DNA from: a virus | Taxonomy: Duplodnaviria > Caudoviricetes | Length of the DNA stretch: 53,090 nucleotides | Strand: one strand, 5' to 3' | IMG/VR virus record: IMGVR_UViG_3300050121_000130 | Coordinates: 1 to 53,090 of that record | In this document: in pieces, positions 1 through 53,090 of the stretch | Position numbering within the stretch: the first letter of the stretch is position 1 | Layout of the letters: each line of letters starts with the position of its first letter | The notes under the pieces: model-generated | Seen by the model: only the letters and a program-made list of their open reading frames with translations | What the model was told of the DNA's origin: nothing | The model's database searches: none | Program-made: the position numbers and the translations under genes

Positions 1-126
1 GAAGTGCTTTATGTCAGGAAAAATGAAAAGCCCAGTAATGAGATAGCGCGTCTCGCCGGTGCCAGGTTCGTACTCGCCAGCGAAGGCGAAAAAGGCAAGA
101 GATTAGACGAACCACTTGTAAAAAAG
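1..126. repeat. Terminal direct repeat (circular overlap), left copy
   Basis: 1-126 identical to 52938-53063; implies a circular unit of 52,937 bp. Confidence 0.97.
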
Positions 127-720
127 CTAACAGGTCAAGATTTATTAAGTGCGAGATTTTTATATAAAGAATCATTTGAATTTATGCCGAACTTTAAGAT
201 CGCTATGATGGTCAACGATAAGCCAGTTGCTTCTCAGGAAGACGTTGCATTATGGGCAAGGATTCAATTAGTGCCATTTAATAAAAAGTTTGAAGGAGCA
301 AATCAAGACAAAAATTTAGCTCAAAACTTGCGTAAAGAATCGGAAATAAACGGTATTTTGCAATGGTTAATTGAGGGATGCTTGGAATGGCAACGAATCG
401 GATTAAATCCTCCTGATGAAGTATTGCAAGCAACAAACGAATATCGATCAGAAAACGATAGATTGAAAGATTGGGAAGATGAAAATTGTGTAGTTGATTC
501 GAAGCTAAGTTGCAGATTAAAGGATTTATACAGAAATTATCAAGCTTGGTGCCTTGAAGCAGGAGAAAGATATATTATAAAGCAAAAAGAATTTTCGGCA
601 AATTTAATTCAAAAAGGCTTTATAAAATATGAGCCTGCTGGAATTGTAAAATTTAAGGGGATCGGCATAAGAACTAGATATTCTGATGAAATTATTAGAG
701 AAAATCAAAACAATTGGTAA
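1..720 (+). CDS. P4/D5-family primase-helicase, C-terminal part (continues from 51219 across the circular junction)
   Basis: SF3/D5 motifs ARLAGARFVLASE, KKLTGQD, ARFLYKE and C-terminal winged helix (LYRNYQAWC...FKGIGI); in frame with the ORF starting at 51219. Confidence 0.93.
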   Translation, partial: EVLYVRKNEKPSNEIARLAGARFVLASEGEKGKRLDEPLVKKLTGQDLLSARFLYKESFEFMPNFKIAMMVNDKPVASQEDVALWARIQLVPFNKKFEGANQDKNLAQNLRKESEINGILQWLIEGCLEWQRIGLNPPDEVLQATNEYRSENDRLKDWEDENCVVDSKLSCRLKDLYRNYQAWCLEAGERYIIKQKEFSANLIQKGFIKYEPAGIVKFKGIGIRTRYSDEIIRENQNNW

Positions 721-721
721 A

Positions 722-831
722 ATTGTTGGATTGTTGGATATTTAAGGTCTTTTTTGTAACTTAGCCTCGTGTAAATATATATATATTATATAGTTTCAAA
801 AATAGACCTCATATTCCAACAAACCAACATT
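722..831. other. Putative replication origin
   Basis: About 33-bp imperfect inverted repeat with paired TGTTGG/CCAACA units flanking an AT-rich (TA)n core, directly downstream of the primase-helicase. Confidence 0.6.
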
Positions 832-969
832 TAAAAAATTGAAGGAGTGTTTTTAAAAAATGAACAATGACAAAATTATTCAAAATATTCCGGCCCCGAG
901 TAATTTATATTGCGTTTATAATGGTGTTGATAACAAAAAGGAAATTGAATCAAAAGTTGTTTGTTTAGG

Positions 970-1302
970 ATGACGGAACAATTTGCTCCAATTTTAAAGA
1001 AATTAGATATCATGGATGATCCGTTAATCTTAGGATCACAATTATCAAATTTACTTGGCGGCACCGACTCCGAAATGTGGATTAAGTTATTTATAGCTGC
1101 CGATAAAATAAATCCTGATTTTGCCGCGAGATTAATGTACATGAGGAATAGTGGGTGCAGATTGCAGCCACACACGGATTTTAAATATAAAATAATGCCG
1201 ATCAAAGCGCTTTGGGAGTCAGAGGATTTTTATAATCAAGAAAAACAGTGTTTAATGGATTTCAGGGATGAGTTAACGGAGTTATTGGGAGGGTTGAAAT
1301 GA
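970..1302 (+). CDS. Hypothetical phage protein
   Basis: ORF overlapping the next start (ATGA coupling). Confidence 0.75.
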   Translation: MTEQFAPILKKLDIMDDPLILGSQLSNLLGGTDSEMWIKLFIAADKINPDFAARLMYMRNSGCRLQPHTDFKYKIMPIKALWESEDFYNQEKQCLMDFRDELTELLGGLK

Positions 1303-2036
1303 ACGAATTACCGAAAGTATTTAATTATCAAAACACAGAAGTTAGAACGGTTATTAAAAATAATGAACCTTGGTTTGTGGCAAAAGACATTTGTGATGTT
1401 TTAGAATTAGAAAATAGTAGACAAGCATTAAGCAGGATATCCGACAAACATAAGGGTGTATCTATTAATGACACCCTTGGTGGAAATCAGGAACTTGCAA
1501 TAATTGATGAACCGGGTTTATATAAACTGATTTTTACCAGCCGTAAAAAAGAAGCCGAACAATTCCAAGATTGGGTTTACGAAGAAGTCCTTCCATCGAT
1601 TCGAAAAACAGGTCAATATGGTACTCCTGAGTTTTTAGGTAAAATGCACGATTCAATGAATAAAATTCGTAATTTAAGTTGGCATGAAACAAAAAGCATA
1701 AAAAAGCAGCATATATCCGAAAACTTAGCCAAACTTAAAAAATATTATTTTTCATTAATTGATTCTGACGCTGAAAACGAACCCAATCCATTTGAAACTT
1801 TTGTAAAAGATCGTTGTACGTTCGACGAAAACTCAACAATCGACAGACGGCAATTATACGATGGGTATATTCGGTGGTGCTGCGACAATAATGTTTATCC
1901 AAAATCAAAAATTAAGCTTACTGATTATTTAAATCAAATAGACGGGGTTGCTTATTTTGGGGCTGATTCAAAGCATCTGTTGCATCAAAGATTTACTGGG
2001 ATTAAATTAAATCAAAAAGGATTGGGGCTGAGTTAA
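1299..2036 (+). CDS. BRO-N domain protein (antirepressor-like) with C-terminal D5/primase-type winged helix
   Basis: FNYQNTEVRTV...PWFVAKDICDVL...IDEPGLYKLIFTSRK...FQDWV..EVLPSIRKTG is BRO-N; C-terminus FVKDRC..LYDGYIRWC..FTGIKL. Confidence 0.88.
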   Translation: MNELPKVFNYQNTEVRTVIKNNEPWFVAKDICDVLELENSRQALSRISDKHKGVSINDTLGGNQELAIIDEPGLYKLIFTSRKKEAEQFQDWVYEEVLPSIRKTGQYGTPEFLGKMHDSMNKIRNLSWHETKSIKKQHISENLAKLKKYYFSLIDSDAENEPNPFETFVKDRCTFDENSTIDRRQLYDGYIRWCCDNNVYPKSKIKLTDYLNQIDGVAYFGADSKHLLHQRFTGIKLNQKGLGLS

Positions 2037-2363
2037 TTGCCAGTAAAACGCATTTCGATATTTTGTCAAATGTGTCACGTAATGATGGAGTATAAAAAAC
2101 CGCCTGATGATTTTTATAAATGCCCAATATGCGGATTTGAAGGTTGGCCGGGCGATACAATAACGCCAACTGATGATGAAGTATCAAAACTAATGCGAGA
2201 AATGGCACCGACACATAAACCCAAAGAGTGTTTACCGGCTGGAGGTCCAATATTAAAAGGCGGAAGTAAATCAAAGGTTGGCAAGAACGAGAAAATGAGC
2301 AAGAAAACATTAAGCCAAATAAACCAAGGATTAAACGGTAAATGCAGTAGTTTTGACAACTAA
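2037..2363 (+). CDS. Zinc-ribbon protein
   Basis: CQMC...CPIC; last gene before the late promoter. Confidence 0.7.
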   Translation: MPVKRISIFCQMCHVMMEYKKPPDDFYKCPICGFEGWPGDTITPTDDEVSKLMREMAPTHKPKECLPAGGPILKGGSKSKVGKNEKMSKKTLSQINQGLNGKCSSFDN

Positions 2364-2367
2364 ACGA

Positions 2368-2396
2368 TTGCATTAATTTGACAGATACCTTATAAT
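2368..2396 (+). promoter_or_regulatory. Sigma-A type promoter (putative late promoter)
   Basis: TTGCAT-17 bp-TATAAT. Confidence 0.7.
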
Positions 2397-2439
2397 ATAG
2401 TTAATTGGTCTGCAAGTTAGAAACAATGTTATGTAAACA

Positions 2440-2471
2440 AAGCCCGTCCTAAATTGGATGGGCTTATTTTT
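2440..2471 (+). terminator. Intrinsic terminator
   Basis: AAGCCCGTCC/GGATGGGCTT stem plus ATTTTT. Confidence 0.75.
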
Positions 2472-2519
2472 ATATCTAAAATTATACTTGGCAGTGACCT
2501 AATGGCACTGACCATAATT

Positions 2520-2618
2520 ATATTGGCGCGGCGTGGTGGTGCAACCATACTATGGAGTTATCTTGCATAGCCTTAACGGGCGCGGAAGTCAAGCAGGTTC
2601 AAATCCTGTCGCCAATAT
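2520..2618 (+). ncRNA. tRNA-like RNA or degenerate tRNA
   Basis: Acceptor-like helix ATATTGGCG/CGCCAATAT and canonical T-arm GCAGG-TTCAAAT-CCTGT; D and anticodon arms non-canonical; no CCA. Confidence 0.55.
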
Positions 2619-2630
2619 TATAATCATTAC

Positions 2631-2658
2631 AGCCGTCTATTTCAGATGGCTTATTTTT
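2631..2658 (+). terminator. Intrinsic terminator
   Basis: AGCCGTCT/AGATGGCT stem plus TATTTTT. Confidence 0.7.
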
Positions 2659-2672
2659 ATATCTAATCGGAG

Positions 2673-2891
2673 GTGCCCATCATGATATCTCATTGCGCTG
2701 ATACTGAATGTGAATTTTATAATCCTGATGGTTGTACGGCCAGCGAGATACATCACACCTCTGATAGATTCTGTACTGCTGGGAGACGAAAGCCACGCGA
2801 TTTCACCAAGGAGCTGATGGACCATTTTAATTCAGGCTGCCATCGTGGTGGGGGTAAACATAAATCGAACAAAATTAAATTGAGGAAATAA
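2673..2891 (+). CDS. Small Cys-rich protein
   Basis: C-x4-C-x7-C...C pattern; GGAGGTG RBS suggests the true start is the downstream ATG. Confidence 0.65.
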   Translation: MPIMISHCADTECEFYNPDGCTASEIHHTSDRFCTAGRRKPRDFTKELMDHFNSGCHRGGGKHKSNKIKLRK

Positions 2892-3009
2892 GCAATAAGG
2901 TTTAGACAATAGGCTGCTGAAGTGATTACAAAATTTTCAGCGTGAAACTCGTTGAACTGTGGGTCTCTGATCGGCTACACCACGAGATATAACTCCTCTG
3001 AATTCTGAC

Positions 3010-3055
3010 GGGTCCTTCCTGAGGGGGCGGGGCGCACACAGGTCGCACACCCCTC
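3010..3055 (+). other. Putative cos (packaging) site
   Basis: GGGTCCT (same as lambda cosQ) followed by a GC-rich segment bounded by GAGGGG/CCCCTC, just upstream of a Nu1-like small terminase and gpA-like large terminase. Confidence 0.6.
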
Positions 3056-3114
3056 GATTATTTCCTCTGAAAAATTATAAAATTTTGCCTTACATTACGA
3101 CAACAGGTGATGAT

Positions 3115-3645
3115 ATGGAAAATTCAAATTTAGATAAAGAAGAAAAAAACGCTTCAAATAATGATTTCATTTTTGGCACAACTCAGACTTGTGATTTTTT
3201 TAGTGTTTCCCGTGACACTTTGTCAGTTTGGGCAAAACAAGGATGTCCGAAAATTGACCGCGGTAAGTGGAATATAAAAGAAGTGATGAACTGGCGCGGT
3301 CGAACTGCGCTTGCCGGAAAAGTGGTAGAAGTAAGTAATGAGTTTAGAAAGTTAAAGGCTGATGCTGATATTAAAGAATTAAAAGCCGAAAAAGAAGAAA
3401 TAACGCTGGCTGTGTTGCGGGGTGAATTCATAAACAAAGAGGAGGTGGACAGGCAATGGTCAGTAATTGGAAATCAGTTGAAAAACAATTTGTTGTTATG
3501 GTCCAGAACACTGGCTTCAGAACTTGCCCACTTAGATATGCGGTCGGTAGAGAAAGTGTTGACTGATGCTACCTATGACCTCCTTGAACAGCTCTCCAGC
3601 ACAAGCCATTATAAGAAAAGCAAGAAGAAAAAGAATCTTAATTGA
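3115..3645 (+). CDS. terS: Terminase small subunit (lambda Nu1-like)
   Basis: N-terminal wHTH (FSVSRDTLSVWAKQGCP..W), coiled coil, LRGEFI motif; precedes terL. Confidence 0.85.
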   Translation: MENSNLDKEEKNASNNDFIFGTTQTCDFFSVSRDTLSVWAKQGCPKIDRGKWNIKEVMNWRGRTALAGKVVEVSNEFRKLKADADIKELKAEKEEITLAVLRGEFINKEEVDRQWSVIGNQLKNNLLLWSRTLASELAHLDMRSVEKVLTDATYDLLEQLSSTSHYKKSKKKKNLN

Positions 3646-5404
3646 ATTACCTTTAGCATTAAGATTAGCGCTCAAGCCGCCGGAAAGATTAACCGTTAGT
3701 CAATGGGCTGATAAAAATAGAGTGCTTGATAATATATCATCCAAGCCAGGTCCGTGGAAAACAAGTTTTGTGCCTTATACAAAAGAACCGATGGATGCGT
3801 TTACTAATAAAGAAATTGAACAAATTATTTTAGTTTGGGGAACCCAATCCGCAAAAACAGAATGTATAAACAACATGATTGGTTATGCGGTTGATCAAGA
3901 TCCTGGACCGGCCATGGTTGTATATCCTGAAGAAAAAACAGCAGAGTTTGCTAGTAATAAGCGGATTCAAACCATGGTTTTATCTACTGAATCGATTGCA
4001 CGAAAATTTAATACAAGAAGCAAGGTACTTGAACTCGATTTTATAGATATGTTTATTGCTTTAGTTAGTGCAAATTCTCCTTCACAATTGGCATCACGTC
4101 CTATAAGATATTTGTTTCGTGATGAAATTGACAAATATAATACCTGGTCTGGTGATGAGGCGAGTCCTTTAAAACTAACAAAGGAAAGAACAAAAGCATT
4201 TTCTTATAATCGAAAAATAGTAGATGCTTCAACACCTGTTACAAAAAACAAAAATATATGGCCAATGTATTTGTCTGCTGATGCCCGATATAAATATCAA
4301 ATTCCTTGTCCTCATTGTAAAACGATGCAGCCACTTGTTTTTAAACAGATAAAATGGCCAAAAGAAATTAACGACAGTTCGAAACTTGTTGAAGATGCTG
4401 CGTGGTATGAATGTTGCCATTGCAAAGAAAAAATTCACGATGGTCACAAACAAGCCATGCTTAGACTCGGAGAGTGGAAAGTAGAAAATAAAACAGTCGG
4501 CAGAATAAGATCTGTTGCCTATCATCTCAATTCTATTTATAGCCCGTTCGTTACTTTCGGGCAAGTTGCCAAAGAATTTTTAGAATCAAAAGATGAACCA
4601 AAAGATTTAATGAATTTTGTAAATTCGTGGCTTGCCGAACCGTGGGAAGCAAAAGGCAAACGTTATAAATCAGATACAATTTTAGAACATAAATCGTCAT
4701 ACAATCGCGGTAAAGTTCACCAATCATCGCAAATATTAGTCGCTGGTGTCGATGTGCAATTAGATCATTTCTGGTGGGGCGTTCGTGCCTGGGGACCTGA
4801 TATGACGTCGTGGTTAGTTGACTATGGTCGAACAGAAACTTGGACCGATATTGAAAAAATATTAAGACAACCTTATCCGATAAATGAAACAGGAGAAACG
4901 GTATTTATTAATAAGGCCTGTATCGATTCAGGATATAACACAGATGAGGTATATAAATTTTGTGCCTACAATCAGGATATTTGTGTGCCGACTAAAGGTT
5001 CTTCACGGCCACTTCGCTCCCGGTATGTCCAGTCGAAAATTGACAGAGACATTGCATTGGGATTGATTTTATATATTTTTGATCCGAATCAGTTTAAAGA
5101 TTTTATTGCCGGAAGATTAGCCCACGAAGTAAATGCACCAGGAGCGTGGATGTTGCCGGCCGATATTGATAAATTATATGCTGATCAAATTGTTGCCGAA
5201 CAAAAAGTCGAAGGTAAGTGGGAACCAATCAGCAGTCATGCACAGAATCATATGCTTGATGTTGAGGTTAATATTGCACTGGCAGCTGAATTGTGTGGAG
5301 TAAGGTATTTGTTGCCGGTTCCAGAAATGGTGGCACAGAAGCCAGAGGTACAGTCAGAAGCGAAACCATGGGTTGGAAATACGAATAATTGGATGAAGAG
5401 GTGA
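3566..5404 (+). CDS. terL: Terminase large subunit (lambda gpA family)
   Basis: PPERLTVSQWAD, GTQSAKTE Walker A variant, DEID, STP, CPHC, GVDVQ nuclease, IDSG. Confidence 0.96.
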   Translation: MLPMTSLNSSPAQAIIRKARRKRILIELPLALRLALKPPERLTVSQWADKNRVLDNISSKPGPWKTSFVPYTKEPMDAFTNKEIEQIILVWGTQSAKTECINNMIGYAVDQDPGPAMVVYPEEKTAEFASNKRIQTMVLSTESIARKFNTRSKVLELDFIDMFIALVSANSPSQLASRPIRYLFRDEIDKYNTWSGDEASPLKLTKERTKAFSYNRKIVDASTPVTKNKNIWPMYLSADARYKYQIPCPHCKTMQPLVFKQIKWPKEINDSSKLVEDAAWYECCHCKEKIHDGHKQAMLRLGEWKVENKTVGRIRSVAYHLNSIYSPFVTFGQVAKEFLESKDEPKDLMNFVNSWLAEPWEAKGKRYKSDTILEHKSSYNRGKVHQSSQILVAGVDVQLDHFWWGVRAWGPDMTSWLVDYGRTETWTDIEKILRQPYPINETGETVFINKACIDSGYNTDEVYKFCAYNQDICVPTKGSSRPLRSRYVQSKIDRDIALGLILYIFDPNQFKDFIAGRLAHEVNAPGAWMLPADIDKLYADQIVAEQKVEGKWEPISSHAQNHMLDVEVNIALAAELCGVRYLLPVPEMVAQKPEVQSEAKPWVGNTNNWMKR

Positions 5405-5433
5405 AGTGATAAATACCAAATAGATTTCACAAA

Positions 5434-5652
5434 ATGATTTTAATATCAAGAACGGGTATTGGACTTTATTGCGATCAAGCCAGAGAGTTAATGTATTGGG
5501 TTTTTGATGAAAATAATCGGATAAAAAGATATAAATTAATTAAAATTGCTGAAAAAACAGAACGATTATATCGAAAATCTCACAGATGGGATTTGGATAA
5601 CAAACAATGGTTTGAAGATTTACCTAAGCAAATAGACTATTCCAATATTTAG
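5434..5652 (+). CDS. Hypothetical protein inserted after terL
   Basis: ORF followed by a terminator-like hairpin; possible upstream ATA start at 5413. Confidence 0.55.
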   Translation: MILISRTGIGLYCDQARELMYWVFDENNRIKRYKLIKIAEKTERLYRKSHRWDLDNKQWFEDLPKQIDYSNI

Positions 5653-5709
5653 TAATTTCGTCGCCAATAGGCGATTATTTTTATGTTTGAAAGGATGAGA
5701 TAAAATATC

Positions 5710-6075
5710 ATGACAAATAAAACGAAACTAGAAGCACCAATCGAAGTGGAAACACCGGTCGAACACGCTATCGTAATTCTCAACGAAGCCTTTAAGCTCG
5801 ACTCACGTACCATCGATTGGCTAATTAATAATCGCGTGCCATGTCACTCTGAACTATCCAAACACTCTACGATTCAAGTCAGAACAATCCGAAAGAATCA
5901 GCCATTTGGTGGAACTGATCCAGTTAAGTATGAGGTTGGTATGCTGGATATTCTAAACGGTATCTTAGACAGTAACATTGCCGCTGATTACAGCGAAGAT
6001 ACTGGCAAGTTGATCGGCTTCAAGGAGGTGATACCACCATCGGATAAAAGCACGGAAGGAGAAACAAAAACATGA
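5710..6075 (+). CDS. Hypothetical protein
   Basis: RBS AAGGATGA; ATGA-coupled to the next gene. Confidence 0.75.
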   Translation: MTNKTKLEAPIEVETPVEHAIVILNEAFKLDSRTIDWLINNRVPCHSELSKHSTIQVRTIRKNQPFGGTDPVKYEVGMLDILNGILDSNIAADYSEDTGKLIGFKEVIPPSDKSTEGETKT

Positions 6076-6365
6076 ATGAACCATTTCCAGCCGTAGAATC
6101 GCAAAATATTGCTCAACAAATGCTTGCCGCTGTCGAATCTGCAATACTTACACTGATAACAAGCAGCGAAGAAATCATGATTGATGGCCGTAAATACCGT
6201 AGAACTGATTTAAATAAACTAAGGGATATGCGTCAAAAACTTTATGAAGAGGTATTTTATGCTAATTTGTCAGCAGGCGCAACAACTCGCGCTTATGCCG
6301 CATGGCCGCTTCGAAAGGCAGGGATGCCGCCGTGGACTTCAATAGGACCGTGGAGCAACTTGTAA
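6072..6365 (+). CDS. Head completion protein (gpW-like)
   Basis: AVESAILTLI..EEIMIDGRKYRRTDLNKLR; position before portal as in lambda. Confidence 0.75.
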   Translation: MNEPFPAVESQNIAQQMLAAVESAILTLITSSEEIMIDGRKYRRTDLNKLRDMRQKLYEEVFYANLSAGATTRAYAAWPLRKAGMPPWTSIGPWSNL

Positions 6366-7852
6366 GTTATATATCACCCAAAGCTGCTTTCGAACGTCAT
6401 GCCTACCGCAAAGCTCTTGAAATCAAACACGCTCAGGAGGATAAGCAACGCAATTATGATGCCGGAATGATTGACAGGTTTAATAATCGTTGGAACGCAG
6501 CATGGGGCAGTGGCGAGTTGGTTGATAAACCTTATCGGCAGCGGTTACTGTTAATTGCCCGCGATCTCGAACGCAATAATGATTTTGCCAAATCAATTAT
6601 TTCGCCATTTGAACGTAATGTTGTAGGTTTGGGGTTTAATGTTCAAGCGAAAACAGATAGCGATGATCTCAATAATGAAATGGAAAGTATTTGGAACGAA
6701 TGGTGTGAACCTCAAAATTGCGATACAACTGGGCAATTAACATTTACTGAAATGATGCGAATGAAACTTCGAAGAACAATCGTTGATGGCGATATTGCCG
6801 CTATTGAGGTTTATGACTCAAAGTCTAAATTTATTCCTTATCGACTGCAACTTATTGAAGCGGATATGTTCGATGTTACTTTGTTCGAAAACTCCGATAC
6901 CGGAAATCGTATTTATAGCGGGGTGGAAGTGGATGAATATATTAGGCCCGTAGCTTACTGGTTCAGACAGTCAACACTAGATTATTACCTGTATAACGTC
7001 AAATCAGTCAGAATTCCTGCGGACCAGGTTAATCATTTATTTACAAAACAGCGGGTTACGCAGGTTCGCGGCATATCGCTGTTAGCGTCTTCGATGTCAT
7101 CCATACAAGATATTGGCGATTACATGGAAGCCGAACGGGTGAAAGCTCGAATATCCGCTTGTTTTTCCATGGCAGTAACTACGACACCGCAGGGGCTTGT
7201 TGGACGATCAGGGCAACAACCAGAAGATTACAAAAAGCATCGCCGTGATTATATGGAACCTGGCATGATCGAATATTTGTTGCCAGGTGAAGAAATGAAG
7301 ATTGCTTCACCGTCAGGAATAAATACAAACACCAAAGATTTCGTACAGACCAATTACCGTGCACTGTCTGCTGGACAAGGGCTTAGTTATGAATCAACTA
7401 GCCGCGATGTATCTCAGGTAAGTTATTCTTCTGCTCGACACAGTGCTTTAGAAGATCGAAAAACATATCAGCCCATACAACAATGGCTGATCAATCATTT
7501 TTGCCGAAAAGTTTATAAGCAAGTAATTATTTCAGCGGTGATGTCTGGGAGATTAAAAATCCCGGACTTTTTTACGCGCCAAAGTTATTATTTGCAGCAT
7601 AAATGGTTGCCGCCTGGATGGGATTGGGTAGATCCGCTCAAAGATGTGCAGGCCAGTAAAATTGAATACGGCATGGGGCTTACAACTTTAGAACAACTTT
7701 GTGCTGAACAGGGCAAGGATTATAAAGACATCCTCGAACAGCAAAAGAAAGAACGCGCAATGCTTAAAGATACTGGCATTGATATTGATGCCGCGACTGG
7801 CGTTGTGTCGGTAAAGGAGAATCGAGAAGATGAAACAAAAACGGACACTTGA
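6332..7852 (+). CDS. Portal protein, lambda family
   Basis: RNYDAG, ARDLERNN, NVVG.G, QVRGISLL, SYSSAR, GWDWVDPLKD; GTG start chosen by RBS (ORF open from 6302). Confidence 0.95.
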   Translation: MDFNRTVEQLVSYISPKAAFERHAYRKALEIKHAQEDKQRNYDAGMIDRFNNRWNAAWGSGELVDKPYRQRLLLIARDLERNNDFAKSIISPFERNVVGLGFNVQAKTDSDDLNNEMESIWNEWCEPQNCDTTGQLTFTEMMRMKLRRTIVDGDIAAIEVYDSKSKFIPYRLQLIEADMFDVTLFENSDTGNRIYSGVEVDEYIRPVAYWFRQSTLDYYLYNVKSVRIPADQVNHLFTKQRVTQVRGISLLASSMSSIQDIGDYMEAERVKARISACFSMAVTTTPQGLVGRSGQQPEDYKKHRRDYMEPGMIEYLLPGEEMKIASPSGINTNTKDFVQTNYRALSAGQGLSYESTSRDVSQVSYSSARHSALEDRKTYQPIQQWLINHFCRKVYKQVIISAVMSGRLKIPDFFTRQSYYLQHKWLPPGWDWVDPLKDVQASKIEYGMGLTTLEQLCAEQGKDYKDILEQQKKERAMLKDTGIDIDAATGVVSVKENREDETKTDT

Positions 7853-10286
7853 TCAAAAGTATTATCGTGATGTAGCCATTGACCCGTCAAGCATTGATAC
7901 CAAAAACCGAACAATTCCAGTGTCGTTTTCTTCTGACGAAGGAGTTATGCGGTTTGATTGGTGGGAAGGAACATCATACAACGAAATATTAGGGCACGCA
8001 CCTGGAAACGTTGATCTTACTCGATTGAGTGATATCGGCGTTTCTTTATTTAATCACGACCCTAACCAAGTAATTGGCAAAGTTTTAAATCCGGCAATTG
8101 ATAGTAAAGCCATGCGCGGAACTGCCAATATTCAATTTGATACCGATGAAGCCAGCGATATTATTTATCAAAAAGTTTTGTCCGGTACCCTCAAAGGCGT
8201 TTCTGTAGGTTACCGCGTGACGGTTTGGGAAACCGTTGACGATGGTGAAACGTCAACCTGTGGACTGTATGAAGGTCCTTGCCAAATTGCTCGTATGTGG
8301 GAACCATTTGAAATATCGATTGTATCAGTCCCAGCAGATGCAACGGTAGGCGTTGGCCGCAGTATGAACGATGACATTACACAAATTGTTCAAAGGGCCG
8401 TTAACAAAGCTTTGGCATTAGTTCGCGGTGTGGTACCCGACAACATATCAACGGTAAAAGCTGATGAAGGTACCACATGGAAAGCCCCGGCGTTAAAAGA
8501 TTTTACTAAAAAGGCATGGGGTGACTTAACTGATACCGAGAAATCAGATATTGCCGGTCACTTTGCATGGGCTGCCGAAGATCCACCGGATACATTCGGA
8601 GATTTAAAATTGCCACATCATCAAGCAAGCGATGGCAAGGTTGTTTGGGATGGCGTCTCAAACGCCGGGGACCGGATAGATCAGACTGACATCCCTTCTG
8701 GCGATTTGGATAAAGTAAAAGAGCATTTAGCCGCACACTACAAGCAATTTGGTAAAACAGCACCATGGGATGAACCGGAGGGCGACAAAGGCGAAAAATC
8801 TGCTGGTGGAACTTCAAAAAGAGATCCAGATGGATCAGGTAACGACGACATCGATGATGATGAAACCGTTGGAGATGGCGAACCAGATGATGATCCAGAT
8901 GACAATCCAGATGAAAAAAACAAACAAAATAAAAAAGCAGGGGGTAAAAAATCAATGCCTATCGATGAAAAAGAAAAAATTGCTATCCGTGAGGAAGCAG
9001 CCAAAAATGAACGCGTAAGAACCGGTGAAATTCGAGCTATGTTTAAACATTTTGCTGGTCAAGTCGACATTAAAGAAGAAGATTATATTGATGCTGGGAC
9101 TTCAGTTGACGCAACTCGTGAAGCCATCATGAAAAATATTATTGAACGCAGTGTGCCAGCCGTTCCTGCAACTCCTAATCCTGATATCACAGTAGGCGCT
9201 GACGATGAAGACAAGTTCCGTGCTGCCGCCACTGATGCACTCTGCTGGAGATCGGGAATGAAATTCGATGAAGCAAAAGCAGCACCCGGATTTAAGGCCC
9301 TTCGCGGAATCAATATGATTGATCTTGGCCGTGAAGTTTATGAGCGTCAAACAGGAAAACGTTTTAAGTCTCATGATCGTAATTTATTAGTTCGCGAAAT
9401 GGTTCAGTCTTCTGTATTCAGTTATATTCTGCAAAATGTCGCTGATAAATCCATGCAAAATGCTTATCAGTACGCTCCTGTTACATATCCAATTTGGACT
9501 AAACATGGTGTATTAAATGACTATAAACCAGCATTACGGGCGCAATTATCCGAAGTTCCATTACTGTCGAACGTTAGCAAAGGTGAAGAGTACAAACTTG
9601 TTACTTTAACCGATGCCGGTGAATGGATTCAATTGTCCAAGCGTGGTAATTTGTTCACGATTACCCGCGAGGATATTATCAATGATGATATGCATGCACT
9701 GGTAGATTTCCCTGCACGCTGGGCAACTGCTGCGAGAGAAACAATTAATAGCGATGTATATAGTGTCTTGAATGGCAATCCTAATATGGGTTATGATGGC
9801 AATCCATTATTTTACGGTAGTCATAAAAATCTTGAAGCTACCAATAAAACCGCTCCATCAAAGTTGTCTTTACAGTCAGGTATTCAGTCAATGATGTTGC
9901 AAACAGGTTTAAAAACTTCTATTCCGTTAAACATTCGGCCTAAATTTTTGCTGTCTCCAGTGGCGCTGATGTGGGGCGCTAAACAGTTGCTAAATTCGGC
10001 TGCTGATAATACCCAAGCCAATTCAGCGGTTGTCAATGTACTGGAAAACATAGTTACATTAGTTACCGATCCGTTGCTGGATTTAAACAGTCCGTCTTCA
10101 TGGTATTTGGCTGCCGATCCTGCCGTAACCGATACTGTAGAAGTTGGCTTCCTGAATGGTCAGGATACTCCATATATCGAACAGCAAGCAGGTTTCCAAG
10201 TTGATGGATTCACTTATAAAATTCGTATTGAATACGGCGTGAAAGCACTCGACTGGAGAGGCTTGTTTAAGAATCCTGGTCAGTGA
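7830..10286 (+). CDS. Prohead protease - scaffold - major capsid fusion protein
   Basis: N-terminal HK97-type protease (LFNHD, GVSVGYRV, WEPFEISIVSVPAD); C-terminal Mu gpT-like capsid (TREDIINDD, FLNGQDTPYIE, DWRGLFKNPG). Confidence 0.92.
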   Translation: MKQKRTLDQKYYRDVAIDPSSIDTKNRTIPVSFSSDEGVMRFDWWEGTSYNEILGHAPGNVDLTRLSDIGVSLFNHDPNQVIGKVLNPAIDSKAMRGTANIQFDTDEASDIIYQKVLSGTLKGVSVGYRVTVWETVDDGETSTCGLYEGPCQIARMWEPFEISIVSVPADATVGVGRSMNDDITQIVQRAVNKALALVRGVVPDNISTVKADEGTTWKAPALKDFTKKAWGDLTDTEKSDIAGHFAWAAEDPPDTFGDLKLPHHQASDGKVVWDGVSNAGDRIDQTDIPSGDLDKVKEHLAAHYKQFGKTAPWDEPEGDKGEKSAGGTSKRDPDGSGNDDIDDDETVGDGEPDDDPDDNPDEKNKQNKKAGGKKSMPIDEKEKIAIREEAAKNERVRTGEIRAMFKHFAGQVDIKEEDYIDAGTSVDATREAIMKNIIERSVPAVPATPNPDITVGADDEDKFRAAATDALCWRSGMKFDEAKAAPGFKALRGINMIDLGREVYERQTGKRFKSHDRNLLVREMVQSSVFSYILQNVADKSMQNAYQYAPVTYPIWTKHGVLNDYKPALRAQLSEVPLLSNVSKGEEYKLVTLTDAGEWIQLSKRGNLFTITREDIINDDMHALVDFPARWATAARETINSDVYSVLNGNPNMGYDGNPLFYGSHKNLEATNKTAPSKLSLQSGIQSMMLQTGLKTSIPLNIRPKFLLSPVALMWGAKQLLNSAADNTQANSAVVNVLENIVTLVTDPLLDLNSPSSWYLAADPAVTDTVEVGFLNGQDTPYIEQQAGFQVDGFTYKIRIEYGVKALDWRGLFKNPGQ

Positions 10287-10350
10287 TAAGCAAACTGGCT
10301 GCCTTAATGGTAGCCTTAAATTTAAAAATAAAAAAAGTGAGGTAATATAA

Positions 10351-10701
10351 ATGAGCGCAAATATTCCTACGGGAGTTTATTTAGCAGAGGGAGATATTTT
10401 AGATTATACCAATTCCGGTTCGTCCGCATTGAATAACGGCGATGTAGTAACAGGTGCCGGAGCTTGTGGCGTAGTAACCGGAAACGGTATTGCTGTTGGA
10501 GCAACCGGACCAGTTGTAGTGCATGGGGTATATCAATTACCGGCAGTAACAACCGTTAGTTGGGCGGCTTTTGATAAATTATATTGGGATGCAACAAATA
10601 TTTGCTTAACTAATGTTACTACTGGAAATACCTTCATTGGTTATGCCCTAAATGCAAAAATAACTGCATCAGCGGCTGCGCTAGTAAAATTAAATAACTA
10701 A
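10351..10701 (+). CDS. DUF2190-like capsid cement/decoration protein
   Basis: Follows capsid; GDILDYT...GDVV...GV...G.V...GVY.LP...G.A pattern. Confidence 0.8.
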   Translation: MSANIPTGVYLAEGDILDYTNSGSSALNNGDVVTGAGACGVVTGNGIAVGATGPVVVHGVYQLPAVTTVSWAAFDKLYWDATNICLTNVTTGNTFIGYALNAKITASAAALVKLNN

Positions 10702-10751
10702 CAAAATACGGGGGCTGAAAAGCCCCTATTATTTTTGATTGGAGGTATGAA

Positions 10752-11393
10752 ATGGGAGCTGGAAATACAAATACATGGGGCCGAATAGCTCTTGAACAAG
10801 ACGGCGATGAAGTAAATTCATCCAATCCATTAGTAGTAGCAGTTGTTGGTGCTGGCGGTTCCAGTGTTGACCGTGTTTTTGTAACTACACAGTGGACAGC
10901 AAAAGCAATAGCTACAGGAATGGCAGCAGGCGATTTGATTGTTCAGGCCGATGAATATGACGTGACAACGAATCCAGCGACATTTTTAAGCACGACATGG
11001 CGAAATGTAACGCAGAATACAAATTTGGCGAGTGCGCCGGTCGGTAGTAATTTAAGTTTAGTTGCTGGATCGTCCAGCGTGAGCATATTAAATTTCCCCA
11101 CCACTCAGGCGGTGTCTACAGGCCGTGCCATAGCAGTAGCCGGTAAGACAGTGGTAACGATCGCCGGAACACCCGTAAATTTAGGTAGTCAAGTTTGCGG
11201 TGACGGAATTACGGTGATTGCAAATCCGGCTAATACAGGAAAAGTATATGTATTTCCTGCAGCGGGTAGCAAGACAGATGTTGTGCCGCTGGTAGCGGGT
11301 GATAGTAACTTTTTCCCTGTGGCTAATATATCGGCGCTAAAAGTAGATGCTGATACTTCCGGCGATTCTGTCTACTGGCAGGGGGCGGTGTAA
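10752..11393 (+). CDS. Putative virion accessory (head fibre/decoration) protein
   Basis: Beta-rich, small-residue-rich; lies between capsid and head-tail genes. Confidence 0.6.
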   Translation: MGAGNTNTWGRIALEQDGDEVNSSNPLVVAVVGAGGSSVDRVFVTTQWTAKAIATGMAAGDLIVQADEYDVTTNPATFLSTTWRNVTQNTNLASAPVGSNLSLVAGSSSVSILNFPTTQAVSTGRAIAVAGKTVVTIAGTPVNLGSQVCGDGITVIANPANTGKVYVFPAAGSKTDVVPLVAGDSNFFPVANISALKVDADTSGDSVYWQGAV

Positions 11394-12320
11394 TTGGATT
11401 ATGGCAATAGTTACAAAAAAGCCTCAAGCGGTTCTGGTAGTTCTGGGGGATTAACTGATAAAGGTATTTGGGATTCTGCAGTATCTTACGCAATAAATGA
11501 TCTTGTTAGGTATAATAATTCCTTGTATAAATGTATTCTTGGTATTACATCTGGAGTTCCCACAAATATCGCTAATTTCGCTACAATTTCATTTTATAAT
11601 GGCTATCAAGCTAGTGGAGCAACTGTTGGACAAGTAACAGATGGTGATATTGATACATCTATAGGGTATGGTTATTCAAATCAAGGCTTTAAATTTCAAT
11701 GGAGTTCCGCGGTAACTTTATCCAAAGTAAGAGTTTATGGATATGCTGCCCAAGGAGAAATAATTAAGGGTATTAGTATTCTAGATCATACCTTAACTCA
11801 AGTAGCTTCTGTAACTCAGAATATTTCAAGTACTGGTGATTATATTGATATTCCGATATCTATTACTGATTCAATTATATATGTAGTTTTCCTTTCAACT
11901 CAGAGTAATGATGGTAAAATATCAGAAATTCAAGTTTTTAATGGTGTGACACCCTTATATCCAAATTCAAGTCCTACATTTTGGACTTTCTTTGCAAGTG
12001 CTCTTGCAAATTCATTTTTGTCTCCTGTCACATTTGCTATGAATGCACCTGTAGCGGATTACCGAACGGTACCCTATATGGTGAAAAATGCTTGTGCAAT
12101 ATCTGAAATAACAATATTAACAGATGTTGTGCCGACTGCCTCCATGACCTTCTTATTATTTAAAAATGGTACTCAAATTAAAAGTATTACTACCGATGCC
12201 GTGTCTTTGATTACTCCAGATATTTCAGTCGCATTGGCGGTTGGCGATGTTCTTTATGCTCAAATATCGGGCAATATCAACGGTATTAATTTCGCTACCA
12301 TTGAGTTAAATGTGGTATAG
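11394..12320 (+). CDS. Putative virion carbohydrate-binding protein (discoidin/F5-8-like)
   Basis: WDSAVSYAINDLVRYNNSLYKC (CBM5/12-like), VTDGDIDT...ISEIQVF (discoidin-like). Confidence 0.6.
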   Translation: MDYGNSYKKASSGSGSSGGLTDKGIWDSAVSYAINDLVRYNNSLYKCILGITSGVPTNIANFATISFYNGYQASGATVGQVTDGDIDTSIGYGYSNQGFKFQWSSAVTLSKVRVYGYAAQGEIIKGISILDHTLTQVASVTQNISSTGDYIDIPISITDSIIYVVFLSTQSNDGKISEIQVFNGVTPLYPNSSPTFWTFFASALANSFLSPVTFAMNAPVADYRTVPYMVKNACAISEITILTDVVPTASMTFLLFKNGTQIKSITTDAVSLITPDISVALAVGDVLYAQISGNINGINFATIELNVV

Positions 12321-12323
12321 ATA

Positions 12324-12872
12324 ATGGCAGGATATTTATCTGATGCGTGGATACCTAATTATAATGATAATACCGTTTCTCATATTGTTAATGGCGTAGT
12401 TACTGCGACAATAACTGTAGGTACTAGCCCAATTGCAACGTGTGTGGATATGAATAATGCAATTTGGGTAACAAATTATACTGCAACTTCTGTGACAAAA
12501 ATAGTCAATGGTGTAGTAACTGCAACTATTAGTGTGGGGGCAAATCCAAATGCAATTTGTATAGATAAGGAAAATAATAAATGGGTAGTTAATATTAGTA
12601 ATAATACAGTTTCAAAAATAGTAAATGATATTGTTACTTCAACAATTACAGTAGGGGATACTCCTAGAGGGATATATGTTGATAGTAATGATAATATAGG
12701 TACTATAAATTATTGGGGGAGTAGCGTATCAGAAATAATTGCGGGAGTAGTTTCAACAATCGCAGTTGGTGGTAAACCCTATGGGTACGGTGATGCCACA
12801 GGCATGCAGGCGGCTATGCTGTTTGGATGGGGACCGTTTGCAACATCAAATTACTACAGTTACATTATGTAA
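12324..12872 (+). CDS. YVTN/Vgb-like beta-propeller repeat protein
   Basis: Four ~36-aa repeats (VSKIVNGVVTATITVG..P..ICVD....W.N). Confidence 0.75.
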   Translation: MAGYLSDAWIPNYNDNTVSHIVNGVVTATITVGTSPIATCVDMNNAIWVTNYTATSVTKIVNGVVTATISVGANPNAICIDKENNKWVVNISNNTVSKIVNDIVTSTITVGDTPRGIYVDSNDNIGTINYWGSSVSEIIAGVVSTIAVGGKPYGYGDATGMQAAMLFGWGPFATSNYYSYIM

Positions 12873-12959
12873 GGACCATAATTTGTGGAGGTGATCCAGA
12901 TGGGCAACCATCTGCAATAGACCGTGACGGTCTTTTTTTATTGCCTGGAAGGAGGAACT

Positions 12960-13277
12960 ATGTCAATAAAATCTCAAATCATAGTTGACAATGCGATTTT
13001 CCTTGATCTTGATACTTTTGCTGAACAAATAACCTACGAAGGAAAAACAATTTCCGCTGTAGTTGTTATTGGTGATTCGTCTATTAAGGGCGATACGTTT
13101 GAAAACAGAGGCCGTGCTTCAGTTGGCAGCATTAGCGTTTCGGCAATTGATGTACCAGACCCTCAAACGGGTGATGAAGTAATTATTAATTCCGTTAAAT
13201 GGGAAATGAGTCGTATTATTGATTCTGATTCTGCTATGAATAAGTTGCAAATCATTAGTGGGGAGAGTGTTTTATAG
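12960..13277 (+). CDS. Head-tail joining protein (gpFII-like)
   Basis: FLDLDTFAEQITYEG...PQTGDEVIINSVKW; GGAGG RBS. Confidence 0.75.
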   Translation: MSIKSQIIVDNAIFLDLDTFAEQITYEGKTISAVVVIGDSSIKGDTFENRGRASVGSISVSAIDVPDPQTGDEVIINSVKWEMSRIIDSDSAMNKLQIISGESVL

Positions 13278-13855
13278 TGCTTACCGTTGATGTTTTAGAC
13301 GAAGCTGACCCTATTCTGGCATATTTGGCGGCTGAATACCCTAATTTAATTAGTAAAGCCGCGAAATCCACTGGTTATATGATGCAGAAGCAAATTAAGG
13401 CTGGTATTTTATCCGGTGCACCTGGTGGGGTTCCTTATGCGCCATTAATACCGCCGCCATTTCGACCTAGGCTCGATGAATTAACATCAGGGCATACAAA
13501 ACCCGATTATAAATTATTGGGCGCATTGGCACAAGCTACTGGATATCAGTACAAAGACGGTGTTCTTTTGGTTGGTTGGCTATCTGATTCAGCTGTTAAA
13601 ATTGGAGTCATGGAAGAAGAAGGCGCCGTAAAGCCATTCAATACTCAAATGAGACAGCAATTTCTTGAAGCTGGGTTACACCCATCCAAAAACAAGACTG
13701 AAGTTGTTATTCCAAAACGTGCAACCTATGCACCGATGTTTCGCATTTTAGCACCGCAAATAACGCCATATATTGCGGAAAAGTTGGACGAATATGAGAC
13801 AAAAGGTCTTCCCGATGTCACAAAAAACAAACGAAAATACTCCGTGAAGGGGTGA
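13277..13855 (+). CDS. Neck / tail completion protein
   Basis: Synteny; IPKRATYAP motif typical of virion morphogenesis proteins. Confidence 0.6.
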   Translation: MLTVDVLDEADPILAYLAAEYPNLISKAAKSTGYMMQKQIKAGILSGAPGGVPYAPLIPPPFRPRLDELTSGHTKPDYKLLGALAQATGYQYKDGVLLVGWLSDSAVKIGVMEEEGAVKPFNTQMRQQFLEAGLHPSKNKTEVVIPKRATYAPMFRILAPQITPYIAEKLDEYETKGLPDVTKNKRKYSVKG

Positions 13856-13859
13856 AAAA

Positions 13860-14333
13860 TTGCAAACATTAAGATTTGAATCCATTTTAGCCGTCTATAT
13901 ACCGGCACTGGTAAACAGTGTGGCAATAGACGGTTTTTGTATGGACAAATACGGTAAACCGCTGACGATTATGGAGGGCTTTGACGGTAAGAATCCACCC
14001 AAAGGAGCCGCTTGCCCCTACATGGCATTCACTGGATTCGTCAAGCAAGAAGGTGACGAAATAAGCGAATTTACATATCATTTGTCAACAATGTCATGCG
14101 TAAGTAATACCAGCACGACCACAAATGGAAACGTAATCAGTTATAACGGTTCAGCGGAATCCCGCGAATTATCGCAATTAATTTATGAATGTCTCTGTGA
14201 GGCCAGTCAGAACTATCCGATTGCTCATGCTAATACAACAGTTGATTCGTTTACATTCATTCCTCAGTTTCCGGGCTATTTGGATATTACATTAAAAATC
14301 CCCATTTGTATGGGTGGTCAAATTATATTTTAG
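13860..14333 (+). CDS. Putative tail terminator
   Basis: Position immediately before tail tube; size. Confidence 0.55.
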   Translation: MQTLRFESILAVYIPALVNSVAIDGFCMDKYGKPLTIMEGFDGKNPPKGAACPYMAFTGFVKQEGDEISEFTYHLSTMSCVSNTSTTTNGNVISYNGSAESRELSQLIYECLCEASQNYPIAHANTTVDSFTFIPQFPGYLDITLKIPICMGGQIIF

Positions 14334-14336
14334 GAG

Positions 14337-15293
14337 ATGATAGTTTTGGGTATTCAAGCAAAAGGTATAAAAGCAACAGTACAACTTGATTTTGAAGCTG
14401 CTTATAATGTTGTTAACACCGTTCCGGCAGCGGTACAATTGCCGATTAATACCTGCGAAATAAAATCAAAACAAAATTTGGTTGATCCAGTGACTATTAC
14501 GGGTCGGCGTGATCCAGTAGCCCCCAGCTTTGGGAATATTGACGTGTCGGGAACTGCAGTTGTTCCACTCGATGCTGAAAACTTCGGGAATTGGCTTAAA
14601 GCAGCTTTTGGCGCACCTGTAACAACTGGATCGGCAGCACCCTATACTCATGTTTTTAAAGTTGGCGATATTCAACCATCAATAGCAATTCAACAAGCAT
14701 TTAATGACATTGGTCAGTATGAACTTTTCACCGGATGTAAAATTTCAAAGATGAAGTTTTCATTCGGCGGTGATGGTGAACTCACTGTAAGCATCGACAT
14801 TATGGGTGCTAAAGAAACGCTCGGAACCGTGACATATGATGCCACTCCGACAACGCTTGTATTAACGCGGTTTAGTAATTTCCAAGCGTCGATTAAAGAG
14901 GGCGGTTCTACGGTTGCCATTATCCGGAATGTAGATGTTGAAATTGATATGGGTCTTGATGGCGATACCTACGTTATTGGTGGCCAAGGATTCCGCGGAT
15001 CGGTTAATGAAGGGCTAATGCTGTTATCCGGTAATGTGAAAGCGTTATTTGAAGATCAAACATTACTAGCAAAGGCGGTTGCCGGAACTCAATCCAGTAT
15101 TGATATTACTCTTACAAACGGCACTGAATCACTCGAGATTAATATGCAGGAATTAGTTTATCAGCGAAATTCTCCTGGTATTAATGGACCAAAGGGAGTC
15201 GAAATTGAATTGCCGTTTAAAGCATATTTTAAGGCCGGTGCGCTGAATAGTTGCATTGCGTTTACGTTGACCAATAATACAGCTACATATTAA
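14337..15293 (+). CDS. Major tail tube protein (Phage_tube_2-like)
   Basis: GNIDVSG, YTHVF, FTGCKISKMKF, PGINGPKGVEIELPFKAY. Confidence 0.88.
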   Translation: MIVLGIQAKGIKATVQLDFEAAYNVVNTVPAAVQLPINTCEIKSKQNLVDPVTITGRRDPVAPSFGNIDVSGTAVVPLDAENFGNWLKAAFGAPVTTGSAAPYTHVFKVGDIQPSIAIQQAFNDIGQYELFTGCKISKMKFSFGGDGELTVSIDIMGAKETLGTVTYDATPTTLVLTRFSNFQASIKEGGSTVAIIRNVDVEIDMGLDGDTYVIGGQGFRGSVNEGLMLLSGNVKALFEDQTLLAKAVAGTQSSIDITLTNGTESLEINMQELVYQRNSPGINGPKGVEIELPFKAYFKAGALNSCIAFTLTNNTATY

Positions 15294-15310
15294 CAGGGGG
15301 TACAACACAA

Positions 15311-15583
15311 ATGGAAAAGTTAAAAACGGAACTTCCGGCAGCTCGTGGCATGACAAATGGTGAATATAAAAAATTCAAAGAATCCGGACACGATCCGGTA
15401 TTTTTTACGACTGAAAAGCTGGAAAACTACGGTAAATCAATCGTTGAAAGCAAAGAATACATCATCAAGGAAATTTACGACGGTAATTTTTCTGATGATG
15501 TGAACCGTGGCGACTTGATGGCATTGGCTGAAAAAACCATGCGAATTACCAACGGGTTTGAAGCAGAAATAAAAAACTCCTAG
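15311..15583 (+). CDS. Tail assembly chaperone (gpG-like)
   Basis: Between tube and tape measure; ends EIKNS with slippery A AAA AAC. Confidence 0.8.
   Translation: MEKLKTELPAARGMTNGEYKKFKESGHDPVFFTTEKLENYGKSIVESKEYIIKEIYDGNFSDDVNRGDLMALAEKTMRITNGFEAEIKNS
15571..15577 (+). other. Programmed -1 frameshift site
   Basis: A-AAA-AAC heptamer in the correct phase; -1 frame reads KLLDVWGWM into the next ORF. Confidence 0.8.
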
Positions 15584-15585
15584 AC

Positions 15586-15903
15586 GTGTGGGGCTGGATG
15601 GCTGAAAAAGGCAGTTACTGCACAGATATGAAGCATTTAGGCAGATGCAAGCCTGATGAATGTTTGGAATGCGATTTTCGTTGCCCTGATTTAATCCCTG
15701 AAAATCGCGAGGCATGGGAATTGTGGATTACCGCAAATACACAATGGCGTATGGGCAGATATGGACCTGTAGGACTTGATTACCCAGCTGTTATGTCGGT
15801 TAGCCAGGTCTTATTTATTACTTTAACCCCGGCGATACTCCATAAAATACGCAAACTCGAAGAATATGAGTTAAAACGCCTCCACGAGAAGGTGAAAAAA
15901 TAG
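15586..15903 (+). CDS. Tail assembly chaperone gpT-like (DUF1799-like), expressed as frameshift fusion
   Basis: PENREAWELW...TQWRMG..GPVGLDYPAV. Confidence 0.8.
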   Translation: MWGWMAEKGSYCTDMKHLGRCKPDECLECDFRCPDLIPENREAWELWITANTQWRMGRYGPVGLDYPAVMSVSQVLFITLTPAILHKIRKLEEYELKRLHEKVKK

Positions 15904-18900
15904 TGGCAAATAGTGTACAAATAGCAGTTGGCGTTACTGATAACGCGACAGCACAATTTCAAAAAATATCAGCAGCCGATCAGGAAATGAATAAACAAAT
16001 GATCGCTGCCCATGAAGCCAGCAATAAAGCAATGAAAACGGCTTTTTCCGACAATATTAAGGCCATTGATACATCGAAGTATCAAGAACAGTACGCCAAA
16101 CTCACTATGGGACCAACAACTGCTGGATTCGCGAAACAATCTGCTGAAATGGATAAGCAAATCGCCCTGCAGCGGGATAAATTAAAGTTGTTGGCTGAAG
16201 CTCGCGATAACGCAGACAATCCGCGTTCTATTGGTAAATATGCCATGCAGTTGGAGCGGCAAAATGTTGTACTGGCTGAAATGGAACAACGGCGTAAGGC
16301 ATTAAGCATATCGCCGTACGCTGCCAATTTAGGCCTAGCCCAGCAGGACCGCAACAACATGCAAGCCCAGCGGGGTATTGACAATAACAAGTATAAAGAC
16401 GGTTCTTATGCTCTGTATGCCGCCCAGTCATCTAGTATGAAACCGATATTAGAACAGCAGGCTGGCGTGGTCAATAAGGCGGCTGATGCCCACAGAGCAA
16501 CCGTAGCGGCTTATGGGGCTGAATCTTCGGCGGCAAAAACTTCCATGGCAACGCTGCTGGCTGAAAAGAAAATGTATTCTGATTTGGAAAAAGAAATTTC
16601 GAATGTTAATAAATTACGGCGTGAAAAAATAACCGGACCAATAGGCGCGGGATTATCAGCCGCAAGTATTGGGGTGGCTGCTGTCGGCGGGTATGCATTG
16701 TCGGCGGCTATATCTGAAAAGGCCGTTGATCGGCAAGTATCAGCATCATTTGGAAGTCGCGCCGATGATATTACAAAATACAGTCAGCAGATGCGCGAAG
16801 AATTTGGTTTAAACGAAACCGAAGTTCGTAAATCTGCGTCATCGTTTAATATGATGCTTCAAAGTATGGGACTGACGAATAAAGAATCTTATGAAATGAG
16901 TACAGGTTTTACTAAATTGTCCAGTGAAGTAGCAGCGTTTTATGGTATTTCGTCTGAAGACGCTACCGAAAAATTGCGCGCTGGTTTGATGGGTAGAACG
17001 AGAGGACTTGTAGAATTAGGCGTTGCTGTAAGTAAAGAAACCATAAATAATTATGCCTATACTCATAGCATTGCCGATCAAGGTGCAACACTTACCGAAT
17101 CGCAGACTGCTTTAGCAAGTTATGCTGTTATTTCAGAAAAATTAGCACAAACGAACGGTACCCTAGCAGCCACCATGGATGGTCCTGCAGGACAGTTAAG
17201 AATGCTAAAAAACACTTCCGAAGATTTAGCAAAATCACTAGGCAATCAGTTATTGCCTGACTTTTTAAAATTAGTTCAATCAGCCAATTCCGTTGCGTCA
17301 TTTGGTGAAAAATCAAAGGGCGCATTAGATGGCGCAGGTGGTGCATTTGCCAAGTTTGGGGTTGAAGCGGCTGGGGCAATTGGTTTGCTTCGCGGACTGG
17401 GCATGGTGTTAGGATTTGCAGTTAATCCGTGGGTAGCATTGGCTATCACTGTTGGTTTAGCTACTCAAAAATTAGAAGAATTCTTAAAGAAAAAACGTGA
17501 AGTTGATTTAGTTCAACACGGAGATCAAGGAAAAAACAAAGCCGACGTTTATTTAAATCCCGACACCGGAAAATATGAAAAGGATCAGGAATATTTTGCA
17601 CCGTGGGGAACAAAATTAACTAGGCGGCAAGAACTTAGTCCAGAAGAAGTGGCAGATATGCATGGAAGTTTGCCTCCTGGCAAGGAGCGCGCAGGTTTTG
17701 CCAATCTCAAAGGAGACAATCCTAGCCCTGATTTGCCAGGGTTACAAAAAGATTTAGAAACAAAAAGGCAGACTGATTCCGAAGCTAAAGCCGAAGCTGA
17801 TCGTCAAGCAGAAGCAGCTAAAGAACTCGCCGCCTCAAGACTCCAAACCGAACGGCAACTGCAAAATGAACTGTTCAAAATGCGTCACCAAGGAGCCTAT
17901 GCAACATTCCAGGATGACCTACAAATTCAAATGGAAGAAATAAATCTCAAAGAAAAAGAAGCCGTCAAAATTATAGGCGCACCTGAAGCGAAACAGTATT
18001 ATGATCAGATTCGCGTTGAAACCCAGCGCATTGCTGATGATAAAATCCGTAAATCAACCGAAGACTTGAATCGTGATATTTATAAAATTACTCATTCGTC
18101 AATTGAAGCGCAAATTGCCGATATTGAGCATAAAAAAGCTGAATCCATTAGAGCTGGTATTGCTGAAGCTGATGCCGAAAAGATGGCAGCGGCTGAAAAA
18201 GCAAAATTGCAGTGGGATTCTAGCAAGGAAATTCAGGGCGATTTATTTAAGTCAGCACCAAATCGTAATGATTATCAAAGCAAAATGTACGATTTGAATA
18301 ATAGAAGTATTTCATTGCAGGAAAAATATGGCAAAGACGATCTTGATATATTCAGGACGATTGAACAAGAAAAAACAAAGATTATGGAAGATGAAACCCG
18401 TAGCCGGATGAGCAAAATGCGAGCGTTAACTTCTGGTGAATTTGGTGAAGAAGTTGCGGCGGTTAAGGATGCAATATTGAAAGGTAAAGACCCTGATGCT
18501 GCATACGAAAAAGCGCATAAAACTGCCGAACGGGATCGTAATGCACAAGTGGGCGCCGAATGGTCAGTTTTAGGCAAACAGGGAATTGATCCAACCAGAG
18601 CCGATTTTGAGCAACAACTTTCTAGTCGCGGGATGGATGCTAGATTTATGCGGTATGGAAATGTCAATTCGTATCACGATGAATCAAAATTTAGTCCCAA
18701 TTCGCTGAAATTTAATCAAGACAATACGATTGTAAATGCTAGTACGAATGATTTGATTGGAAGGCGTGATCAGTCGCTATCATCGGTATATGTTCAGCCG
18801 TTGCCAGCTAAAGAAGTCCCCAAAATGCAAGTATACATCACCGTCACTTATGACGAAGCCGGGAACGAAAAAATTATTGGTACGATTACAGACGGAATAA

Positions 18901-18929
18901 AAAATAACTTGGAAGCGTGGGGCAGTTAG
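15903..18929 (+). CDS. Tape measure protein
   Basis: 1008 aa, Ala-rich, helical, central hydrophobic segment, follows the chaperones. Confidence 0.92.
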   Translation: MANSVQIAVGVTDNATAQFQKISAADQEMNKQMIAAHEASNKAMKTAFSDNIKAIDTSKYQEQYAKLTMGPTTAGFAKQSAEMDKQIALQRDKLKLLAEARDNADNPRSIGKYAMQLERQNVVLAEMEQRRKALSISPYAANLGLAQQDRNNMQAQRGIDNNKYKDGSYALYAAQSSSMKPILEQQAGVVNKAADAHRATVAAYGAESSAAKTSMATLLAEKKMYSDLEKEISNVNKLRREKITGPIGAGLSAASIGVAAVGGYALSAAISEKAVDRQVSASFGSRADDITKYSQQMREEFGLNETEVRKSASSFNMMLQSMGLTNKESYEMSTGFTKLSSEVAAFYGISSEDATEKLRAGLMGRTRGLVELGVAVSKETINNYAYTHSIADQGATLTESQTALASYAVISEKLAQTNGTLAATMDGPAGQLRMLKNTSEDLAKSLGNQLLPDFLKLVQSANSVASFGEKSKGALDGAGGAFAKFGVEAAGAIGLLRGLGMVLGFAVNPWVALAITVGLATQKLEEFLKKKREVDLVQHGDQGKNKADVYLNPDTGKYEKDQEYFAPWGTKLTRRQELSPEEVADMHGSLPPGKERAGFANLKGDNPSPDLPGLQKDLETKRQTDSEAKAEADRQAEAAKELAASRLQTERQLQNELFKMRHQGAYATFQDDLQIQMEEINLKEKEAVKIIGAPEAKQYYDQIRVETQRIADDKIRKSTEDLNRDIYKITHSSIEAQIADIEHKKAESIRAGIAEADAEKMAAAEKAKLQWDSSKEIQGDLFKSAPNRNDYQSKMYDLNNRSISLQEKYGKDDLDIFRTIEQEKTKIMEDETRSRMSKMRALTSGEFGEEVAAVKDAILKGKDPDAAYEKAHKTAERDRNAQVGAEWSVLGKQGIDPTRADFEQQLSSRGMDARFMRYGNVNSYHDESKFSPNSLKFNQDNTIVNASTNDLIGRRDQSLSSVYVQPLPAKEVPKMQVYITVTYDEAGNEKIIGTITDGIKNNLEAWGS

Positions 18930-18957
18930 CTTCACGCTAATTTATTGGAGGTGCTAT

Positions 18958-19596
18958 ATGTATCTGCATATTCGCCAAAACAATCCTACAGCAGGCGGTA
19001 CTGATGGCCAGCTAGTCAGCGAAACCATTACCACAACGCTAACAGCCAACAATACTATTGGCGACACCAGTATTGCTGTAGCCAACTCATTTGGTCTTAC
19101 TGCCGGAATGGTCATAAAATTATCCGACACCGAATCAACCACAATATCAGCAGTATCCGGCAATACATTAACCGTATCGGCTTTAACTGCAACACACGTA
19201 TCAGGTGATACAGTCATTAATGCCTCTGCCGGAACAAATCCGATTATGTTTAATTTGACTAGCACTTCCACAGGTACGGAATCATCTGCTATGAAATTAG
19301 CCATTTGTACCTTGCCATTAACAATTAATAGTGTGGTCACCAATTATGTAACAGGTGATGTTGCTGTTTTAACACCTATGGGTACGGCGGGTGTTGAATG
19401 GGCTTTGGCACTTGATAATAGCGGTGTGGCGGGTACGTGGGGGGCTTATGGGGCAGCGTTAACAATACCGCTAGGAGTTGGCGCAACCAATACAATTTTC
19501 TGGATTAAAGCGAAGGTCTTGGCAAACGAAGCTGCTCAAAATGACGTTACCGTTAAATTAAATATTGCCTGTGCAAATATTCAAGTTGCGGCTTAG
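18958..19596 (+). CDS. Tail tip/structural protein
   Basis: Follows TMP; NPTAGGTDGQLVS...TNTIFWIKAK. Confidence 0.65.
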   Translation: MYLHIRQNNPTAGGTDGQLVSETITTTLTANNTIGDTSIAVANSFGLTAGMVIKLSDTESTTISAVSGNTLTVSALTATHVSGDTVINASAGTNPIMFNLTSTSTGTESSAMKLAICTLPLTINSVVTNYVTGDVAVLTPMGTAGVEWALALDNSGVAGTWGAYGAALTIPLGVGATNTIFWIKAKVLANEAAQNDVTVKLNIACANIQVAA

Positions 19597-19607
19597 GCGG
19601 TGAGGAT

Positions 19608-21179
19608 ATGACAACGGATTCAGTAAACGTCGATACCAGTCGCGTAATTTCAGCCTCGGACATTGTAAACATTGACACTCTTCGAAAAATAACTGTTTCA
19701 GATAATATAAATATTGATACTTCCCGCAAAATCATGGCGTTATTTTCAGCTCTCACATTCTCGAACCATAAATCATTAACACTTACGTTAAATCCCGGTG
19801 TTCGTACTGATACTTTTACAGCAGAAACGTTCAATCGCTATACGATTAAAGATAATATTGATATTCAAATCAAGGATTTTCAACAAAATTTTGTTGTTTA
19901 TGGCGATGGGCACGTTGAAAAATCCGCTATCCCATTTGATAGCACAGTAAAAAAATCCATTCAAACCATTAATGGCTACTATGATATTGAGCAAATGGTT
20001 GATAAACCAATTTGGATGGATTACAGCGAGTTGCCGTACGGAGTAGTAAACGCGCCAACAACGCCAACAGCGACACAAGCGCAAGCTTCATTCATGTTTT
20101 CACTGGCCTGTTCGCGACTTGGAAAACAATATGTTATGCAATTTCAAGATTGGCTAGGGCCGAATATTACAGGTTTAACACCTACTTTCCGCGATGTGCT
20201 ATCACATTTTTTCGACTGGACTTCGCAGGTGCCGCACAAACAAATTAATGTTTTTCAGCGTGGAAATGTAATTTATGCGATTCAGCGTGGAACCGAAACG
20301 GCGGTTGTTGATTTACCCTATTTCAACGAAGCGATTCCAGTTAGTCATAAATATATGAATTTGATTAAAGCAGTTACGGATACCAATAACAATGTTTTGT
20401 ATGGAAATTATGTTTCGGCGGTACCTGATGATACGGTAATTTCAGGTACTTATTTTTTCGGCACCACGCAGGTAACTTATGATAACGGCGTTGTTACTTA
20501 TGAGCAACATCCATCAGGCACGGGTACGGAATCAACATCATGGTCATTTACTGGGACGCCTGGTCAATCCGGCTGTAAAATATCGCAAAAATATACCGTT
20601 CATGCTGACGGTAGCAAAACAGTTAATTTTTATAATTATGGTACCGATATCGCTGGCAAATCAATCCTGATAAGCGAAACCGAATATACCGGGAAAAGTC
20701 TGATTGTGAGTGGTGAATCAGTGTCGGGTATTGATACTACGCGAATTACAAATTATTATCCTATGGGCATGGGTTTATATGCGACAATCGTCGAGGAAAA
20801 TAACTCTGTAGTTTCCGGCACAATCGGTCAAGGAAACGCCGCACCGCAAGCCAGTCAATTTTCATTTCGACAATGGGATAAACCTTCAAACGCGCAATTA
20901 CAAGCTGCCGGAAGATTTAAAGGTAGCGGCTCATTCCCAGTTGATTTGCAGATGCTGGAAACAATTTTAACATGGTTAACTTGGCTAAATGGCAAAACAG
21001 AGGAACGAGTCGATTTGACTATTGTTGAACCGCTTGACAGGGATTTCATTTACCCGGATTTGATTGATTTCACAAATCGTTATACATGGCGAGGAAACGA
21101 ATATTATCTTGAAAATAATAAAGTGACGGTTAACTCTGAAAAATTAGTGCAGAAGATCGAACTTATAAGATGGTTTTAA
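19608..21179 (+). CDS. Tail tip/hub-like protein
   Basis: Synteny; three 14-aa N-terminal repeats (D..N.DT.R.I). Confidence 0.6.
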   Translation: MTTDSVNVDTSRVISASDIVNIDTLRKITVSDNINIDTSRKIMALFSALTFSNHKSLTLTLNPGVRTDTFTAETFNRYTIKDNIDIQIKDFQQNFVVYGDGHVEKSAIPFDSTVKKSIQTINGYYDIEQMVDKPIWMDYSELPYGVVNAPTTPTATQAQASFMFSLACSRLGKQYVMQFQDWLGPNITGLTPTFRDVLSHFFDWTSQVPHKQINVFQRGNVIYAIQRGTETAVVDLPYFNEAIPVSHKYMNLIKAVTDTNNNVLYGNYVSAVPDDTVISGTYFFGTTQVTYDNGVVTYEQHPSGTGTESTSWSFTGTPGQSGCKISQKYTVHADGSKTVNFYNYGTDIAGKSILISETEYTGKSLIVSGESVSGIDTTRITNYYPMGMGLYATIVEENNSVVSGTIGQGNAAPQASQFSFRQWDKPSNAQLQAAGRFKGSGSFPVDLQMLETILTWLTWLNGKTEERVDLTIVEPLDRDFIYPDLIDFTNRYTWRGNEYYLENNKVTVNSEKLVQKIELIRWF

Positions 21180-21185
21180 AACGAG

Positions 21186-21413
21186 GTGGTACTAATGAGT
21201 ATTGATTCACTATCTCAAACGATTCACAACTTGATTCAAAACAATCAAACTTCCCAAGCCGCACAGCCTGGCACAGTTTCAGGAACTGGTGTGATTGTTG
21301 GTGGAAACGTTTATCCGGCACTATACCGAGTTGATTTTCCCACCAACGACGGTGACACCGTATATGTTGTTTTAAGCGATGACAAAACTCAAGCTGTGGT
21401 GATTGGTAGATGA
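21186..21413 (+). CDS. Small tail tip protein (OB-fold spike-like)
   Basis: GTVSGTGVIVGG..Y......DGDTVYVVL....AVVIG. Confidence 0.55.
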   Translation: MVLMSIDSLSQTIHNLIQNNQTSQAAQPGTVSGTGVIVGGNVYPALYRVDFPTNDGDTVYVVLSDDKTQAVVIGR

Positions 21414-23134
21414 GAAACGAAGTCATTTTATCCGTTAATGGTCGCTGGATTGGAACGCAGTCAGGCCAGAAAATTGCAATCGGGAATCAGCCGCATGCCA
21501 TTGGCGATATCGTAAGTGTTGACGGCATGTATGTATTTGGACATCAGGCGGTTTATACTAGTGTGCCGTATGTGCCAAGCAGCGGCTATCATTTTGCCGA
21601 TTCCGGTTTAAACATGATTTACGTCAATGCTGCATTTAACGCCATAATCAAAACGACTACTATCACGCCACCAAATTCATCCGCAAATTTATTGTTACAT
21701 TGCTACAATAAAAACGCCGAATATCTAGTATGGATGATAGCATCTACTACAAGCAACGGTTTTTGCGACTGTATTATCCAAAAAGATGGCAACACGATTG
21801 CTGATTTTACAAGTGCTTTTACATCAGTGCCGAGTTTAACTGATGCTTACATCGATGCAAACAACAATTTAATTTGGGTAGCAATGGAAAGCACTTATCT
21901 TAATGGAGTACAAACATTAATAATGGTAAAATACACAAACGGCACATTGACTGCTTCTGAATCTTATACTTTCGCGGCGATGTTGGCAGCCATGCAGGAC
22001 AGATTGATTTCAATTTTATCGGAAGCAGCAGCGGCAGTAGTGGTAATTTTTGCTAATGAAAATACAACTGTTACAACACAATTGTATGCCTGTCTTCCAG
22101 ATACAATTTACGGTATGTTACATGAAAGTGAGTATATAGGGGTAACTTCAAGTTCTGCAGGTTTATATTCTAATGAATCAAATTATATCTCAGGGATTTG
22201 GGCATTAGATGCAATTTTAGGTGGTACAGCAGGCGGCTCTCTTATGCTACAAGCACAAATATCTAATACTTATCTTGATACTACTACGGGGGAAATAAAA
22301 AATATTGGATCTTCTCCTATTGCTTCACTTTTCCCAGGAGCTTCTTTAGAATGGTTTTACAAAGCGAGCGGAACTCTAGTAGCTGAAAAATTAACCCCTA
22401 ATTCAAATCCATTAAGTGCAACCGTTCTACAAGCGGTAACAAGCGTACAGGCACCTATTGAAAAAACAAGTGACGGAATAGTATCCGGTTCTGTAACAGC
22501 AGTTAATTCTGCTTCTAGTTTATCAATATCAACCTCTCTGCCTGCCAATACAGAATGGTTATTTAGCAATCCAACTGATATGACTGGGTTTGTAGTAACC
22601 TTTACTGCTTGTAATAGAGCAAGCATTGCAAATTTGGGACAATCTCGGACTCTTAGTGGTGGTTATGATCAATACCTGAACGGTACACCCTTTACAGTTA
22701 CTTTTAGTAGCGCATGGGATGCTGTTCCTGTGGTTGGAGACACCTTTACAATTGCTGTAGCTTTTGCTACGGCAACGACTACGATTATAGAAAAAGATAT
22801 TACAATGACTGTTGGTTTAGAAACTTTCCAGTCGGGTACCTCTGGAGAATTTGATAATGATATCGGAAGCGGATACACAATTGTCCACTCGACTCCTACG
22901 TTAACTGATGACGGATCTTTCGGTCCAGTTATTCCATCATTGAAATATGGCGGCGCAACAATATTTACAGGTTCGCAGGGAGATTATTTAACTAATGGAG
23001 CATGGATGACTGATAGTGGTAAATTGGTTGGTTTATATGAGGACAAAGTAATAAAATCAACAAATGGCATAGCAACATCAAATACTAATAATTTATTTAG
23101 TGCCACCGTCACAAAACGATTCGTACAAAAATAA
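21410..23134 (+). CDS. Putative tail fibre / receptor-binding protein
   Basis: Last tail gene, Ser/Thr-rich beta protein with a compositionally distinct middle. Confidence 0.6.
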   Translation: MRNEVILSVNGRWIGTQSGQKIAIGNQPHAIGDIVSVDGMYVFGHQAVYTSVPYVPSSGYHFADSGLNMIYVNAAFNAIIKTTTITPPNSSANLLLHCYNKNAEYLVWMIASTTSNGFCDCIIQKDGNTIADFTSAFTSVPSLTDAYIDANNNLIWVAMESTYLNGVQTLIMVKYTNGTLTASESYTFAAMLAAMQDRLISILSEAAAAVVVIFANENTTVTTQLYACLPDTIYGMLHESEYIGVTSSSAGLYSNESNYISGIWALDAILGGTAGGSLMLQAQISNTYLDTTTGEIKNIGSSPIASLFPGASLEWFYKASGTLVAEKLTPNSNPLSATVLQAVTSVQAPIEKTSDGIVSGSVTAVNSASSLSISTSLPANTEWLFSNPTDMTGFVVTFTACNRASIANLGQSRTLSGGYDQYLNGTPFTVTFSSAWDAVPVVGDTFTIAVAFATATTTIIEKDITMTVGLETFQSGTSGEFDNDIGSGYTIVHSTPTLTDDGSFGPVIPSLKYGGATIFTGSQGDYLTNGAWMTDSGKLVGLYEDKVIKSTNGIATSNTNNLFSATVTKRFVQK

Positions 23135-23298
23135 ACAGGGAGATGATATTATGATTGTCAATCTTAAAGTCACGGGCAAAAACCAAGTCGAAAATCCCAA
23201 CAACAGCGAATGCTCACGCTGTTAACGATATTATTGCGATAACGATTTAACCGCCACTTAGACGGTATTTTTATTTGGGTAGAAACGGGGGCGGTGGA

Positions 23299-23607
23299 TT
23301 GAGTGAACCGGCAACTTTAGAGGTAGTCGTGGCATTGATAACGCAAGTTCGTGAACATCAGGCAGAAAATTTTAAAGACTTAAAATCTCAAATTTCCGAG
23401 CAAAAAGAAACAATTGATAATCAAAACGAAAAACTGGAAAAAGCTATAAAAGATAAATGCAAAAATTGTTCCATTACTTCGATTCTTACAACGAAGGTTT
23501 TTTATCAGTGGATTGCGATAACGGCGTTAGGGACGTGGTTAAGCGTGGTTTCGTACTATTATTATTTATTGGCGGTAGAATTTTATCGTTACGTTGGTAA
23601 ATCATGA
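23299..23607 (+). CDS. Membrane protein, holin/antiholin-like
   Basis: Coiled coil plus C-terminal TM; first gene of the lysis region. Confidence 0.55.
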   Translation: MSEPATLEVVVALITQVREHQAENFKDLKSQISEQKETIDNQNEKLEKAIKDKCKNCSITSILTTKVFYQWIAITALGTWLSVVSYYYYLLAVEFYRYVGKS

Positions 23608-24071
23608 ATATGAGAGGATTTGTTAAAACTCATTTTATGTTGGCAGTTGTGATGGTCGTTATTATTCCGATGGGATTGATATATTTGAATTATTACTCCC
23701 AAGCGCGGGTTATAACGGGCGAAAGTCAAGAAGGCAAGGAAATGTCTGACCACGTTTTTATAACGGCTCATAACGCCGAAATTGATCGGCTAGAAGATAG
23801 GTTGGAAGCTGCAAACACGAGCAAAGAATATCTAAGAAACCGTACCCTTGCATTTGCTGTTAGTCCAACAATAGTGCCTGTAAAAACGGTTGAAAAAGTT
23901 GTTGAAAAAGAATCGAATTATGCCGAAAAGGATTATCAACCTCAAACACACTCCGCTTACATTCCCGAACCGATAAAAAAACCGCCCAAAGCGAATATCC
24001 TGCATCAGATCATGGCTCATGGTGGCAGTTATACTGATGCTTATCAGCGAGCGCAAAAAGGAGGGAAGTAA
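23604..24071 (+). CDS. Membrane-anchored coiled-coil protein (i-spanin-like)
   Basis: N-terminal TM, EIDRLEDRLEAAN coiled coil. Confidence 0.5.
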   Translation: MNMRGFVKTHFMLAVVMVVIIPMGLIYLNYYSQARVITGESQEGKEMSDHVFITAHNAEIDRLEDRLEAANTSKEYLRNRTLAFAVSPTIVPVKTVEKVVEKESNYAEKDYQPQTHSAYIPEPIKKPPKANILHQIMAHGGSYTDAYQRAQKGGK

Positions 24072-24337
24072 TGTTTAAAAACAACCTTAAACTGCTGTTT
24101 CAAAATTCTCCTTTGATATTGTCAGATACCGACGATCCCAAAGATATAAGTCTAACAAGGGTAATCATATTTATTTTTGCAATAGCCACCATTATTGGTG
24201 GCCTTGTTATTTTAATTTGGTTTAGATCAGAAGCATTGCAGTTTGTTGGTTATTGGCAGGCTTGGTTAGCGAGTTTTACGACAATGGTCAGCGGTAATAT
24301 CGCAAAGAAAATATTTAATAGGGGAGGAAATACATAA
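24071..24337 (+). CDS. Putative holin
   Basis: Two hydrophobic segments, basic C-terminus, directly before the lysin. Confidence 0.65.
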   Translation: MFKNNLKLLFQNSPLILSDTDDPKDISLTRVIIFIFAIATIIGGLVILIWFRSEALQFVGYWQAWLASFTTMVSGNIAKKIFNRGGNT

Positions 24338-24943
24338 ATGACAGATGAACAGTTAGCTTGCGAAATTGCAAAGGGTATCGGATCAACGGGCGTGGAAGGC
24401 GGCTACAATAGCGTGTCATGTTCTACTGCTGGAGATTATCCATCAATGGGAATATCACAGTGGGAAGGACTTGGAGGACGAGGGGATACCTTGCTGGGGT
24501 ATATTGACGGAGGAAACAAATTTGCTGGAAGAAGTTATTCAGATATTCGGGATAACGGCGGACTTTCTGATTTACAAGGTTTATTAGATTCTACACAAGG
24601 TCAAGCAGCACAGAATGATATTTTGACTAATGATTGCCTAGAAATGTACTTACCAGCATTAAAACGTATCCCGGGATTTGATGATAGCAGATGCATGATT
24701 TATGCAGGTATATGGTGTCCAACAAGTCAGGACGTAGTACAACGGTTTTTGACTAATAGGTATGGCCAGTATGATTTGACTAATTTAGAGGCCGTACGGG
24801 ATATTTTTTGCGACCAATATTATATTGCTGCAAGTGTAGGTCCCAAATATGCTGAAGGGTACGCTAACAGGGCTAATAATACTTTTGATTATGTGTCAAA
24901 TCTGGATTTGTCGGCGTATGGTGTTCCACAATATGGAGTATAG
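24338..24943 (+). CDS. Putative endolysin (lysozyme-like, no cell-wall binding domain)
   Basis: EGGYNSVS...GDYPSMGISQW motif, GYANR near the C-terminus, follows holin. Confidence 0.7.
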   Translation: MTDEQLACEIAKGIGSTGVEGGYNSVSCSTAGDYPSMGISQWEGLGGRGDTLLGYIDGGNKFAGRSYSDIRDNGGLSDLQGLLDSTQGQAAQNDILTNDCLEMYLPALKRIPGFDDSRCMIYAGIWCPTSQDVVQRFLTNRYGQYDLTNLEAVRDIFCDQYYIAASVGPKYAEGYANRANNTFDYVSNLDLSAYGVPQYGV

Positions 24944-24955
24944 GAGGGCGAGTCA

Positions 24956-25105
24956 ATGTGTCCTTACAAATGCCCAAACTGTTATGTTGGTGATAACTAC
25001 TCCGGATGCGCCAGATACAAGTCGGCCACAATTCATGGGATTGAAAATGTGACAGATGATAGGAAGGTTTTAGATCATGGCAGGTTGCTGGAATTATCAA
25101 AGTAA
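24956..25105 (+). CDS. Small Cys-rich protein (49 aa)
   Basis: AGGAGG RBS; MCPYKCPNCY...; not in ORF track. Confidence 0.5.
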   Translation: MCPYKCPNCYVGDNYSGCARYKSATIHGIENVTDDRKVLDHGRLLELSK

Positions 25106-25291
25106 ATTTAAATAAGTATCAAAAAGGCGGTTGTCATTAAAATTAGTCGCCTAAAATTTTAATTGGAGGTGACAATATGAGTGAACAAAAAAAGGCTGCT
25201 CACACAATTGGCGTTGTAGAGCAGTCAAAAGAAAAGATTATTACTAAGTTTGGTAATACAACTGTAGTTATGACTAAAGACTCAATTATGG

Positions 25292-25531
25292 CTACAGTTC
25301 AATAGAAACAGTCCCGTCTGCATTAGTTATAAACTTTTTGTTTGATTTGACGATAATCTTGTCGGCGTATTGGGTCATCTCCAAAACTAAACCATTTGGG
25401 TATGTTGAGACGTTTTTTATGCAGTCGGGCGTCTGAGTTATCTCTTTTTTTATATCCGTAAACTCAATACCAAATGGGGTAAGAATAGTAGGGAAAGCAC
25501 CAGTAGCATATGTATATATGTATTCATCCAT
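25292..25531 (-). CDS. Antisense moron protein
   Basis: GGAGGTGA RBS, own sigmaH-like promoter, downstream minus-strand terminator near 25187-25226. Confidence 0.75.
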   Translation of the reverse strand: MDEYIYTYATGAFPTILTPFGIEFTDIKKEITQTPDCIKNVSTYPNGLVLEMTQYADKIIVKSNKKFITNADGTVSIEL

Positions 25532-25559
25532 AAATATCACCTCCCTTCAAGGGAGATAC

Positions 25560-25583
25560 TTCGACAAAAACCAATATTTTCCT
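25560..25583 (-). promoter_or_regulatory. SigmaH-like promoter
   Basis: Minus strand AGGAAAATATTGGTTTTTGTCGAA. Confidence 0.6.
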
Positions 25584-25650
25584 ATCTGGTTTCAAAGAGA
25601 TTCGGCTAACCCGGATCTCTATTTTTAATAAAAATTTGGAGGAATGTAAG

Positions 25651-26031
25651 ATGGCAGACGAAACAACTACGACAGACCCGGCAGCAGTAATCCCGGCAAT
25701 AACTGACACTCCGGCAACAGATACCCCAGCAGTGGTACAAACTGACACGCAGAAAGCTATCACAGCCGTGGAGACAGCTTTACAGTCGCTAAAAACGGCA
25801 AGCGGCGATTTGATCACGGCTGAAATTGCGGGGCTTGAGGCAACGCTCACAAGTCTGAAAACACAGGCCGAAGCCGAAGCAGCAGCAGTGGAAACTGCAG
25901 TTAAAGGCGAGCTCACAAAAGTTGAAACAGCAGAAAAAACATTCGCGGCAACTTATGGCACAGTGATTCTGCACACGTTTTACATTATCACATTGCTTTA
26001 TATTGCTGGCAGACTTGCCAATCTATTCTAA
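25651..26031 (+). CDS. Ala/Thr-rich helical protein with C-terminal TM
   Basis: GGAGG RBS; C-terminal hydrophobic segment. Confidence 0.7.
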   Translation: MADETTTTDPAAVIPAITDTPATDTPAVVQTDTQKAITAVETALQSLKTASGDLITAEIAGLEATLTSLKTQAEAEAAAVETAVKGELTKVETAEKTFAATYGTVILHTFYIITLLYIAGRLANLF

Positions 26032-26174
26032 TGGACGCATTTTTATTGGATGATTTATCTAAAATTCGGGACGTGATTAACAGGTTGGAAAACTATGATC
26101 CGACATTATTTGCGGATACGATTGAATTTTTGATGAGTGAAGCGAGAAAATTAGAAAATAGATTGGAGGACTGA
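26031..26174 (+). CDS. Small hypothetical protein (47 aa)
   Basis: TAATG coupling; MDAFLLDDLSKIRD... Confidence 0.5.
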   Translation: MDAFLLDDLSKIRDVINRLENYDPTLFADTIEFLMSEARKLENRLED

Positions 26175-26180
26175 TTCAGA

Positions 26181-26792
26181 TTGACTGACATAAAAAATTA
26201 TATTATTGCTCATAAAACTGCGATTATTATTATAGTCGCAGTTATTTTGTTGGCTGGCGCCTACTTTTTAGGCCGTAATCATGCAACTACAGCGGTAAAA
26301 GAAGCCGAGCCCGTTGTAGTGTCGCAGGATAACTCAACAAACGTTAATGCCCTGCAAAACCTTCTGAATATCGCTGAACAAAATGCCAAAGACCTTCAGG
26401 CTAAAATTGCCGCTATTCAAGCCGGTCACGCCACCCCAGTAGCAAATTATTATGTGACAGCTCCAACAGTAGAAAAAGCCGCCGATACTGTTCAGCAGCA
26501 GATCAAAAATAATGATCCCACATTGCCGCCTGCTGCGCTCGAAAAAACGGATAGGACTGTTGTCACGGCGATTACAAAAGATTCAACAGGTGCCACGTTG
26601 CCAGCCGATCAGCAGAAAGTAGAAGTGTATAAGATTGATCTGGACCATCACATTGAAGTCGGTGGTGGTGCTGGAATTATGAATGGTAAAGCCGTTGCCG
26701 TAGCGGCGGTGCAGTACAATACGAAAAATATTGCTTATGAGGTAGTCGGGAACAAAGATAGTGGTATTGGAATAGTGAAATATAGGTTTTAA
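26181..26792 (+). CDS. Envelope-spanning protein: N-terminal TM, coiled coil, C-terminal beta-strand anchor (candidate spanin)
   Basis: TM at about aa 14-31; LQNLLNIAEQNAKDLQAKIAAIQ; ends EVGGGAGIMNGKAVAVAAVQY...GIVKYRF. Confidence 0.65.
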   Translation: MTDIKNYIIAHKTAIIIIVAVILLAGAYFLGRNHATTAVKEAEPVVVSQDNSTNVNALQNLLNIAEQNAKDLQAKIAAIQAGHATPVANYYVTAPTVEKAADTVQQQIKNNDPTLPPAALEKTDRTVVTAITKDSTGATLPADQQKVEVYKIDLDHHIEVGGGAGIMNGKAVAVAAVQYNTKNIAYEVVGNKDSGIGIVKYRF

Positions 26793-26809
26793 TGTGGTAT
26801 AATAAAGCT

Positions 26810-26887
26810 ATACAACCACTTTAAGTGGTCCAAAACGACACACGCAAAAAAAGCACTCAGCCTGTAAATGGTTGAGTGCTTTTTTTA
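26810..26887 (+). ncRNA. Putative small RNA with its own promoter and terminator
   Basis: Extended -10 TGgTATAAT (26795-26803); hairpin ACCACT-TTA-AGTGGT then CCAAAAC; terminator 26846-26887. Confidence 0.55.
26846..26887. terminator. Bidirectional intrinsic terminator
   Basis: A7-GCACTCAGCC/GGTTGAGTGC-T7. Confidence 0.85.
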
Positions 26888-26934
26888 TGCCTAAAAATAA
26901 ATTTAAAATATCGCAATTATTTATATAAAATGTG

Positions 26935-26963
26935 TTGCTTTAAGTGTGTAGTTATAGTACAAT
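26935..26963 (+). promoter_or_regulatory. Sigma-A promoter of the accessory operon
   Basis: TTGCTT-17 bp-TACAAT with AT-rich upstream region. Confidence 0.7.
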
Positions 26964-27035
26964 ATAGACAAGAGGTAAGGGAAACCTCAAATAAACTGAG
27001 TCAGTCAGCATTGAGCGTGACTGCAAGGAGATAAA

Positions 27036-27287
27036 ATGAAAAAGTTTTATGCAGGAAAAAGCTATATGGGAACCAATTATACTTATGAGTCAGAATGCTG
27101 GTCAGCATACGCTTTCGGCAGCAAGGCCGAACGTGATGAATGGGTAGAAAAGAATGAATGGGATCAGAACACTAGCCAGTACGTCGCTGAAGCAGTTACC
27201 AGAACAGTAGCTTACAAAATTGCAGGTATCGACAGTAAATATAAAACACCAGTAGTGGAAGAAAATCGGTTGTCTTACAAATATTAA
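27036..27287 (+). CDS. Small hypothetical protein (accessory operon gene 1)
   Basis: AAGGAG RBS; AFGSKAERDEWV. Confidence 0.8.
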   Translation: MKKFYAGKSYMGTNYTYESECWSAYAFGSKAERDEWVEKNEWDQNTSQYVAEAVTRTVAYKIAGIDSKYKTPVVEENRLSYKY

Positions 27288-27299
27288 CATGGGGAATAA

Positions 27300-27353
27300 C
27301 GCAGAGTGACCGGGTTCGCCCGGTTAATGCGGCAAGCTGGTCACAAGCCCAGC
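27300..27353 (+). ncRNA. Twister ribozyme, type P5 permutation
   Basis: GCAGAGTGA-CCGGG(TTCG)CCCGG-TTAATGCGGC-AA-GCTGGTCACAAGCCCAGC: P1, P2, P4, pseudoknots GTGA/TCAC and GGC/GCC, conserved UAA cleavage loop. Confidence 0.88.
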
Positions 27354-27383
27354 GAAATAGACCGCGGCGAAGGAGCGAATAAA

Positions 27384-27590
27384 ATGGAATATGGCAAAGA
27401 TGATTTTATGGAAATGATTAAGGATTGGCAAACTGACAATTCGCCGGAATACGATGATTTAAAAATTGAAGAAGCAGAAATTAACGAAAATGGCAAATGG
27501 GAATCCATTGCAGAAGACGAGAAATGCACTTACTCGCTAACCGACGATGGCACCGGGAACATAGTCATAAATTACCTTGATACAAAATAA
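27384..27590 (+). CDS. Highly acidic 68-aa protein (possible DNA mimic)
   Basis: AAGGAG RBS; about 20 D/E versus 6 K. Confidence 0.8.
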   Translation: MEYGKDDFMEMIKDWQTDNSPEYDDLKIEEAEINENGKWESIAEDEKCTYSLTDDGTGNIVINYLDTK

Positions 27591-27636
27591 AACCAGCCGG
27601 GCATCGTCCCGGCTTTAATTTTAAGGAGGAAAACAT

Positions 27637-27978
27637 ATGAGCAGAAAACAAATATGGTTAAATCCACCGCTTGAACGTCTTGCCGAACAATGCGGACAGG
27701 CCAAAGGGCGCGATGGTAAATTTTCCGCTCGTTTGGGTGATATTGTGGAGCGTTACGAGGCTATTATGGCTAACACGCCCGTCCCAGCAATGACTGATGA
27801 AGAAAAAATGATACTCGGTGCCGCTGTATGTGGAAGTGTATTATCAACAATCACAATTAAATACTTGCATGAGGGTATATCTGATCTAGGTATCCCCGGC
27901 GCAATAGAGTTGGCGGAAAAGGTACAGGAGTGGACGGCTGCTGAGCGGATCGCTGCTATTGAATCATTAAAGGTATGA
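27637..27978 (+). CDS. Putative ribbon-helix-helix-like regulator
   Basis: AAGGAGG RBS; RKQIWL strand, helix, FSARLGDIVERY helix. Confidence 0.6.
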   Translation: MSRKQIWLNPPLERLAEQCGQAKGRDGKFSARLGDIVERYEAIMANTPVPAMTDEEKMILGAAVCGSVLSTITIKYLHEGISDLGIPGAIELAEKVQEWTAAERIAAIESLKV

Positions 27979-28511
27979 ATCTCCGTCTCAAACCAAAAAC
28001 CTGCGCTACATGTGGTGTGGGTTTTATCGGTGGTCCAACGGCCACATATTGCCCAACCTGCCGAGCTGAACGAATACGCCAGCATGATCGCGAGCGTCAT
28101 CAGCGCAAGCTTGCTGGACAACTCAGGCACATTGGATCAACTGATCTATGCTTAATTTGTGGCAAGTCATATGAGGTTGTAGGTGGAAATCAAAAATATT
28201 GTGAGCCTTGTTCGGTGGCTAAAACTAAAAGACACGCTCACGAGTTATGGCTTGCTGAATATTATGATGATCCAGTTAAACGTCAAAAATACCTGCAACG
28301 AGCTAGGCAATGGGCTGAATCGCATAAGGACCGGATGGCTGAAATATTGCGGAAAAGCTATAAACGCCATCTGGATGACATTAAAGATAAGCGCCGCAAA
28401 ATGTACGGCGTAAAATTAAGACCATTAGGGCGGACGGAAATCTGCCCGAAGTGTGGCAACGAGTTTATAGTTTGTGAACGCAACCAGAAATACTGCCCCA
28501 CCTGCAAATAA
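27975..28511 (+). CDS. Basic multi-zinc-finger protein
   Basis: Three CxxC...YCxxC units, Arg/Lys-rich. Confidence 0.75.
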   Translation: MNLRLKPKTCATCGVGFIGGPTATYCPTCRAERIRQHDRERHQRKLAGQLRHIGSTDLCLICGKSYEVVGGNQKYCEPCSVAKTKRHAHELWLAEYYDDPVKRQKYLQRARQWAESHKDRMAEILRKSYKRHLDDIKDKRRKMYGVKLRPLGRTEICPKCGNEFIVCERNQKYCPTCK

Positions 28512-28565
28512 TCCCTCATCCAGCAACGGGTGGGGGATTATTTACATATATAACGGGATATGATT

Positions 28566-29198
28566 TTATTTGGCTAGCGAAATAACATTATTTCCATTCA
28601 AACTGCGTTGATATATTTCACTTTGGTGATCGTCTACATACGAACTTATAAAATCGTACCAAATACCCATAGGGGTGCCGGAATAAGATTGATACCATAC
28701 TCCCATGCCAGTTACAGCCATAGAATATGTTAGCGCTTGATTAGATTGTTTTTCTATAAACGAACCTCCAGCTCCAAGCCTTGCAGTAGTAGTTTCGTTG
28801 ACGGTTATTTCTTTACCCGATTCTGGGTTTTTATCTAGTGGGCCATAACCAATAGTAATGCCGTTCTGATTATAGTCTGACTTTTCTAGTGGCAAAATTA
28901 AGCCATTAGATAAATTTACTATTATATGAAATTCTGATGAGACAATCGTTTTATCTAAACTAAACATATTATCAATAGACTGTGTATTTATAGCTTTAGT
29001 TGGACTCTTATAAAATATCTTCATTGCTACTTTTACTTTGTGATGTTCGTTTCCTTCGATAAATATCGGGCCGTAAACAATTGAATCAGTATCGACATAA
29101 TAGTCCTCCGACTGATTAGAGTAAACCCAGACATATTCCGCCGAACACGGCACAGCCATCATCATTAATAGGCATGCCAATATAATAACCTTTTTCAC
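28566..29198 (-). CDS. Secreted/periplasmic moron protein (possible superinfection exclusion)
   Basis: Sec signal MKKVIILACLLMMMAVPCSA; AAGGAG RBS; adjacent to attP. Confidence 0.75.
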   Translation of the reverse strand: MKKVIILACLLMMMAVPCSAEYVWVYSNQSEDYYVDTDSIVYGPIFIEGNEHHKVKVAMKIFYKSPTKAINTQSIDNMFSLDKTIVSSEFHIIVNLSNGLILPLEKSDYNQNGITIGYGPLDKNPESGKEITVNETTTARLGAGGSFIEKQSNQALTYSMAVTGMGVWYQSYSGTPMGIWYDFISSYVDDHQSEIYQRSLNGNNVISLAK

Positions 29199-29378
29199 AC
29201 GATCATCTCCTTACCCATAATTACCACGCTTGGTAAGATTATCCTGCATTCGAGCGTAATAATTTTAAACAGACCTCTCCCCCACCCTGCAAATAAGCAT
29301 AGATATTGATAGTATTTCCATGTTTTACGAGGTTTATACCTGGTAGGGGAGGGAGGACGGAAATTATTTTTTGAAATA

Positions 29379-29411
29379 AAAAAGCCTCCGATCATTTCGT
29401 CGGAGGCTTTT
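29379..29411. terminator. Bidirectional terminator downstream of int/attP
   Basis: AAAAAGCCTCCGA/TCGGAGGCTTTT. Confidence 0.8.
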
Positions 29412-29431
29412 GGTATAGTAGCAAACACCGT

Positions 29432-29464
29432 TTTGCTAATCCGTTTGCTAATCAGATTAGCAAA
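29432..29464. repeat. Integrase arm-type sites, left
   Basis: TTTGCTAATC at 29432 and 29444, inverted copy at 29455-29464. Confidence 0.8.
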
Positions 29465-29553
29465 ATTTAAACTTATTTAAAAATTAACCATGTGATAAAA
29501 CTCAGTAAAATAGCCACTATATAGGATTTGACTTACTCCGTGGAATGGTTTGG

Positions 29554-29603
29554 CATCGTTGACATCGATGAGGTCAGAGGTTCGAGTCCTCCTAACCCCA
29601 CCA
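29554..29603 (+). other. attP core: 3' part of tRNA-Val(GAC)
   Basis: Anticodon arm CATCG-TTGACAT-CGATG, T-loop GGTTCGAGTCC, acceptor strand TAACCCC-A-CCA; 5' half absent; adjacent to the int 3' end. Confidence 0.9.
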
Positions 29604-29620
29604 TAACAAACGTAGTAAAA

Positions 29621-30859
29621 TCACGGCTTCGCAAGGTTTAACTTGCGGAGCTTTTTTATTTTGCTAATCGGTTTGCTAATCTCTTTGCTAATCTTTTTCT
29701 TTCCAAACATATCATCCATTGCCGTAGCTGTTTCGTTTTGCATATCATTTGCAACGTGCTGGTAGTAGTTGGCTGTAAAACTAGACTTCTTATGGCGGAG
29801 CTTCTTCGATACAATTTTAACGTCAATTTTTTGTCTAAGGAGCAGGGTAGCGTGAGTATGTCGCATGTCGTGAATTCGAATAACAGGCAACTTCATCTTT
29901 TCTTTGTCTTCTTCTTTAATTTTTTCGTCATTATCAATTTTGATATTTTGATTCTTAATGAATTTTATGAAATCATGATAGAGCGAATTCGGATATAACG
30001 GCGATCCGTCTTCGTGGCAACACACATATTCTATTTTTTTAAAGCACGGACCGAGCTGTAATTTATTTAATTTTTGCTGTTTCAATTCATTTTCAAGAGC
30101 AAGAATAACAACATGTGGAATTGGTATGTATCCTTCACTGCTGTCTGTTTTTAACGGGCCGAGTTCTAATTGCTTTGTTTCTCTGTTCAAACTTAAACTG
30201 TTTCTAATAAAAGCCGATCTTTCTGCTAGATTTATATCTTCCCATCTAAGACCGCATATCTCGCCACGCCGTAATCCGCACAAAAACCCCAGCAGAGCAA
30301 CTATATATAAAGATGTAGGTTTGGCTAGGTCAAGAAACCTTTGAACCTCTTCTGGCGTATATACGGCATTATGCGGGGCGTTTCGTTTCGGTGAATCAAC
30401 AGATGCACACGGGTTTTTACTGATTAACTGCCAGTCAACCGCTTTATCTAATGCTTGTTTTAAAACTGAATATTGACATTGAACCGAAGTAGGCCGCAAA
30501 CCTCTTTCTCGCTCGGTGTTTAAATATTCCTTAATTTTTAACGGGCTTAGCTTTTCTAATTCGACACTACCGATAATTTTAATGATGTTTTTAATTTTAA
30601 AGCTATAGCTTGATGAGGTCCCTTCTCTCTTATCTGGCTTTATTTCAACATCAAGCCATTTGTTTAAAAAACTCTCAACGGTAGTTTTTTCCGAAAAAAC
30701 AACTTCCCCACGAGAATAATCGGTAATTAACTCTCTCTCTTTTCGTTGAGCATCACGCAAAGACGGACCAGCATTAATCCATTTTTGCTTTTTTTTGTTT
30801 TGAGCATCGCGGTAGGTAACTATTACAGAATAGTTATCGCCGCGTTTTTTTATTGCCAT
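29621..30859 (-). CDS. int: Tyrosine integrase
   Basis: GLRRGEICGLRW, LKT, RIHDMRHTHAT, LRH, YYQH; N-terminal arm-binding domain; GGAGG RBS before ATG 30859. Confidence 0.97.
   Translation of the reverse strand: MAIKKRGDNYSVIVTYRDAQNKKKQKWINAGPSLRDAQRKERELITDYSRGEVVFSEKTTVESFLNKWLDVEIKPDKREGTSSSYSFKIKNIIKIIGSVELEKLSPLKIKEYLNTERERGLRPTSVQCQYSVLKQALDKAVDWQLISKNPCASVDSPKRNAPHNAVYTPEEVQRFLDLAKPTSLYIVALLGFLCGLRRGEICGLRWEDINLAERSAFIRNSLSLNRETKQLELGPLKTDSSEGYIPIPHVVILALENELKQQKLNKLQLGPCFKKIEYVCCHEDGSPLYPNSLYHDFIKFIKNQNIKIDNDEKIKEEDKEKMKLPVIRIHDMRHTHATLLLRQKIDVKIVSKKLRHKKSSFTANYYQHVANDMQNETATAMDDMFGKKKISKEISKPISKIKKLRKLNLAKP
29660..29693. repeat. Integrase arm-type sites, right (inside int 3' end)
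   Basis: TTTGCTAATC x3 at 12-bp period (29660, 29672, 29684). Confidence 0.8.
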
Positions 30860-30982
30860 AGATAAACCTCCCTTTAAATAATAAAAAAACATAGCATCAA
30901 TAGTGGCTGCGATGTTTAGGTAAATAATCAATAGCGTCTACAATTTTTGATATATTTCGACATTCATTAACAAAAATAGAAG

Positions 30983-31336
30983 TTATTTTTGTTCGGTTTG
31001 TTTTAACGAATCCGAATCAAGAACATAATCAATAATGGATTTGTTTTTTTCTGAAGTATTTTTAATTTTTTTTAACATGTTAACATCTTCGTCGGAGCTG
31101 ACAAAATTAAGCTCTTTTGACGGACTACGCCCATAAAGCCAATCAATAGAAACGTTGTAAAAATCAGCTATTTCTAAAAGTTCCTCTATGTGAGGCATAC
31201 GTTTTCCTAATTCGTGACTGCTTATTGTTGAAGTAGAACCATAACCCATAAATTTTTGAACGTCCTTTTGAAGGTATCCAGCTTCTTCGCGTGCTTGTCT
31301 CAATCTAGCACCTACCAATTTAGCCGTGTTTTTCAT
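30983..31336 (-). CDS. CI-like XRE repressor
   Basis: RLRQARE...QKDV...STISSHELGKRMP...IADFYNVSIDWLYGR; divergent from cro. Confidence 0.9.
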   Translation of the reverse strand: MKNTAKLVGARLRQAREEAGYLQKDVQKFMGYGSTSTISSHELGKRMPHIEELLEIADFYNVSIDWLYGRSPSKELNFVSSDEDVNMLKKIKNTSEKNKSIIDYVLDSDSLKQTEQK

Positions 31337-31381
31337 TTATTCCTCCTCCTTCTATAAATATTTGTCTATGCCATAATATTA

Positions 31382-31461
31382 CCACAAAAAGCGAGATTAT
31401 CAATGTTTTTTTCGCAAAAAGCAAAATAAATGTTGAACTTCGCAAAAAGCGATGTTATAAT
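31382..31461. promoter_or_regulatory. Lysis/lysogeny switch: operators and rightward promoter
   Basis: TCGC-AAAAA-GCGA type sites at 31382, 31412, 31440; TTGAAC-17-TATAAT (31433-31461). Confidence 0.8.
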
Positions 31462-31507
31462 AAAAATTGTAAAAAGATAGAATAAATAATCGAAGGGTGG
31501 TGATAAT

Positions 31508-31738
31508 ATGAATTTAGGATCGAATATACGCAAAATAAGGGTTTCAAAAGGAATTACTCAACAATATATCGTTCAAAAGGTCGGTAAATACCCTTCTTGG
31601 CTGTCAGAAATCGAAGCTGGAAACACTCGGTTGCTTGCGGACGACTTAGGAGATTTGGCTGATGCGCTGAATGTGTCGATTGTTGAATTTTTTTCGCCTG
31701 ATAATATCGCAAAAAGCGAAGTCGAGGAGACAAAATAA
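31508..31738 (+). CDS. Cro-like XRE HTH protein
   Basis: IRKIRVSKGITQ...WLSEIEAG...LADALNVSIVEFF. Confidence 0.88.
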   Translation: MNLGSNIRKIRVSKGITQQYIVQKVGKYPSWLSEIEAGNTRLLADDLGDLADALNVSIVEFFSPDNIAKSEVEETK

Positions 31739-31740
31739 CA

Positions 31741-31917
31741 ATGTTCGAGGACTCCAAAATATATACCGCCAAAGAATTAGCCGAAAAAATTAAAATGTCG
31801 GTTTCTTGGATATACGAACAAATCATCCAAAATAAAATTCCTCATGTGAAAATGGGGAACAGAGCAAGGTTTTTAGGTTGGAGATTAAACGAGTGGATAA
31901 AGGAAGGGATGAAGTGA
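31741..31917 (+). CDS. xis: Excisionase-like HTH protein (58 aa)
   Basis: YTAKELAEKIKMSVSWIYEQIIQNKIPHVKMGNRARF...LNEWI; not in ORF track. Confidence 0.8.
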   Translation: MFEDSKIYTAKELAEKIKMSVSWIYEQIIQNKIPHVKMGNRARFLGWRLNEWIKEGMK

Positions 31918-32744
31918 ACAAATTAGCCTTAGTCAAATCAGAAGACTTTCACGGTGTACAATGTGACTTTTGGAAGGGCGATTCAGACAACTATTTTATG
32001 ACATTGGCGCAATTGTCCCAAGCACTTGAATATGCGAGCAAGAGCGCAATTGAAAAGATACTAGCTCGTAATGAATATCTTAAAAGTACCGAGTTTTCAA
32101 CTACCTACAAATTGTCGGTAGGGGGTACGGACAAAACGGGGGTACCTCAAACCGAACAAGAAACCCGCGTTTTCACCGAAGACGGTATCTATGAAGTGAC
32201 CATGTTAGCCAAGACCGACCGTGCCAAAGAGTTCCGCGCCAAGGTTCGCCAAATCCTTAAAGACCTGCGCCAAGGTAAAGTTAAAGCTTTCAAACAAATT
32301 GACCCGCGCCTAATCGAAGCCAGAGAGAAAAACGCACAGGCCCGTCTCATGAACGCTAAGCGAAAAGATGCAGAGTTTCTTATCTCACAGGTTGGCAGGT
32401 TATCCCCGCAATCGGCAGAGTTAGTCAGAATTAACGCCATTGAAATGATTGCTGGCAAAGGGTTTCTCCCTAGACCTAAAACCGAAAAGCATTACACGGC
32501 TGGTGACATTGCAAAAGAAGCCGGAATATCAGCCAATATGGTTGGGAAGATAGCGAATGCGAACGGCTTTAAAACGGCTGAATATGGCTGTGTGGTGCTG
32601 GATAAGTCGAAGTATAGTGATAAGCAAGTTGAGACGTTTCGATATAACGAGGCGGGAAGAACGGCGATATTGGGAGCTATTCCAAAGCGGCCATATCCTA
32701 CCACAGAAGAAATGCTAAACACTCAGTTAACATCGTTGATATAA
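31914..32744 (+). CDS. Antirepressor (BRO-like N-terminus)
   Basis: MTLAQLSQALEY...FTEDGIYEVTMLAKTDRAKEFR; C-terminal YTAGDIAKEAGISANMVGKIAN. Confidence 0.85.
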   Translation: MNKLALVKSEDFHGVQCDFWKGDSDNYFMTLAQLSQALEYASKSAIEKILARNEYLKSTEFSTTYKLSVGGTDKTGVPQTEQETRVFTEDGIYEVTMLAKTDRAKEFRAKVRQILKDLRQGKVKAFKQIDPRLIEAREKNAQARLMNAKRKDAEFLISQVGRLSPQSAELVRINAIEMIAGKGFLPRPKTEKHYTAGDIAKEAGISANMVGKIANANGFKTAEYGCVVLDKSKYSDKQVETFRYNEAGRTAILGAIPKRPYPTTEEMLNTQLTSLI

Positions 32745-32808
32745 AGTCAGCCTAGCCGGACCTAATCTCCGGCGAATAAATGTTGGACAAGCAAAGCGAG
32801 GTGAAAAC

Positions 32809-33795
32809 ATGTCAAACAGATATCAATTCATGCCGGACTTATCGCCTGAAGATTACACCGAACTTAAAAACGATATTACCAAGCGAGGGGTCCAGGTTGC
32901 GATTGAGTATGACGAAGATGGAAACATACTCGACGGCCATCATCGGTTGAAAATTTGTGAAGAACTGGGATTAACTGACTGGCCTAAAGTCGTTAGGGTG
33001 GGGATGACAGAAGCGCAAAAACGAGAACACGCCCGCAAATTAAACATGGCCCGCCGGCAGTTAAATAGGGAGCAACGGCAGGAGTTGATTCGCCAGCAGT
33101 TGCAGGAAACGCCTGAAAAGAGTGATAGGCAGATTGCAACAGGGTTAGGAGTGGCAAATAGTACCGTATCGCGTACCCGCGAAAAAATGGAAGATGAAAA
33201 TCAACTGTTGCAAAGCCACAGTTCAATCGGTGCTGATGGGAAAGAGCGTCCCCGCCAAGTCGAACGTAAACCTATAACCATCTTCAATCCTACGGAATCA
33301 AAAATAATCTCCGCAAAAGAATTAGTTCAAAATGCCTCCCCTGAATTGGTACAGGCTGTTGCTGGAAACAAAGTGCCGTTAATGCAAGCTTTTTCAGTAG
33401 CTTCTAGTTCCACGCCAGAGCAACAGACGGAAGCGCTTAAACGTCTAGAAGATGGCAAAGTACCTTATTTGATGGAGGGACTTAATCAACAGAAGATGGA
33501 GGAATATTTAAACCTAACACCCGAGCAGCTTCAAGAATCACGTCAACGTATTAGTGATGGTGATAAGAGGATTGATAACGAATTTAGGTTGTCGAAGCAA
33601 ATTGACAAAGCAATATTTGCCATCTTAAGTATTCAGCCAAACGAAATAGAAGAATCCGTACAATACTGGTTAGAGCATACTCGGGAATTTGATGAAAGAG
33701 ACCAAATTATTATTGATATTTCTGATTGCCTTGAACGATTGCGGTTACTCAAAGTGGCATTTTCAAAAACAAAAACTTTAAAGGTGGTGAGATAG
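32809..33795 (+). CDS. ParB-N domain protein with HTH
   Basis: LKNDI..RGV...ILDGHHRLKIC...N.ARRQL; SDRQIATGLGVANSTVSRTR. Confidence 0.85.
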   Translation: MSNRYQFMPDLSPEDYTELKNDITKRGVQVAIEYDEDGNILDGHHRLKICEELGLTDWPKVVRVGMTEAQKREHARKLNMARRQLNREQRQELIRQQLQETPEKSDRQIATGLGVANSTVSRTREKMEDENQLLQSHSSIGADGKERPRQVERKPITIFNPTESKIISAKELVQNASPELVQAVAGNKVPLMQAFSVASSSTPEQQTEALKRLEDGKVPYLMEGLNQQKMEEYLNLTPEQLQESRQRISDGDKRIDNEFRLSKQIDKAIFAILSIQPNEIEESVQYWLEHTREFDERDQIIIDISDCLERLRLLKVAFSKTKTLKVVR

Positions 33796-34203
33796 ATGAA
33801 GAAAAAAGCAACACCCAAATCGGCTATTTGTGAATGGATTCGCGAAAACAACATAACGAATCAAGCTGATATTGTCGCTCGGTGCAAGGCTTGCATGGAC
33901 AAACCTAATCCGCAAAAACTTGAAGATCAGCATTGGAACCGCATGGCAAATTCAGTAACGGCGTTAGTTCGCGATAAAAATAACGTTAGAATCGCGTTTT
34001 CCATTCACGGAAGTAAGGGAGCGGAAGTTCATAATATCGAAAAAACTCTTGATTCTGACGCACTCAAAATAATCCGCAAGCGATACGACTTGAATATAAA
34101 AGGTAGCGTAAGATCATTGGCTAAGATCAAGATGCGTCAAGCTGAACTTGCTGGACAAACTTCGTTCGTTTTTGAGTCAACCCAGACCCCACACAATATG
34201 TAG
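33796..34203 (+). CDS. Hypothetical basic protein coupled to the ParB-like gene
   Basis: Starts immediately after the stop; RBS AAGGTGG. Confidence 0.75.
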   Translation: MKKKATPKSAICEWIRENNITNQADIVARCKACMDKPNPQKLEDQHWNRMANSVTALVRDKNNVRIAFSIHGSKGAEVHNIEKTLDSDALKIIRKRYDLNIKGSVRSLAKIKMRQAELAGQTSFVFESTQTPHNM

Positions 34204-34403
34204 GATGTGCTGGAGATACAAAAATTATGCACAAAAGGAGATAAATTTATGACAGAGCAAAAAAATACCGCCGCTGCTGAAGACAGAGACGGGGAAGTTG
34301 AATTGGTACAGTGTTCAAAGTGTATGGGTTGTATGGTACCGGAAATATTGGAAAATGGTGAATGTCCATATTGCGGGGAGAAGTTAACAGATGCTGACCG
34401 GAT

Positions 34404-34616
34404 TTAAATTTCTAAAATTTTATTTCTCTTGAAGCCTTTTGGCTTAACTGCTTTTCCTTTATCCTCAGGCCAACCAAGAGTATATCGGGTATTGCGAAGA
34501 TCAAACAGTCCCGGCCCCGTTTCAATCAATAACCATCCGTTTGCAAGAAAGATATCAATATATTCTTTGATAGATTCATCTGTTCTGGGAGTCGAATTAA
34601 AATAAGTTACTTCCAT
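34404..34616 (-). CDS. Antisense moron protein
   Basis: AAGGAGGT RBS; sigmaH-like promoter upstream. Confidence 0.75.
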   Translation of the reverse strand: MEVTYFNSTPRTDESIKEYIDIFLANGWLLIETGPGLFDLRNTRYTLGWPEDKGKAVKPKGFKRNKILEI

Positions 34617-34641
34617 ATCAATTACCTCCTTAAAACAGTTG

Positions 34642-34666
34642 ATTCGACAAAAACCATAATTTTCCT
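34642..34666 (-). promoter_or_regulatory. SigmaH-like promoter
   Basis: Minus strand AGGAAAATTATGGTTTTTGTCGAAT. Confidence 0.65.
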
Positions 34667-35228
34667 AGGAAGGTGATAACAAACGTGTTTTGTGTTTGGC
34701 TAGTAATAGCAGCAGTTTTGGTATTTCGGTTAGGAGGCGATTAGATGCAGGAGTTGTTCCGAGCTATTGATGCCGGGCAGTATGATGGCGTGATGTTTAT
34801 CGTATTTATAGTACTGTTTTTCAGCATGATGGAATTTAGAACTTGGAGGTGAAAGCCGTGGAAATAAACCAGATTCAAAACATTCGTTTTTCGTTAAAAG
34901 CAAAATCGGTACAACCTTGGCATGTGAAGTATGCGGGATATATTTGGTGGATCGTAGCCATCGCGGCTGTTGTGTGGTCTCAACCATGAATCCCTGCACT
35001 GTCAGACAGGCCACGCCCGAGGAACTAAAAAACCTGCCGGAACCACCAGCAAAGCCGTTACCAAGTTACACCGATTACGTTAATCGCAGACGAAATTTAA
35101 AGAAAGGATTGTATGTAAGATGCCAAGGATATCAACGGAAATAAAAAAGAAACCATCTGTGCTCGAACACAGACGATTCCAAGGAAAAACACCTGATTCG
35201 ATTATATCACATTTTTGGAGGCAAATAA

Positions 35229-35498
35229 ATGACTATCACAACACATGATTGTCGGCTTGCCAATGACTATGAATATCGCAAGGGCTACGCATACGGAATT
35301 GATCATGATTTCGTATATGATGTAATGTCTGCGGACGAATTAATCAGTTTTTCAAAAATTTATAAATCGTTTGAAACGGAATACTCCGATGGCTTGGCGT
35401 TCTATTTGTGGGAAACAGCCGTCAATAAAGGAGCAATCATCTATGATCCAGACACCACCCAAACAAATTCACACGTGGTATCGTCGGGGATACGTTGA
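35229..35498 (+). CDS. Hypothetical protein
   Basis: GGAGG RBS. Confidence 0.65.
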   Translation: MTITTHDCRLANDYEYRKGYAYGIDHDFVYDVMSADELISFSKIYKSFETEYSDGLAFYLWETAVNKGAIIYDPDTTQTNSHVVSSGIR

Positions 35499-35531
35499 GG
35501 TTGGTAGGGTGATTTGGAGTAATGGTCAGAT

Positions 35532-35792
35532 ATGCGTGTACATGGAATCGAGGCGAATTTTATGCGTCCGATAATCAGCGAAATCAGATCATCGTGTCCA
35601 ATGTGTGGACAGGCGGGACGGTTTTTAAGCAAATATAAAAACAATAAATTAACGCTAATTTGTAATGATTGCAACAAAACGTGGATCAGCCTGTCAGGGA
35701 CGTGTCCAGTTTGTGGGGAAGCGAATGGGTATCCGGCGGATGGGGTTTGTGAGGTTTGTTATGAAAAGAGGTTAGGAAATGGATTTAAGTAA
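35532..35792 (+). CDS. Zinc-finger protein
   Basis: Four CxxC motifs. Confidence 0.65.
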   Translation: MRVHGIEANFMRPIISEIRSSCPMCGQAGRFLSKYKNNKLTLICNDCNKTWISLSGTCPVCGEANGYPADGVCEVCYEKRLGNGFK

Positions 35793-35955
35793 AGTATCGA
35801 CACGTGATTTAGTGGACGCCTTGCAGGATCGTAGCAATGTTGAATACATAACCAACGTTAGAAGCTCCAAGGGCTACGTAGTGGCGGTTGAAAACGGCGG
35901 GATGAGGACAGGGCAAGGTGAGGTAATAATTTTAGCGGTAAAGGGGTTGTATTGA
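35779..35955 (+). CDS. BC1881-like small phage protein
   Basis: MDLSKVSTRDLVDALQDR; not in ORF track. Confidence 0.6.
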   Translation: MDLSKVSTRDLVDALQDRSNVEYITNVRSSKGYVVAVENGGMRTGQGEVIILAVKGLY

Positions 35956-37007
35956 TGAATGAACCAAAGATCATTGAAAATGTTCAAAAGTTAACTTGGA
36001 ATTTCGTAGAAGTGAAAAAAGAGTTATCGGAACACGTTAAAAAATACGCCAATCTGGTTGTCAATGAAGATAATTTGACTGAAATGGAAAAAACGCAACG
36101 AGAGGTCGCTTCGCTTCGCACTAAGTTAAATAAGTTTAGGTTGGCGGTCAAAAAAGACCTAGACAAGCCTTATGACAAATTTAAATCACAAGTTGATGAG
36201 TTGCTTGAACTAGTTGGAAATGTTGAAATTCCTATCAAAGATCAAATTGAAAAGTATGAACTTCAACGGCGCAAAGATAAAAAAGAGGAAATCAAGCAAT
36301 TTATTAACACAACTTGTGAAGAATTGAAATTGTTTGATAAATTTCGCGATCAAATTGTCATTGACGATAGGTGGATGAATCGCGGTCAAAAGATCAAAGA
36401 CACGCAAGATGAAGTTTACATTAAAATTGGTTGGCTGCTTGATATTCAGAACAAGGAAATTGATGCTAAAAACTTTCGCTTGCAGAAGATTGAAATGGCT
36501 AAATTCATGTGTGAATCGCTTAGCAAAGGACTTGCAACGCCACTTATGTTTTCTGAAATTGAACATCGTCTGGAATCATTCGATATCGCAAGCATGCGGT
36601 CATATATCGAAAACGAAATAGCTAGCCGCAAGGATCGTGAAGAAAAAGCCGCACAGCAAGCTATTGAACGTGCCGAACGCGAACGGCTGGCAGAAGTAGC
36701 TAGGCAAGATAAGGCCGAACAGGAAGTATTGGATAGGCAAGAAAAAGCTAGGGTTGAAGCCGAGCGGTTAGAAGCTAGACGGTTGGAATCGGTACGGCAG
36801 ATGGAAATAAATGCGGCTAACTTGGTAACACAGAAGAAAGCGGACGATTTGATTAAAACGGCTGCACAGCCAGCGCCAAAGCCCGAAAAACTATACAAAG
36901 CTCAATTTGTCCTGTATGACATCAAGCTTGAGCAAATCGAGGAAGTTAAGCAATATTTAATTCATAAAGAAATCGAATTTGAGCAAGCCGTAAAGGTCGC
37001 TAAGTAA
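35952..37007 (+). CDS. DUF1351-like protein (recombination module)
   Basis: WNFVEVKKEL...ASLR..LNKFR..VKK...PYDKF...QIEKYE; precedes the Sak4-like ATPase. Confidence 0.8.
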   Translation: MMNEPKIIENVQKLTWNFVEVKKELSEHVKKYANLVVNEDNLTEMEKTQREVASLRTKLNKFRLAVKKDLDKPYDKFKSQVDELLELVGNVEIPIKDQIEKYELQRRKDKKEEIKQFINTTCEELKLFDKFRDQIVIDDRWMNRGQKIKDTQDEVYIKIGWLLDIQNKEIDAKNFRLQKIEMAKFMCESLSKGLATPLMFSEIEHRLESFDIASMRSYIENEIASRKDREEKAAQQAIERAERERLAEVARQDKAEQEVLDRQEKARVEAERLEARRLESVRQMEINAANLVTQKKADDLIKTAAQPAPKPEKLYKAQFVLYDIKLEQIEEVKQYLIHKEIEFEQAVKVAK

Positions 37008-37655
37008 ATGAGCAGAGTTATAGCAGTGTGTGGGGAATCGGGTTCAGGAAAGACAACCTCTCTCAGATTTTTAGACCCGAAGTCAACTTACATAATTGAC
37101 GCTGATCGTAAAGGACTAAGCTGGAAGGGTTGGAAATCGCAATACAACAAAGAAAGTAAAAATTATATCCAAACCTCAGACGTTAAAAAGATAATCACGA
37201 TTATTGCCGGGATACACAATAATGCACCACATATCAAAGTAATAATTGTTGACACCATCAACACGATCATGGTTGATGACGAAATGAAGCGTATGAACGA
37301 GAAAGGTTACGACAAGTGGCAGGACATGGCCCAAAGCGTTTGGGAAGTCGTTAGTAACGCTCACTTATACCGCGATGATTTAACAATAGCTTTCATGGCC
37401 CACACGCAAACAGACCGTGATGATAATGGATTCATGTTTACTCGAATAAAAACGTCCGGCAAGAAACTGGATAAAATCGTACTCGAAAGCAAATTTACAA
37501 CGGTTTTAATCGCAAAATGCGTAAACGGCAAGCACATTTTTGAAACACAGTCCCGCAATTCAACGGCTAAAAGTCCATTAGGGTGCTTTGAAGATTTTGA
37601 GATTGAAAACGATTTGAATAAAGTTATTAAAAAAATGGAGGAATATGAAACATGA
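37008..37655 (+). CDS. Sak4-like AAA ATPase recombinase
   Basis: GESGSGKTT, IVDT, GYDKW, AHTQ, TAKSP. Confidence 0.88.
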   Translation: MSRVIAVCGESGSGKTTSLRFLDPKSTYIIDADRKGLSWKGWKSQYNKESKNYIQTSDVKKIITIIAGIHNNAPHIKVIIVDTINTIMVDDEMKRMNEKGYDKWQDMAQSVWEVVSNAHLYRDDLTIAFMAHTQTDRDDNGFMFTRIKTSGKKLDKIVLESKFTTVLIAKCVNGKHIFETQSRNSTAKSPLGCFEDFEIENDLNKVIKKMEEYET

Positions 37656-38209
37656 AAAAGCCCCAAGGATACGATGAAACCGAAGCATTTACCGGTGATT
37701 TTAAATCCATTACGCCCGGCGGTCACATTTGCAAAATAGCAGCTGCTAAAATCGACACCACTCAAAATGGCGACGAAATGCTTGTTGTAATGTTTGATAT
37801 TTTCGACGGCGAATGTAAAGCGTATTATGCCGATCAATATAAGAGAAAATCCGCAGCTGATCCGCAAGCGAAATGGCCGGGAATCTACCGACAAATGACC
37901 GAGGGGAAAGGTACACCGTTTTTCAAAGGCATGATAACTGCGATTGAGGAAAGCAATTCCGGCTATAAGTGGAACTGGGAAGAAAAAACCCTCACTAATA
38001 AGATGTTTGGCGGGGTTTTTGGTCAGGAAGAGTGGCTCAACAACAATGGCGAAACAAAGTTATCAACAAAACTTTTATATATTCGTAGCGTAGACGCAGT
38101 TAAAAAAGGTATAACGCCACCGCCAATCAAGCGGCTGAAAGGATCAGCAAGTGTAGCGCCGGAGTCATTCGGCAAAGAAGTCTTCCCTGAAGAAGAAATT
38201 CCCTTTTAA
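37652..38209 (+). CDS. DUF669-like single-strand DNA binding protein
   Basis: PGGHICKI; acidic EEEIPF tail; follows Sak4. Confidence 0.75.
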   Translation: MKKPQGYDETEAFTGDFKSITPGGHICKIAAAKIDTTQNGDEMLVVMFDIFDGECKAYYADQYKRKSAADPQAKWPGIYRQMTEGKGTPFFKGMITAIEESNSGYKWNWEEKTLTNKMFGGVFGQEEWLNNNGETKLSTKLLYIRSVDAVKKGITPPPIKRLKGSASVAPESFGKEVFPEEEIPF

Positions 38210-38266
38210 TCCCAAATTTAATACAGCAGGGTTCCCTACCCCTGCTTTCTTTTTACCTAAAATGAG

Positions 38267-39019
38267 GTGATAACAACGAAACCGATGGATATTACTGGTC
38301 AAAAACATGGATTGTTAACAGCGATAAAGCCAGTAGGAAAACGCAAGAATGGTTGTTATATATGGTTATTCAAATGTGACTGTGGTAACGAACACGTTGC
38401 TTCAATGGGACAAGTTAGAAGTGGCAATGTAAAAAGTTGTGGATGCTTACTTAGAAAGAAAATTATCGACATAGCAGGACAAAGATTCGGAAGATTAACA
38501 GCGATTAAACAGGTTTCGCTCGGAAGCAGAAAAGTAAAAGGAAAATGGCTTTTCAGATGTGATTGCGGGAATGAAATTACAATTCCTGCCCAAGCAGCTA
38601 AATCAGGTAATACACATAGTTGTGGATGCTTAAAAAAAGAAATTGCTGCTAGTAAAGCAAAAGAAGCTAATTTGTTAGCACAAAAGGCGTGCACTACTCA
38701 TGGGTGTACAGGAACAAGACTTTATAAGATTTACAAAGGGATGAAGCAACGGTGCTATAACTCCAATAATCCCAATTTTAAATATTATGGTGGTAAAGGA
38801 ATAACGATTTGTGATGAATGGCTAAGTGATCCACAAATTTTCATGAACTGGGCGTTGAGTCACGGATATACGAATAAATTGACTATTGACCGTATTGATA
38901 GTGATAAAGGGTATTGCCCTGACAATTGTGAGTTTATAACACAAGCAGATCAAGCAAGAAAAGCATTAATTGTTAGAGCCGAAAACAAAAAGAAACGGTT
39001 AAAAAATGCAGCTTCGTGA
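38267..39019 (+). CDS. HNH homing endonuclease (duplicated N-terminal CDCG/SCGC module)
   Basis: DITGQ.FG.LT...CDCGN...SCGCL x2; MKQRCYN..YGGKGITICDEW..TIDRID..KGY.P.NC. Confidence 0.88.
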   Translation: MITTKPMDITGQKHGLLTAIKPVGKRKNGCYIWLFKCDCGNEHVASMGQVRSGNVKSCGCLLRKKIIDIAGQRFGRLTAIKQVSLGSRKVKGKWLFRCDCGNEITIPAQAAKSGNTHSCGCLKKEIAASKAKEANLLAQKACTTHGCTGTRLYKIYKGMKQRCYNSNNPNFKYYGGKGITICDEWLSDPQIFMNWALSHGYTNKLTIDRIDSDKGYCPDNCEFITQADQARKALIVRAENKKKRLKNAAS

Positions 39020-40385
39020 TTATCAGACCAAATTAGTCGATGACGTTCGTCAACAAATTCGACTTGGACAAACCCGAATCCTCATTCTGCTTCCCACGGG
39101 CGGCGGCAAAACGGCGATCGCCTCATATATCATCAGCCGAACAGTAAAACGCGGCAACAGGGCAATGATGACGGCCCATAGGTCTGAAATTATCTCACAA
39201 ACTGGCAAAACAATGAAGGAATTTAATGTTCCTTACGGATTAATTCAAGCTGGCGAAAAAATGAATTTAAAGCAACCAATGCAAGTAGCCAGTATATTAA
39301 CTCTTCGAAACCGACTTGATAAAATACCTGTACCAAAAATTCTAGTAATTGATGAAAGCCAGCACCTGGTGAGCCGAACATGGAAAGAGGTTGCTGATTA
39401 CTATAGCGAACGAGGAACGATCATTCTGGGACTTAGTGCAACTCCGAAACGTTTGTCGGGAGAATCATTGTCAAGTTGTTTTGATGTGATGGTACAAGGC
39501 CCATCAATTAAAGAATTAATCAATATGGGAGCCCTAAGCAAGTTCAAATATTTCGCCCCAAGTGTCGGAATCGACACATCGACAATTCATATTAAATGCG
39601 GCGATTTTGATAAAGGCGAACTTGAAATTGCAGTCAACAAAAGGGCTATAACAGGCGACGTAATTGCCCATTACAACAGATTGATACCAGGTAAACGAGC
39701 AATTGTATTTTGTGTATCAGTCGCACATGCAAAGTCAGTTGCTGGTGATTTTAACGAAAGTGGAATCGCAGCAGAGTTTGTCGAGGGATCAATGCCAAAA
39801 GAGTCACGCAAGGCTGCATTCGATAGATTTAAACGCGGTGAAACATTGGTATTAACAAATGTTGAAATTGCGGGCGAGGGCGTTGATATTCCGGCAGTAG
39901 AGTCGGCAATCCTGCTCAGACCAACAATGAGCGAATCGTTGTATTTGCAACAAGTTGGACGAGCTTTGAGAGTCGACCCGGATAATCCCGACAAGCTAGC
40001 TACAATTCTTGATCATTGTTCGAACGTGTTTACTCATGGGCTACCTGATAAAGAAAGAGAGTGGAGTTTAGACGGCACCGCCCGCCGCTCGCCGTCAGAA
40101 AAGTCAATCGGAATACGACAATGCCCAAACTGTTTTCGTTGCATAGTCCCTGCGCCCATATGCGTGTGCGGGTATGAATTTACCGTAACAGCGAGGATGC
40201 TGGCGGAAGAAAAGGGCGAGCTCAAAGAATTCGATGCCGAGCTATTAGAAATAGCAAAGCGAAAAAAGCGGATTGAATTGAATTGTTGCAAGACAATTGC
40301 TGATCTGAAGCAGTTTGCAGAAGAAAATGGATATAAAAGTGGTTGGGTTTATATGAGAGCGAGATTGAAAAATATTAGGAGTTGA
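39006..40385 (+). CDS. SF2 DEAD/DEAH-box helicase
   Basis: LRDYQ, PTGGGKT, DESQH, SATP, EGVDIP, QQVGRALR, C-terminal Zn finger. Confidence 0.95.
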   Translation: MQLRDYQTKLVDDVRQQIRLGQTRILILLPTGGGKTAIASYIISRTVKRGNRAMMTAHRSEIISQTGKTMKEFNVPYGLIQAGEKMNLKQPMQVASILTLRNRLDKIPVPKILVIDESQHLVSRTWKEVADYYSERGTIILGLSATPKRLSGESLSSCFDVMVQGPSIKELINMGALSKFKYFAPSVGIDTSTIHIKCGDFDKGELEIAVNKRAITGDVIAHYNRLIPGKRAIVFCVSVAHAKSVAGDFNESGIAAEFVEGSMPKESRKAAFDRFKRGETLVLTNVEIAGEGVDIPAVESAILLRPTMSESLYLQQVGRALRVDPDNPDKLATILDHCSNVFTHGLPDKEREWSLDGTARRSPSEKSIGIRQCPNCFRCIVPAPICVCGYEFTVTARMLAEEKGELKEFDAELLEIAKRKKRIELNCCKTIADLKQFAEENGYKSGWVYMRARLKNIRS

Positions 40386-40524
40386 TGAAAGTGGCGGGAG
40401 ATTGTACGGATTGATCATGTTTTTATTGTGAAAATCCAGATTGCCACTACTGTGATATATCTAAAACGAGTTTTTGTCCCGGAAAAATAAAGCAATGCGA
40501 TAAAACTAAAAGCGAGGTTAAAAA

Positions 40525-41046
40525 ATGCCAACCTTAGAGATCGATATAAAAAAGCAAGTAAACATTAAAAAGGTAGTCAAGGCCGTTAAAAGCATTGGCG
40601 AATTCGCCCTGTACTCCAAAAGCGAAGATTGCAATTTACTGGTCACTAGGTATTTTGTTCTGAATCTTAATGCCGATCAATTTTGGGAAGCCCAATGCGC
40701 CCTGCTGGCAAAGAAAATTGGAGTCTGGTTTTCGATCTGCAAAGAAGGCTTAGTCGAAGGTAAAAGCATCGAGGATGACGGCTCGGGCGTGGATCTGTAT
40801 TTCAAGACAGTTCACAATCCAATCGCTGAAATAATTGGTTACACCGAATTGATTTTAAATGGTGTGATGCTTTATGCAGGGGAAGAAAAGTATATCGGGA
40901 TTAAAGAATCTTACATTGAAATGCTTGGCGGTTTGTCGGCTATCAAGAAAGCCAGAAATTCAAGTGTAGTGATCGCTTCTGATTTTCATTTGTTAACCAT
41001 AGTGGATAAAGCCGAATCTCAATATTTAGCACCATTACTGTTTTAA
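40525..41046 (+). CDS. Hypothetical protein
   Basis: GAGGT RBS; followed by a hairpin. Confidence 0.7.
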   Translation: MPTLEIDIKKQVNIKKVVKAVKSIGEFALYSKSEDCNLLVTRYFVLNLNADQFWEAQCALLAKKIGVWFSICKEGLVEGKSIEDDGSGVDLYFKTVHNPIAEIIGYTELILNGVMLYAGEEKYIGIKESYIEMLGGLSAIKKARNSSVVIASDFHLLTIVDKAESQYLAPLLF

Positions 41047-41086
41047 AACAGGGGGCTCTCAGCCCCCACAAATATAGGAGGTAGCC

Positions 41087-41323
41087 ATGCAAGATAACAG
41101 GCCAGTGGCACATTGGGAAAAAAAATTGTCAACGAATTATATCTCATTCATCTGGGCGGCTGCTAGAAAAGCACTGCTGGAAGCTGGAAGACAAGCCGAA
41201 TTTGACGATATGCAGAAAAACATTGAAGGGCATAGTTGGACGGAGCAAATAAAAATCATGAAAAACTATGTGAGGTTTGAAGGGGATTACATTTCTGATC
41301 AGCAGTCGAAGGCCCCAGGATGA
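41087..41323 (+). CDS. Hypothetical protein
   Basis: AGGAGGT RBS. Confidence 0.7.
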   Translation: MQDNRPVAHWEKKLSTNYISFIWAAARKALLEAGRQAEFDDMQKNIEGHSWTEQIKIMKNYVRFEGDYISDQQSKAPG

Positions 41324-41673
41324 AGGAGAAGGATTTGCAATCAATGATTCAGATAGAATTGTCAAAGCAAGGATTTACAGTTTTTCGTGCAAATGCCGGA
41401 AGTGGTTGGACAGGTAAAGAAATTATTCGAACTGCAAACGGTGGAGTTTACATACCGGAAGCGAGAGTTTTACAAGCAATGGTCAAGGGCTTTTCAGATT
41501 TATTCGGAGTGGCGCCAGAAGGAAAAATATTTTTCATTGAGGTGAAAACACCGACAGGACGTGTTAGGCCCGAGCAGACCACGTTTTTAAATAGGATGAG
41601 AGAAATTGGAGCGAGGGCAGGGGTGGCCCGGAGCATATCAGATGCCGTGGCGATTGCGAGGGGTGAGGTATGA
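41320..41673 (+). CDS. VRR-NUC nuclease (Holliday junction resolvase-like)
   Basis: EKDLQ...FRANAG...GFSDL...FIEVKTPTGRVRPEQ. Confidence 0.92.
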   Translation: MKEKDLQSMIQIELSKQGFTVFRANAGSGWTGKEIIRTANGGVYIPEARVLQAMVKGFSDLFGVAPEGKIFFIEVKTPTGRVRPEQTTFLNRMREIGARAGVARSISDAVAIARGEV

Positions 41674-41954
41674 AAATGATATGCGCTTTACTGAAGGTTG
41701 CATTAATGGCATTGCTTGTAGCTGTCGTAATGGCTACACTGACGGGGTTTAAATTTGTAGAAGTTAATTATACAGCCGTTAGAGGGGATACCCTGCAGGA
41801 AGTAGCAGAGCGTTATATAGTTAAAAACACTGCAACCATTAGAGACATTAAAGAATTTAAAGAGGGGATTCGCGAAGAAAATTTTGATGTGATTGGAAAC
41901 AGAGAAATTACCCTGGGTGATGTATTGAAAATTACTTGGTGGGAGGCGGATTGA
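41670..41954 (+). CDS. Membrane-anchored LysM-like protein
   Basis: N-terminal TM; YTAVRGDTLQEVAERY...I.EEN...ITLGDVLKI. Confidence 0.75.
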   Translation: MKMICALLKVALMALLVAVVMATLTGFKFVEVNYTAVRGDTLQEVAERYIVKNTATIRDIKEFKEGIREENFDVIGNREITLGDVLKITWWEAD

Positions 41955-41955
41955 T

Positions 41956-42642
41956 ACGAATTTAAACAGAATCGTCAATGGTGATTGTATGGACGGAATG
42001 AAACAAATTCCCGACAAGTATTTTGATCTTGCAATCGTTGATCCGTCTTATTTTAGTGGACCAGAAAGGCGCGAGTTTTATGGAAATAAAATTAGTTCAA
42101 TCGGGGTTTCTCGTTTATATAAAAAAAGTACTACTTGGATAGTCCCGACAGAAAAGTATTTTCAAGAATTATTTAGAGTATCAAGTAACCAAATAATTTG
42201 GGGTTGCAATTACTATGATTACAAATTCGGTCCTGGGCGAATAGTGTGGGACAAGGTAAACGGGGAAAGCTCATTCTCTGATTGCGAAGAAGCATATTGT
42301 AGTTTGCACAATAGTTCTCGATTATTCAGGTTTATGTGGAGTGGAATGTTTCAAGGAAAAAGCGTATCTGATGGAACGACGCAACAAGGAAATAAGAAGT
42401 TAAATGAAAAACGCATCCACCCTACCCAAAAGCCGGTTGCCCTTTATAAATGGATTCTGGCTAACTACACCACTATAGGAGATAAAATCCTAGATACTCA
42501 TGTTGGAAGCGGATCAAGCATTGTGGCTTGTTATGAATTAGGATTCGATTACTTAGGATATGAAATAGACACTGACTATTTTAATGCAGCAAGCAAAAGA
42601 ATCGAAGCGGTTAAAGCACAGGGGAGGTTGTTTGTGCCATGA
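41956..42642 (+). CDS. DNA N6A/N4C methyltransferase (beta class), possibly degenerate
   Basis: GDCMDGM, DPSY (instead of DPPY), HPTQKPV, LDTHVGSGS; RBS-appropriate codon is ACG at 41956, first ATG at 41989. Confidence 0.88.
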   Translation, partial: TNLNRIVNGDCMDGMKQIPDKYFDLAIVDPSYFSGPERREFYGNKISSIGVSRLYKKSTTWIVPTEKYFQELFRVSSNQIIWGCNYYDYKFGPGRIVWDKVNGESSFSDCEEAYCSLHNSSRLFRFMWSGMFQGKSVSDGTTQQGNKKLNEKRIHPTQKPVALYKWILANYTTIGDKILDTHVGSGSSIVACYELGFDYLGYEIDTDYFNAASKRIEAVKAQGRLFVP

Positions 42643-42830
42643 ACATGTTTGTTTTCCCCGGCCGCGTCTACGCCCTAAACGTAGTCGACGCCCTCGACAA
42701 AATCCACGAAATGATTGATACCAGAGGGCTAAAATACATCGGCCCTGTTTCACTCAGGGAATGTGACGTACAGACAAAATCAGTTATTTGGTACGAGTTT
42801 TATTGCAAGGTAGAAGAAATTGGAGCGTGA
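42639..42830 (+). CDS. Hypothetical protein
   Basis: ATGA-coupled ORF. Confidence 0.6.
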   Translation: MNMFVFPGRVYALNVVDALDKIHEMIDTRGLKYIGPVSLRECDVQTKSVIWYEFYCKVEEIGA

Positions 42831-42838
42831 TTTGACAA

Positions 42839-43630
42839 GTGGGAATAAAAATAGAATTGTTCAATGACAATTTTCAAAATTATAAAAGTTATGGTATTCC
42901 AGCAAAGGCACAGTTGGTAATTGCCGATATTCCGTACAACTTAGGCAATAATGCTTTTGCTTCAAATCCTATGTGGTACGTTGACGGCGATAATAAAAAC
43001 GGTGAAAGCAAAAACGCGAACAAGAGTTTTTTCAATACCGATAATAATTTTAATATAGCCGAATACTTCCATTTTTGCAGCAAGTTACTAAAAAAAGAAC
43101 CTAAAGAAACGGGACAAGCACCCGCTATGATTGTATTTTGCTCATTCCAGCAAACGCCATTAGTTATTGAATACGGCAAAAAGCATGGATTTGTTAACAG
43201 CTACCCGCTGTTTTTCGTAAAAAATTATTCAGCACAAGTATTAAAAGCCAATATGAAAATTGTCGGAGCTACAGAAATAGCTATGGTTTTGTATCGTGAC
43301 AAGTTACCAAAGTTTAATAATGGAAAAACCGAAACAGAAAAAGGGAAAATGGTTTTTAATTGGATTGAATGGCGCAGGGACAACCGAAAAATATATCCTA
43401 AAATTCATCCGACTCAAAAGCCCGTAAGTTTGCTAAAACAACTCGTTGAGATATTTACAGACGAAGGTGATACGGTAATAGACCCCGTTGCTGGAAGTGG
43501 AACAACATTAAGAGCATGTGCCGAGTTAAACCGAAATTGTTACGGATTTGAAGTTGATAAGATCTTTTATAAAGAAGCTGTCGATAAAATGATTAATTTT
43601 GATAGTAAAGAAGAGCAAATATTATTTTAA
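42839..43630 (+). CDS. DNA N6A/N4C methyltransferase (beta class)
   Basis: DIPY, HPTQKPV, DPVAGSGTT. Confidence 0.92.
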   Translation: MGIKIELFNDNFQNYKSYGIPAKAQLVIADIPYNLGNNAFASNPMWYVDGDNKNGESKNANKSFFNTDNNFNIAEYFHFCSKLLKKEPKETGQAPAMIVFCSFQQTPLVIEYGKKHGFVNSYPLFFVKNYSAQVLKANMKIVGATEIAMVLYRDKLPKFNNGKTETEKGKMVFNWIEWRRDNRKIYPKIHPTQKPVSLLKQLVEIFTDEGDTVIDPVAGSGTTLRACAELNRNCYGFEVDKIFYKEAVDKMINFDSKEEQILF

Positions 43631-43768
43631 GGCAAGGTGGTGGAAATTGGTGCGTAAAGGTTATTCATCGGTAGGAAAAGTTTGCGGAGCTGATAAGTCC
43701 CGCTGGGAGCATTGGCATCGACAACAGCAGCAAAAGAAGTTGGTAACAAAGATCAAGAAGGTGGAAAC

Positions 43769-44032
43769 ATGAATTTAGCAATTCACGCCCGAACATATAA
43801 TTATTTTGCCTTAACAGCTGCGATCTTAAATTCAAAATTTAGCGTTGAAGATGCAATTAATAAATTTTCGCCTGCAACTGAAAAGCATAAAGTTGATAAT
43901 TCAACGACTATTGAAATGATGCGGCTTAAGAAAACAATGACATACAAGGAAATTGGCTGCTTATACGGGATTAGAGCTGATGCTGTATATAACAGAATCA
44001 GGAGGTATAAGGGAGGACTTGCAAGTGGATGA
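43769..44032 (+). CDS. HTH DNA-binding protein (sigma region-4-like)
   Basis: MTYKEIGCLYGIRADAVYNRIRR. Confidence 0.7.
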   Translation: MNLAIHARTYNYFALTAAILNSKFSVEDAINKFSPATEKHKVDNSTTIEMMRLKKTMTYKEIGCLYGIRADAVYNRIRRYKGGLASG

Positions 44033-44297
44033 TGTAAGATTTGACCTAAAATATTGGCAGCAGATTGCTAGAAATGTGGTCGGTAGTCAGGGAAAAGCTT
44101 TTGCAGTGGTCAAGAATCCAATAAATAATGAATATTTTGTGCGGTCGCTGGAATCAGCGAAGACCTTTAAGAATGAGATAGTCTGGTCCAGTGATCAACC
44201 AGAAATTAAGATCGAGCCGGTACCATTAGATATACCGTCCGGTCTACTGATTACCTACATGATAGCGGGAGGCGGTTTACATTGCGAGTTGGATTAA
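44025..44297 (+). CDS. Hypothetical protein
   Basis: GGAGG RBS before GTG. Confidence 0.6.
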   Translation: MDDVRFDLKYWQQIARNVVGSQGKAFAVVKNPINNEYFVRSLESAKTFKNEIVWSSDQPEIKIEPVPLDIPSGLLITYMIAGGGLHCELD

Positions 44298-45184
44298 TTC
44301 AAGTTGACGGTAAACTTCCTAACTTGGCACTCATGAAATTGTCGGCATGGCATAAATCACAGGGAGACGAAGTGGTTTTCCCTTATGATTATCAGGACAT
44401 GTTCGCTGGAAAAGTGGACAAGGTATATGTAGCTGTGATTTTCGACTGGAATCGGAAAAAAGCTACTAAATATGCCAAATTGGGTGCGGTGATCGGAGGA
44501 ACTGGGTGGAATTTTACAACGACCTTGCCAACTGAAATAGAATCTATGAAACCTGATTATGACCTGTATGGGATTGATTATGGTATGGGATTTACGCAAC
44601 GCGGTTGTATCAGAAGGTGCAAATTTTGTGTAGTTTGGAGAAAAGAAAGCCATATAAAAGAAGTAGCTATGCCTATAGAATTGATTAATCAAAAATCTAA
44701 AGAACTTATTTTGCTTGATAATAATTTCCTTGCATCGCCATTATGGCGTGAGAAATCTCAGCAAATTATTGATCATAAAATAAAAGTCGATTTTACACAA
44801 GGTCTTGATATTAGGCTAGTGGATGATGAGAAGTCAGAATTGTTGGCAGCAATGCGGCACCGGAAGCGAATACACTTTGCCTTTGATAATCTGCAAATTG
44901 AGAAAGAAGTACGCCATGGCATTGAACTGTTGCTTAGTCAGGGAATAAATCATGATCGGCTTTCGTTTTATGTACTTGTTAATTTTAACAGTACCATTGA
45001 GCAGGATTTGAAACGGATAGCAATACTTGATGAATATGGAGTAAATTCTTTTGTCATGGTGTACAACAAGGCAACTGCACCGCAAAAGATAAAATATTTA
45101 GCCAGGTGGTGCAATAAATATCAGACTAAAAAGTCTTGTAGTTTTAAAGATTACGATCCTCATGCTAGGAGGAAAGCAATATGA
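44282..45184 (+). CDS. Radical SAM protein
   Basis: PNLALMKLSAWHK; RGCIRRCKFC (CxxxCxxC); LLDNNFLA; QGLDIRL. Confidence 0.9.
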   Translation: MRVGLIQVDGKLPNLALMKLSAWHKSQGDEVVFPYDYQDMFAGKVDKVYVAVIFDWNRKKATKYAKLGAVIGGTGWNFTTTLPTEIESMKPDYDLYGIDYGMGFTQRGCIRRCKFCVVWRKESHIKEVAMPIELINQKSKELILLDNNFLASPLWREKSQQIIDHKIKVDFTQGLDIRLVDDEKSELLAAMRHRKRIHFAFDNLQIEKEVRHGIELLLSQGINHDRLSFYVLVNFNSTIEQDLKRIAILDEYGVNSFVMVYNKATAPQKIKYLARWCNKYQTKKSCSFKDYDPHARRKAI

Positions 45185-46722
45185 AGCCTAATAGCAAATT
45201 TAGCCTATGGCGTGAAATAATAGTTGATAACTTCGCCGGTGGAGGGGGAGCAAGTACTGGAATTTCACTGGCAATTGGGCGATCAGTAGACGTGGCAATT
45301 AATCATGATCCAGCCGCAATTGCAATGCACAAGGCGAATCATCCCGACACTGAGCATTATACAGAATCGGTTTGGGATATTGACCCGCTAATTGTAACGG
45401 GTGGCCGTCCGGTAGCACTCTGTTGGTTTAGCCCAGATTGTAAGCATTTTTCTAAGGCCAAAGGTGGCAAACCAGTCGAAAAACATATTCGGGGGCTTGC
45501 ATGGATTGTTTTAAAGTGGGCCGCAAAAGTCCATCCAAGAGTAATAATGCTTGAAAACGTCGAGGAATTTAAAACGTGGGGGCCGTTACGAAAAGGTAAA
45601 CCGATAAAAAAGCTATCTGGGAAGACCTTTGCAAAATGGGAAAGCCAATTGCGGGCGTTAGGTTACAAGATTGAACATCGAGAACTAAGAGCTTGCGATT
45701 ATGGAGCCCCGACAATTCGCAAAAGATTTTTTCTAATTGCGAGGTGTGATGGCAAACCTATCGCGTGGCCGAAACCGACACACGGAGATCCAAACAGTCT
45801 AGAAGTAAAATCCGGTCGGCTGAAGCCTTGGAGAACGGCTGCTGAAATAATTAATTGGTCCCTACCTTGCCCATCTATATTTGAGCGGAAAAGGCCACTT
45901 GCTGAAAACACCATGCGGCGGATAGCCCGAGGGATTCAGAAATTCGTAATTGATTGCCCTGACCCTTTTGTGATCAAGGTAAATCATCACGGAGCAGATT
46001 TTCGAGGACAGAGTATAAAAGACCCGCTTCAAACCATTACGGCAAAGAACGGCTGGGGAATTGTGGCACCTACGCTAATTCAGTACCACGGCGAACAATC
46101 CGGCAGTGAAGTAAGAGGACAAGCCTTGAAAAATCCATTGATGGTAGTTGATTCATCACCAAGGTATGCGCTGGTGAGTAGTTTTCTGGCAAAGCATTAC
46201 GGCGGTGGCTATACAGGAGCAGGAGCAGATTTAAATGATCCGGTACCAACAGTAACAGCCGTGGATCATAATGCACTGGTTACAAGCCATCTAGTGAAAA
46301 TGAAGGGAACAAATATAGGTCAGCCAGTTACAGATCCCATACAGACTATAACGGCAGGGGGATTGCATTTTGGGGAAGTCAGGGCCTTCTTGATTAAATA
46401 TTACGGCACAGGAGAAGGTCAGTCAGTAAAAGATCCACTGCATACGGTACCAACAAAAGATCGATTCGGACTAGTTACGGTTCATGGGCAAGATTATCAG
46501 ATCGTTGATATCGGCATGAGGATGCTTGAACCAAGAGAATTATTCAATGCCCAAGGGTTTCCACCTGATTACATTATTGATATGGATTGCAATGGGAAAA
46601 AATATTCGAAGTCGGCACAGGTGGCAAGGTGCGGAAATGCAGTACCGCCGCCATTTGCAGAAGCATTAGTTCGGGAGAACCTGCCGGAGCTTTGTGAAAA
46701 CAAATACGCCAAACAAGCATAA
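45181..46722 (+). CDS. dcm: DNA cytosine-5 methyltransferase
   Basis: FAGGGG, SPDC, ENVEEF, RKRFF, QGFP, GNAVPP. Confidence 0.95.
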   Translation: MKPNSKFSLWREIIVDNFAGGGGASTGISLAIGRSVDVAINHDPAAIAMHKANHPDTEHYTESVWDIDPLIVTGGRPVALCWFSPDCKHFSKAKGGKPVEKHIRGLAWIVLKWAAKVHPRVIMLENVEEFKTWGPLRKGKPIKKLSGKTFAKWESQLRALGYKIEHRELRACDYGAPTIRKRFFLIARCDGKPIAWPKPTHGDPNSLEVKSGRLKPWRTAAEIINWSLPCPSIFERKRPLAENTMRRIARGIQKFVIDCPDPFVIKVNHHGADFRGQSIKDPLQTITAKNGWGIVAPTLIQYHGEQSGSEVRGQALKNPLMVVDSSPRYALVSSFLAKHYGGGYTGAGADLNDPVPTVTAVDHNALVTSHLVKMKGTNIGQPVTDPIQTITAGGLHFGEVRAFLIKYYGTGEGQSVKDPLHTVPTKDRFGLVTVHGQDYQIVDIGMRMLEPRELFNAQGFPPDYIIDMDCNGKKYSKSAQVARCGNAVPPPFAEALVRENLPELCENKYAKQA

Positions 46723-46971
46723 GTAAAGAATATTCGGTTAATTTACCTGCTTTTATTGAAGCGTACAAACACCCAGGGAGTAAGTAAATAAATAAAAGAT
46801 AAAAGGGAAGGAGACAAGAACCATGGAAGATTTAACTCTTGAAAAAGCTATAGAGGAGCAAACACATGCCGAGCAATCAGCGGTAACGGAAGTAAGCCGT
46901 AATAAGTATGGTCAATTAAGATATTGGTTAGAGGAACTAAAGGAACGTCGAGATCAAGATGGTGTGGGAGC

Positions 46972-47361
46972 ATGAGAGAAATAAAGTTCCGAGCTTATGA
47001 TACAGTAAGCGAACAATTATTACCTGTAGAAGCAATAGATTTTCGCCAAGATTGTATATTACTTAACGAAGGAGATAACAGTCTTTCGGACACTTTTGAA
47101 ATGTTTGAATTAATGCAGTATACCGGATTAAAAGACAAAAACGGCGTGGATATTTACGAAGGGGATAATACAAGACGCTGGTTGAAAATAAGAAACAAAT
47201 GGGAAGAAGTACAACCCGGTGTAATTAAATGGATTCAATGCGTTTCAGCGTTTAAGTGCGTAGATAAAGACGGATTACTACACTGTTTTGACAACGGTCA
47301 TCTATATGAAGTCGTCGGCAACATTCACGACAATCCCGATCTGCTGGAGGCACAACCATGA
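46972..47361 (+). CDS. yopX: YopX family protein
   Basis: MREIKFRAYD...LMQYTGLKDKNGVDIYEGD...EVVGNIHDNPDLL. Confidence 0.92.
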   Translation: MREIKFRAYDTVSEQLLPVEAIDFRQDCILLNEGDNSLSDTFEMFELMQYTGLKDKNGVDIYEGDNTRRWLKIRNKWEEVQPGVIKWIQCVSAFKCVDKDGLLHCFDNGHLYEVVGNIHDNPDLLEAQP

Positions 47362-47515
47362 CCCTTGAATTATGTTGCTACTGCGGCAATCCAACCGGAA
47401 ATGCTGGCAAAGACGATGACTCGCTATACTGTGAGGTTTGCGGTGAAGGGCCGTTTTGCGATAGATGTTATGAGCGACATATGAATTTTGAAGGTAGAGA
47501 GAGGGGGCTGATGGT

Positions 47516-47845
47516 ATGACACCAGCAGAGTTAAACGAAATTAAAAAAAGGTTACAAATCAATCGCATTATATTAAAAGACCAAGTTTATGTAAAAGATG
47601 TCACAGACCTATTGGCACACATCAGCGAACTGTCAGAGAAAATTGGACAGTTGGAAGCTATACAAAAAGACGTATTATCTGAAGCCGTATCAACGATTTA
47701 CTTTAACGACAACTCCGATTATTTACGTGTTCTGTGGACTATTGCCAGAAAAATAAGTCCACAAGCAGCAAAATTGCTTGAACGTGATGAAAGTGCAGCT
47801 ATTGAAAAATATACGGATCTTATCATTAAGGAGGAACCTGATTAA
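47516..47845 (+). CDS. Hypothetical phage protein
   Basis: MTPAELNEIKKR; RBS upstream. Confidence 0.7.
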   Translation: MTPAELNEIKKRLQINRIILKDQVYVKDVTDLLAHISELSEKIGQLEAIQKDVLSEAVSTIYFNDNSDYLRVLWTIARKISPQAAKLLERDESAAIEKYTDLIIKEEPD

Positions 47846-47861
47846 TGCCAAAACATTTTAA

Positions 47862-47910
47862 CATCGTTTAGCAAGAAGCCCCCACCTCTTAGGTGGTGGG
47901 AGTATGTCAC
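47862..47910 (+). mobile_element. 49-bp miniature IS200/IS605-derived element
   Basis: After TTTAA: CATCGT...GAAG-hairpin(CCCCCACCT/AGGTGGTGGG)-AGTATGTCAC; GAAG/TCAC fits the IS608-type guide/cleavage rule. Confidence 0.7.
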
Positions 47911-47976
47911 CGGCCATCATTGGGATTTTGAAAGAGCGATTAAAACACCAATTAAAAAGGTAAGGTGAGTTATCAT

Positions 47977-48417
47977 ATGAAAAGCAGCGTACTTGACCGG
48001 ATATGGAGTGGTGAATTGAAAGTATATACAGCTATTCCGAGAGTCGGATATTGTCCTACGGCAACAGATGATTTATCTGAGCTCCTGCACCTAGCTACCA
48101 TAGGCGAACTGATGCGGTGGGTGCCTGTTACACCAGAGACAATGCCAGAAATACAGAAAAATCGTTATTGTGAACCAACTATTGTTCTTGCGACTGATGG
48201 AAAAATAGTTGCTAGAGCTGCGTATGTACCGAAATTCACGATCAACTGTGAAGATCAAGATTATGACGGTGATCAAGATTACAATGAAATAGAAGACAAA
48301 TATTATTGGCCTGAAGGTTGGTATGAGTGGAACGATTGTGAAGAAACACATTGGATGATAAATGCAAAGATTACCCATTGGATGCCACTACCAGAACCAC
48401 CGAAGGAGGAAAGTTAA
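47977..48417 (+). CDS. DUF551 domain protein
   Basis: WVPVTPETMPE...ITHWMPLPEPP. Confidence 0.85.
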   Translation: MKSSVLDRIWSGELKVYTAIPRVGYCPTATDDLSELLHLATIGELMRWVPVTPETMPEIQKNRYCEPTIVLATDGKIVARAAYVPKFTINCEDQDYDGDQDYNEIEDKYYWPEGWYEWNDCEETHWMINAKITHWMPLPEPPKEES

Positions 48418-48604
48418 ATGGAAAACGCTGTAATGTGGTTTATTATGTTCGTTATATCTTTCATTATTTTATCATCGTCGGCGAGAATACTCCCTGCTCA
48501 AATTGTCGCAACAATTAGCTGGGGGATGAATCGCCGCCTTTCAAGTATTCTGTAATTAACTTTTCGAGAATCTTACTAACGTCTGTTTTTTCAATAATTG
48601 CTTG

Positions 48605-48706
48605 AATCTGAGGGAGTGGGAATGTCCAAATTGCCATACTGTGCATGATCGAGATATGAACGCGGCAACAAATATACTTGCCGAAGGACTTAGACTTTTG
48701 GCTTAA
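48605..48706 (+). pseudogene. tnpB: TnpB C-terminal remnant
   Basis: [33 protein letters not shown] is the TnpB Zn-ribbon/RuvC-III signature. Confidence 0.9.
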
Positions 48707-48809
48707 ATGCCAATGAACCATAGGAACTATGGGGATAGCTTGGTTAAACTTCGGCACTAGTCGTGGTGTTCCCAAGAATCTCCCACCTCTTTAGGTGGGG
48801 GTAGTTCAA
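48707..48809 (+). ncRNA. omegaRNA (reRNA) scaffold region
   Basis: ACCATAGGAACTATGGGGATAGC...CAAGAATCTCCCACC...TTCAA between the tnpB stop and the right end; true 5' boundary unknown. Confidence 0.7.
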
Positions 48810-49064
48810 TACACCGGAATTATTGACACATTAAAAGCCGACCTCCTACACCAAACCTCCCGCGCAGACGGTGCCACGATAGCGATGCAAGAATTACAGG
48901 CAGAAAATGACGGGCTGAAGCCTTGGGCTGAGCTTTGGAAGTTAATAATAAAAGCTTGTGAAGAAAGATTTAATAAAGAGAATAAGTGCTGGAATTTAGA
49001 TTCTTTAAATGAGATATACAAATTATTTTGCCAACTTCGCAAGGAATTGGAGGGTGCTGAATGA
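48795..49064 (+). CDS. Coiled-coil phage protein, 3' part of a gene probably interrupted by the IS relic
   Basis: Annotated start lies inside the IS right end; orphan AGGAGG+ATG at 48418 upstream of the element. Confidence 0.5.
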   Translation: MGVVQYTGIIDTLKADLLHQTSRADGATIAMQELQAENDGLKPWAELWKLIIKACEERFNKENKCWNLDSLNEIYKLFCQLRKELEGAE

Positions 49065-49321
49065 CAAAATTAGAAAAATTTGGCCAAGTATGCGTATGCC
49101 AAGACTGCAAAGATGAACATACGTTGGCTATAGCTAAATATGGAAAAGAGTTGCTGGATAATGTTAAATTACAACAAGAAAATGCCGCTCTTCGCCAGCA
49201 GATTGAGAATATGAAGAACTGCGATAACTGCCAATTTGGCGATTGCGATGAAGATGGCATTTATTGCACTAAAGATAAAATTGGATTTGAGTGTAATTGG
49301 CAAATGAAAGGGGCTGAGTAA
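49061..49321 (+). CDS. Hypothetical Cys-rich protein
   Basis: LQQENAALRQQIENMKNCDNC. Confidence 0.7.
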   Translation: MTKLEKFGQVCVCQDCKDEHTLAIAKYGKELLDNVKLQQENAALRQQIENMKNCDNCQFGDCDEDGIYCTKDKIGFECNWQMKGAE

Positions 49322-49324
49322 GCG

Positions 49325-50086
49325 GTGAGTTTTGCAGAACAGTTAAAAACGTTAAATGATGCAGTCCTTTATAGAAGTTTACAATTGGAAAATAATTATG
49401 AAGCCGTTGTTAAAAAAAGAGACTTATCTGATTTAATTTTTCATTTTAATAGAATTGATTCAGAACTGCGGGGATACCACGATAGAGAAGTCGACCTTCG
49501 CGCCAAGTGCGACAAATACAAATTAAAGCTGGAAGCAGAACAGCAAGAATCGCTTGAGGGGTATGCGGATTATCAAGCCAATCTGGAAGCGGCAGAACTA
49601 AAAATAACCGGATTGATGGAAATAATAGATAGTCAGAAACAAACTAACTTAGCACTTGTGGGGAAAGTGGAAGCGGTAAAAGCAGAACGTAATAATTTCC
49701 AGAATAACGGAATTGAAGTGGCTAAACAATTAATTAATGAACGAGACGAAGCCCAGCGACAGGTTGAAAAAGAAATATCAGATTCATCTTTTGCTATCAC
49801 AAGACTATCCTCAACATGTGTGCAATTACAGGCGCAGGTTGCCATGCTTAGAGGGGCGCTAATAGGCTTAATGGATGTTATTGAAGCACATCAATGGGAG
49901 TGCTGGCAATATGAATTAGCTGGTCAAACTCTGTCGTCCACACCATCCCAGCAAGCAGAACGGGTGCAGGGACTTGTGGAGGCGCTAGAAGAGGTATTAA
50001 AAAGCGACATAACTTCTCATGGTGGTAGGCTAGAAACACTAATGAAACAAGCCCTTGCCAAGTATCGGGGTGAGGTGGGGGAATGA
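49325..50086 (+). CDS. Coiled-coil phage protein
   Basis: Heptad-rich ORF in a coupled operon. Confidence 0.7.
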   Translation: MSFAEQLKTLNDAVLYRSLQLENNYEAVVKKRDLSDLIFHFNRIDSELRGYHDREVDLRAKCDKYKLKLEAEQQESLEGYADYQANLEAAELKITGLMEIIDSQKQTNLALVGKVEAVKAERNNFQNNGIEVAKQLINERDEAQRQVEKEISDSSFAITRLSSTCVQLQAQVAMLRGALIGLMDVIEAHQWECWQYELAGQTLSSTPSQQAERVQGLVEALEEVLKSDITSHGGRLETLMKQALAKYRGEVGE

Positions 50087-50403
50087 AAGAGGCAAATTAT
50101 GCTCCCGTTTACTGTGCCTTATATCCAGAATTAGCTGAAGTAGCTCGCAGTCATGGATACGCTTTAGCTGTTCATGGTTCTGTAGCAAGGGATTTTGATG
50201 TAATTTGTATACCATGGACAGAAAAACCCAGCGATCCTAATAAAGTGGTTGAGGAAATTATCTCCAAATTTGACCTTTGGAATGCCGACAAAGAAAATCC
50301 CTGCCGGAAACAACACGGACGGCTTGCATGGACACTAACTATAGGGCATGGCTGTTGTATGATTGATCTTTCGTTTATGCCTCGACTGGAGGACAAGCTG
50401 TGA
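50083..50403 (+). CDS. Conserved phage protein (nucleotidyltransferase-like motif)
   Basis: GYALAVHGSVARDFDVICIPW resembles the GS-DxD motif. Confidence 0.65.
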   Translation: MKEANYAPVYCALYPELAEVARSHGYALAVHGSVARDFDVICIPWTEKPSDPNKVVEEIISKFDLWNADKENPCRKQHGRLAWTLTIGHGCCMIDLSFMPRLEDKL

Positions 50404-50816
50404 GAATATCAAAACAGGATTATTATCTTAAGGTAGCAGCTGCTGTATCCCAAAGATCAACTTGTTTGCGTCGTCAGTATGGGGCAATCATTGTTAAAAA
50501 CGACGAAATTATTAGCACCGGCTATAACGGAGCAAGTCGCGGTAATCCAAACTGCTATGATGTTGGCAGCTGTTTTAGAGAAGCAAACAAAATTCCGCAC
50601 GGTGAGCAATACGAAAAATGTGTTGCTGTTCACGCCGAACAAAATGCCATTATATCAGCATCGCGGCAGAATATGATTGGGTCTACATTGTATTTAGTTG
50701 GATTCGAAAACAACGTTGAATTGATTAGTCCTATGCCTTGTTTAATTTGCGGCAGAATGATTATCAATGCCGGTATTACATCTGTAGTTGTAAGGAGTGA
50801 GTTGATTGGTAATTAA
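50400..50816 (+). CDS. dCMP deaminase (ComEB-like)
   Basis: RSTCLRRQYGA, TGYNG, HAEQNA, PCLIC. Confidence 0.93.
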   Translation: MRISKQDYYLKVAAAVSQRSTCLRRQYGAIIVKNDEIISTGYNGASRGNPNCYDVGSCFREANKIPHGEQYEKCVAVHAEQNAIISASRQNMIGSTLYLVGFENNVELISPMPCLICGRMIINAGITSVVVRSELIGN

Positions 50817-51222
50817 AGACAGCGGCAACCGAACTGAATTCAGTACCGGAGCAGTAAGAGATATACACCAGGGCAAAGGCCGGTATGATTTGATGCCTTG
50901 GGATGCAATTCACGAACTCGCTATTCATTGCGAACAGGGCGCGAAAAAATATGAGGAGCGCAACTGTGAAAAAGGAATTCCATTACACAGTTTGATTGAT
51001 TCAGCTATACGGCATTTATCTTGCTATCTCAGAGGAATGAAAGACGAGCCACATCTCAGGGCTGCTTTTTGGAACATTGCTTATGCGTTATATATGGAAA
51101 AAAATCATCCCGAAATGCAAGATATCCCGGTGCGGTGGTCATGCGAAACTTGCGCAAAAGAATTGTGTAACGACAGGGCAGTTAAAACGACATGTGACAA
51201 ATGGCGAGCAAAAGGGAAGTGA
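50806..51222 (+). CDS. dATP/dGTP diphosphohydrolase (DUF5664-like)
   Basis: FSTGAVRD..GKGRYDL.P..GAKKY..RN.EKGIP..DSAIRHL..DEPHL.AA.WN. Confidence 0.85.
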   Translation: MVIKDSGNRTEFSTGAVRDIHQGKGRYDLMPWDAIHELAIHCEQGAKKYEERNCEKGIPLHSLIDSAIRHLSCYLRGMKDEPHLRAAFWNIAYALYMEKNHPEMQDIPVRWSCETCAKELCNDRAVKTTCDKWRAKGK

Positions 51223-53090
51223 TCCCGATTAACATATTAGAATTCCTTCAACTCATGTACGGCGACTGCGAAGATTATTTCATAACTTTATGGGCTAAAA
51301 AAATGCCAACTAAGTGGTTATCAATCAACGATCTTAATGCCATTGCCGAAACCGCAAAATCAATTAAAAATGATGTGTATTTTGGGGTTGGCCTATCTAA
51401 AAATAAAAAATCAGAGGGGAGAATGTCCGTCGACGATATCGACGGCGTTCCATCCATCTGGCTTGATTTGGACCTAAAAGACGATACACATCCTAATAAT
51501 CCTGAGACGGTTGATGTGTTGATGGCTTATGTCGAGAGCTTGCCCCTGCAGCCTAGCGTTATCGTATTCAGCGGCCACGGAATTCATTGCCATTGGATTT
51601 TCAGAGAGTTCTTAACCATTGAATCACCCGATGAACGCATGCAGGTTAAATCATTGTTTAAAGGCTGGCAGAGTTTTATTCGCAAAGGTGCGGCAATAAT
51701 CGGTTGGAAAGTCGACAGCACTTTTGATTTAAGCCGAGTGTTGAGACTACCTGAAACAACAAATTCAAAATACCCCAATGAACCAATTGAAGTTACTGTA
51801 ATATCTCATAACGACAACAGGTTTAATCCTTCTGATTTTGATTGCTATATTTCTGAAGAACCAGAAAAACAGCCAAAAAAACGCGAAAAGTTTAAACGGT
51901 TACCTAGTGATGGTCCTGCAAAGCTGGTAATTGACAATTGTATATTTATACAGAAATGTGTTAAGTCAGCAAAAACACTTACTGAACCGAATTGGCTGGC
52001 AATGATCAGTAATATTGCTCGCTGCTCGGATGGACCAGAAATGTGTCATGAGTTGTCAAAGCCATACGATGGTTACTCTTACGAGGAAACCGAGGATAAA
52101 ATAGCGCATGTTTTAAACGATATGCATGGACCTCAGACTTGCAAATACATTCAAGACGGCTTGGGATTCTCAGAGTGTCCGAGTGATTGCGGAGTTAAAT
52201 CACCTTGTTCGTTCGCACTTACTAAAAAATCAGCAGATCCAATTCCAGCGGATTTTTGGGAGACGGAAATTATTGAACCGCCGAAAATCAAAGTATTTAC
52301 AGACCTTGGAAATGCTGAATATTTTGCTAAAGTTTATGAGAAAAAAATTAAATATTGCATTGAAATGGAAAAATGGTTGATTTGGTATGATGGAAGATGG
52401 AATATTGATTACTCCAATAACATTGTTTTTCTTGCTGGTAAATGCGTCCGTGGCATGTGTAATCAATTAGCTGATATGGCTGATGATGATGCGAAGAAAA
52501 AATTATTCAAGCACAGTTTGAAATCTGAAGATGCAAGCAGGCTAAAAGCATTTATTTCGATTGCTAAAAGTTATCTTCCTGTATCGATTAAAGAATTAGA
52601 TCAAGATTCATGGCTCATAAATTGTCAAAATGGAATTATTGACTTAAAGACAGGTGAATTATTACCGCATGATCCCAGCAAAAATATGATGCGTATGATT
52701 AAAGCCAGTTATGATTCACAGGCTAAATGTCCATTGTTCGAAAAATTCATCAATGATATTTTTGATGGCAATAAAAATGTAATTCAATTCATGCAACGAT
52801 TTTTGGGTTATTGTCTTACTGGCGACACGCGAGAACAACAGTTTATAATTGCTCACGGCAGCGGTAGGAATGGAAAAGGCACCCTGTTGAACTTAATACT
52901 TTATATCCTGGATGACTACACAAAATCAATCCCCAGTGAAGTGCTTTATGTCAGGAAAAATGAAAAGCCCAGTAATGAGATAGCGCGTCTCGCCGGTGCC
53001 AGGTTCGTACTCGCCAGCGAAGGCGAAAAAGGCAAGAGATTAGACGAACCACTTGTAAAAAAGTTGACAGGTCAGGATTTACTCTCGGCT
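51219..53090 (+). CDS. Primase-helicase N-terminal part (AEP/RepB-type primase, PriCT-like, D5_N, SF3 ATPase); about 812 aa in the circular genome
   Basis: WLDLDLKD, SGHGIHCHW, DLSRVLRLPETTNSK, EPNW, TDLGNAE, INCQNGIIDL, GSGRNGKGT; missed by the ORF track because no stop lies in the window. Confidence 0.92.
   Translation, partial: MIPINILEFLQLMYGDCEDYFITLWAKKMPTKWLSINDLNAIAETAKSIKNDVYFGVGLSKNKKSEGRMSVDDIDGVPSIWLDLDLKDDTHPNNPETVDVLMAYVESLPLQPSVIVFSGHGIHCHWIFREFLTIESPDERMQVKSLFKGWQSFIRKGAAIIGWKVDSTFDLSRVLRLPETTNSKYPNEPIEVTVISHNDNRFNPSDFDCYISEEPEKQPKKREKFKRLPSDGPAKLVIDNCIFIQKCVKSAKTLTEPNWLAMISNIARCSDGPEMCHELSKPYDGYSYEETEDKIAHVLNDMHGPQTCKYIQDGLGFSECPSDCGVKSPCSFALTKKSADPIPADFWETEIIEPPKIKVFTDLGNAEYFAKVYEKKIKYCIEMEKWLIWYDGRWNIDYSNNIVFLAGKCVRGMCNQLADMADDDAKKKLFKHSLKSEDASRLKAFISIAKSYLPVSIKELDQDSWLINCQNGIIDLKTGELLPHDPSKNMMRMIKASYDSQAKCPLFEKFINDIFDGNKNVIQFMQRFLGYCLTGDTREQQFIIAHGSGRNGKGTLLNLILYILDDYTKSIPSEVLYVRKNEKPSNEIARLAGARFVLASEGEKGKRLDEPLVKKLTGQDLLSA
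52938..53063. repeat. Terminal direct repeat (circular overlap), right copy
   Basis: Identical to 1-126. Confidence 0.97.

Follow-up and report, generated by a model that had tools for sequence, protein, structure and literature searches.

A candidate envelope-spanning lysis protein without a lipoprotein in phages of Negativicutes

The lysis region and the target gene

The window analysed here is the whole stretch of 53,090 nucleotides from a Caudoviricetes virus (IMG/VR record IMGVR_UViG_3300050121_000130). The features of its lysis region are collected in Table 1. The 88-aa holin candidate matched no Pfam or PHROG family, and the 201-aa protein in the endolysin position gave no match in Pfam, PHROG, NCBIfam or the PDB. 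A relationship of the latter to a VgrG3-like endolysin of Veillonella was considered and dropped, as BLASTP found nothing. The cassette in the window is interrupted by a minus-strand ORF and a terminator-like site ahead of the three-gene block 25636-26792; this, and the missing family assignment of the putative endolysin, speak against the lysis reading of the target. The block opens with the gene of a tail-anchored protein. In 8 of the 48 related loci whose upstream flank is 700 nt or longer, a homologue of this gene immediately precedes the family gene, and the same holds for locus L078 (45% identity over the full length). The tail-anchored protein is encoded by an accessory gene in a subset of such cassettes.

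Table 1. Lysis region of the window and parts of the target protein (positions count from the first letter of the window).
Feature	Coordinates	Strand	Remarks
155-aa protein	23604..24071	+	N-terminal TM (residues 3-21); opens the lysis region, after the tail genes
88-aa membrane protein	24071..24337	+	TM residues 24-42; holin candidate by position; abuts the putative endolysin (stop/start adjacent)
201-aa protein	24338..24943	+	Endolysin position; homologues in the endolysin slot of L065 (69% identity) and L021 (56% identity)
49-aa Cys-rich ORF	24956..25105	+	3' of the putative endolysin; 50% identical to the same-position ORF of L078 (E 1e-13)
ORF	25292-25540	-	Between the putative endolysin and the three-gene block
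Terminator-like site	25596-25620		Likewise between the putative endolysin and the three-gene block
131-aa acidic coiled-coil protein	25636..26031	+	Tail-anchored; single C-terminal TM, residues 110-128
47-aa ORF	26031..26174	+	Between the tail-anchored gene and the target; no Pfam or PHROG match
GGAGGA ribosome-binding site	26165..26170	+	10 nt 5' of the TTG start; read directly from the sequence
Target gene	26181..26792	+	203 aa, TTG start; phrog_10797 member by profile match; candidate envelope-spanning lysis protein
Hydrophobic signal anchor	26220..26273	+	Residues 14-31; predicted inner-membrane TM helix, N-terminus cytoplasmic
Conserved alpha/beta domain	26286..26651	+	Residues 36-157; predicted periplasmic; ends in the near-invariant strand (Q)KV(D/E)VYKI(N/D)L
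Four amphipathic beta strands	26652..26789	+	Residues 158-203, ending K-Y-R-F; candidate outer-membrane anchor with a BAM-type C-terminal signal
Intrinsic-terminator-like hairpin and T-run	26847..26885	+	Closes the cassette; dG -23.2 kcal/mol, z -5.53, 0/200 shuffles as stable

The stop codon of the upstream ORF at 26174 lies ahead of the target gene start, and the homologues share the start residue (MT.IKNY). The original prediction placed the target last in the lysis region. This holds, since the hairpin and its T-run follow the gene, and the same position relative to holin and endolysin is kept in 48/48 related loci. The hairpin was not listed by the consensus scan. The prediction of a lipoprotein-free protein also stood. 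On the plus strand between 23200 and 27100, no lipobox ORF was found in or near the target gene, and there is no Cys anywhere in the target protein, so that the lipoprotein signal of the spanin class is lacking. The sole regex match (24366), which was considered as an embedded or adjacent lipoprotein partner, was rejected; it falls inside the putative endolysin frame and lacks a hydrophobic signal sequence.

By profile similarity, the target protein is a member of phrog_10797, a large phage family without a name (E 1e-41; target residues 14-180 against profile positions 15-169 of 194). We collected 308 homologues, which form 134 clusters at 50% identity. Profile searches of Pfam, NCBIfam and the PDB with the target protein gave nothing meaningful. 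The AlphaFold2 monomer of the whole protein has a mean pLDDT of 86.3, and Foldseek found no PDB match to it at E ≤ 0.001. A wide VIA search with the whole model reached a best Z of 5.1, and all of its matches were generic four-strand meanders over residues 157-203. In BFVD, two uncharacterised family members were retrieved and nothing else. In the ESM Atlas, the target lies nearest to clusters of viral hypothetical proteins or of "putative glycoprotease", with no informative named family among them. The "glycoprotease" label on some public records was set aside, as no protease family match in Pfam or NCBIfam stands behind it.

The N-terminal signal anchor

The predicted N-terminal TM was confirmed by the hydrophobic character of residues 14-31 and by a continuous AlphaFold2 helix at residues 12-35 (pLDDT >90). 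The uncharged run, measured in 87 family members, has a median length of 19 residues. The hydrophobic run starts at residue 14 (median), behind a positively charged N-terminus of 13 aa. Family-wide, the 12 aa preceding the hydrophobic run carry a net charge of +1.6 and the 8 aa following it one of +0.25. The inner-membrane TM of the spanin class is thus present at the level of the sequence, by run length, positive-inside bias and helix. Residues 10-85, covering the TM and the first helices, give weak matches to PHROG 1026/1327 (Rz-like spanin; E about 0.007).

A cleaved signal peptide had been named beforehand as evidence against a spanin. Across the 87 members, the N-terminus resembles an uncleaved signal anchor rather than a Sec signal peptide, and by its residue pattern looks like one with N-in topology. 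Were it cleaved, the mature product would be an ordinary phage outer-membrane protein acting from the periplasmic side to weaken or perforate the outer membrane, with no bridging. A25-G26-A27 near the end of the hydrophobic stretch would suit such cleavage in the target, and a small-x-small motif is found in 26/87 members. Moreover, in a variant (P0181, P0225 and L078) the beta module is indeed combined with a Sec signal peptide. Against cleavage stand the length of the hydrophobic run, the unusually long charged N-terminus before it, the unbroken AlphaFold2 helix and the lack of the motif in 61/87 members, its site not being conserved. Furthermore, the real signal peptides of the variant have shorter hydrophobic runs, of 14 aa in P0181 and 9 aa in P0225 (an N-terminally shorter record), followed by A-A-E-E. 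They form a direct contrast to the signal anchor of the target. We regard a cleaved outer-membrane protein as quite improbable, and the segment is treated below as a signal anchor.

The periplasmic domain

Modelled alone with AlphaFold2, residues 36-157 form one ordered alpha/beta domain (pLDDT 94.8, pTM 0.86). Its near-invariant residues are P86, D124, T126, V147, V149, Y150 and K151. A coiled coil had been predicted behind the TM. Helices are present, as short segments at 55-62 and 66-80; a long coiled coil is not, and the ordered alpha/beta domain is found instead. With the periplasmic domain alone, Foldseek gave no match at E ≤ 0.001, and the best Z of VIA among 48,161 chains was 2.5. Judging from the models, the domain would be either a new fold or a non-globular arrangement. 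A compact domain of about 120 residues, rather than an extended coiled coil, is hard to reconcile with spanning an intact periplasm and speaks against bridging.

The C-terminal beta module

AlphaFold2 predicts strands at residues 158-167, 170-179, 184-191 and 194-200. The pLDDT drops from 80 to 44 along this module, which is the least confident part of the monomer model. Apolar and polar columns alternate, one face is strictly apolar, and aromatics lie at the strand ends. There are three divergent C-terminal subtypes, which are homologous to each other (hhalign 93.5-97.5%). The amphipathic, Gly-rich strands ending in Y-R-F that had been described from the target are thus borne out, with four strands predicted and the alternation kept in all three subtypes.

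The consensus of the BAM beta-signal is a terminal aromatic with alternating hydrophobic residues in the last strand. The target ends in G-I-G-I-V-K-Y-R-F, and a terminal W, F or Y was found together with alternation in the last strand. The terminal aromatic, also part of the original prediction, is conserved well above chance, in 118/120 close homologues and in 83/97 full-length cluster representatives. The other 14 of these 97 representatives have no terminal aromatic, and some of them appear frameshifted. The module may insert into the outer membrane in dependence on BamA and form an oligomeric barrel. A four-strand amphipathic sheet with a conserved terminal aromatic also fits a soluble beta-sandwich.

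The module had been likened to a YadA-type anchor. This likeness is confined to the pattern level. No Pfam match of the target to PF03895 (YadA_anchor) was found at E ≤ 0.1. For 10 representatives, the family was absent from the matches listed at E ≤ 10 (the best 25 of 60 for P0181 and the best 25 of 27 for P0225). Homology to the YadA anchor was rejected by profile-profile comparison, as hhalign against 11 Negativicutes YadA anchors gave 0.3-5.9%, not above the 0.2-15.8% of reversed controls. Homology to any outer-membrane protein family was likewise undetectable in Pfam, NCBIfam and PDB profile searches and with hhalign. A three-copy prediction of residues 36-203, run without controls, gave ipSAE values of 0.02 and 0.09 (mark 0.42) and speaks neither for nor against a barrel. 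A homologue search restricted to residues 146-203, limited by word matching, returned 6 close relatives.

In P0181, P0225 and L078, a Sec signal peptide precedes this same beta module. The last-position protein of L078 combines its Sec signal peptide with a Q-rich coiled coil and the beta module, which is 47% identical to residues 155-203 of the window's protein (E 4e-14). The L078 cassette has the Cys-rich ORF and the tail-anchored ORF in common with the window. The Sec signal peptide in L078 argues that the module is extracytoplasmic, as read from the protein's architecture.

Gene order in related loci

For each of the 48 related loci, the 2.5 kb upstream of the family gene were examined for a peptidoglycan hydrolase gene on the same strand, and one was found in every locus. 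According to tblastn with five seed proteins, the hydrolases are Amidase_3 (19 loci), GH25 (12), VgrG3-like_C (8) and the window's own type (1); the remaining 8 are Amidase_2. Thus, five unrelated hydrolase types precede the family gene, in loci from several Negativicutes families. In 23 of the 37 classified loci, the gap to the hydrolase gene is -23 to +44 nt, which suggests that the family gene is translationally coupled to it. Phage_holin_4_1 holins are encoded upstream of the family gene in L019 and L003. The family gene therefore lies in a lysis cassette, as spanin genes do.

Genes merely adjoining the lysis genes have to be considered as well. The target could be an envelope protein for lysogenic conversion or superinfection exclusion, as are Bor and Lom of lambda and Cor. 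It is the last gene before the terminator and the accessory/integrase region, which is the usual site of morons, and in the window a minus-strand ORF separates it from the putative endolysin. Morons, however, are sporadic, whereas the family gene is constantly found behind a hydrolase of one of the five types, often overlapping the hydrolase stop codon. Furthermore, no promoter-like site of at least 10/12 precedes the target; the sole site in its vicinity reaches 9/12 and overlaps with the start codon. We consider a moron very improbable and assign the gene to the lysis cassette in what follows.

Distribution and hosts

Of 401 genomes from the class to which Veillonella parvula belongs, the family profile matched 119 at E ≤ 1e-3 and 86 at E ≤ 1e-5. 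In the class of a MAG labelled Lachnospiraceae, 1/399 genomes matched, which is the query MAG itself. In that of a MAG labelled Streptococcus, the 2/301 matches are the query MAG and one genome in which the N-terminal part alone is weakly matched. Across 185,579 species, each represented by one genome, a pattern scan found 56 loci, 52 of which are labelled Negativicutes; the DNA of the other 4 is 83-95% identical to Negativicutes loci. Using tblastn, no match to the target family was found in 50,697 phage records. These profile, pattern and tblastn searches confine the family to Negativicutes (pro)phages, in agreement with the predicted restriction to phages of diderm Firmicutes. Frequent homologues in phages of monoderm hosts had been named as evidence against the prediction; essentially none were seen in the two other classes and none in the phage records.

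Lipoproteins are brought to the outer membrane by LolA and LolB. The original prediction took Negativicutes to be without the canonical Lol pathway, and LolA was indeed found in 0/101 sampled genomes of the class. Rz (PF03245) was found in 0/151 sampled genomes of the class, and Omp85/BamA in 60/61. The search controls for all three were positive in E. coli. In PMC5007114, LolA and LolB are likewise reported to be absent from every Negativicutes genome.

The restriction to these hosts would also be expected if the protein targeted OmpM or another envelope component of diderm Firmicutes. The target would then be a lysis accessory that faces the periplasm from an inner-membrane anchor and never enters the outer membrane. 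It may be an antiholin or lysis-timing sensor of the kind of T4 RI, or interfere with the OmpM-peptidoglycan tether. It may also attach itself by beta-augmentation to a host outer-membrane protein, in which case the host protein would take the o-spanin role. An N-terminal TM followed by a compact, highly conserved periplasmic domain resembles a binding or regulatory module, the cassette position suits any lysis accessory, and the beta module is without detectable relatives among outer-membrane proteins. Yet a periplasmic regulator has no evident need for an apolar face, aromatic strand ends and a terminal F/W in three subtypes. The presence of the module on a secreted coiled-coil protein without an inner-membrane anchor fits an anchor rather than a sensor. 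The holin and endolysin families beside the family gene (Phage_holin_4_1, Amidase_2, Amidase_3 and GH25) are common in phages of monoderm Firmicutes, and despite these shared families no homologue appears in the two other classes or the phage records. A purely periplasmic accessory is therefore an unlikely explanation.

Proposed mechanism and implications

On balance, the target is probably a one-chain, lipoprotein-free functional analogue of the phage spanin that is specific to phages of diderm Firmicutes (Negativicutes). The spanin reading of the original prediction is thereby partly supported. All of its computable predictions came out as required, and the coiled coil and the YadA homology found no support. 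Topology, BamA-dependent insertion, oligomeric state and function in lysis are the parts of this explanation that we infer.

The target would be made late, together with the holin and the endolysin. Its N-terminal signal anchor would stay in the inner membrane, leaving the N-terminus on the cytoplasmic side, and the conserved domain of about 120 residues would sit in the periplasm. The four-strand module with its terminal aromatic would be passed to BamA and become an outer-membrane anchor, most likely in the form of a small homo-oligomeric barrel. In this way, the chain would connect both membranes through the peptidoglycan mesh. After removal of the wall by the endolysin, the outer membrane would be disrupted by spanin-like apposition or fusion, or by local destabilisation, as the third step of lysis.

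A wider reading, to which we give only limited credence, is that the Lol-less diderm Firmicutes and their phages share a new four-strand C-terminal envelope anchor of about 50 residues. BamA would insert this unit as a small homo-oligomeric barrel or as a hybrid barrel stalled with BamA, and the unit would replace the lipid anchors of Proteobacteria. By analogy with gp11 versus Rz/Rz1, phages would use it in two formats. The first would combine the inner-membrane TM, the domain and the beta anchor in one chain, as in the window. The second would be a secreted coiled coil with the beta anchor, as in L078, together with a separate inner-membrane partner. A host division-cluster protein (L063) would have the same architecture. 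The domain would be held unfolded across the wall, fold on removal of the peptidoglycan and pull the membranes together.

The conserved last lysis gene is a concrete and testable candidate for the breach of the outer membrane in hosts without LolA/LolB, and Veillonella parvula is genetically tractable. In a literature search, no paper was found that deals with spanins or the disruption of the outer membrane in Negativicutes phages, or with spanins anchored by a beta-barrel. To our knowledge, both described spanin types require an outer-membrane lipoprotein. The spanin-like function, if true, would add a third structural solution for the last step of phage lysis. The target would then also be the first short chain known to us that resides in the inner membrane and is a BamA substrate as well, and would help to study how outer-membrane proteins are targeted and the envelope is tethered in Terrabacteria. 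Confirmation would allow correct annotation of a family now called "glycoprotease" or "hypothetical" in public records.

Comparison with known systems

In the u-spanin gp11 of coliphage T1, a lipoprotein signal at the N-terminus serves as outer-membrane anchor and a TM at the C-terminus as inner-membrane anchor, and the periplasmic part is small and not a coiled coil. As described in PMC6116005, gp11 is a single polypeptide encoded by a lysis-cassette gene, with proposed anchoring in the cytoplasmic and outer membranes. Like gp11, the target is one chain with two putative anchors that is encoded in a lysis cassette. Unlike gp11, its polarity is reversed, with the TM at the N-terminus (residues 14-31), and the candidate anchor consists of C-terminal strands with no lipobox. 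The combination of an N-terminal lipoprotein signal and a C-terminal TM by which gp11-type proteins are recognised was not found in the target, and no sequence similarity between the two proteins was detected.

The target resembles lambda Rz/Rz1 in its position after the endolysin, in its type II N-terminal TM followed by helical segments and in its weak PHROG similarity. The presumed job, removal of the outer membrane as the last barrier, is also the same. In contrast to Rz/Rz1, the target has neither a long coiled coil nor a periplasmic Cys, and an embedded or adjacent partner lipoprotein gene is missing. PF03245 (Rz), the mark of an Rz-like i-spanin, was not matched by the target in Pfam at E ≤ 0.1.

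Like the YadA anchor, the target ends in a C-terminal module of four short amphipathic strands that is Gly/Ala-rich on one face and has a terminal aromatic. In YadA itself, the four C-terminal transmembrane strands of each chain assemble as a trimer into a 12-strand barrel; for the target, four strands per chain are predicted. The P0181/P0225 variant also shares the YadA-type order of signal peptide, coiled coil and four strands. True YadA anchors are abundant in Veillonella, with 13 matches in G001. Unlike in YadA, the chain before the strands of the target is predicted to be tethered to the inner membrane, and it would therefore not be exported through the barrel as a passenger.

TamB with TamA, and TonB with the TonB-dependent receptors, combine an N-terminal signal anchor with C-terminal beta structure that engages an outer-membrane barrel. 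The target is similar in that an inner-membrane-anchored chain is proposed to reach the outer membrane without a lipid anchor. The structural neighbours of the beta module include the TamAB hybrid-barrel chain 9xdc_B (rank 8, E 0.8) and BAM/EspP hybrid barrels (Z 4.0), all within noise. The TamAB and TonB systems are large host housekeeping systems, unlike a phage lysis protein of 200 aa.

Phage phiKT encodes the disruptin gp28, a small cationic peptide that is helical and amphipathic and lacks membrane anchors. Both gp28 and the target would provide a non-spanin route to outer-membrane disruption from the lysis cassette. In contrast to gp28, the target has an ordered domain and two putative anchors.

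Gene context and the lysis region

The window record comprises 53,090 bases and is estimated to be 73% complete (IMG/VR virus record). The stretch from the tail genes to the integrase usually holds the lysis module in temperate Firmicutes phages. Negativicutes prophages retain this order despite having to exit through two membranes (10.1101/606087), and a spanin is not mentioned in the accessible part of that report. The spanin candidate gene is found exactly where the original prediction placed it, with a GGAGGA site 10 nt upstream and a strong hairpin with a T-run (dG -23.2 kcal/mol, z -5.5) on its 3' side.

Features of the window around the spanin candidate gene
Feature	Position	Strand	Remarks
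Terminase, portal, capsid and tail module	3.5 to 23.1 kb		
Putative endolysin-slot protein	24338-24943		Homologues at endolysin position
Cys-rich ORF, 49 aa	24956-25105		Just after putative endolysin
Insert of ~0.5 kb	25177-25620		42-aa plus-strand ORF, 82-aa minus-strand ORF, terminator-like hairpin (25596-25620)
ORF of 82 aa	25292-25540	minus	
Acidic coiled-coil protein	25636-26031		Tail-anchored; single C-terminal TM; conserved ...F..KYG motif
Spanin candidate, 203 aa	26181-26792	plus	TTG start
Hairpin and T-run	26847-26885		
Integrase	29621-30931	minus	

A pattern scan of one genome per species (185,579 species) yielded 56 loci, and gene context was counted in the 48 that have at least 700 nt upstream. 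Every one of the 48 has a peptidoglycan hydrolase gene in the same orientation as the family gene and no more than 2.5 kb upstream of it. Searches by tblastn with five seed proteins identify the hydrolase as Amidase_3 in 19 loci, GH25 in 12, VgrG3-like_C in eight and the window's unassigned type in one; Amidase_2 is present in the other eight. The gap to the hydrolase gene is -23 to +44 nt in 23 of the 37 classified loci, and Phage_holin_4_1 holins precede the hydrolase gene at two loci (L019 and L003). Together with the terminator-like hairpin in the window, this agrees with the prediction that the gene is the last of the lysis region. Since its place is kept behind five unrelated endolysin types, the family gene is a core component of the cassette and not a moron; a conversion or exclusion gene is a highly improbable reading of it.

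The endolysin-slot protein of the window has no match in Pfam, PHROG, NCBIfam or PDB. Homologues fill the endolysin slot at L065 (69% identity, L065:4401-4985) and L021 (56%, L021:597-1178), and the protein carries a G-V-E-G-G-Y ... G-I-S-Q-W-E-G stretch; it may be an undescribed endolysin type. The Cys-rich ORF is kept at the same place in the metagenome locus L078 (50% identity, E 1e-13). Relative to L078, the insert splits the lysis region of the window and may be a moron; its minus-strand ORF separates the endolysin-slot gene from the block 25636-26792. In 8 of the 48 loci (L002, L003, L005-L007, L021, L023 and L031), the tail-anchored ORF immediately precedes the family gene, and it is also found in L078. 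The three copies scanned (window, L003, L023) have no family match; the product could act as a partner in the inner membrane or as an accessory to the holin. No lipobox ORF is present on the plus strand of 23200-27100.

N-terminal anchor and middle domain

The window protein matches phrog_10797 (E 1e-41), whose function is listed as unknown in PHROGs. Matches to Rz-like spanin PHROGs are weak (E about 0.007) and cover the TM and first helices. In a 90%-clustered collection, the family counts 308 homologues (about 205 aa), and clustering at 50% identity leaves 134 representatives; public records call the homologues 'hypothetical', 'glycoprotease' or other unsupported names. In an alignment of 87 sequences (A1), the TM is variable and the middle domain is conserved, with P86, D124, T126, V147, V149, Y150 and K151 near-invariant.

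Residues 14-31 of the window protein are hydrophobic and lie inside a predicted helix (12-35). Across A1, the uncharged N-terminal run has a median length of 19 residues and begins at median position 14. The 12 residues ahead of the run carry a net charge of +1.6, versus +0.25 for the eight after it, and a small-x-small motif close to the end of the run is seen in only 26 of 87 sequences. The 87 rows include two variants, P0181 and P0225, with a classical Sec signal peptide ahead of the same C-terminal beta module; their hydrophobic runs are 14 aa (P0181) and 9 aa (P0225, an N-terminally shorter record), followed in each by …A|AEE. The window protein has A25-G26-A27, and that it is a cleaved outer-membrane protein appears improbable. 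Judging from the sequence, its N-terminus would be a type II signal-anchor.

When modelled alone with an 85-row alignment, residues 36-157 give a domain with pLDDT 94.8 and pTM 0.86. Since this model shows a beta hairpin and helices that are short, the coiled coil that had been proposed here amounts at most to two such helices (55-62 and 66-80). The domain has no Foldseek match at E<=0.001, and the best VIA Z among 48,161 chains is only 2.5, leaving it without a structural neighbour. The model would represent a new fold or, alternatively, a non-globular arrangement.

A portable C-terminal beta module

Four strands are predicted in the last 46 residues (158-167, 170-179, 184-191 and 194-200), and the confidence of the monomer model falls from about 80 to 44 across them. 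Read in hairpin register, they have an apolar face (I, V, A, Y, F) opposite a face rich in Gly/Ala that also carries E, Q, K and R, and the protein ends in G-I-G-I-V-K-Y-R-F; the amphipathic Gly-rich strands and terminal Y-R-F noticed earlier are thus confirmed. At least three subtypes of the module exist, namely the window type (…KYRF), the 'QRNY' type (…W-K-[VI]-x-F) and the majority type (…Y-[NT]-V-x-E-W). They are mutually homologous (hhalign 93.5-97.5% versus about 1% for reversed controls). In every subtype, apolar and polar columns alternate strictly and aromatic residues occupy the strand ends. A terminal W, F or Y is found in 118 of 120 close homologues and 83 of 97 full-length representatives, and some of the 14 exceptions appear frameshifted.

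The original prediction also likened this region to a YadA-type anchor. The likeness holds at the level of pattern (four short strands, a Gly/Ala face and a terminal aromatic residue), and the P0181 type shares the domain order of trimeric autotransporters. However, homology finds no support in sequence: PF03895 matches neither the window protein nor, among the matches listed, the ten family representatives searched, and the three subtype profiles score 0.3-5.9% by hhalign against 11 YadA anchors from two Negativicutes genomes, with reversed controls at 0.2-15.8%. Membership in the YadA-anchor family was therefore rejected at the sequence level. In Veillonella parvula (G001), YadA_anchor matches (L068, L070-L077) are themselves not C-terminal; 40-100 further, often coiled-coil, residues follow.

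As a unit, the beta module is portable and extracytoplasmic. In P0181 and P0225 (168-170 aa), the window-type module follows a Sec signal peptide and a Q-rich coiled coil. The L078 cassette runs from a TM protein through a holin-like protein, GH25, the Cys-rich ORF and the tail-anchored coiled-coil ORF, both homologous to those of the window, to a P0225-type gene (L078:4944-5489), which occupies the position of the window gene and is followed by an HTH_17 gene. Its product, like P0181 and P0225, looks like an o-spanin analogue in which beta strands ending in KYRF replace the lipid anchor, which suggests that L078 carries the two-component counterpart of the one-chain form in the window. Long second-frame overlapping ORFs with the same relative frame offset are seen in L078 (4991-5341) and L065 (4982-5404 / 4992-5474). 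They encode an N-terminal hydrophobic segment and coiled-coil-like sequence, an arrangement that recalls embedded Rz/Rz1; they may be a compositional artefact, because Q-rich coding sequence leaves alternative frames open.

The A1 profile, searched in the class of V. parvula, also gave partial matches to its C-terminal 50 positions only. The six examined are proteins of 137-212 aa. Five of them join an N-terminal TM to a QRNY-type module through a different middle part; in the sixth, L061, the TM is not evident in the ORF as called. One of them, L063:1677-2315 (minus strand, genome G177), is located in a host division cluster, where it is flanked by a DUF1290 gene and ftsA. Its 212-aa product has an N-terminal TM and a QRNY-type module ending in HVWKF, and may be an envelope-spanning host protein of a Negativicute. 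L058, L059, L060 and L062 (G231, G279, G259, G312) form a second small family with an N-terminal TM, a QRNY-type module and a different middle region. The L058 gene follows a T7-type terminase RNaseH-like domain and a 60-aa TM ORF, the latter recognised by eye, and precedes an HTH_17 gene. No endolysin seed tested matches nearby.

Distribution and host envelope

Of the 56 loci, 52 are labelled Negativicutes (Selenomonadaceae, Selenomonas, Centipeda, Veillonella, Megasphaera, Anaeroglobus, Acidaminococcus), and the others are assigned to a Lachnospiraceae MAG (two loci), a Streptococcus MAG and an 'uncultured bacterium'. These four contigs (L025, L049, L037, L038) have 83-95% DNA identity to Negativicutes loci (Acidaminococcus or Veillonella prophages), and their labels are likely binning contamination. 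At E<=1e-3, the A1 profile matches 119 of 401 genomes in the class of V. parvula (86 at E<=1e-5, counted by hand). In the class of the 'Lachnospiraceae' MAG, it matches one of 399 genomes, the query MAG itself, with two genomes left unscored. In that of the 'Streptococcus' MAG, it matches two of 301, namely the query MAG and one genome whose weak match is confined to the N-terminal part. The window protein has no tblastn match in 50,697 phage records. Across the genomes and phage records searched, homologues are thus not common in monoderm phages, and the expected restriction to phages of diderm Firmicutes is borne out.

In the class of V. parvula, LolA (PF03548) is found in none of the 101 genomes sampled and Rz (PF03245) in none of 151, and Omp85/BamA (PF01103) is found in 60 of 61; the controls matched in E. 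coli. The premise that Negativicutes lack a canonical Lol pathway also agrees with the available text of two reports, by which no Negativicutes genome has a LolA or LolB homologue (PMC5007114) and Lol is practically absent from Terrabacteria (10.1101/2021.05.31.446380).

Comparison with known spanins

We somewhat favor the reading that the window protein is functionally analogous to a unimolecular spanin but lipoprotein-free, because its gene consistently stands last among the lysis genes and is restricted to diderm Firmicutes, its hosts have BamA without Lol or Rz-type spanins, it combines a predicted inner-membrane anchor at one end with an outer-membrane-type module at the other, and this module also occurs behind a signal peptide. 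Under the predicted topology, insertion would depend on BamA, the protein may be oligomeric, and the outer membrane would be disrupted by fusion or destabilisation. The main difficulty is geometry, as a compact 120-residue domain hardly spans an intact periplasm; either the domain is extended until the wall is removed, or the protein works otherwise. It is rather unlikely that the protein is a periplasmic accessory that is anchored in the inner membrane and does not enter the outer one.

No account of spanins or outer-membrane disruption in Negativicutes phages, and no description of a beta-barrel-anchored spanin, was found in the literature searched. As a spanin analogue, the window protein would have a polarity opposite to that of T1 gp11, given the orientation of the two gp11 anchors. 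T1 gp11 is likewise described as anchored in both membranes (PMC6116005). Relative to known spanins, the novelty would thus lie in the anchoring principle and the polarity, within the spanin functional class.

Follow-up and report, generated by a model that had tools for sequence, protein, structure and literature searches.

An AcrIE10-family anchor gene, variable small genes and a type-P5 twister ribozyme in a putative accessory operon of a Paenibacillus-type phage

What kind of genetic unit places a self-cleaving ribozyme between two small genes of a temperate phage and ends with genes for putative nucleic-acid-binding proteins? The question is raised by an island in a virus sequence of 53,090 nucleotides (the whole stretch that was analysed, hereafter the window), in which it lies between the late genes and the integrase gene (29624-30931, minus strand); the integrase gene and a repressor gene were both verified. 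The sequence-only reading of this DNA had seen an Acr-Aca-like anti-defence module in the island. Our analysis favours, with a probability of roughly 0.55, the view that a temperate Paenibacillus-type phage here carries an accessory operon which is built like an acr-aca operon, is anchored by an AcrIE10-family gene and carries a twister ribozyme between its cargo genes. The AcrIE10-family anchor, the variable cargo and the twister between the cistrons are the parts of the earlier proposal that we retain, whereas the ribozyme as an integral component, the strong promoter and the 'sRNA unit' are given up. Each part is of a known kind; their combination is undescribed.

The genes of the island and the elements between them are:

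27036-27287, plus strand: ORF1, cargo gene 1, 83 aa, pI 6.26 (ORF call)
27300-27352, plus strand: type-P5 twister ribozyme (RF02684), found with the Rfam covariance model
27370-27375, plus strand: Shine-Dalgarno sequence AAGGAG of ORF2
27384-27590, plus strand: ORF2, cargo gene 2, 68 aa, pI 4.05, with its ATG at 27384
27595-27614, plus strand: GC-rich hairpin followed by TTTAATTTT, between cargo and regulator genes, terminator-like in the scan
27637-27978, plus strand: anchor gene, 113 aa, AcrIE10 family, phrog_14350 (PHROG E 1.6e-42)
27975-28511, plus strand: gene of a 178-aa basic protein, pI 9.63 (ORF call), with an ATGA overlap with the anchor stop

The 83-aa ORF, the acidic 68-aa ORF, the hairpin between the latter and the 'RHH-like' gene, and a zinc-finger gene had all been listed from the letters of the sequence and were found at these positions.

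Identity of the anchor and zinc-ribbon proteins

[quoted passage not shown] A profile of 22 anchor relatives matched AcrIE10 chains only among the PDB sequences (E 1.2e-7 to 2.5e-7), in an alignment which covers both domains (profile positions 11-115 with AcrIE10 chain residues 13-115). VIA-align yielded a Z value of 11.4 over 106 residues, compared with 4.9 for the next best match, at a sequence identity between anchor and AcrIE10 of 25-28%. Judged by this profile and by the modelled fold, the gene first described as 'RHH-like' is a sequence and fold homologue of AcrIE10. AcrIE10 is both an anti-CRISPR and an RHH autorepressor of its own operon, is co-transcribed behind another acr gene and contacts DNA through N8 and V28-T29 (PMC13530269); the invariant Asn9 and Phe29-Ser30 of the anchor family align with these residues. 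In the AF2 monomer model of the anchor, residues 1-9 form a coil, with no N-terminal strand. The gene is rare, as among 401 genomes of the family to which the genome of one related locus (L015) belongs it occurred in one, namely that genome itself.

The protein encoded by the overlapping gene was modelled with a pLDDT of 86.5 and contains three CxxC...CxxC zinc ribbons with conserved cysteines, joined by long helices. No PDB fold matched it at E<=0.001, relatives in BFVD came only from uncultured phages and carry automatic names (TM 0.33-0.46), and no toxin, Pfam, NCBIfam or PADLOC family was found above threshold. Prediction of a complex between anchor and zinc-ribbon protein gave a score of 0.00 and a mark of 0.32, a 'no answer' that is neutral either way.

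RHH proteins are common antitoxins, and the two proteins might together constitute a toxin-antitoxin-like or life-cycle regulatory module to which the upstream genes are incidental. Such a pairing would agree with the ATGA overlap of the two genes, with their co-conservation in Paenibacillus-type loci and with the very basic character of the zinc-ribbon protein, which gives it the look of a nucleic-acid binder. However, the anchor occurs without the zinc-ribbon gene in Streptococcus prophages and in three further loci (L013, L014 and L016), it matches AcrIE10 over its full length, beyond the RHH region, and its neighbour matched neither a toxin nor a defence family in the Pfam, NCBIfam and PADLOC searches. 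We regard this explanation as very improbable.

A constant frame around exchangeable cargo

Comparison with 15 related loci revealed a largely constant frame consisting of promoter repeats, a two-hairpin leader, a hairpin in front of the anchor gene, the anchor and, often, a basic zinc-ribbon gene. In the window, the upstream part of this frame and the DNA before it comprise:

26775-26803, plus strand: promoter-like site GTGAAA-17-TATAAT with TG (10/12), overlapping the end of a 203-aa ORF
26844-26890, both strands: very strong bidirectional intrinsic terminator hairpin (A-run, stem, T-run)
26927-26963, plus strand: promoter with operator-like repeat, -35 TTGCTT at 26935-26940, 17-nt spacer, -10 TACAAT at 26958-26963
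26940-26951, plus strand: repeat word TTAAGTGTGTAG, with a degenerate copy upstream
26970-27035, plus strand: structured 5' leader with two hairpins and a Shine-Dalgarno sequence
26972-26988, plus strand: leader hairpin 1, GAGGT/ACCTC (minimum-energy fold)
26989-27000, plus strand: conserved single-stranded AAATAAACTGAG between the leader hairpins
27002-27023, plus strand: leader hairpin 2, CAGTCA/TGACTG (minimum-energy fold)
27026-27031, plus strand: Shine-Dalgarno sequence AAGGAG of ORF1

The island had been placed between lysis genes and the attachment site. Integrase and repressor genes are present; on the lysis side, the 203-aa ORF matched phrog_10797 and gave weak spanin-like matches, and the remaining upstream 'lysis' genes were without a PHROG match at 1e-5. 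The 'sRNA unit' counted as a member of the module looks like a promoter-like site followed by a terminator: positions 26806-26890 fold with -31.6 kcal/mol (z -5.66, 0/200 shuffles equal or better), the unit had zero Rfam matches, and a related metagenome contig (X3) lacks about 26796-26848 and has a loose end at 26849, uncovered parts of the stretch carrying no meaning for runs X2-X4 and X14. Its membership is not upheld, and the site at 26775-26803 is its putative start, of doubtful function. A comparable terminator stands 5' of the promoter in related loci; the hairpin at 26844-26890 most likely marks the end of the late/lysis-side operon that precedes it and shields the island.

The promoter of the island had been called a strong sigma-A promoter, which is at odds with its match to the consensus at 8 of 12 positions; this value lies under the threshold of the promoter scan, which did not list it. 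Support comes instead from its position, which is the same in 10 Paenibacillus-type loci. Promoter repeats with a period of 12 nt that overlap the -35 element are present in 12 loci, including two Streptococcus prophages, and are direct rather than inverted. Across these 12 loci the self-similarity of the promoter at lag 12 averages 0.50, compared with about 0.30 at other lags; the window itself reaches 0.33 at this lag and 0.49 at lag 14. The repeat word covaries with the putative N-terminal strand of the anchor, KQIW or KHIW going with TAAGTGT, KTVW with TAAGTAT, KTIW with TAACTA and KSIY with AAGGT. When viral contigs were scanned with the promoter word, 19 stretches were returned, of which two were real and lay on contigs already known, and zero new loci were obtained.

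Both leader hairpins proposed earlier are present in the minimum-energy fold (-16.6 kcal/mol, z -2.85, 1/200 shuffles equal or better), and the two-hairpin fold was found in 11/12 leaders. Five of the six pairs of hairpin 2 are changed on both sides across the 12 loci in a compensatory manner. Hairpin 1 persists by register shift, with one 5' strand and differing 3' partners, so that a single consensus structure is unable to express the leader. No Rfam family matched the leader, which may represent an undescribed cis-regulatory RNA.

The genes at the front of the operon belong to several unrelated families of small, mostly acidic proteins across the related loci. BLASTP clustering sorted 28 ORFs upstream of the anchor into 16 groups, and the gene immediately 5' of the anchor alone falls into nine groups over 16 loci. 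Invariant gene content had been named beforehand as a finding that would speak against an Acr-Aca-like module; the opposite was seen. One related locus (L004) is identical to the window from the middle of ORF1 to the first anchor codons, while the remainder of its anchor has diverged (60% identity for the anchor), and in two other metagenome runs the contigs retain the cargo of the window, from which they depart at 27623 and 27677. The cargo/anchor boundaries show mosaic exchange.

ORF1 is nearly an orphan, with three homologues at E<=0.001 in a collection of 5.8 billion proteins, no match in Pfam, NCBIfam, PADLOC or the PDB sequences and scores below the lead level in the Protein Atlas, where RRM-like structures stayed under the bar. 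ORF2 belongs to a small domain family with 66 representative clusters at E<=0.001, in which the domain stands alone or is C-terminal; the Protein Atlas provided nothing usable for it. On other phage contigs, ORF2-like genes are followed by an HTH_59 gene or a 57-aa gene or are fused behind an RHH-like N-terminus, and the family was found in two further operons of small genes plus regulator; in one locus (L031) the -35 element lies within a perfect inverted repeat of 12 bp, and an ORF2-like gene is accompanied by an HTH_59 gene (68 bits). The cargo proteins had zero matches in Pfam, PHROGs, NCBIfam and the PDB sequences, which include the solved Acr proteins, and no match in PADLOC, the scope of which is defence and not anti-defence. 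The description of the cargo as small acidic genes holds for ORF2 and fails for ORF1, with its pI of 6.26; the other cargo proteins have pI values of 4.05-4.94 in 9/9 measured cases. Taken alone, the hairpin at 27595-27614 is unremarkable (z -1.57, 15/200 shuffles equal or better); a hairpin precedes the anchor in 12/13 loci, with differing stem sequences. It is probably a leaky terminator or a stabiliser.

The cargo could also be imagined to serve purposes unrelated to counter-defence, in an RHH-controlled accessory ('moron') operon the likeness of which to acr-aca operons would reflect the general wiring of small accessory genes. Its proteins might then act in host takeover or superinfection exclusion, or be defence or fitness factors encoded by the prophage. 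None of them could be assigned to a known family, and the locations agree with such roles: the locus of the window lies between late genes and integrase, and the anchor locus of the Streptococcus prophages adjoins the lysin gene near paratox, a prophage region that typically carries lysogenic-conversion genes. Another locus (L012) has PAPS_reduct/DUF3440 and ParB_N-like genes ahead of the anchor in place of small acidic ones. Against this explanation stand the homology of both anchor domains to AcrIE10, which is proven to act as an anti-CRISPR and as an Aca, the cargo itself, which is small, strongly acidic and swapped among phages, the signature used for finding anti-defence genes, and the recurrence of the ORF2 family beside other small regulators. 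We consider an operon with cargo of this other kind possible but rather unlikely, and favour the acr-aca-like operon.

The twister ribozyme between the cargo genes

The Twister-P5 model matched between the 83-aa and 68-aa ORFs with 61.3 bits (gathering threshold 37.6, E 2.1e-10) over model positions 1-58 of 58, which confirms the twister claimed earlier. RF02684 is the sole Rfam family above its gathering threshold in the whole window, and a twister match was found in 0/14 control genomes. Stems P1, P2 and P4 consist of standard pairs throughout the Rfam alignment. The loop motifs GAGnG and UCnC, which we take to be the partners of the twister pseudoknot, face each other at their variable position with a U-A pair in the window, and this position is Watson-Crick (U-A or G-C) in 17/17 twisters, of 19, for which both sides were found by regular expression. 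A UAA after the closed P1 hairpin puts a U-A cleavage dinucleotide into the junction adjoining P1. The scissile bond is predicted to be U27325/A27326, as set by the Rfam alignment together with the rule, taken from a review, that twisters are cut at the U adjoining P1, before a conserved A (PMC5408937).

The ribozyme is separated by 12 nt from the stop codon of ORF1 and by 31 nt from the start codon of ORF2. The distance from the preceding stop codon to the twister is -10 to +18 nt in the 17 of 19 phage and prophage twisters for which it was measurable; the next start codon preceded by a Shine-Dalgarno sequence follows 10-31 nt after the twister end and 42-60 nt after the cut, each in 15/16 cases. 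The AUG of the twister core, two bases past the cut, was considered as a leaderless start and rejected, being open and in frame in 3/16 cases, which is about chance. On other phage contigs twisters likewise lie between small ORFs, with up to seven in one array; of ten array ORFs, none matched Pfam and two matched a PHROG, both of unknown function. One cargo family of the related loci (B) is homologous to the ORF directly 5' of a twister in locus L024 (E 5e-18), which points to a shared gene pool; another (A) showed no similarity to the 92-aa ORF before the twister of L016. In that locus, from a Veillonellaceae genome, a 92-aa ORF, a twister, an ORF of about 57 aa, a hammerhead ribozyme, two genes and the anchor follow each other on one strand, with twister and hammerhead within 220 nt.

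Twisters were found in 3/16 anchored loci, which represent two independent cassettes, and L015 has two cargo genes and no ribozyme. The twister, missing from 13/16 anchored loci, does not belong to the system in general, and its earlier description as an integral part does not hold. Possibly it has no part in regulating this operon and travels with gene cassettes as a passenger, tolerated between genes, whether as a remnant or as a selfish or mobile element. Its rarity in anchored loci fits a passenger, as does its absence before the ORF2-like genes of four other loci, and a 156-nt contig from an RNA library, which may be DNA, runs uncut over 27230-27385. Reviews still call the biological role of bacterial twisters elusive (PMC6765202; PMC5408937). 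On the other hand, the twister core is intact and high-scoring with covarying loop pairs, and the regular placement of twisters just past a stop, with the next ribosome site 10-31 nt further on, together with the arrays of up to seven copies, argues for selection on position. A mere passenger appears unlikely to us.

Proposed mode of action and comparison with known systems

The acr-aca-like operon would be read in the order terminator, repeat-bearing promoter, two-hairpin leader, exchangeable cargo, weak terminator hairpin, RHH protein and translationally coupled zinc-ribbon protein. By analogy with AcrIE10, the anchor may bind the promoter repeats and repress its own promoter, and the hairpin in front of it could hold the level of the regulator under that of the cargo proteins, which would target host functions, most likely defence systems. 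Cleavage by the twister at U27325/A27326 would give two messages: that of ORF1, closed by the GC-rich hairpin P1 and a terminal cyclic phosphate, and that of ORF2 and the regulator, which would begin with a 5'-OH and always have the same leader of 58 nt. In this way the stability and translation of one could become independent of those of the other. The ribozyme might then act as a natural insulator with which a cassette works regardless of the upstream sequence. Synthetic ribozyme insulators such as RiboJ provide a fixed short leader independent of upstream sequence. More broadly, and with considerable doubt, one can speculate that the genes associated with twister and hammerhead ribozymes, which have lacked an explanation for more than ten years, are exchangeable phage counter-defence or accessory cassettes, each freed from its upstream neighbour by a ribozyme that leaves a standard 42-60-nt leader, and that in operons like the present one an AcrIE10-type sensor-repressor governs the entire array. 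If this were true, ribozyme positions would mark new anti-defence genes.

The glmS ribozyme offers an analogy, as a cut in an intercistronic or 5' region alters what becomes of the RNA behind it; twister is not known to depend on a ligand. Gram-positive bacteria degrade the message that lies downstream of the glmS cut (PMC6765202), and decay of this type means that the twister cut could lower rather than protect expression of ORF2 and the regulator.

The closest known system is the acrIE9.2-acrIE10 operon of Klebsiella pneumoniae plasmids, with AcrIE10 structures 8JI9, 9M71 and 9M7T in the PDB (PMC13530269). The anchor has a similar length (113 aa, compared with 113-127 aa for the solved AcrIE10 chains) and likewise stands behind a small gene of the same operon, repeats overlap the promoter, and by analogy the anchor would be an autorepressor of the RHH type whose other domain binds a ligand or target. 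The loci described here belong to Gram-positive temperate phages instead of enterobacterial plasmids. Their repeats are direct with a 12-nt period, whereas the AcrIE10 operator is an inverted repeat with a 2-bp spacer; their upstream gene varies, whereas acrIE10 of Enterobacteria is paired with one fixed partner, AcrIE9.2 (PMC13530269), so that variable cargo is not an established property of the AcrIE10 family. The structured leader, the hairpin that precedes the anchor and the zinc-ribbon gene are additional, as is the ribozyme in the window. With classical acr-aca operons, which use the HTH repressors Aca1-10 or bifunctional AcrIIA1-type proteins in negative feedback (PMC13530269), they share a promoter with operator-like repeats, small variable acidic genes and a conserved, putatively DNA-binding gene in last place; they differ in that the regulator would be an RHH and not an HTH protein and that no cargo equals a known Acr. 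Besides enterobacterial plasmids, the range of AcrIE10-type, putative RHH regulators thereby takes in temperate Paenibacillus and Streptococcus phages and a Veillonellaceae genome, and the varied small acidic genes beside the anchor are candidates for new anti-defence proteins.

The ribozyme resembles the type-P5 twisters of bacteria and phages (RF02684) in its full model match and its surroundings of phage genes, and the twister of L016 within 220 nt of a hammerhead recalls the description of the twister class in reviews. It differs from known P5 twisters in that its flanking genes lie in a defined type of operon with a regulator of a known family. In the literature compared, to which the catalogues of ribozyme-associated genes by Roth 2014 and Weinberg 2015 do not belong, no self-cleaving ribozyme, twister included, was linked with anti-CRISPR or anti-defence loci. 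Reviews leave the role of bacterial twisters and hammerheads unexplained beyond adjacency to certain phage-related genes. The locus described here combines a high-scoring twister with a relative of the well-characterised regulator AcrIE10 and has natural comparison loci free of the ribozyme, and its defined promoter, leader and gene order make the role of the ribozyme directly testable. A twister in an acr-aca-like operon could help to explain what ribozymes of this kind do in bacteria.

Layout of the operon and its AcrIE10-family anchor

The operon ends in a gene of the AcrIE10 family and combines a conserved promoter-leader frame with swappable acidic cargo and an intact twister ribozyme between its cargo genes. 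The window is an IMG/VR viral record of 53,090 nt, and its nearest DNA matches are Paenibacillus larvae phages (7 of 7 records). A sequence-only reading had described an anti-defence island here, and all of its listed features are present, in a same-strand sequence block bounded by a 203-aa ORF on one side and an opposite-strand tyrosine integrase on the other.

Features of the operon and its surroundings (window positions)
Before the block: 203-aa ORF, phrog_10797, weak spanin-like hits
26775-26803: promoter-like site, overlapping the end of the 203-aa ORF
26844-26890: very strong terminator hairpin (z -5.66)
26935-26963: second promoter, TTGCTT-17-TACAAT
Before ORF1: leader with two hairpins (z -2.85)
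27036-27287: 83-aa ORF (ORF1, cargo), after the leader and before the twister
27300-27352: Twister-P5 ribozyme (Rfam), between the 83-aa and 68-aa ORFs
27384-27590: 68-aa ORF (ORF2, cargo), after the twister, with its own AAGGAG ribosome site
27595-27614: GC-rich hairpin, then T-rich sequence, between ORF2 and the anchor
27637-27978: 113-aa ORF (anchor), after the GC-rich hairpin
27975-28511: 178-aa ORF (zinc-ribbon gene), after the anchor, its ATG overlapping the anchor stop
28566-29198, minus strand: 210-aa ORF, between operon and integrase
29624-30931, minus strand: tyrosine integrase, phrog_1 (E 3e-67)

While the observation of these features was confirmed, the promoter strength and the "sRNA unit" proposed in that reading need correction. 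In a related contig from the metagenome run X3, the stop of the 203-aa ORF nearly adjoins the terminator; window segment 26796-26848 is missing, and the contig has neither the -10 box nor the first small hairpin of the supposed sRNA unit. The 210-aa ORF shows, by eye, a hydrophobic N-terminus resembling a signal peptide, and a family search with it gave no hit over threshold; it may be a separate lysogenic-conversion gene.

The 113-aa anchor matched no Pfam or NCBIfam family and belongs to phrog_14350 (E 1.6e-42), for which PHROGs assigns no function. Foldseek comparison of its AlphaFold2 model (based on 22 relatives; pLDDT 86) with the PDB revealed AcrIE10 alone (four chains, TM 0.66-0.68; next hit E 2.9), and VIA-align, which is independent of Foldseek, gave Z 11.4 over 106 residues (next 4.9). 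A profile of the 22 relatives likewise retrieved AcrIE10 chains only (E 1.2e-7), with both domains covered. The earlier call of an RHH-like gene was a good one, as fold and sequence profile identify the product as an AcrIE10-family protein. AcrIE10 is described as an anti-CRISPR binding Cas7 of a type I-E* system, with relatives in Proteobacteria and Firmicutes that occur on plasmids, in prophages and in a few lytic phages (PMC11317147). Later work established it as the ribbon-helix-helix autorepressor of the acrIE9.2-acrIE10 operon, with an inverted repeat across -35 and -10 as operator and with N8 and V28-T29 named as DNA contacts (PMC13530269). In the phage proteins, Asn9 and Phe29-Ser30, which are invariant across the family, align with these AcrIE10 residues. 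The proposed autoregulator role of the anchor can now draw on a characterised relative.

Conserved frame and exchangeable cargo

Anchor homologues are rare, with 49 protein clusters in a collection of 5.8 billion proteins and carriage by 1 of 401 genomes within the family of one host. Using tblastn, the anchor was found in 15 phage records (7 Paenibacillus larvae phages and 8 Streptococcus prophages), and further loci were present in IMG/VR (9) and in genomes (2). We compared 16 anchored loci (the window, L001, L002 and L004-L016). The frame is conserved in the 12 whose upstream sequence is available and shows a promoter (10 Paenibacillus-type loci and 2 Streptococcus prophages). Their common order is a terminator, 2-4 tandem repeats of 12-nt period over the -35 box, the -10 box and the leader. 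Mean self-similarity at lag 12 was 0.50 versus about 0.30 at other lags; the signal of the window is weaker, with 0.33 at lag 12 and 0.49 at lag 14. Repeat words vary by group in step with the N-terminal strand of the anchor, which, from four classes only, would fit recognition of the repeats by this strand. Elsewhere in the window, the promoter repeat word is matched once more, at 47252-47265 within an ORF and with 2 mismatches; this is at chance level (at least 2 matches in 3 of 100 shuffles).

The leader matched no Rfam family. Its two-hairpin fold was found in 11 of 12 loci, with an A-rich, AAATAAACTGAG-like linker and the second hairpin adjoining the ribosome site. Of the 6 pairs in this second hairpin, 5 vary on both sides; in the first, the 5' strand is kept and its 3' pairing partners differ. 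The anchor is separated from the last cargo gene by a hairpin, differing in its stem, in 12 of 13 loci.

A basic zinc-ribbon gene lies 3' of the anchor in Paenibacillus-type loci and is absent from this position in the Streptococcus prophages, L013, L014 and L016. The RHH/zinc-ribbon pair could alternatively be read as toxin-antitoxin-like, a reading weakened because the zinc-ribbon gene is missing from several loci and because the likeness of the anchor to AcrIE10 extends along its whole length. In the Streptococcus prophages 315.1 (L005:1405-2288) and phiGBSVK-E1 (L006:319-1658), an anchor homologue of 38-41% identity sits beside lysin and paratox genes, with the same promoter repeats, a two-hairpin leader and an acidic 79-aa gene, and no zinc-ribbon gene.

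BLASTP clustering of the 28 upstream ORFs yielded 16 groups, and the gene adjoining the anchor upstream belongs to 9 different groups across the 16 loci.

Cargo groups
91-99-aa family: L001, L007, L010, L011, L013
134-141-aa family: L002, L008, L009, L015
79-aa family: two Streptococcus prophages
Cargo pair of the window: common to L004 only
Remaining cargo: singletons

All cargo proteins measured have a pI of 4.05-4.94 except ORF1 (pI 6.26). Cargo exchange is directly visible. From mid-ORF1, across twister, ORF2 and hairpin, to the first codons of the anchor, locus L004 matches the window exactly, yet the two anchors share only 60% identity; in DNA contigs from two other metagenome runs, the cargo is retained at ≥99%, with divergence setting in at 27623 and 27677. 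ORF1, with 3 homologues, is close to an orphan; the small domain family that includes ORF2 comprises 66 representative clusters. In other phage contigs, an ORF2-like gene follows a promoter carrying a perfect 12-bp inverted repeat and precedes an HTH_59 gene (L031, 2370-2950), or it precedes a 57-aa gene that is RHH-like by eye only and gave no Pfam hit (L033, 2396-2851, and L034); in L032 (1946-2701), the domain is part of a fusion whose N-terminus gave RHH hits below threshold. In L012 (2197-4342), the place of the small acidic genes before the AcrIE10-like gene is taken by a PAPS_reduct/DUF3440 gene and a ParB_N-like gene (match below the Pfam cut-off). As to function, the cargo proteins matched no known family, and an accessory operon whose cargo has no defence role remains an alternative.

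Twister ribozymes in the window and beyond

Rfam aligned the Twister-P5 model end to end over 27300-27352 with 61.3 bits (gathering score 37.6). It was the sole Rfam family above threshold across the whole window, was recovered in repeat searches and had no match in 14 control genomes. In the Rfam alignment, P1 is a closed hairpin (ACCGGG/CCCGGU, UUCG loop) followed by UAA. Twisters are reported to cleave after a less conserved U that abuts P1 and before a highly conserved A (PMC5408937), so the predicted scissile bond joins U27325 and A27326. At one loop-loop position the pair is U-A, and among 19 twisters examined it was U-A or G-C in all 17 with both sides regex-extracted. An uncut contig from an RNA library, possibly derived from DNA, covers 27230-27385 across the predicted site. 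The twister core holds ATG/GTG codons, which in the window are open in frame into ORF2 (27306-27590), so that gene callers yield a 94-aa ORF starting inside the ribozyme. N-terminal peptides like MRQAGHKP in called ORFs, recurrent in other twister loci, are merely translated ribozyme core.

Ribozymes were found by Rfam in 3 of 16 anchored loci, representing 2 independent cassettes. One is shared by the window and L004; the other, in a Veillonellaceae genome (L016, 1530-4363), comprises on one strand a 92-aa ORF, a twister (1809-1860, 54.8 bits), an ORF of ~57 aa, a type III hammerhead (2078-2131, 48.6 bits, barely above the cut-off of 48.5), two larger genes and the anchor. Here, the two ribozymes flank the ~57-aa ORF ~2 kb upstream of the AcrIE10-like gene. 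The twister does not belong to the common frame. The interpretation given in the sequence-only reading is partly supported: architecture and regulator family fit a putative acr-aca-type module, in which the ribozyme is occasional rather than defining.

Scanning IMG/VR for the twister core gave 13 contigs, and an Rfam check of 12 further loci confirmed 19 twisters, spread over 11 of them; the anchor was found among these in the L004 contig only. On L025, a 14.9-kb viral contig, seven Twister-P5 (50-66 bits; 21-6856, minus strand) span ~6.9 kb, each placed between small unannotated ORFs, and L019 carries three twisters within 1.4 kb. The genes of such arrays are small and unannotated. On L024, the ORF that immediately precedes a twister shares homology with the 134-141-aa cargo family found in anchored operons (E 5e-18). 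The gene right after this twister (13567-13971) and one right after a twister in L019 (1596-2462, with DUF5758) encode pentapeptide-repeat proteins. Pentapeptide-repeat proteins are known DNA mimics, and DNA mimicry would suit a counter-defence role.

Spacing was determined for 19 twisters (window, L016 and 17 non-duplicate examples). The distance from the preceding ORF stop to the twister start was -10 to +18 nt (17 of 19 measurable). From the twister end to the next start preceded by a Shine-Dalgarno sequence it was 10-31 nt in 15 of 16, and the downstream gene therefore keeps a leader of 42-60 nt, also in 15 of 16. The spacings of the window (12, 31 and 58 nt) are typical of the set. That the ribozyme is a passenger remains an alternative to a role in the operon.

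Proposed mechanism and relation to known systems

We propose that the anchor represses its own promoter via the repeats, that the weak terminator hairpin before it would hold regulator levels under cargo levels, and that the cargo may target host defence. Cleavage by the twister would divide the transcript into an ORF1 message and an ORF2-regulator message. The former, with the P1 hairpin as its 3' end, would be protected by the leader hairpins at the 5' end and by P1 and a cyclic phosphate at the 3' end. The latter would begin with a 5'-OH, 58 nt upstream of the ORF2 start. The effect on this downstream half could go in either direction: by the precedent of glmS in Gram-positive bacteria, the downstream message would decay faster (PMC6765202), and the regular short leader points to translation insulated from the upstream context.

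A literature search, with the original ribozyme papers and their supplements outside its scope, found no link of twister or hammerhead ribozymes to anti-CRISPR or anti-defence loci. Reviews describe that both ribozymes share associated genes for unexplained reasons, suggest processing of polycistronic messages and consider a link to phages likely (PMC6765202, PMC5408937, PMC5737381). Each component of the operon is of a known kind. New are the combination and the wider pattern, in which ribozymes punctuate small-gene arrays sharing cargo families with AcrIE10-anchored operons; together they give a concrete experimental handle on the old question of the role of these ribozymes.

Follow-up and report, generated by a model that had tools for sequence, protein, structure and literature searches.

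Background

The closest natural precedent for the arrangement described here is found among prophage hammerhead ribozymes. In the available part of the report on them (PMC3088659, Perreault et al. 2011), hammerheads found close to integrases flank single genes that differ from case to case, one example being the acidic anti-restriction protein ArdA; they cut polycistronic RNAs of about 2 kb in vitro, and polycistronic processing was proposed as their role. Processing of polycistronic transcripts is also suggested for twisters in the available sections of PMC6765202. In the engineered pRAP system, a twister set before each ribosome-binding site cuts a polycistronic mRNA in E. coli, and the upstream cistrons were poorly expressed until a stem-loop was set before the cut (PMC9872166, available sections). 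The twister class itself is described, in the accessible part of PMC5408937, as having a U-A cleavage dinucleotide and a P5 stem that is optional. The self-cleaving glmS ribozyme is comparable too: it sits in the 5' leader of a bacterial gene, and its cut alters expression (PMC6765202, same sections).

How does the present locus compare with these systems? The window, by which we mean the whole stretch of DNA analysed, has 53,090 bases and is a complete IMG/VR virus record, estimated by CheckV to be 73% complete. It carries a type-P5 twister between two small genes, orf83 and orf68, within an accessory region bounded by the late genes on one side and the integrase on the other. Like the hammerheads in the available text of PMC3088659, the ribozyme stands directly upstream of a small gene and close to an integrase, here at 2.3 kb from it; unlike them, it belongs to another ribozyme class, and a single ribozyme makes one cut with no excised segment. 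As in glmS, the self-cleaving RNA lies in the 5' leader of a gene, but glmS needs a ligand and goes with a single gene family, and nothing here suggests a ligand. In pRAP, as far as the available text goes, the twister cuts at its 5' end and needs the added stem-loop, whereas in a natural type-P5 twister the P1 hairpin before the cut fills that part.

Results and discussion

The phage and its probable host

The source of the record is an uncultured temperate tailed phage. It encodes a large terminase and a portal, as well as a head protease/major head fusion; with matches to families of head-maturation protease and of major head protein, the 818-aa ORF at 7830-10286 has the look of a gene in which protease and capsid are fused. 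The genes of lysogeny lie to the right of the ribozyme:

29621-30931, minus strand: tyrosine integrase
30983-31336, minus strand: cI-like repressor

The accessory region has a G+C content of 40%, against 64% for the ribozyme. In the same part of the record, a 178-aa basic protein (27975-28511, pI 9.6) with repeated CxxC pairs has weak family matches only, and its ORF overlaps the stop codon of the PHROG 14350 gene ahead of it.

For the terminase, the best matches are to a phage of Paenibacillus (42.7%) and one of Faecalibacterium (38.8%). Nucleotide matches lead from the record to Paenibacillus larvae phages, and with the orf68-family profile one locus of 31% identity was picked up, in a Dysosmobacter MAG. 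From these three kinds of match the host is probably a member of the Bacillota (Firmicutes). The exact 28-nt string of core plus P4 has no match in 185,579 species genomes. As for habitat, the labels of 14 of the 15 listed runs read peat, bog or permafrost metagenome.

A full-length type-P5 twister

Both strands of the 53 kb were scanned with cmscan against all 4227 families of Rfam 15 at the gathering score. The only match above threshold in the record is Twister-P5, and a search of the phage's own genome gave the same match:

27300-27352, plus strand: type-P5 twister self-cleaving ribozyme (RF02684), with the predicted cut between U27325 and A27326

The match scores 61.3 bits against a cut-off of 37.6 (E 2.1e-10) and spans model positions 1-58 of 58 without truncation. 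The sequence-only reading had placed a type-P5 twister at this site and named the Rfam covariance model as the check, and the full-length match above the gathering score bears it out. A laxer E-value scan of 15000-40000 added nothing except a chance-level miRNA match (24 bits against a cut-off of 80.5). When the two halves of the core were searched for in the window, only chance-level near-matches came up, and thus no further ribozyme or twister fragment. With a single ribozyme and one cut, an excised or circular RNA is not expected.

The anatomy is that of the class in its P5 permutation, in which a loop closes P1 and the RNA opens next to P2 and P4. P2 is formed by CGCA 27300-03 with UGCG 27328-31, P1 by ACCGGG 27309-14 with CCCGGU 27319-24 under a UUCG cap, and P4 by (G)CUGG 27336-40 with CCAG(C) 27349-53. 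The pseudoknot T1 joins L1 with L4 through GUG(A) 27306-09 and (U)CAC 27341-44, and T2 joins L2 with L4 through GC 27332-33 and GC 27347-48. The three helices had been read by eye in the same way, and they agree with both the RF02684 alignment and the minimum-free-energy fold. For the pseudoknots the earlier claim stands in part: T1 and two G-C pairs of T2 are found, while the third T2 pair that it had drawn takes up G27331 and C27349, bases that already belong to P2 and P4 in the model.

Identity to the upper-case consensus positions is 27/29, and the remaining two are a compensated U-A pair in P4. The alignment flags no non-canonical pairs, and the adenine 3' of the scissile bond (A27326) is present. 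The nested helices P1, P2 and P4 are the minimum-free-energy fold of 27295-27358, at -25.9 kcal/mol with a z of -3.4, and 0 of 200 shuffles were as stable. In this fold UAA stays unpaired between P1 and P2, which puts the U-A cleavage dinucleotide at the predicted cut, U27325/A27326, the position that had been proposed before. Compared with the RF02684 class as given in the accessible part of PMC5408937, the locus shares P1, P2, P4, T1, T2, the U-A cleavage dinucleotide, the core and a closed P1, and shows no structural difference. A recognisable P5 stem is missing here, in that no pairing of 27280-99 with 27353-70 appears in the predicted folds; as P5 is optional in the class, this has no bearing on membership. 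What sets the locus apart from the class is its flanks: a coding region ends on the 5' side, and a translation leader follows on the 3' side.

In a longer context of 161 nt, the nearest-neighbour minimum-free-energy structure, from a program that cannot model pseudoknots, exchanges P2 for a pairing of GCGG with CCGC. This pairing could be a competitor of the active fold before the cut.

Could the element be an inactive look-alike or a decayed copy that no longer cuts? A 156-nt contig from run X13, a bioreactor RNA library, runs uncut over 27230-27385 and is compatible with such a copy. Contigs show neither ends nor strand, and this one may reflect DNA carry-over, uncut RNA or religated RNA. 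Against it stand a score 24 bits over the curated cut-off, a core that lacks none of its conserved bases, and the recurrence of the same sequence, unchanged, in a second viral contig (L004) and in contigs from two other runs, all of which makes an inactive copy very improbable. The locus carries a genuine and intact type-P5 twister, and its cleavage is predicted.

The downstream gene orf68 and its start

Directly behind the ribozyme come the following features:

27353-27383, plus strand: leader of orf68, 31 nt, with the Shine-Dalgarno motif AAGGAG at 27370-75
27384-27590, plus strand: orf68, a 68-aa protein and the downstream cistron, placed by homologue starts and the Shine-Dalgarno motif
27595-27623, plus strand: terminator-like hairpin AGCCGGG/CCCGGCU followed by UUUAAUUUU, from the terminator scan (7 pairs, 6 of them G-C); the hairpin proper is 27595-27614

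The AAGGAG motif lies 8 nt upstream of ATG 27384, and the distances from P4 are 17 nt to the motif and 31 nt to the ATG. The leader also holds CCGC at 27362-65, complementary to GCGG at 27329-32. In the predicted fold of the 3' product, 27329-33 (GCGG(C)) pairs with 27360-65 ((G)CCGC) around P4.

Where does orf68 begin? Twelve homologues at 59-70% identity start at the methionine equivalent to ATG 27384, and an N-terminal extension occurs in only one of the 12, where it is unrelated to that of the window. Two longer starts were considered and rejected, GTG 27306 of the ORF track and ATG 27327 of an 87-aa database entry (P0001); both are artefacts of a frame that is open through the ribozyme. 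The sequence-only reading was thus right that the call from 27306 is mis-started. Its distance of 58 nt from the cut to the next ATG holds for the SD-preceded ATG 27384; taken literally it fails, for the next ATG is 27327-29, within the UAAUGC of the core.

That inner ATG suggests another possibility, that the cut leaves an A-AUG (27327-29) from which leaderless translation yields an 87-aa protein 19 residues longer than orf68. The ATG is indeed in the orf68 frame, which is open through to orf68, and an entry of precisely these 87 aa exists in the protein database. Over the 31 type-P5 sites described below, the core AUG is in frame at 13 and reads through at 7, which is close to chance, and the 12 orf68 homologues start at a methionine preceded by a Shine-Dalgarno motif. 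We therefore give leaderless initiation at this site very little credence.

The orf68 protein is acidic, with 20 D+E, 6 K+R and a pI of 4.05, and its AlphaFold model (pLDDT 87.8) has one helix on a beta-sheet. Against Pfam only a sub-threshold match to DUF5640 was obtained (20.3 bits against 28.5). Searches of PHROG and PADLOC gave no match, and ESM Atlas gave no usable one. Foldseek with the model against PDB returned nothing at E <= 0.001, and in a wide VIA-align search the best Z was 6.2, to cystatin-like or PepSY-like small alpha+beta domains, which is below the level that the tool regards as meaningful. By analogy with ArdA, and from its acidity, one might guess at an anti-defence role.

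The upstream gene orf83 and its putative promoter

The part of the unit upstream of the ribozyme reads as follows:

26846-26886, plus strand: terminator-like element, A7, hairpin GCACUCA/UGAGUGC with a 13-nt loop, T7 (sequence reading)
26935-26963, plus strand: promoter-like site, TTGCTT, 17 nt, TACAAT (sequence reading, putative)
27036-27287, plus strand: orf83, an 83-aa protein and the upstream cistron (ORF list)
27288-27299, plus strand: 12-nt spacer, in which a second TAA (27297-99), in the orf83 frame, abuts the ribozyme

The first of these elements would close the preceding transcription unit; the terminator scan missed it, as its loop limit was 8 and the loop here has 13 nt. The -35 hexamer of the promoter-like site is weak (3/6). 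It falls within sequence that the window has in common with L004, where the counterpart reads TTGCGT, 17 nt, TATACT and is immediately preceded by a TG. A transcript start near 26970 is predicted from this site. The leader of orf83, 26970-27035, hardly differs in L004, although farther upstream the two contigs are unrelated; its predicted fold has two hairpins, with a z of -2.4 (4 of 200 shuffles are as stable), and it has no Rfam match. It may be a regulatory leader.

The TAA stop of orf83 lies 12 nt ahead of the ribozyme. The protein has no match in Pfam, PHROG or PADLOC, and among 5.8 billion clustered proteins only 3 homologues were found.

A natural variant without the ribozyme and orf68

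The ribozyme in L004 is the same in sequence and score. The window and L004 are 100% identical over about 27230-27690, whereas identity is 93% for orf83 and only 60% for the next gene. An identical block amid diverged flanks suggests that it was exchanged recently. Two runs labelled peat metagenome, X2 and X3, hold the whole block at 99-100% identity and the ribozyme without any difference; for their copies together with that of L004, no differences are listed over 27232-27549. Another run, X6, covers 26878-26920 only, outside the block, at 90-95% identity.

A natural variant lacks a segment of the locus:

27286-27585, plus strand: 300-nt block absent from the variant, its edges ambiguous by 2 nt

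This block consists of the 12-nt spacer, the 53-nt ribozyme, the 31-nt leader and 204 nt of orf68 coding sequence. The variant is a DNA contig of run X3 (262 nt, depth 2.3, one contig) in which the end of orf83 is joined straight to the terminator region, and the joint holds no ribozyme remnant. The orf83 end on it is diverged, with 32 differences in 192 nt, and matches the C-terminus of P0015, a diverged orf83 allele encoded on an 11,460-nt contig. Searching the viral contigs with P0015 gave no additional contig. In this one low-depth contig, ribozyme, leader and orf68 thus behave as one unit of gain or loss.

What stands beside orf68 elsewhere? The orf68-family profile retrieved 28 metagenome loci, and Rfam scans of all 28 gave five ribozymes. 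At L063 a Twister-P5 lies directly upstream of the orf68 homologue, and at L052 and L059 a Twister-P5 lies about 1 kb upstream of the orf68 relative, each heading another gene. Two further loci carry a twister-sister (RF02681), a separate Rfam family that is absent from the window, in an equivalent position beside the orf68 relative: directly upstream at L078 (1105-1184, 64.3 bits) and directly downstream at L064 (1642-1721, 50.6 bits). L064 also has a match to the int-alpA RNA on its minus strand (559-629, 43.1 bits).

No Rfam ribozyme lies within 1.5 kb of the orf68 relative at 23 of the 28 loci, and none is adjacent at 25. The family can therefore do without a ribozyme, since most of its loci have none. 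Promoter-like TTGACA/TATAAT sites stand ahead of the orf68 relatives at L065, L068 and L071-74, and the remaining loci have a plain short spacer behind an unrelated upstream gene, or promoter-like hexamers. A ribozyme of varying class, or a promoter, in the same place would give orf68 relatives their own 5' end.

Layout of type-P5 twisters in viral contigs

Is the packing of stop codon, ribozyme and ribosome-binding site peculiar to this phage? A degenerate core pattern gave 47 viral loci, or 48 matches with the window, of which 42 are unique: 31 of type P5 (window included), 10 of type P1 and one unclassified. At 20 of the 31 type-P5 sites, an upstream stop closing a frame of >=50 codons falls -1 to 3 nt before GCAGAG; at 7, that of the window among them, it lies 4-20 nt away, and at the remaining 4 no such stop was found. 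On the other side, a start preceded by a Shine-Dalgarno motif follows 10-45 nt after the core at 28 of the 31, and at 85-91 nt at the other three. For type P1, such a start is nearby at 3 of 10 sites. The ORFs downstream of the type-P5 sites are mostly of 46-134 aa and almost all mutually unrelated. As the flanks are unrelated in 462 of the 465 pairs of type-P5 sites, these cases of the layout are largely independent. The twisters of L052, L059 and L063 have the same layout, with starts 16-27 nt downstream and stops 1, 4 and 28 nt upstream.

A side observation concerns the stop codons. In L005-L051 the triplet before (C)GCAGAG of type-P5 sites is usually UAA, UAG or UGA, with a real upstream stop in the 20 of 31 just given, and type-P1 copies have A/G-A at the equivalent place. 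These purines may be a part of the ribozyme that doubles as a stop codon.

The RNA fold appears in the variation among sites. P1 has 30 different sequences in the 31 type-P5 sites, every one a hairpin of 5-11 bp, and P4 has 15 distinct helices among them. The centre pair of T1, in 40 unique viral twisters, is U:A in 35, G:C in 4 and A:U in 1, and is never unpaired. This covariation in P1, P4 and T1 indicates that the fold is under selection.

It also bears on another explanation, that the near-invariant core of about 30 nt, common to unrelated phages, mainly acts or survives as a patch of homology at gene junctions, where recombination would swap the downstream genes, cleavage being incidental or neutral. 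The pair L015/L032 fits such a role, having the ribozyme and the downstream gene in common with a homology that begins exactly at the 5' edge of the ribozyme. In L032 a truncated second twister half is joined directly to a Shine-Dalgarno motif after the cargo gene, and the identical block of the window and L004 within diverged flanks points the same way. However, selection on helices and pseudoknot goes beyond DNA identity, the joint of the cassette-less variant is free of any ribozyme remnant, and a one-sided boundary occurs in only 1 of the 465 site pairs. On balance we regard this explanation as unlikely.

The second half-twister of L032 lies about 430-470 nt past the twister core (pattern start 13524). 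It is a 5' half, L1 strand plus P1 hairpin, joined to SD and ATG after a pentapeptide-repeat cargo gene, and it looks as if a deletion or recombination took the catalytic core.

The leaders behind the ribozymes were compared for the element seen in orf68. At 17 of the 31 sites, a 4-mer able to pair with the freed P2 strand stands no more than 30 nt from P4, against 5.1 sites expected from dinucleotide shuffles; such a 4-mer is present in 27% of 586 control leaders (binomial p 0.001). The window leader is itself so rich in G+C that 70% of its own shuffles also hold a complementary 4-mer, and P2 is too invariant for a covariation test of the leader element. At L052, L059 and L063 the element is not clear. 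Re-pairing of the leader element after the cut is a lead from modelled pairing, not a result.

Proposed processing of the transcript

As the best explanation, in which the transcription unit, the cleavage in vivo and the effect on expression are what we infer, we consider it probable that the twister serves intercistronic processing of a two-gene accessory transcript, with both products capped by hairpins. The transcript would run from the promoter-like site at about 26935-63 through orf83, the twister and orf68 to the terminator-like hairpin at 27595-27614. Once P4 has been transcribed, the RNA would fold and cut itself between U27325 and A27326. The upstream product would carry orf83 and end in the 6-bp, UUCG-capped P1 hairpin plus one nucleotide with a 2',3'-cyclic phosphate. 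The downstream product would begin with a 5'-OH and three free nucleotides, followed by the P4 hairpin, the strong ribosome-binding site and orf68; the GCGG/CCGC helix possibly encloses the P4 hairpin on it. The two cistrons would so become separate messages with structured ends, and as separate messages the stability and translation of orf83 and orf68 would be independent.

The sequence-only reading had suggested that the 5'-OH may make the downstream message more stable, which is speculative and cannot be taken for granted. Would the cut not rather harm that message? In Bacillus the 5'-OH product of the glmS ribozyme is degraded by RNase J1. By analogy, a 5'-OH in a Firmicute may mean decay by RNase J1 rather than protection. 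It follows as a possibility that the cut exposes the 5'-OH of the orf68 message to RNase J1-type decay and thereby tunes orf68 constitutively below orf83, as the likely host is a Firmicute and cleavage of glmS dramatically reduces gene expression (available sections of PMC6765202). It would be odd, however, for a cargo gene to bring along a ribozyme that does nothing but harm it. Moreover, in the orf68 product a stem would follow the 5' end after just 3 free nucleotides, and the Shine-Dalgarno motif is a strong one; both of these features protect Bacillus mRNAs. Such down-tuning is therefore doubtful, and we retain the processing of the transcript into two capped messages as the preferred reading.

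A more general proposal can be put forward tentatively, namely that type-P5 twisters of phages stand at the head of portable cassettes, each followed by a short leader that holds a ribosome-binding site and by one small accessory gene. Such a cassette would insert right behind the stop codon of a resident gene and ahead of its terminator, borrow the resident gene's promoter, and then cut itself free. The P5 permutation would be favoured at such junctions, since both RNA ends made by the cut then carry a hairpin. A leader element (C)CGC(A) would then re-pair with the freed UGCGG strand, displace the upstream fragment and cap the 5' end. The proposal draws on the presence and absence of the 300-nt block, on the boundary of L015/L032 at the ribozyme edge, on the ribozymes flush with a stop (20/31) and followed by SD and start (28/31), and on the complementary 4-mer (17/31).

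Conclusions

As an instance the locus is ordinary: the ribozyme class, its association with phages and the idea of processing a multi-gene message are already in print. What it adds is a compact case, in which one putative promoter, two small genes, one ribozyme and one putative terminator stand together. Reading the ribozyme also corrects a mis-started gene call, that of orf68. The recurrent packing of stop codon, ribozyme and ribosome-binding site suggests a general rule, and the natural allele without the block of ribozyme plus gene makes the question of what twisters do in bacteria and phages approachable.
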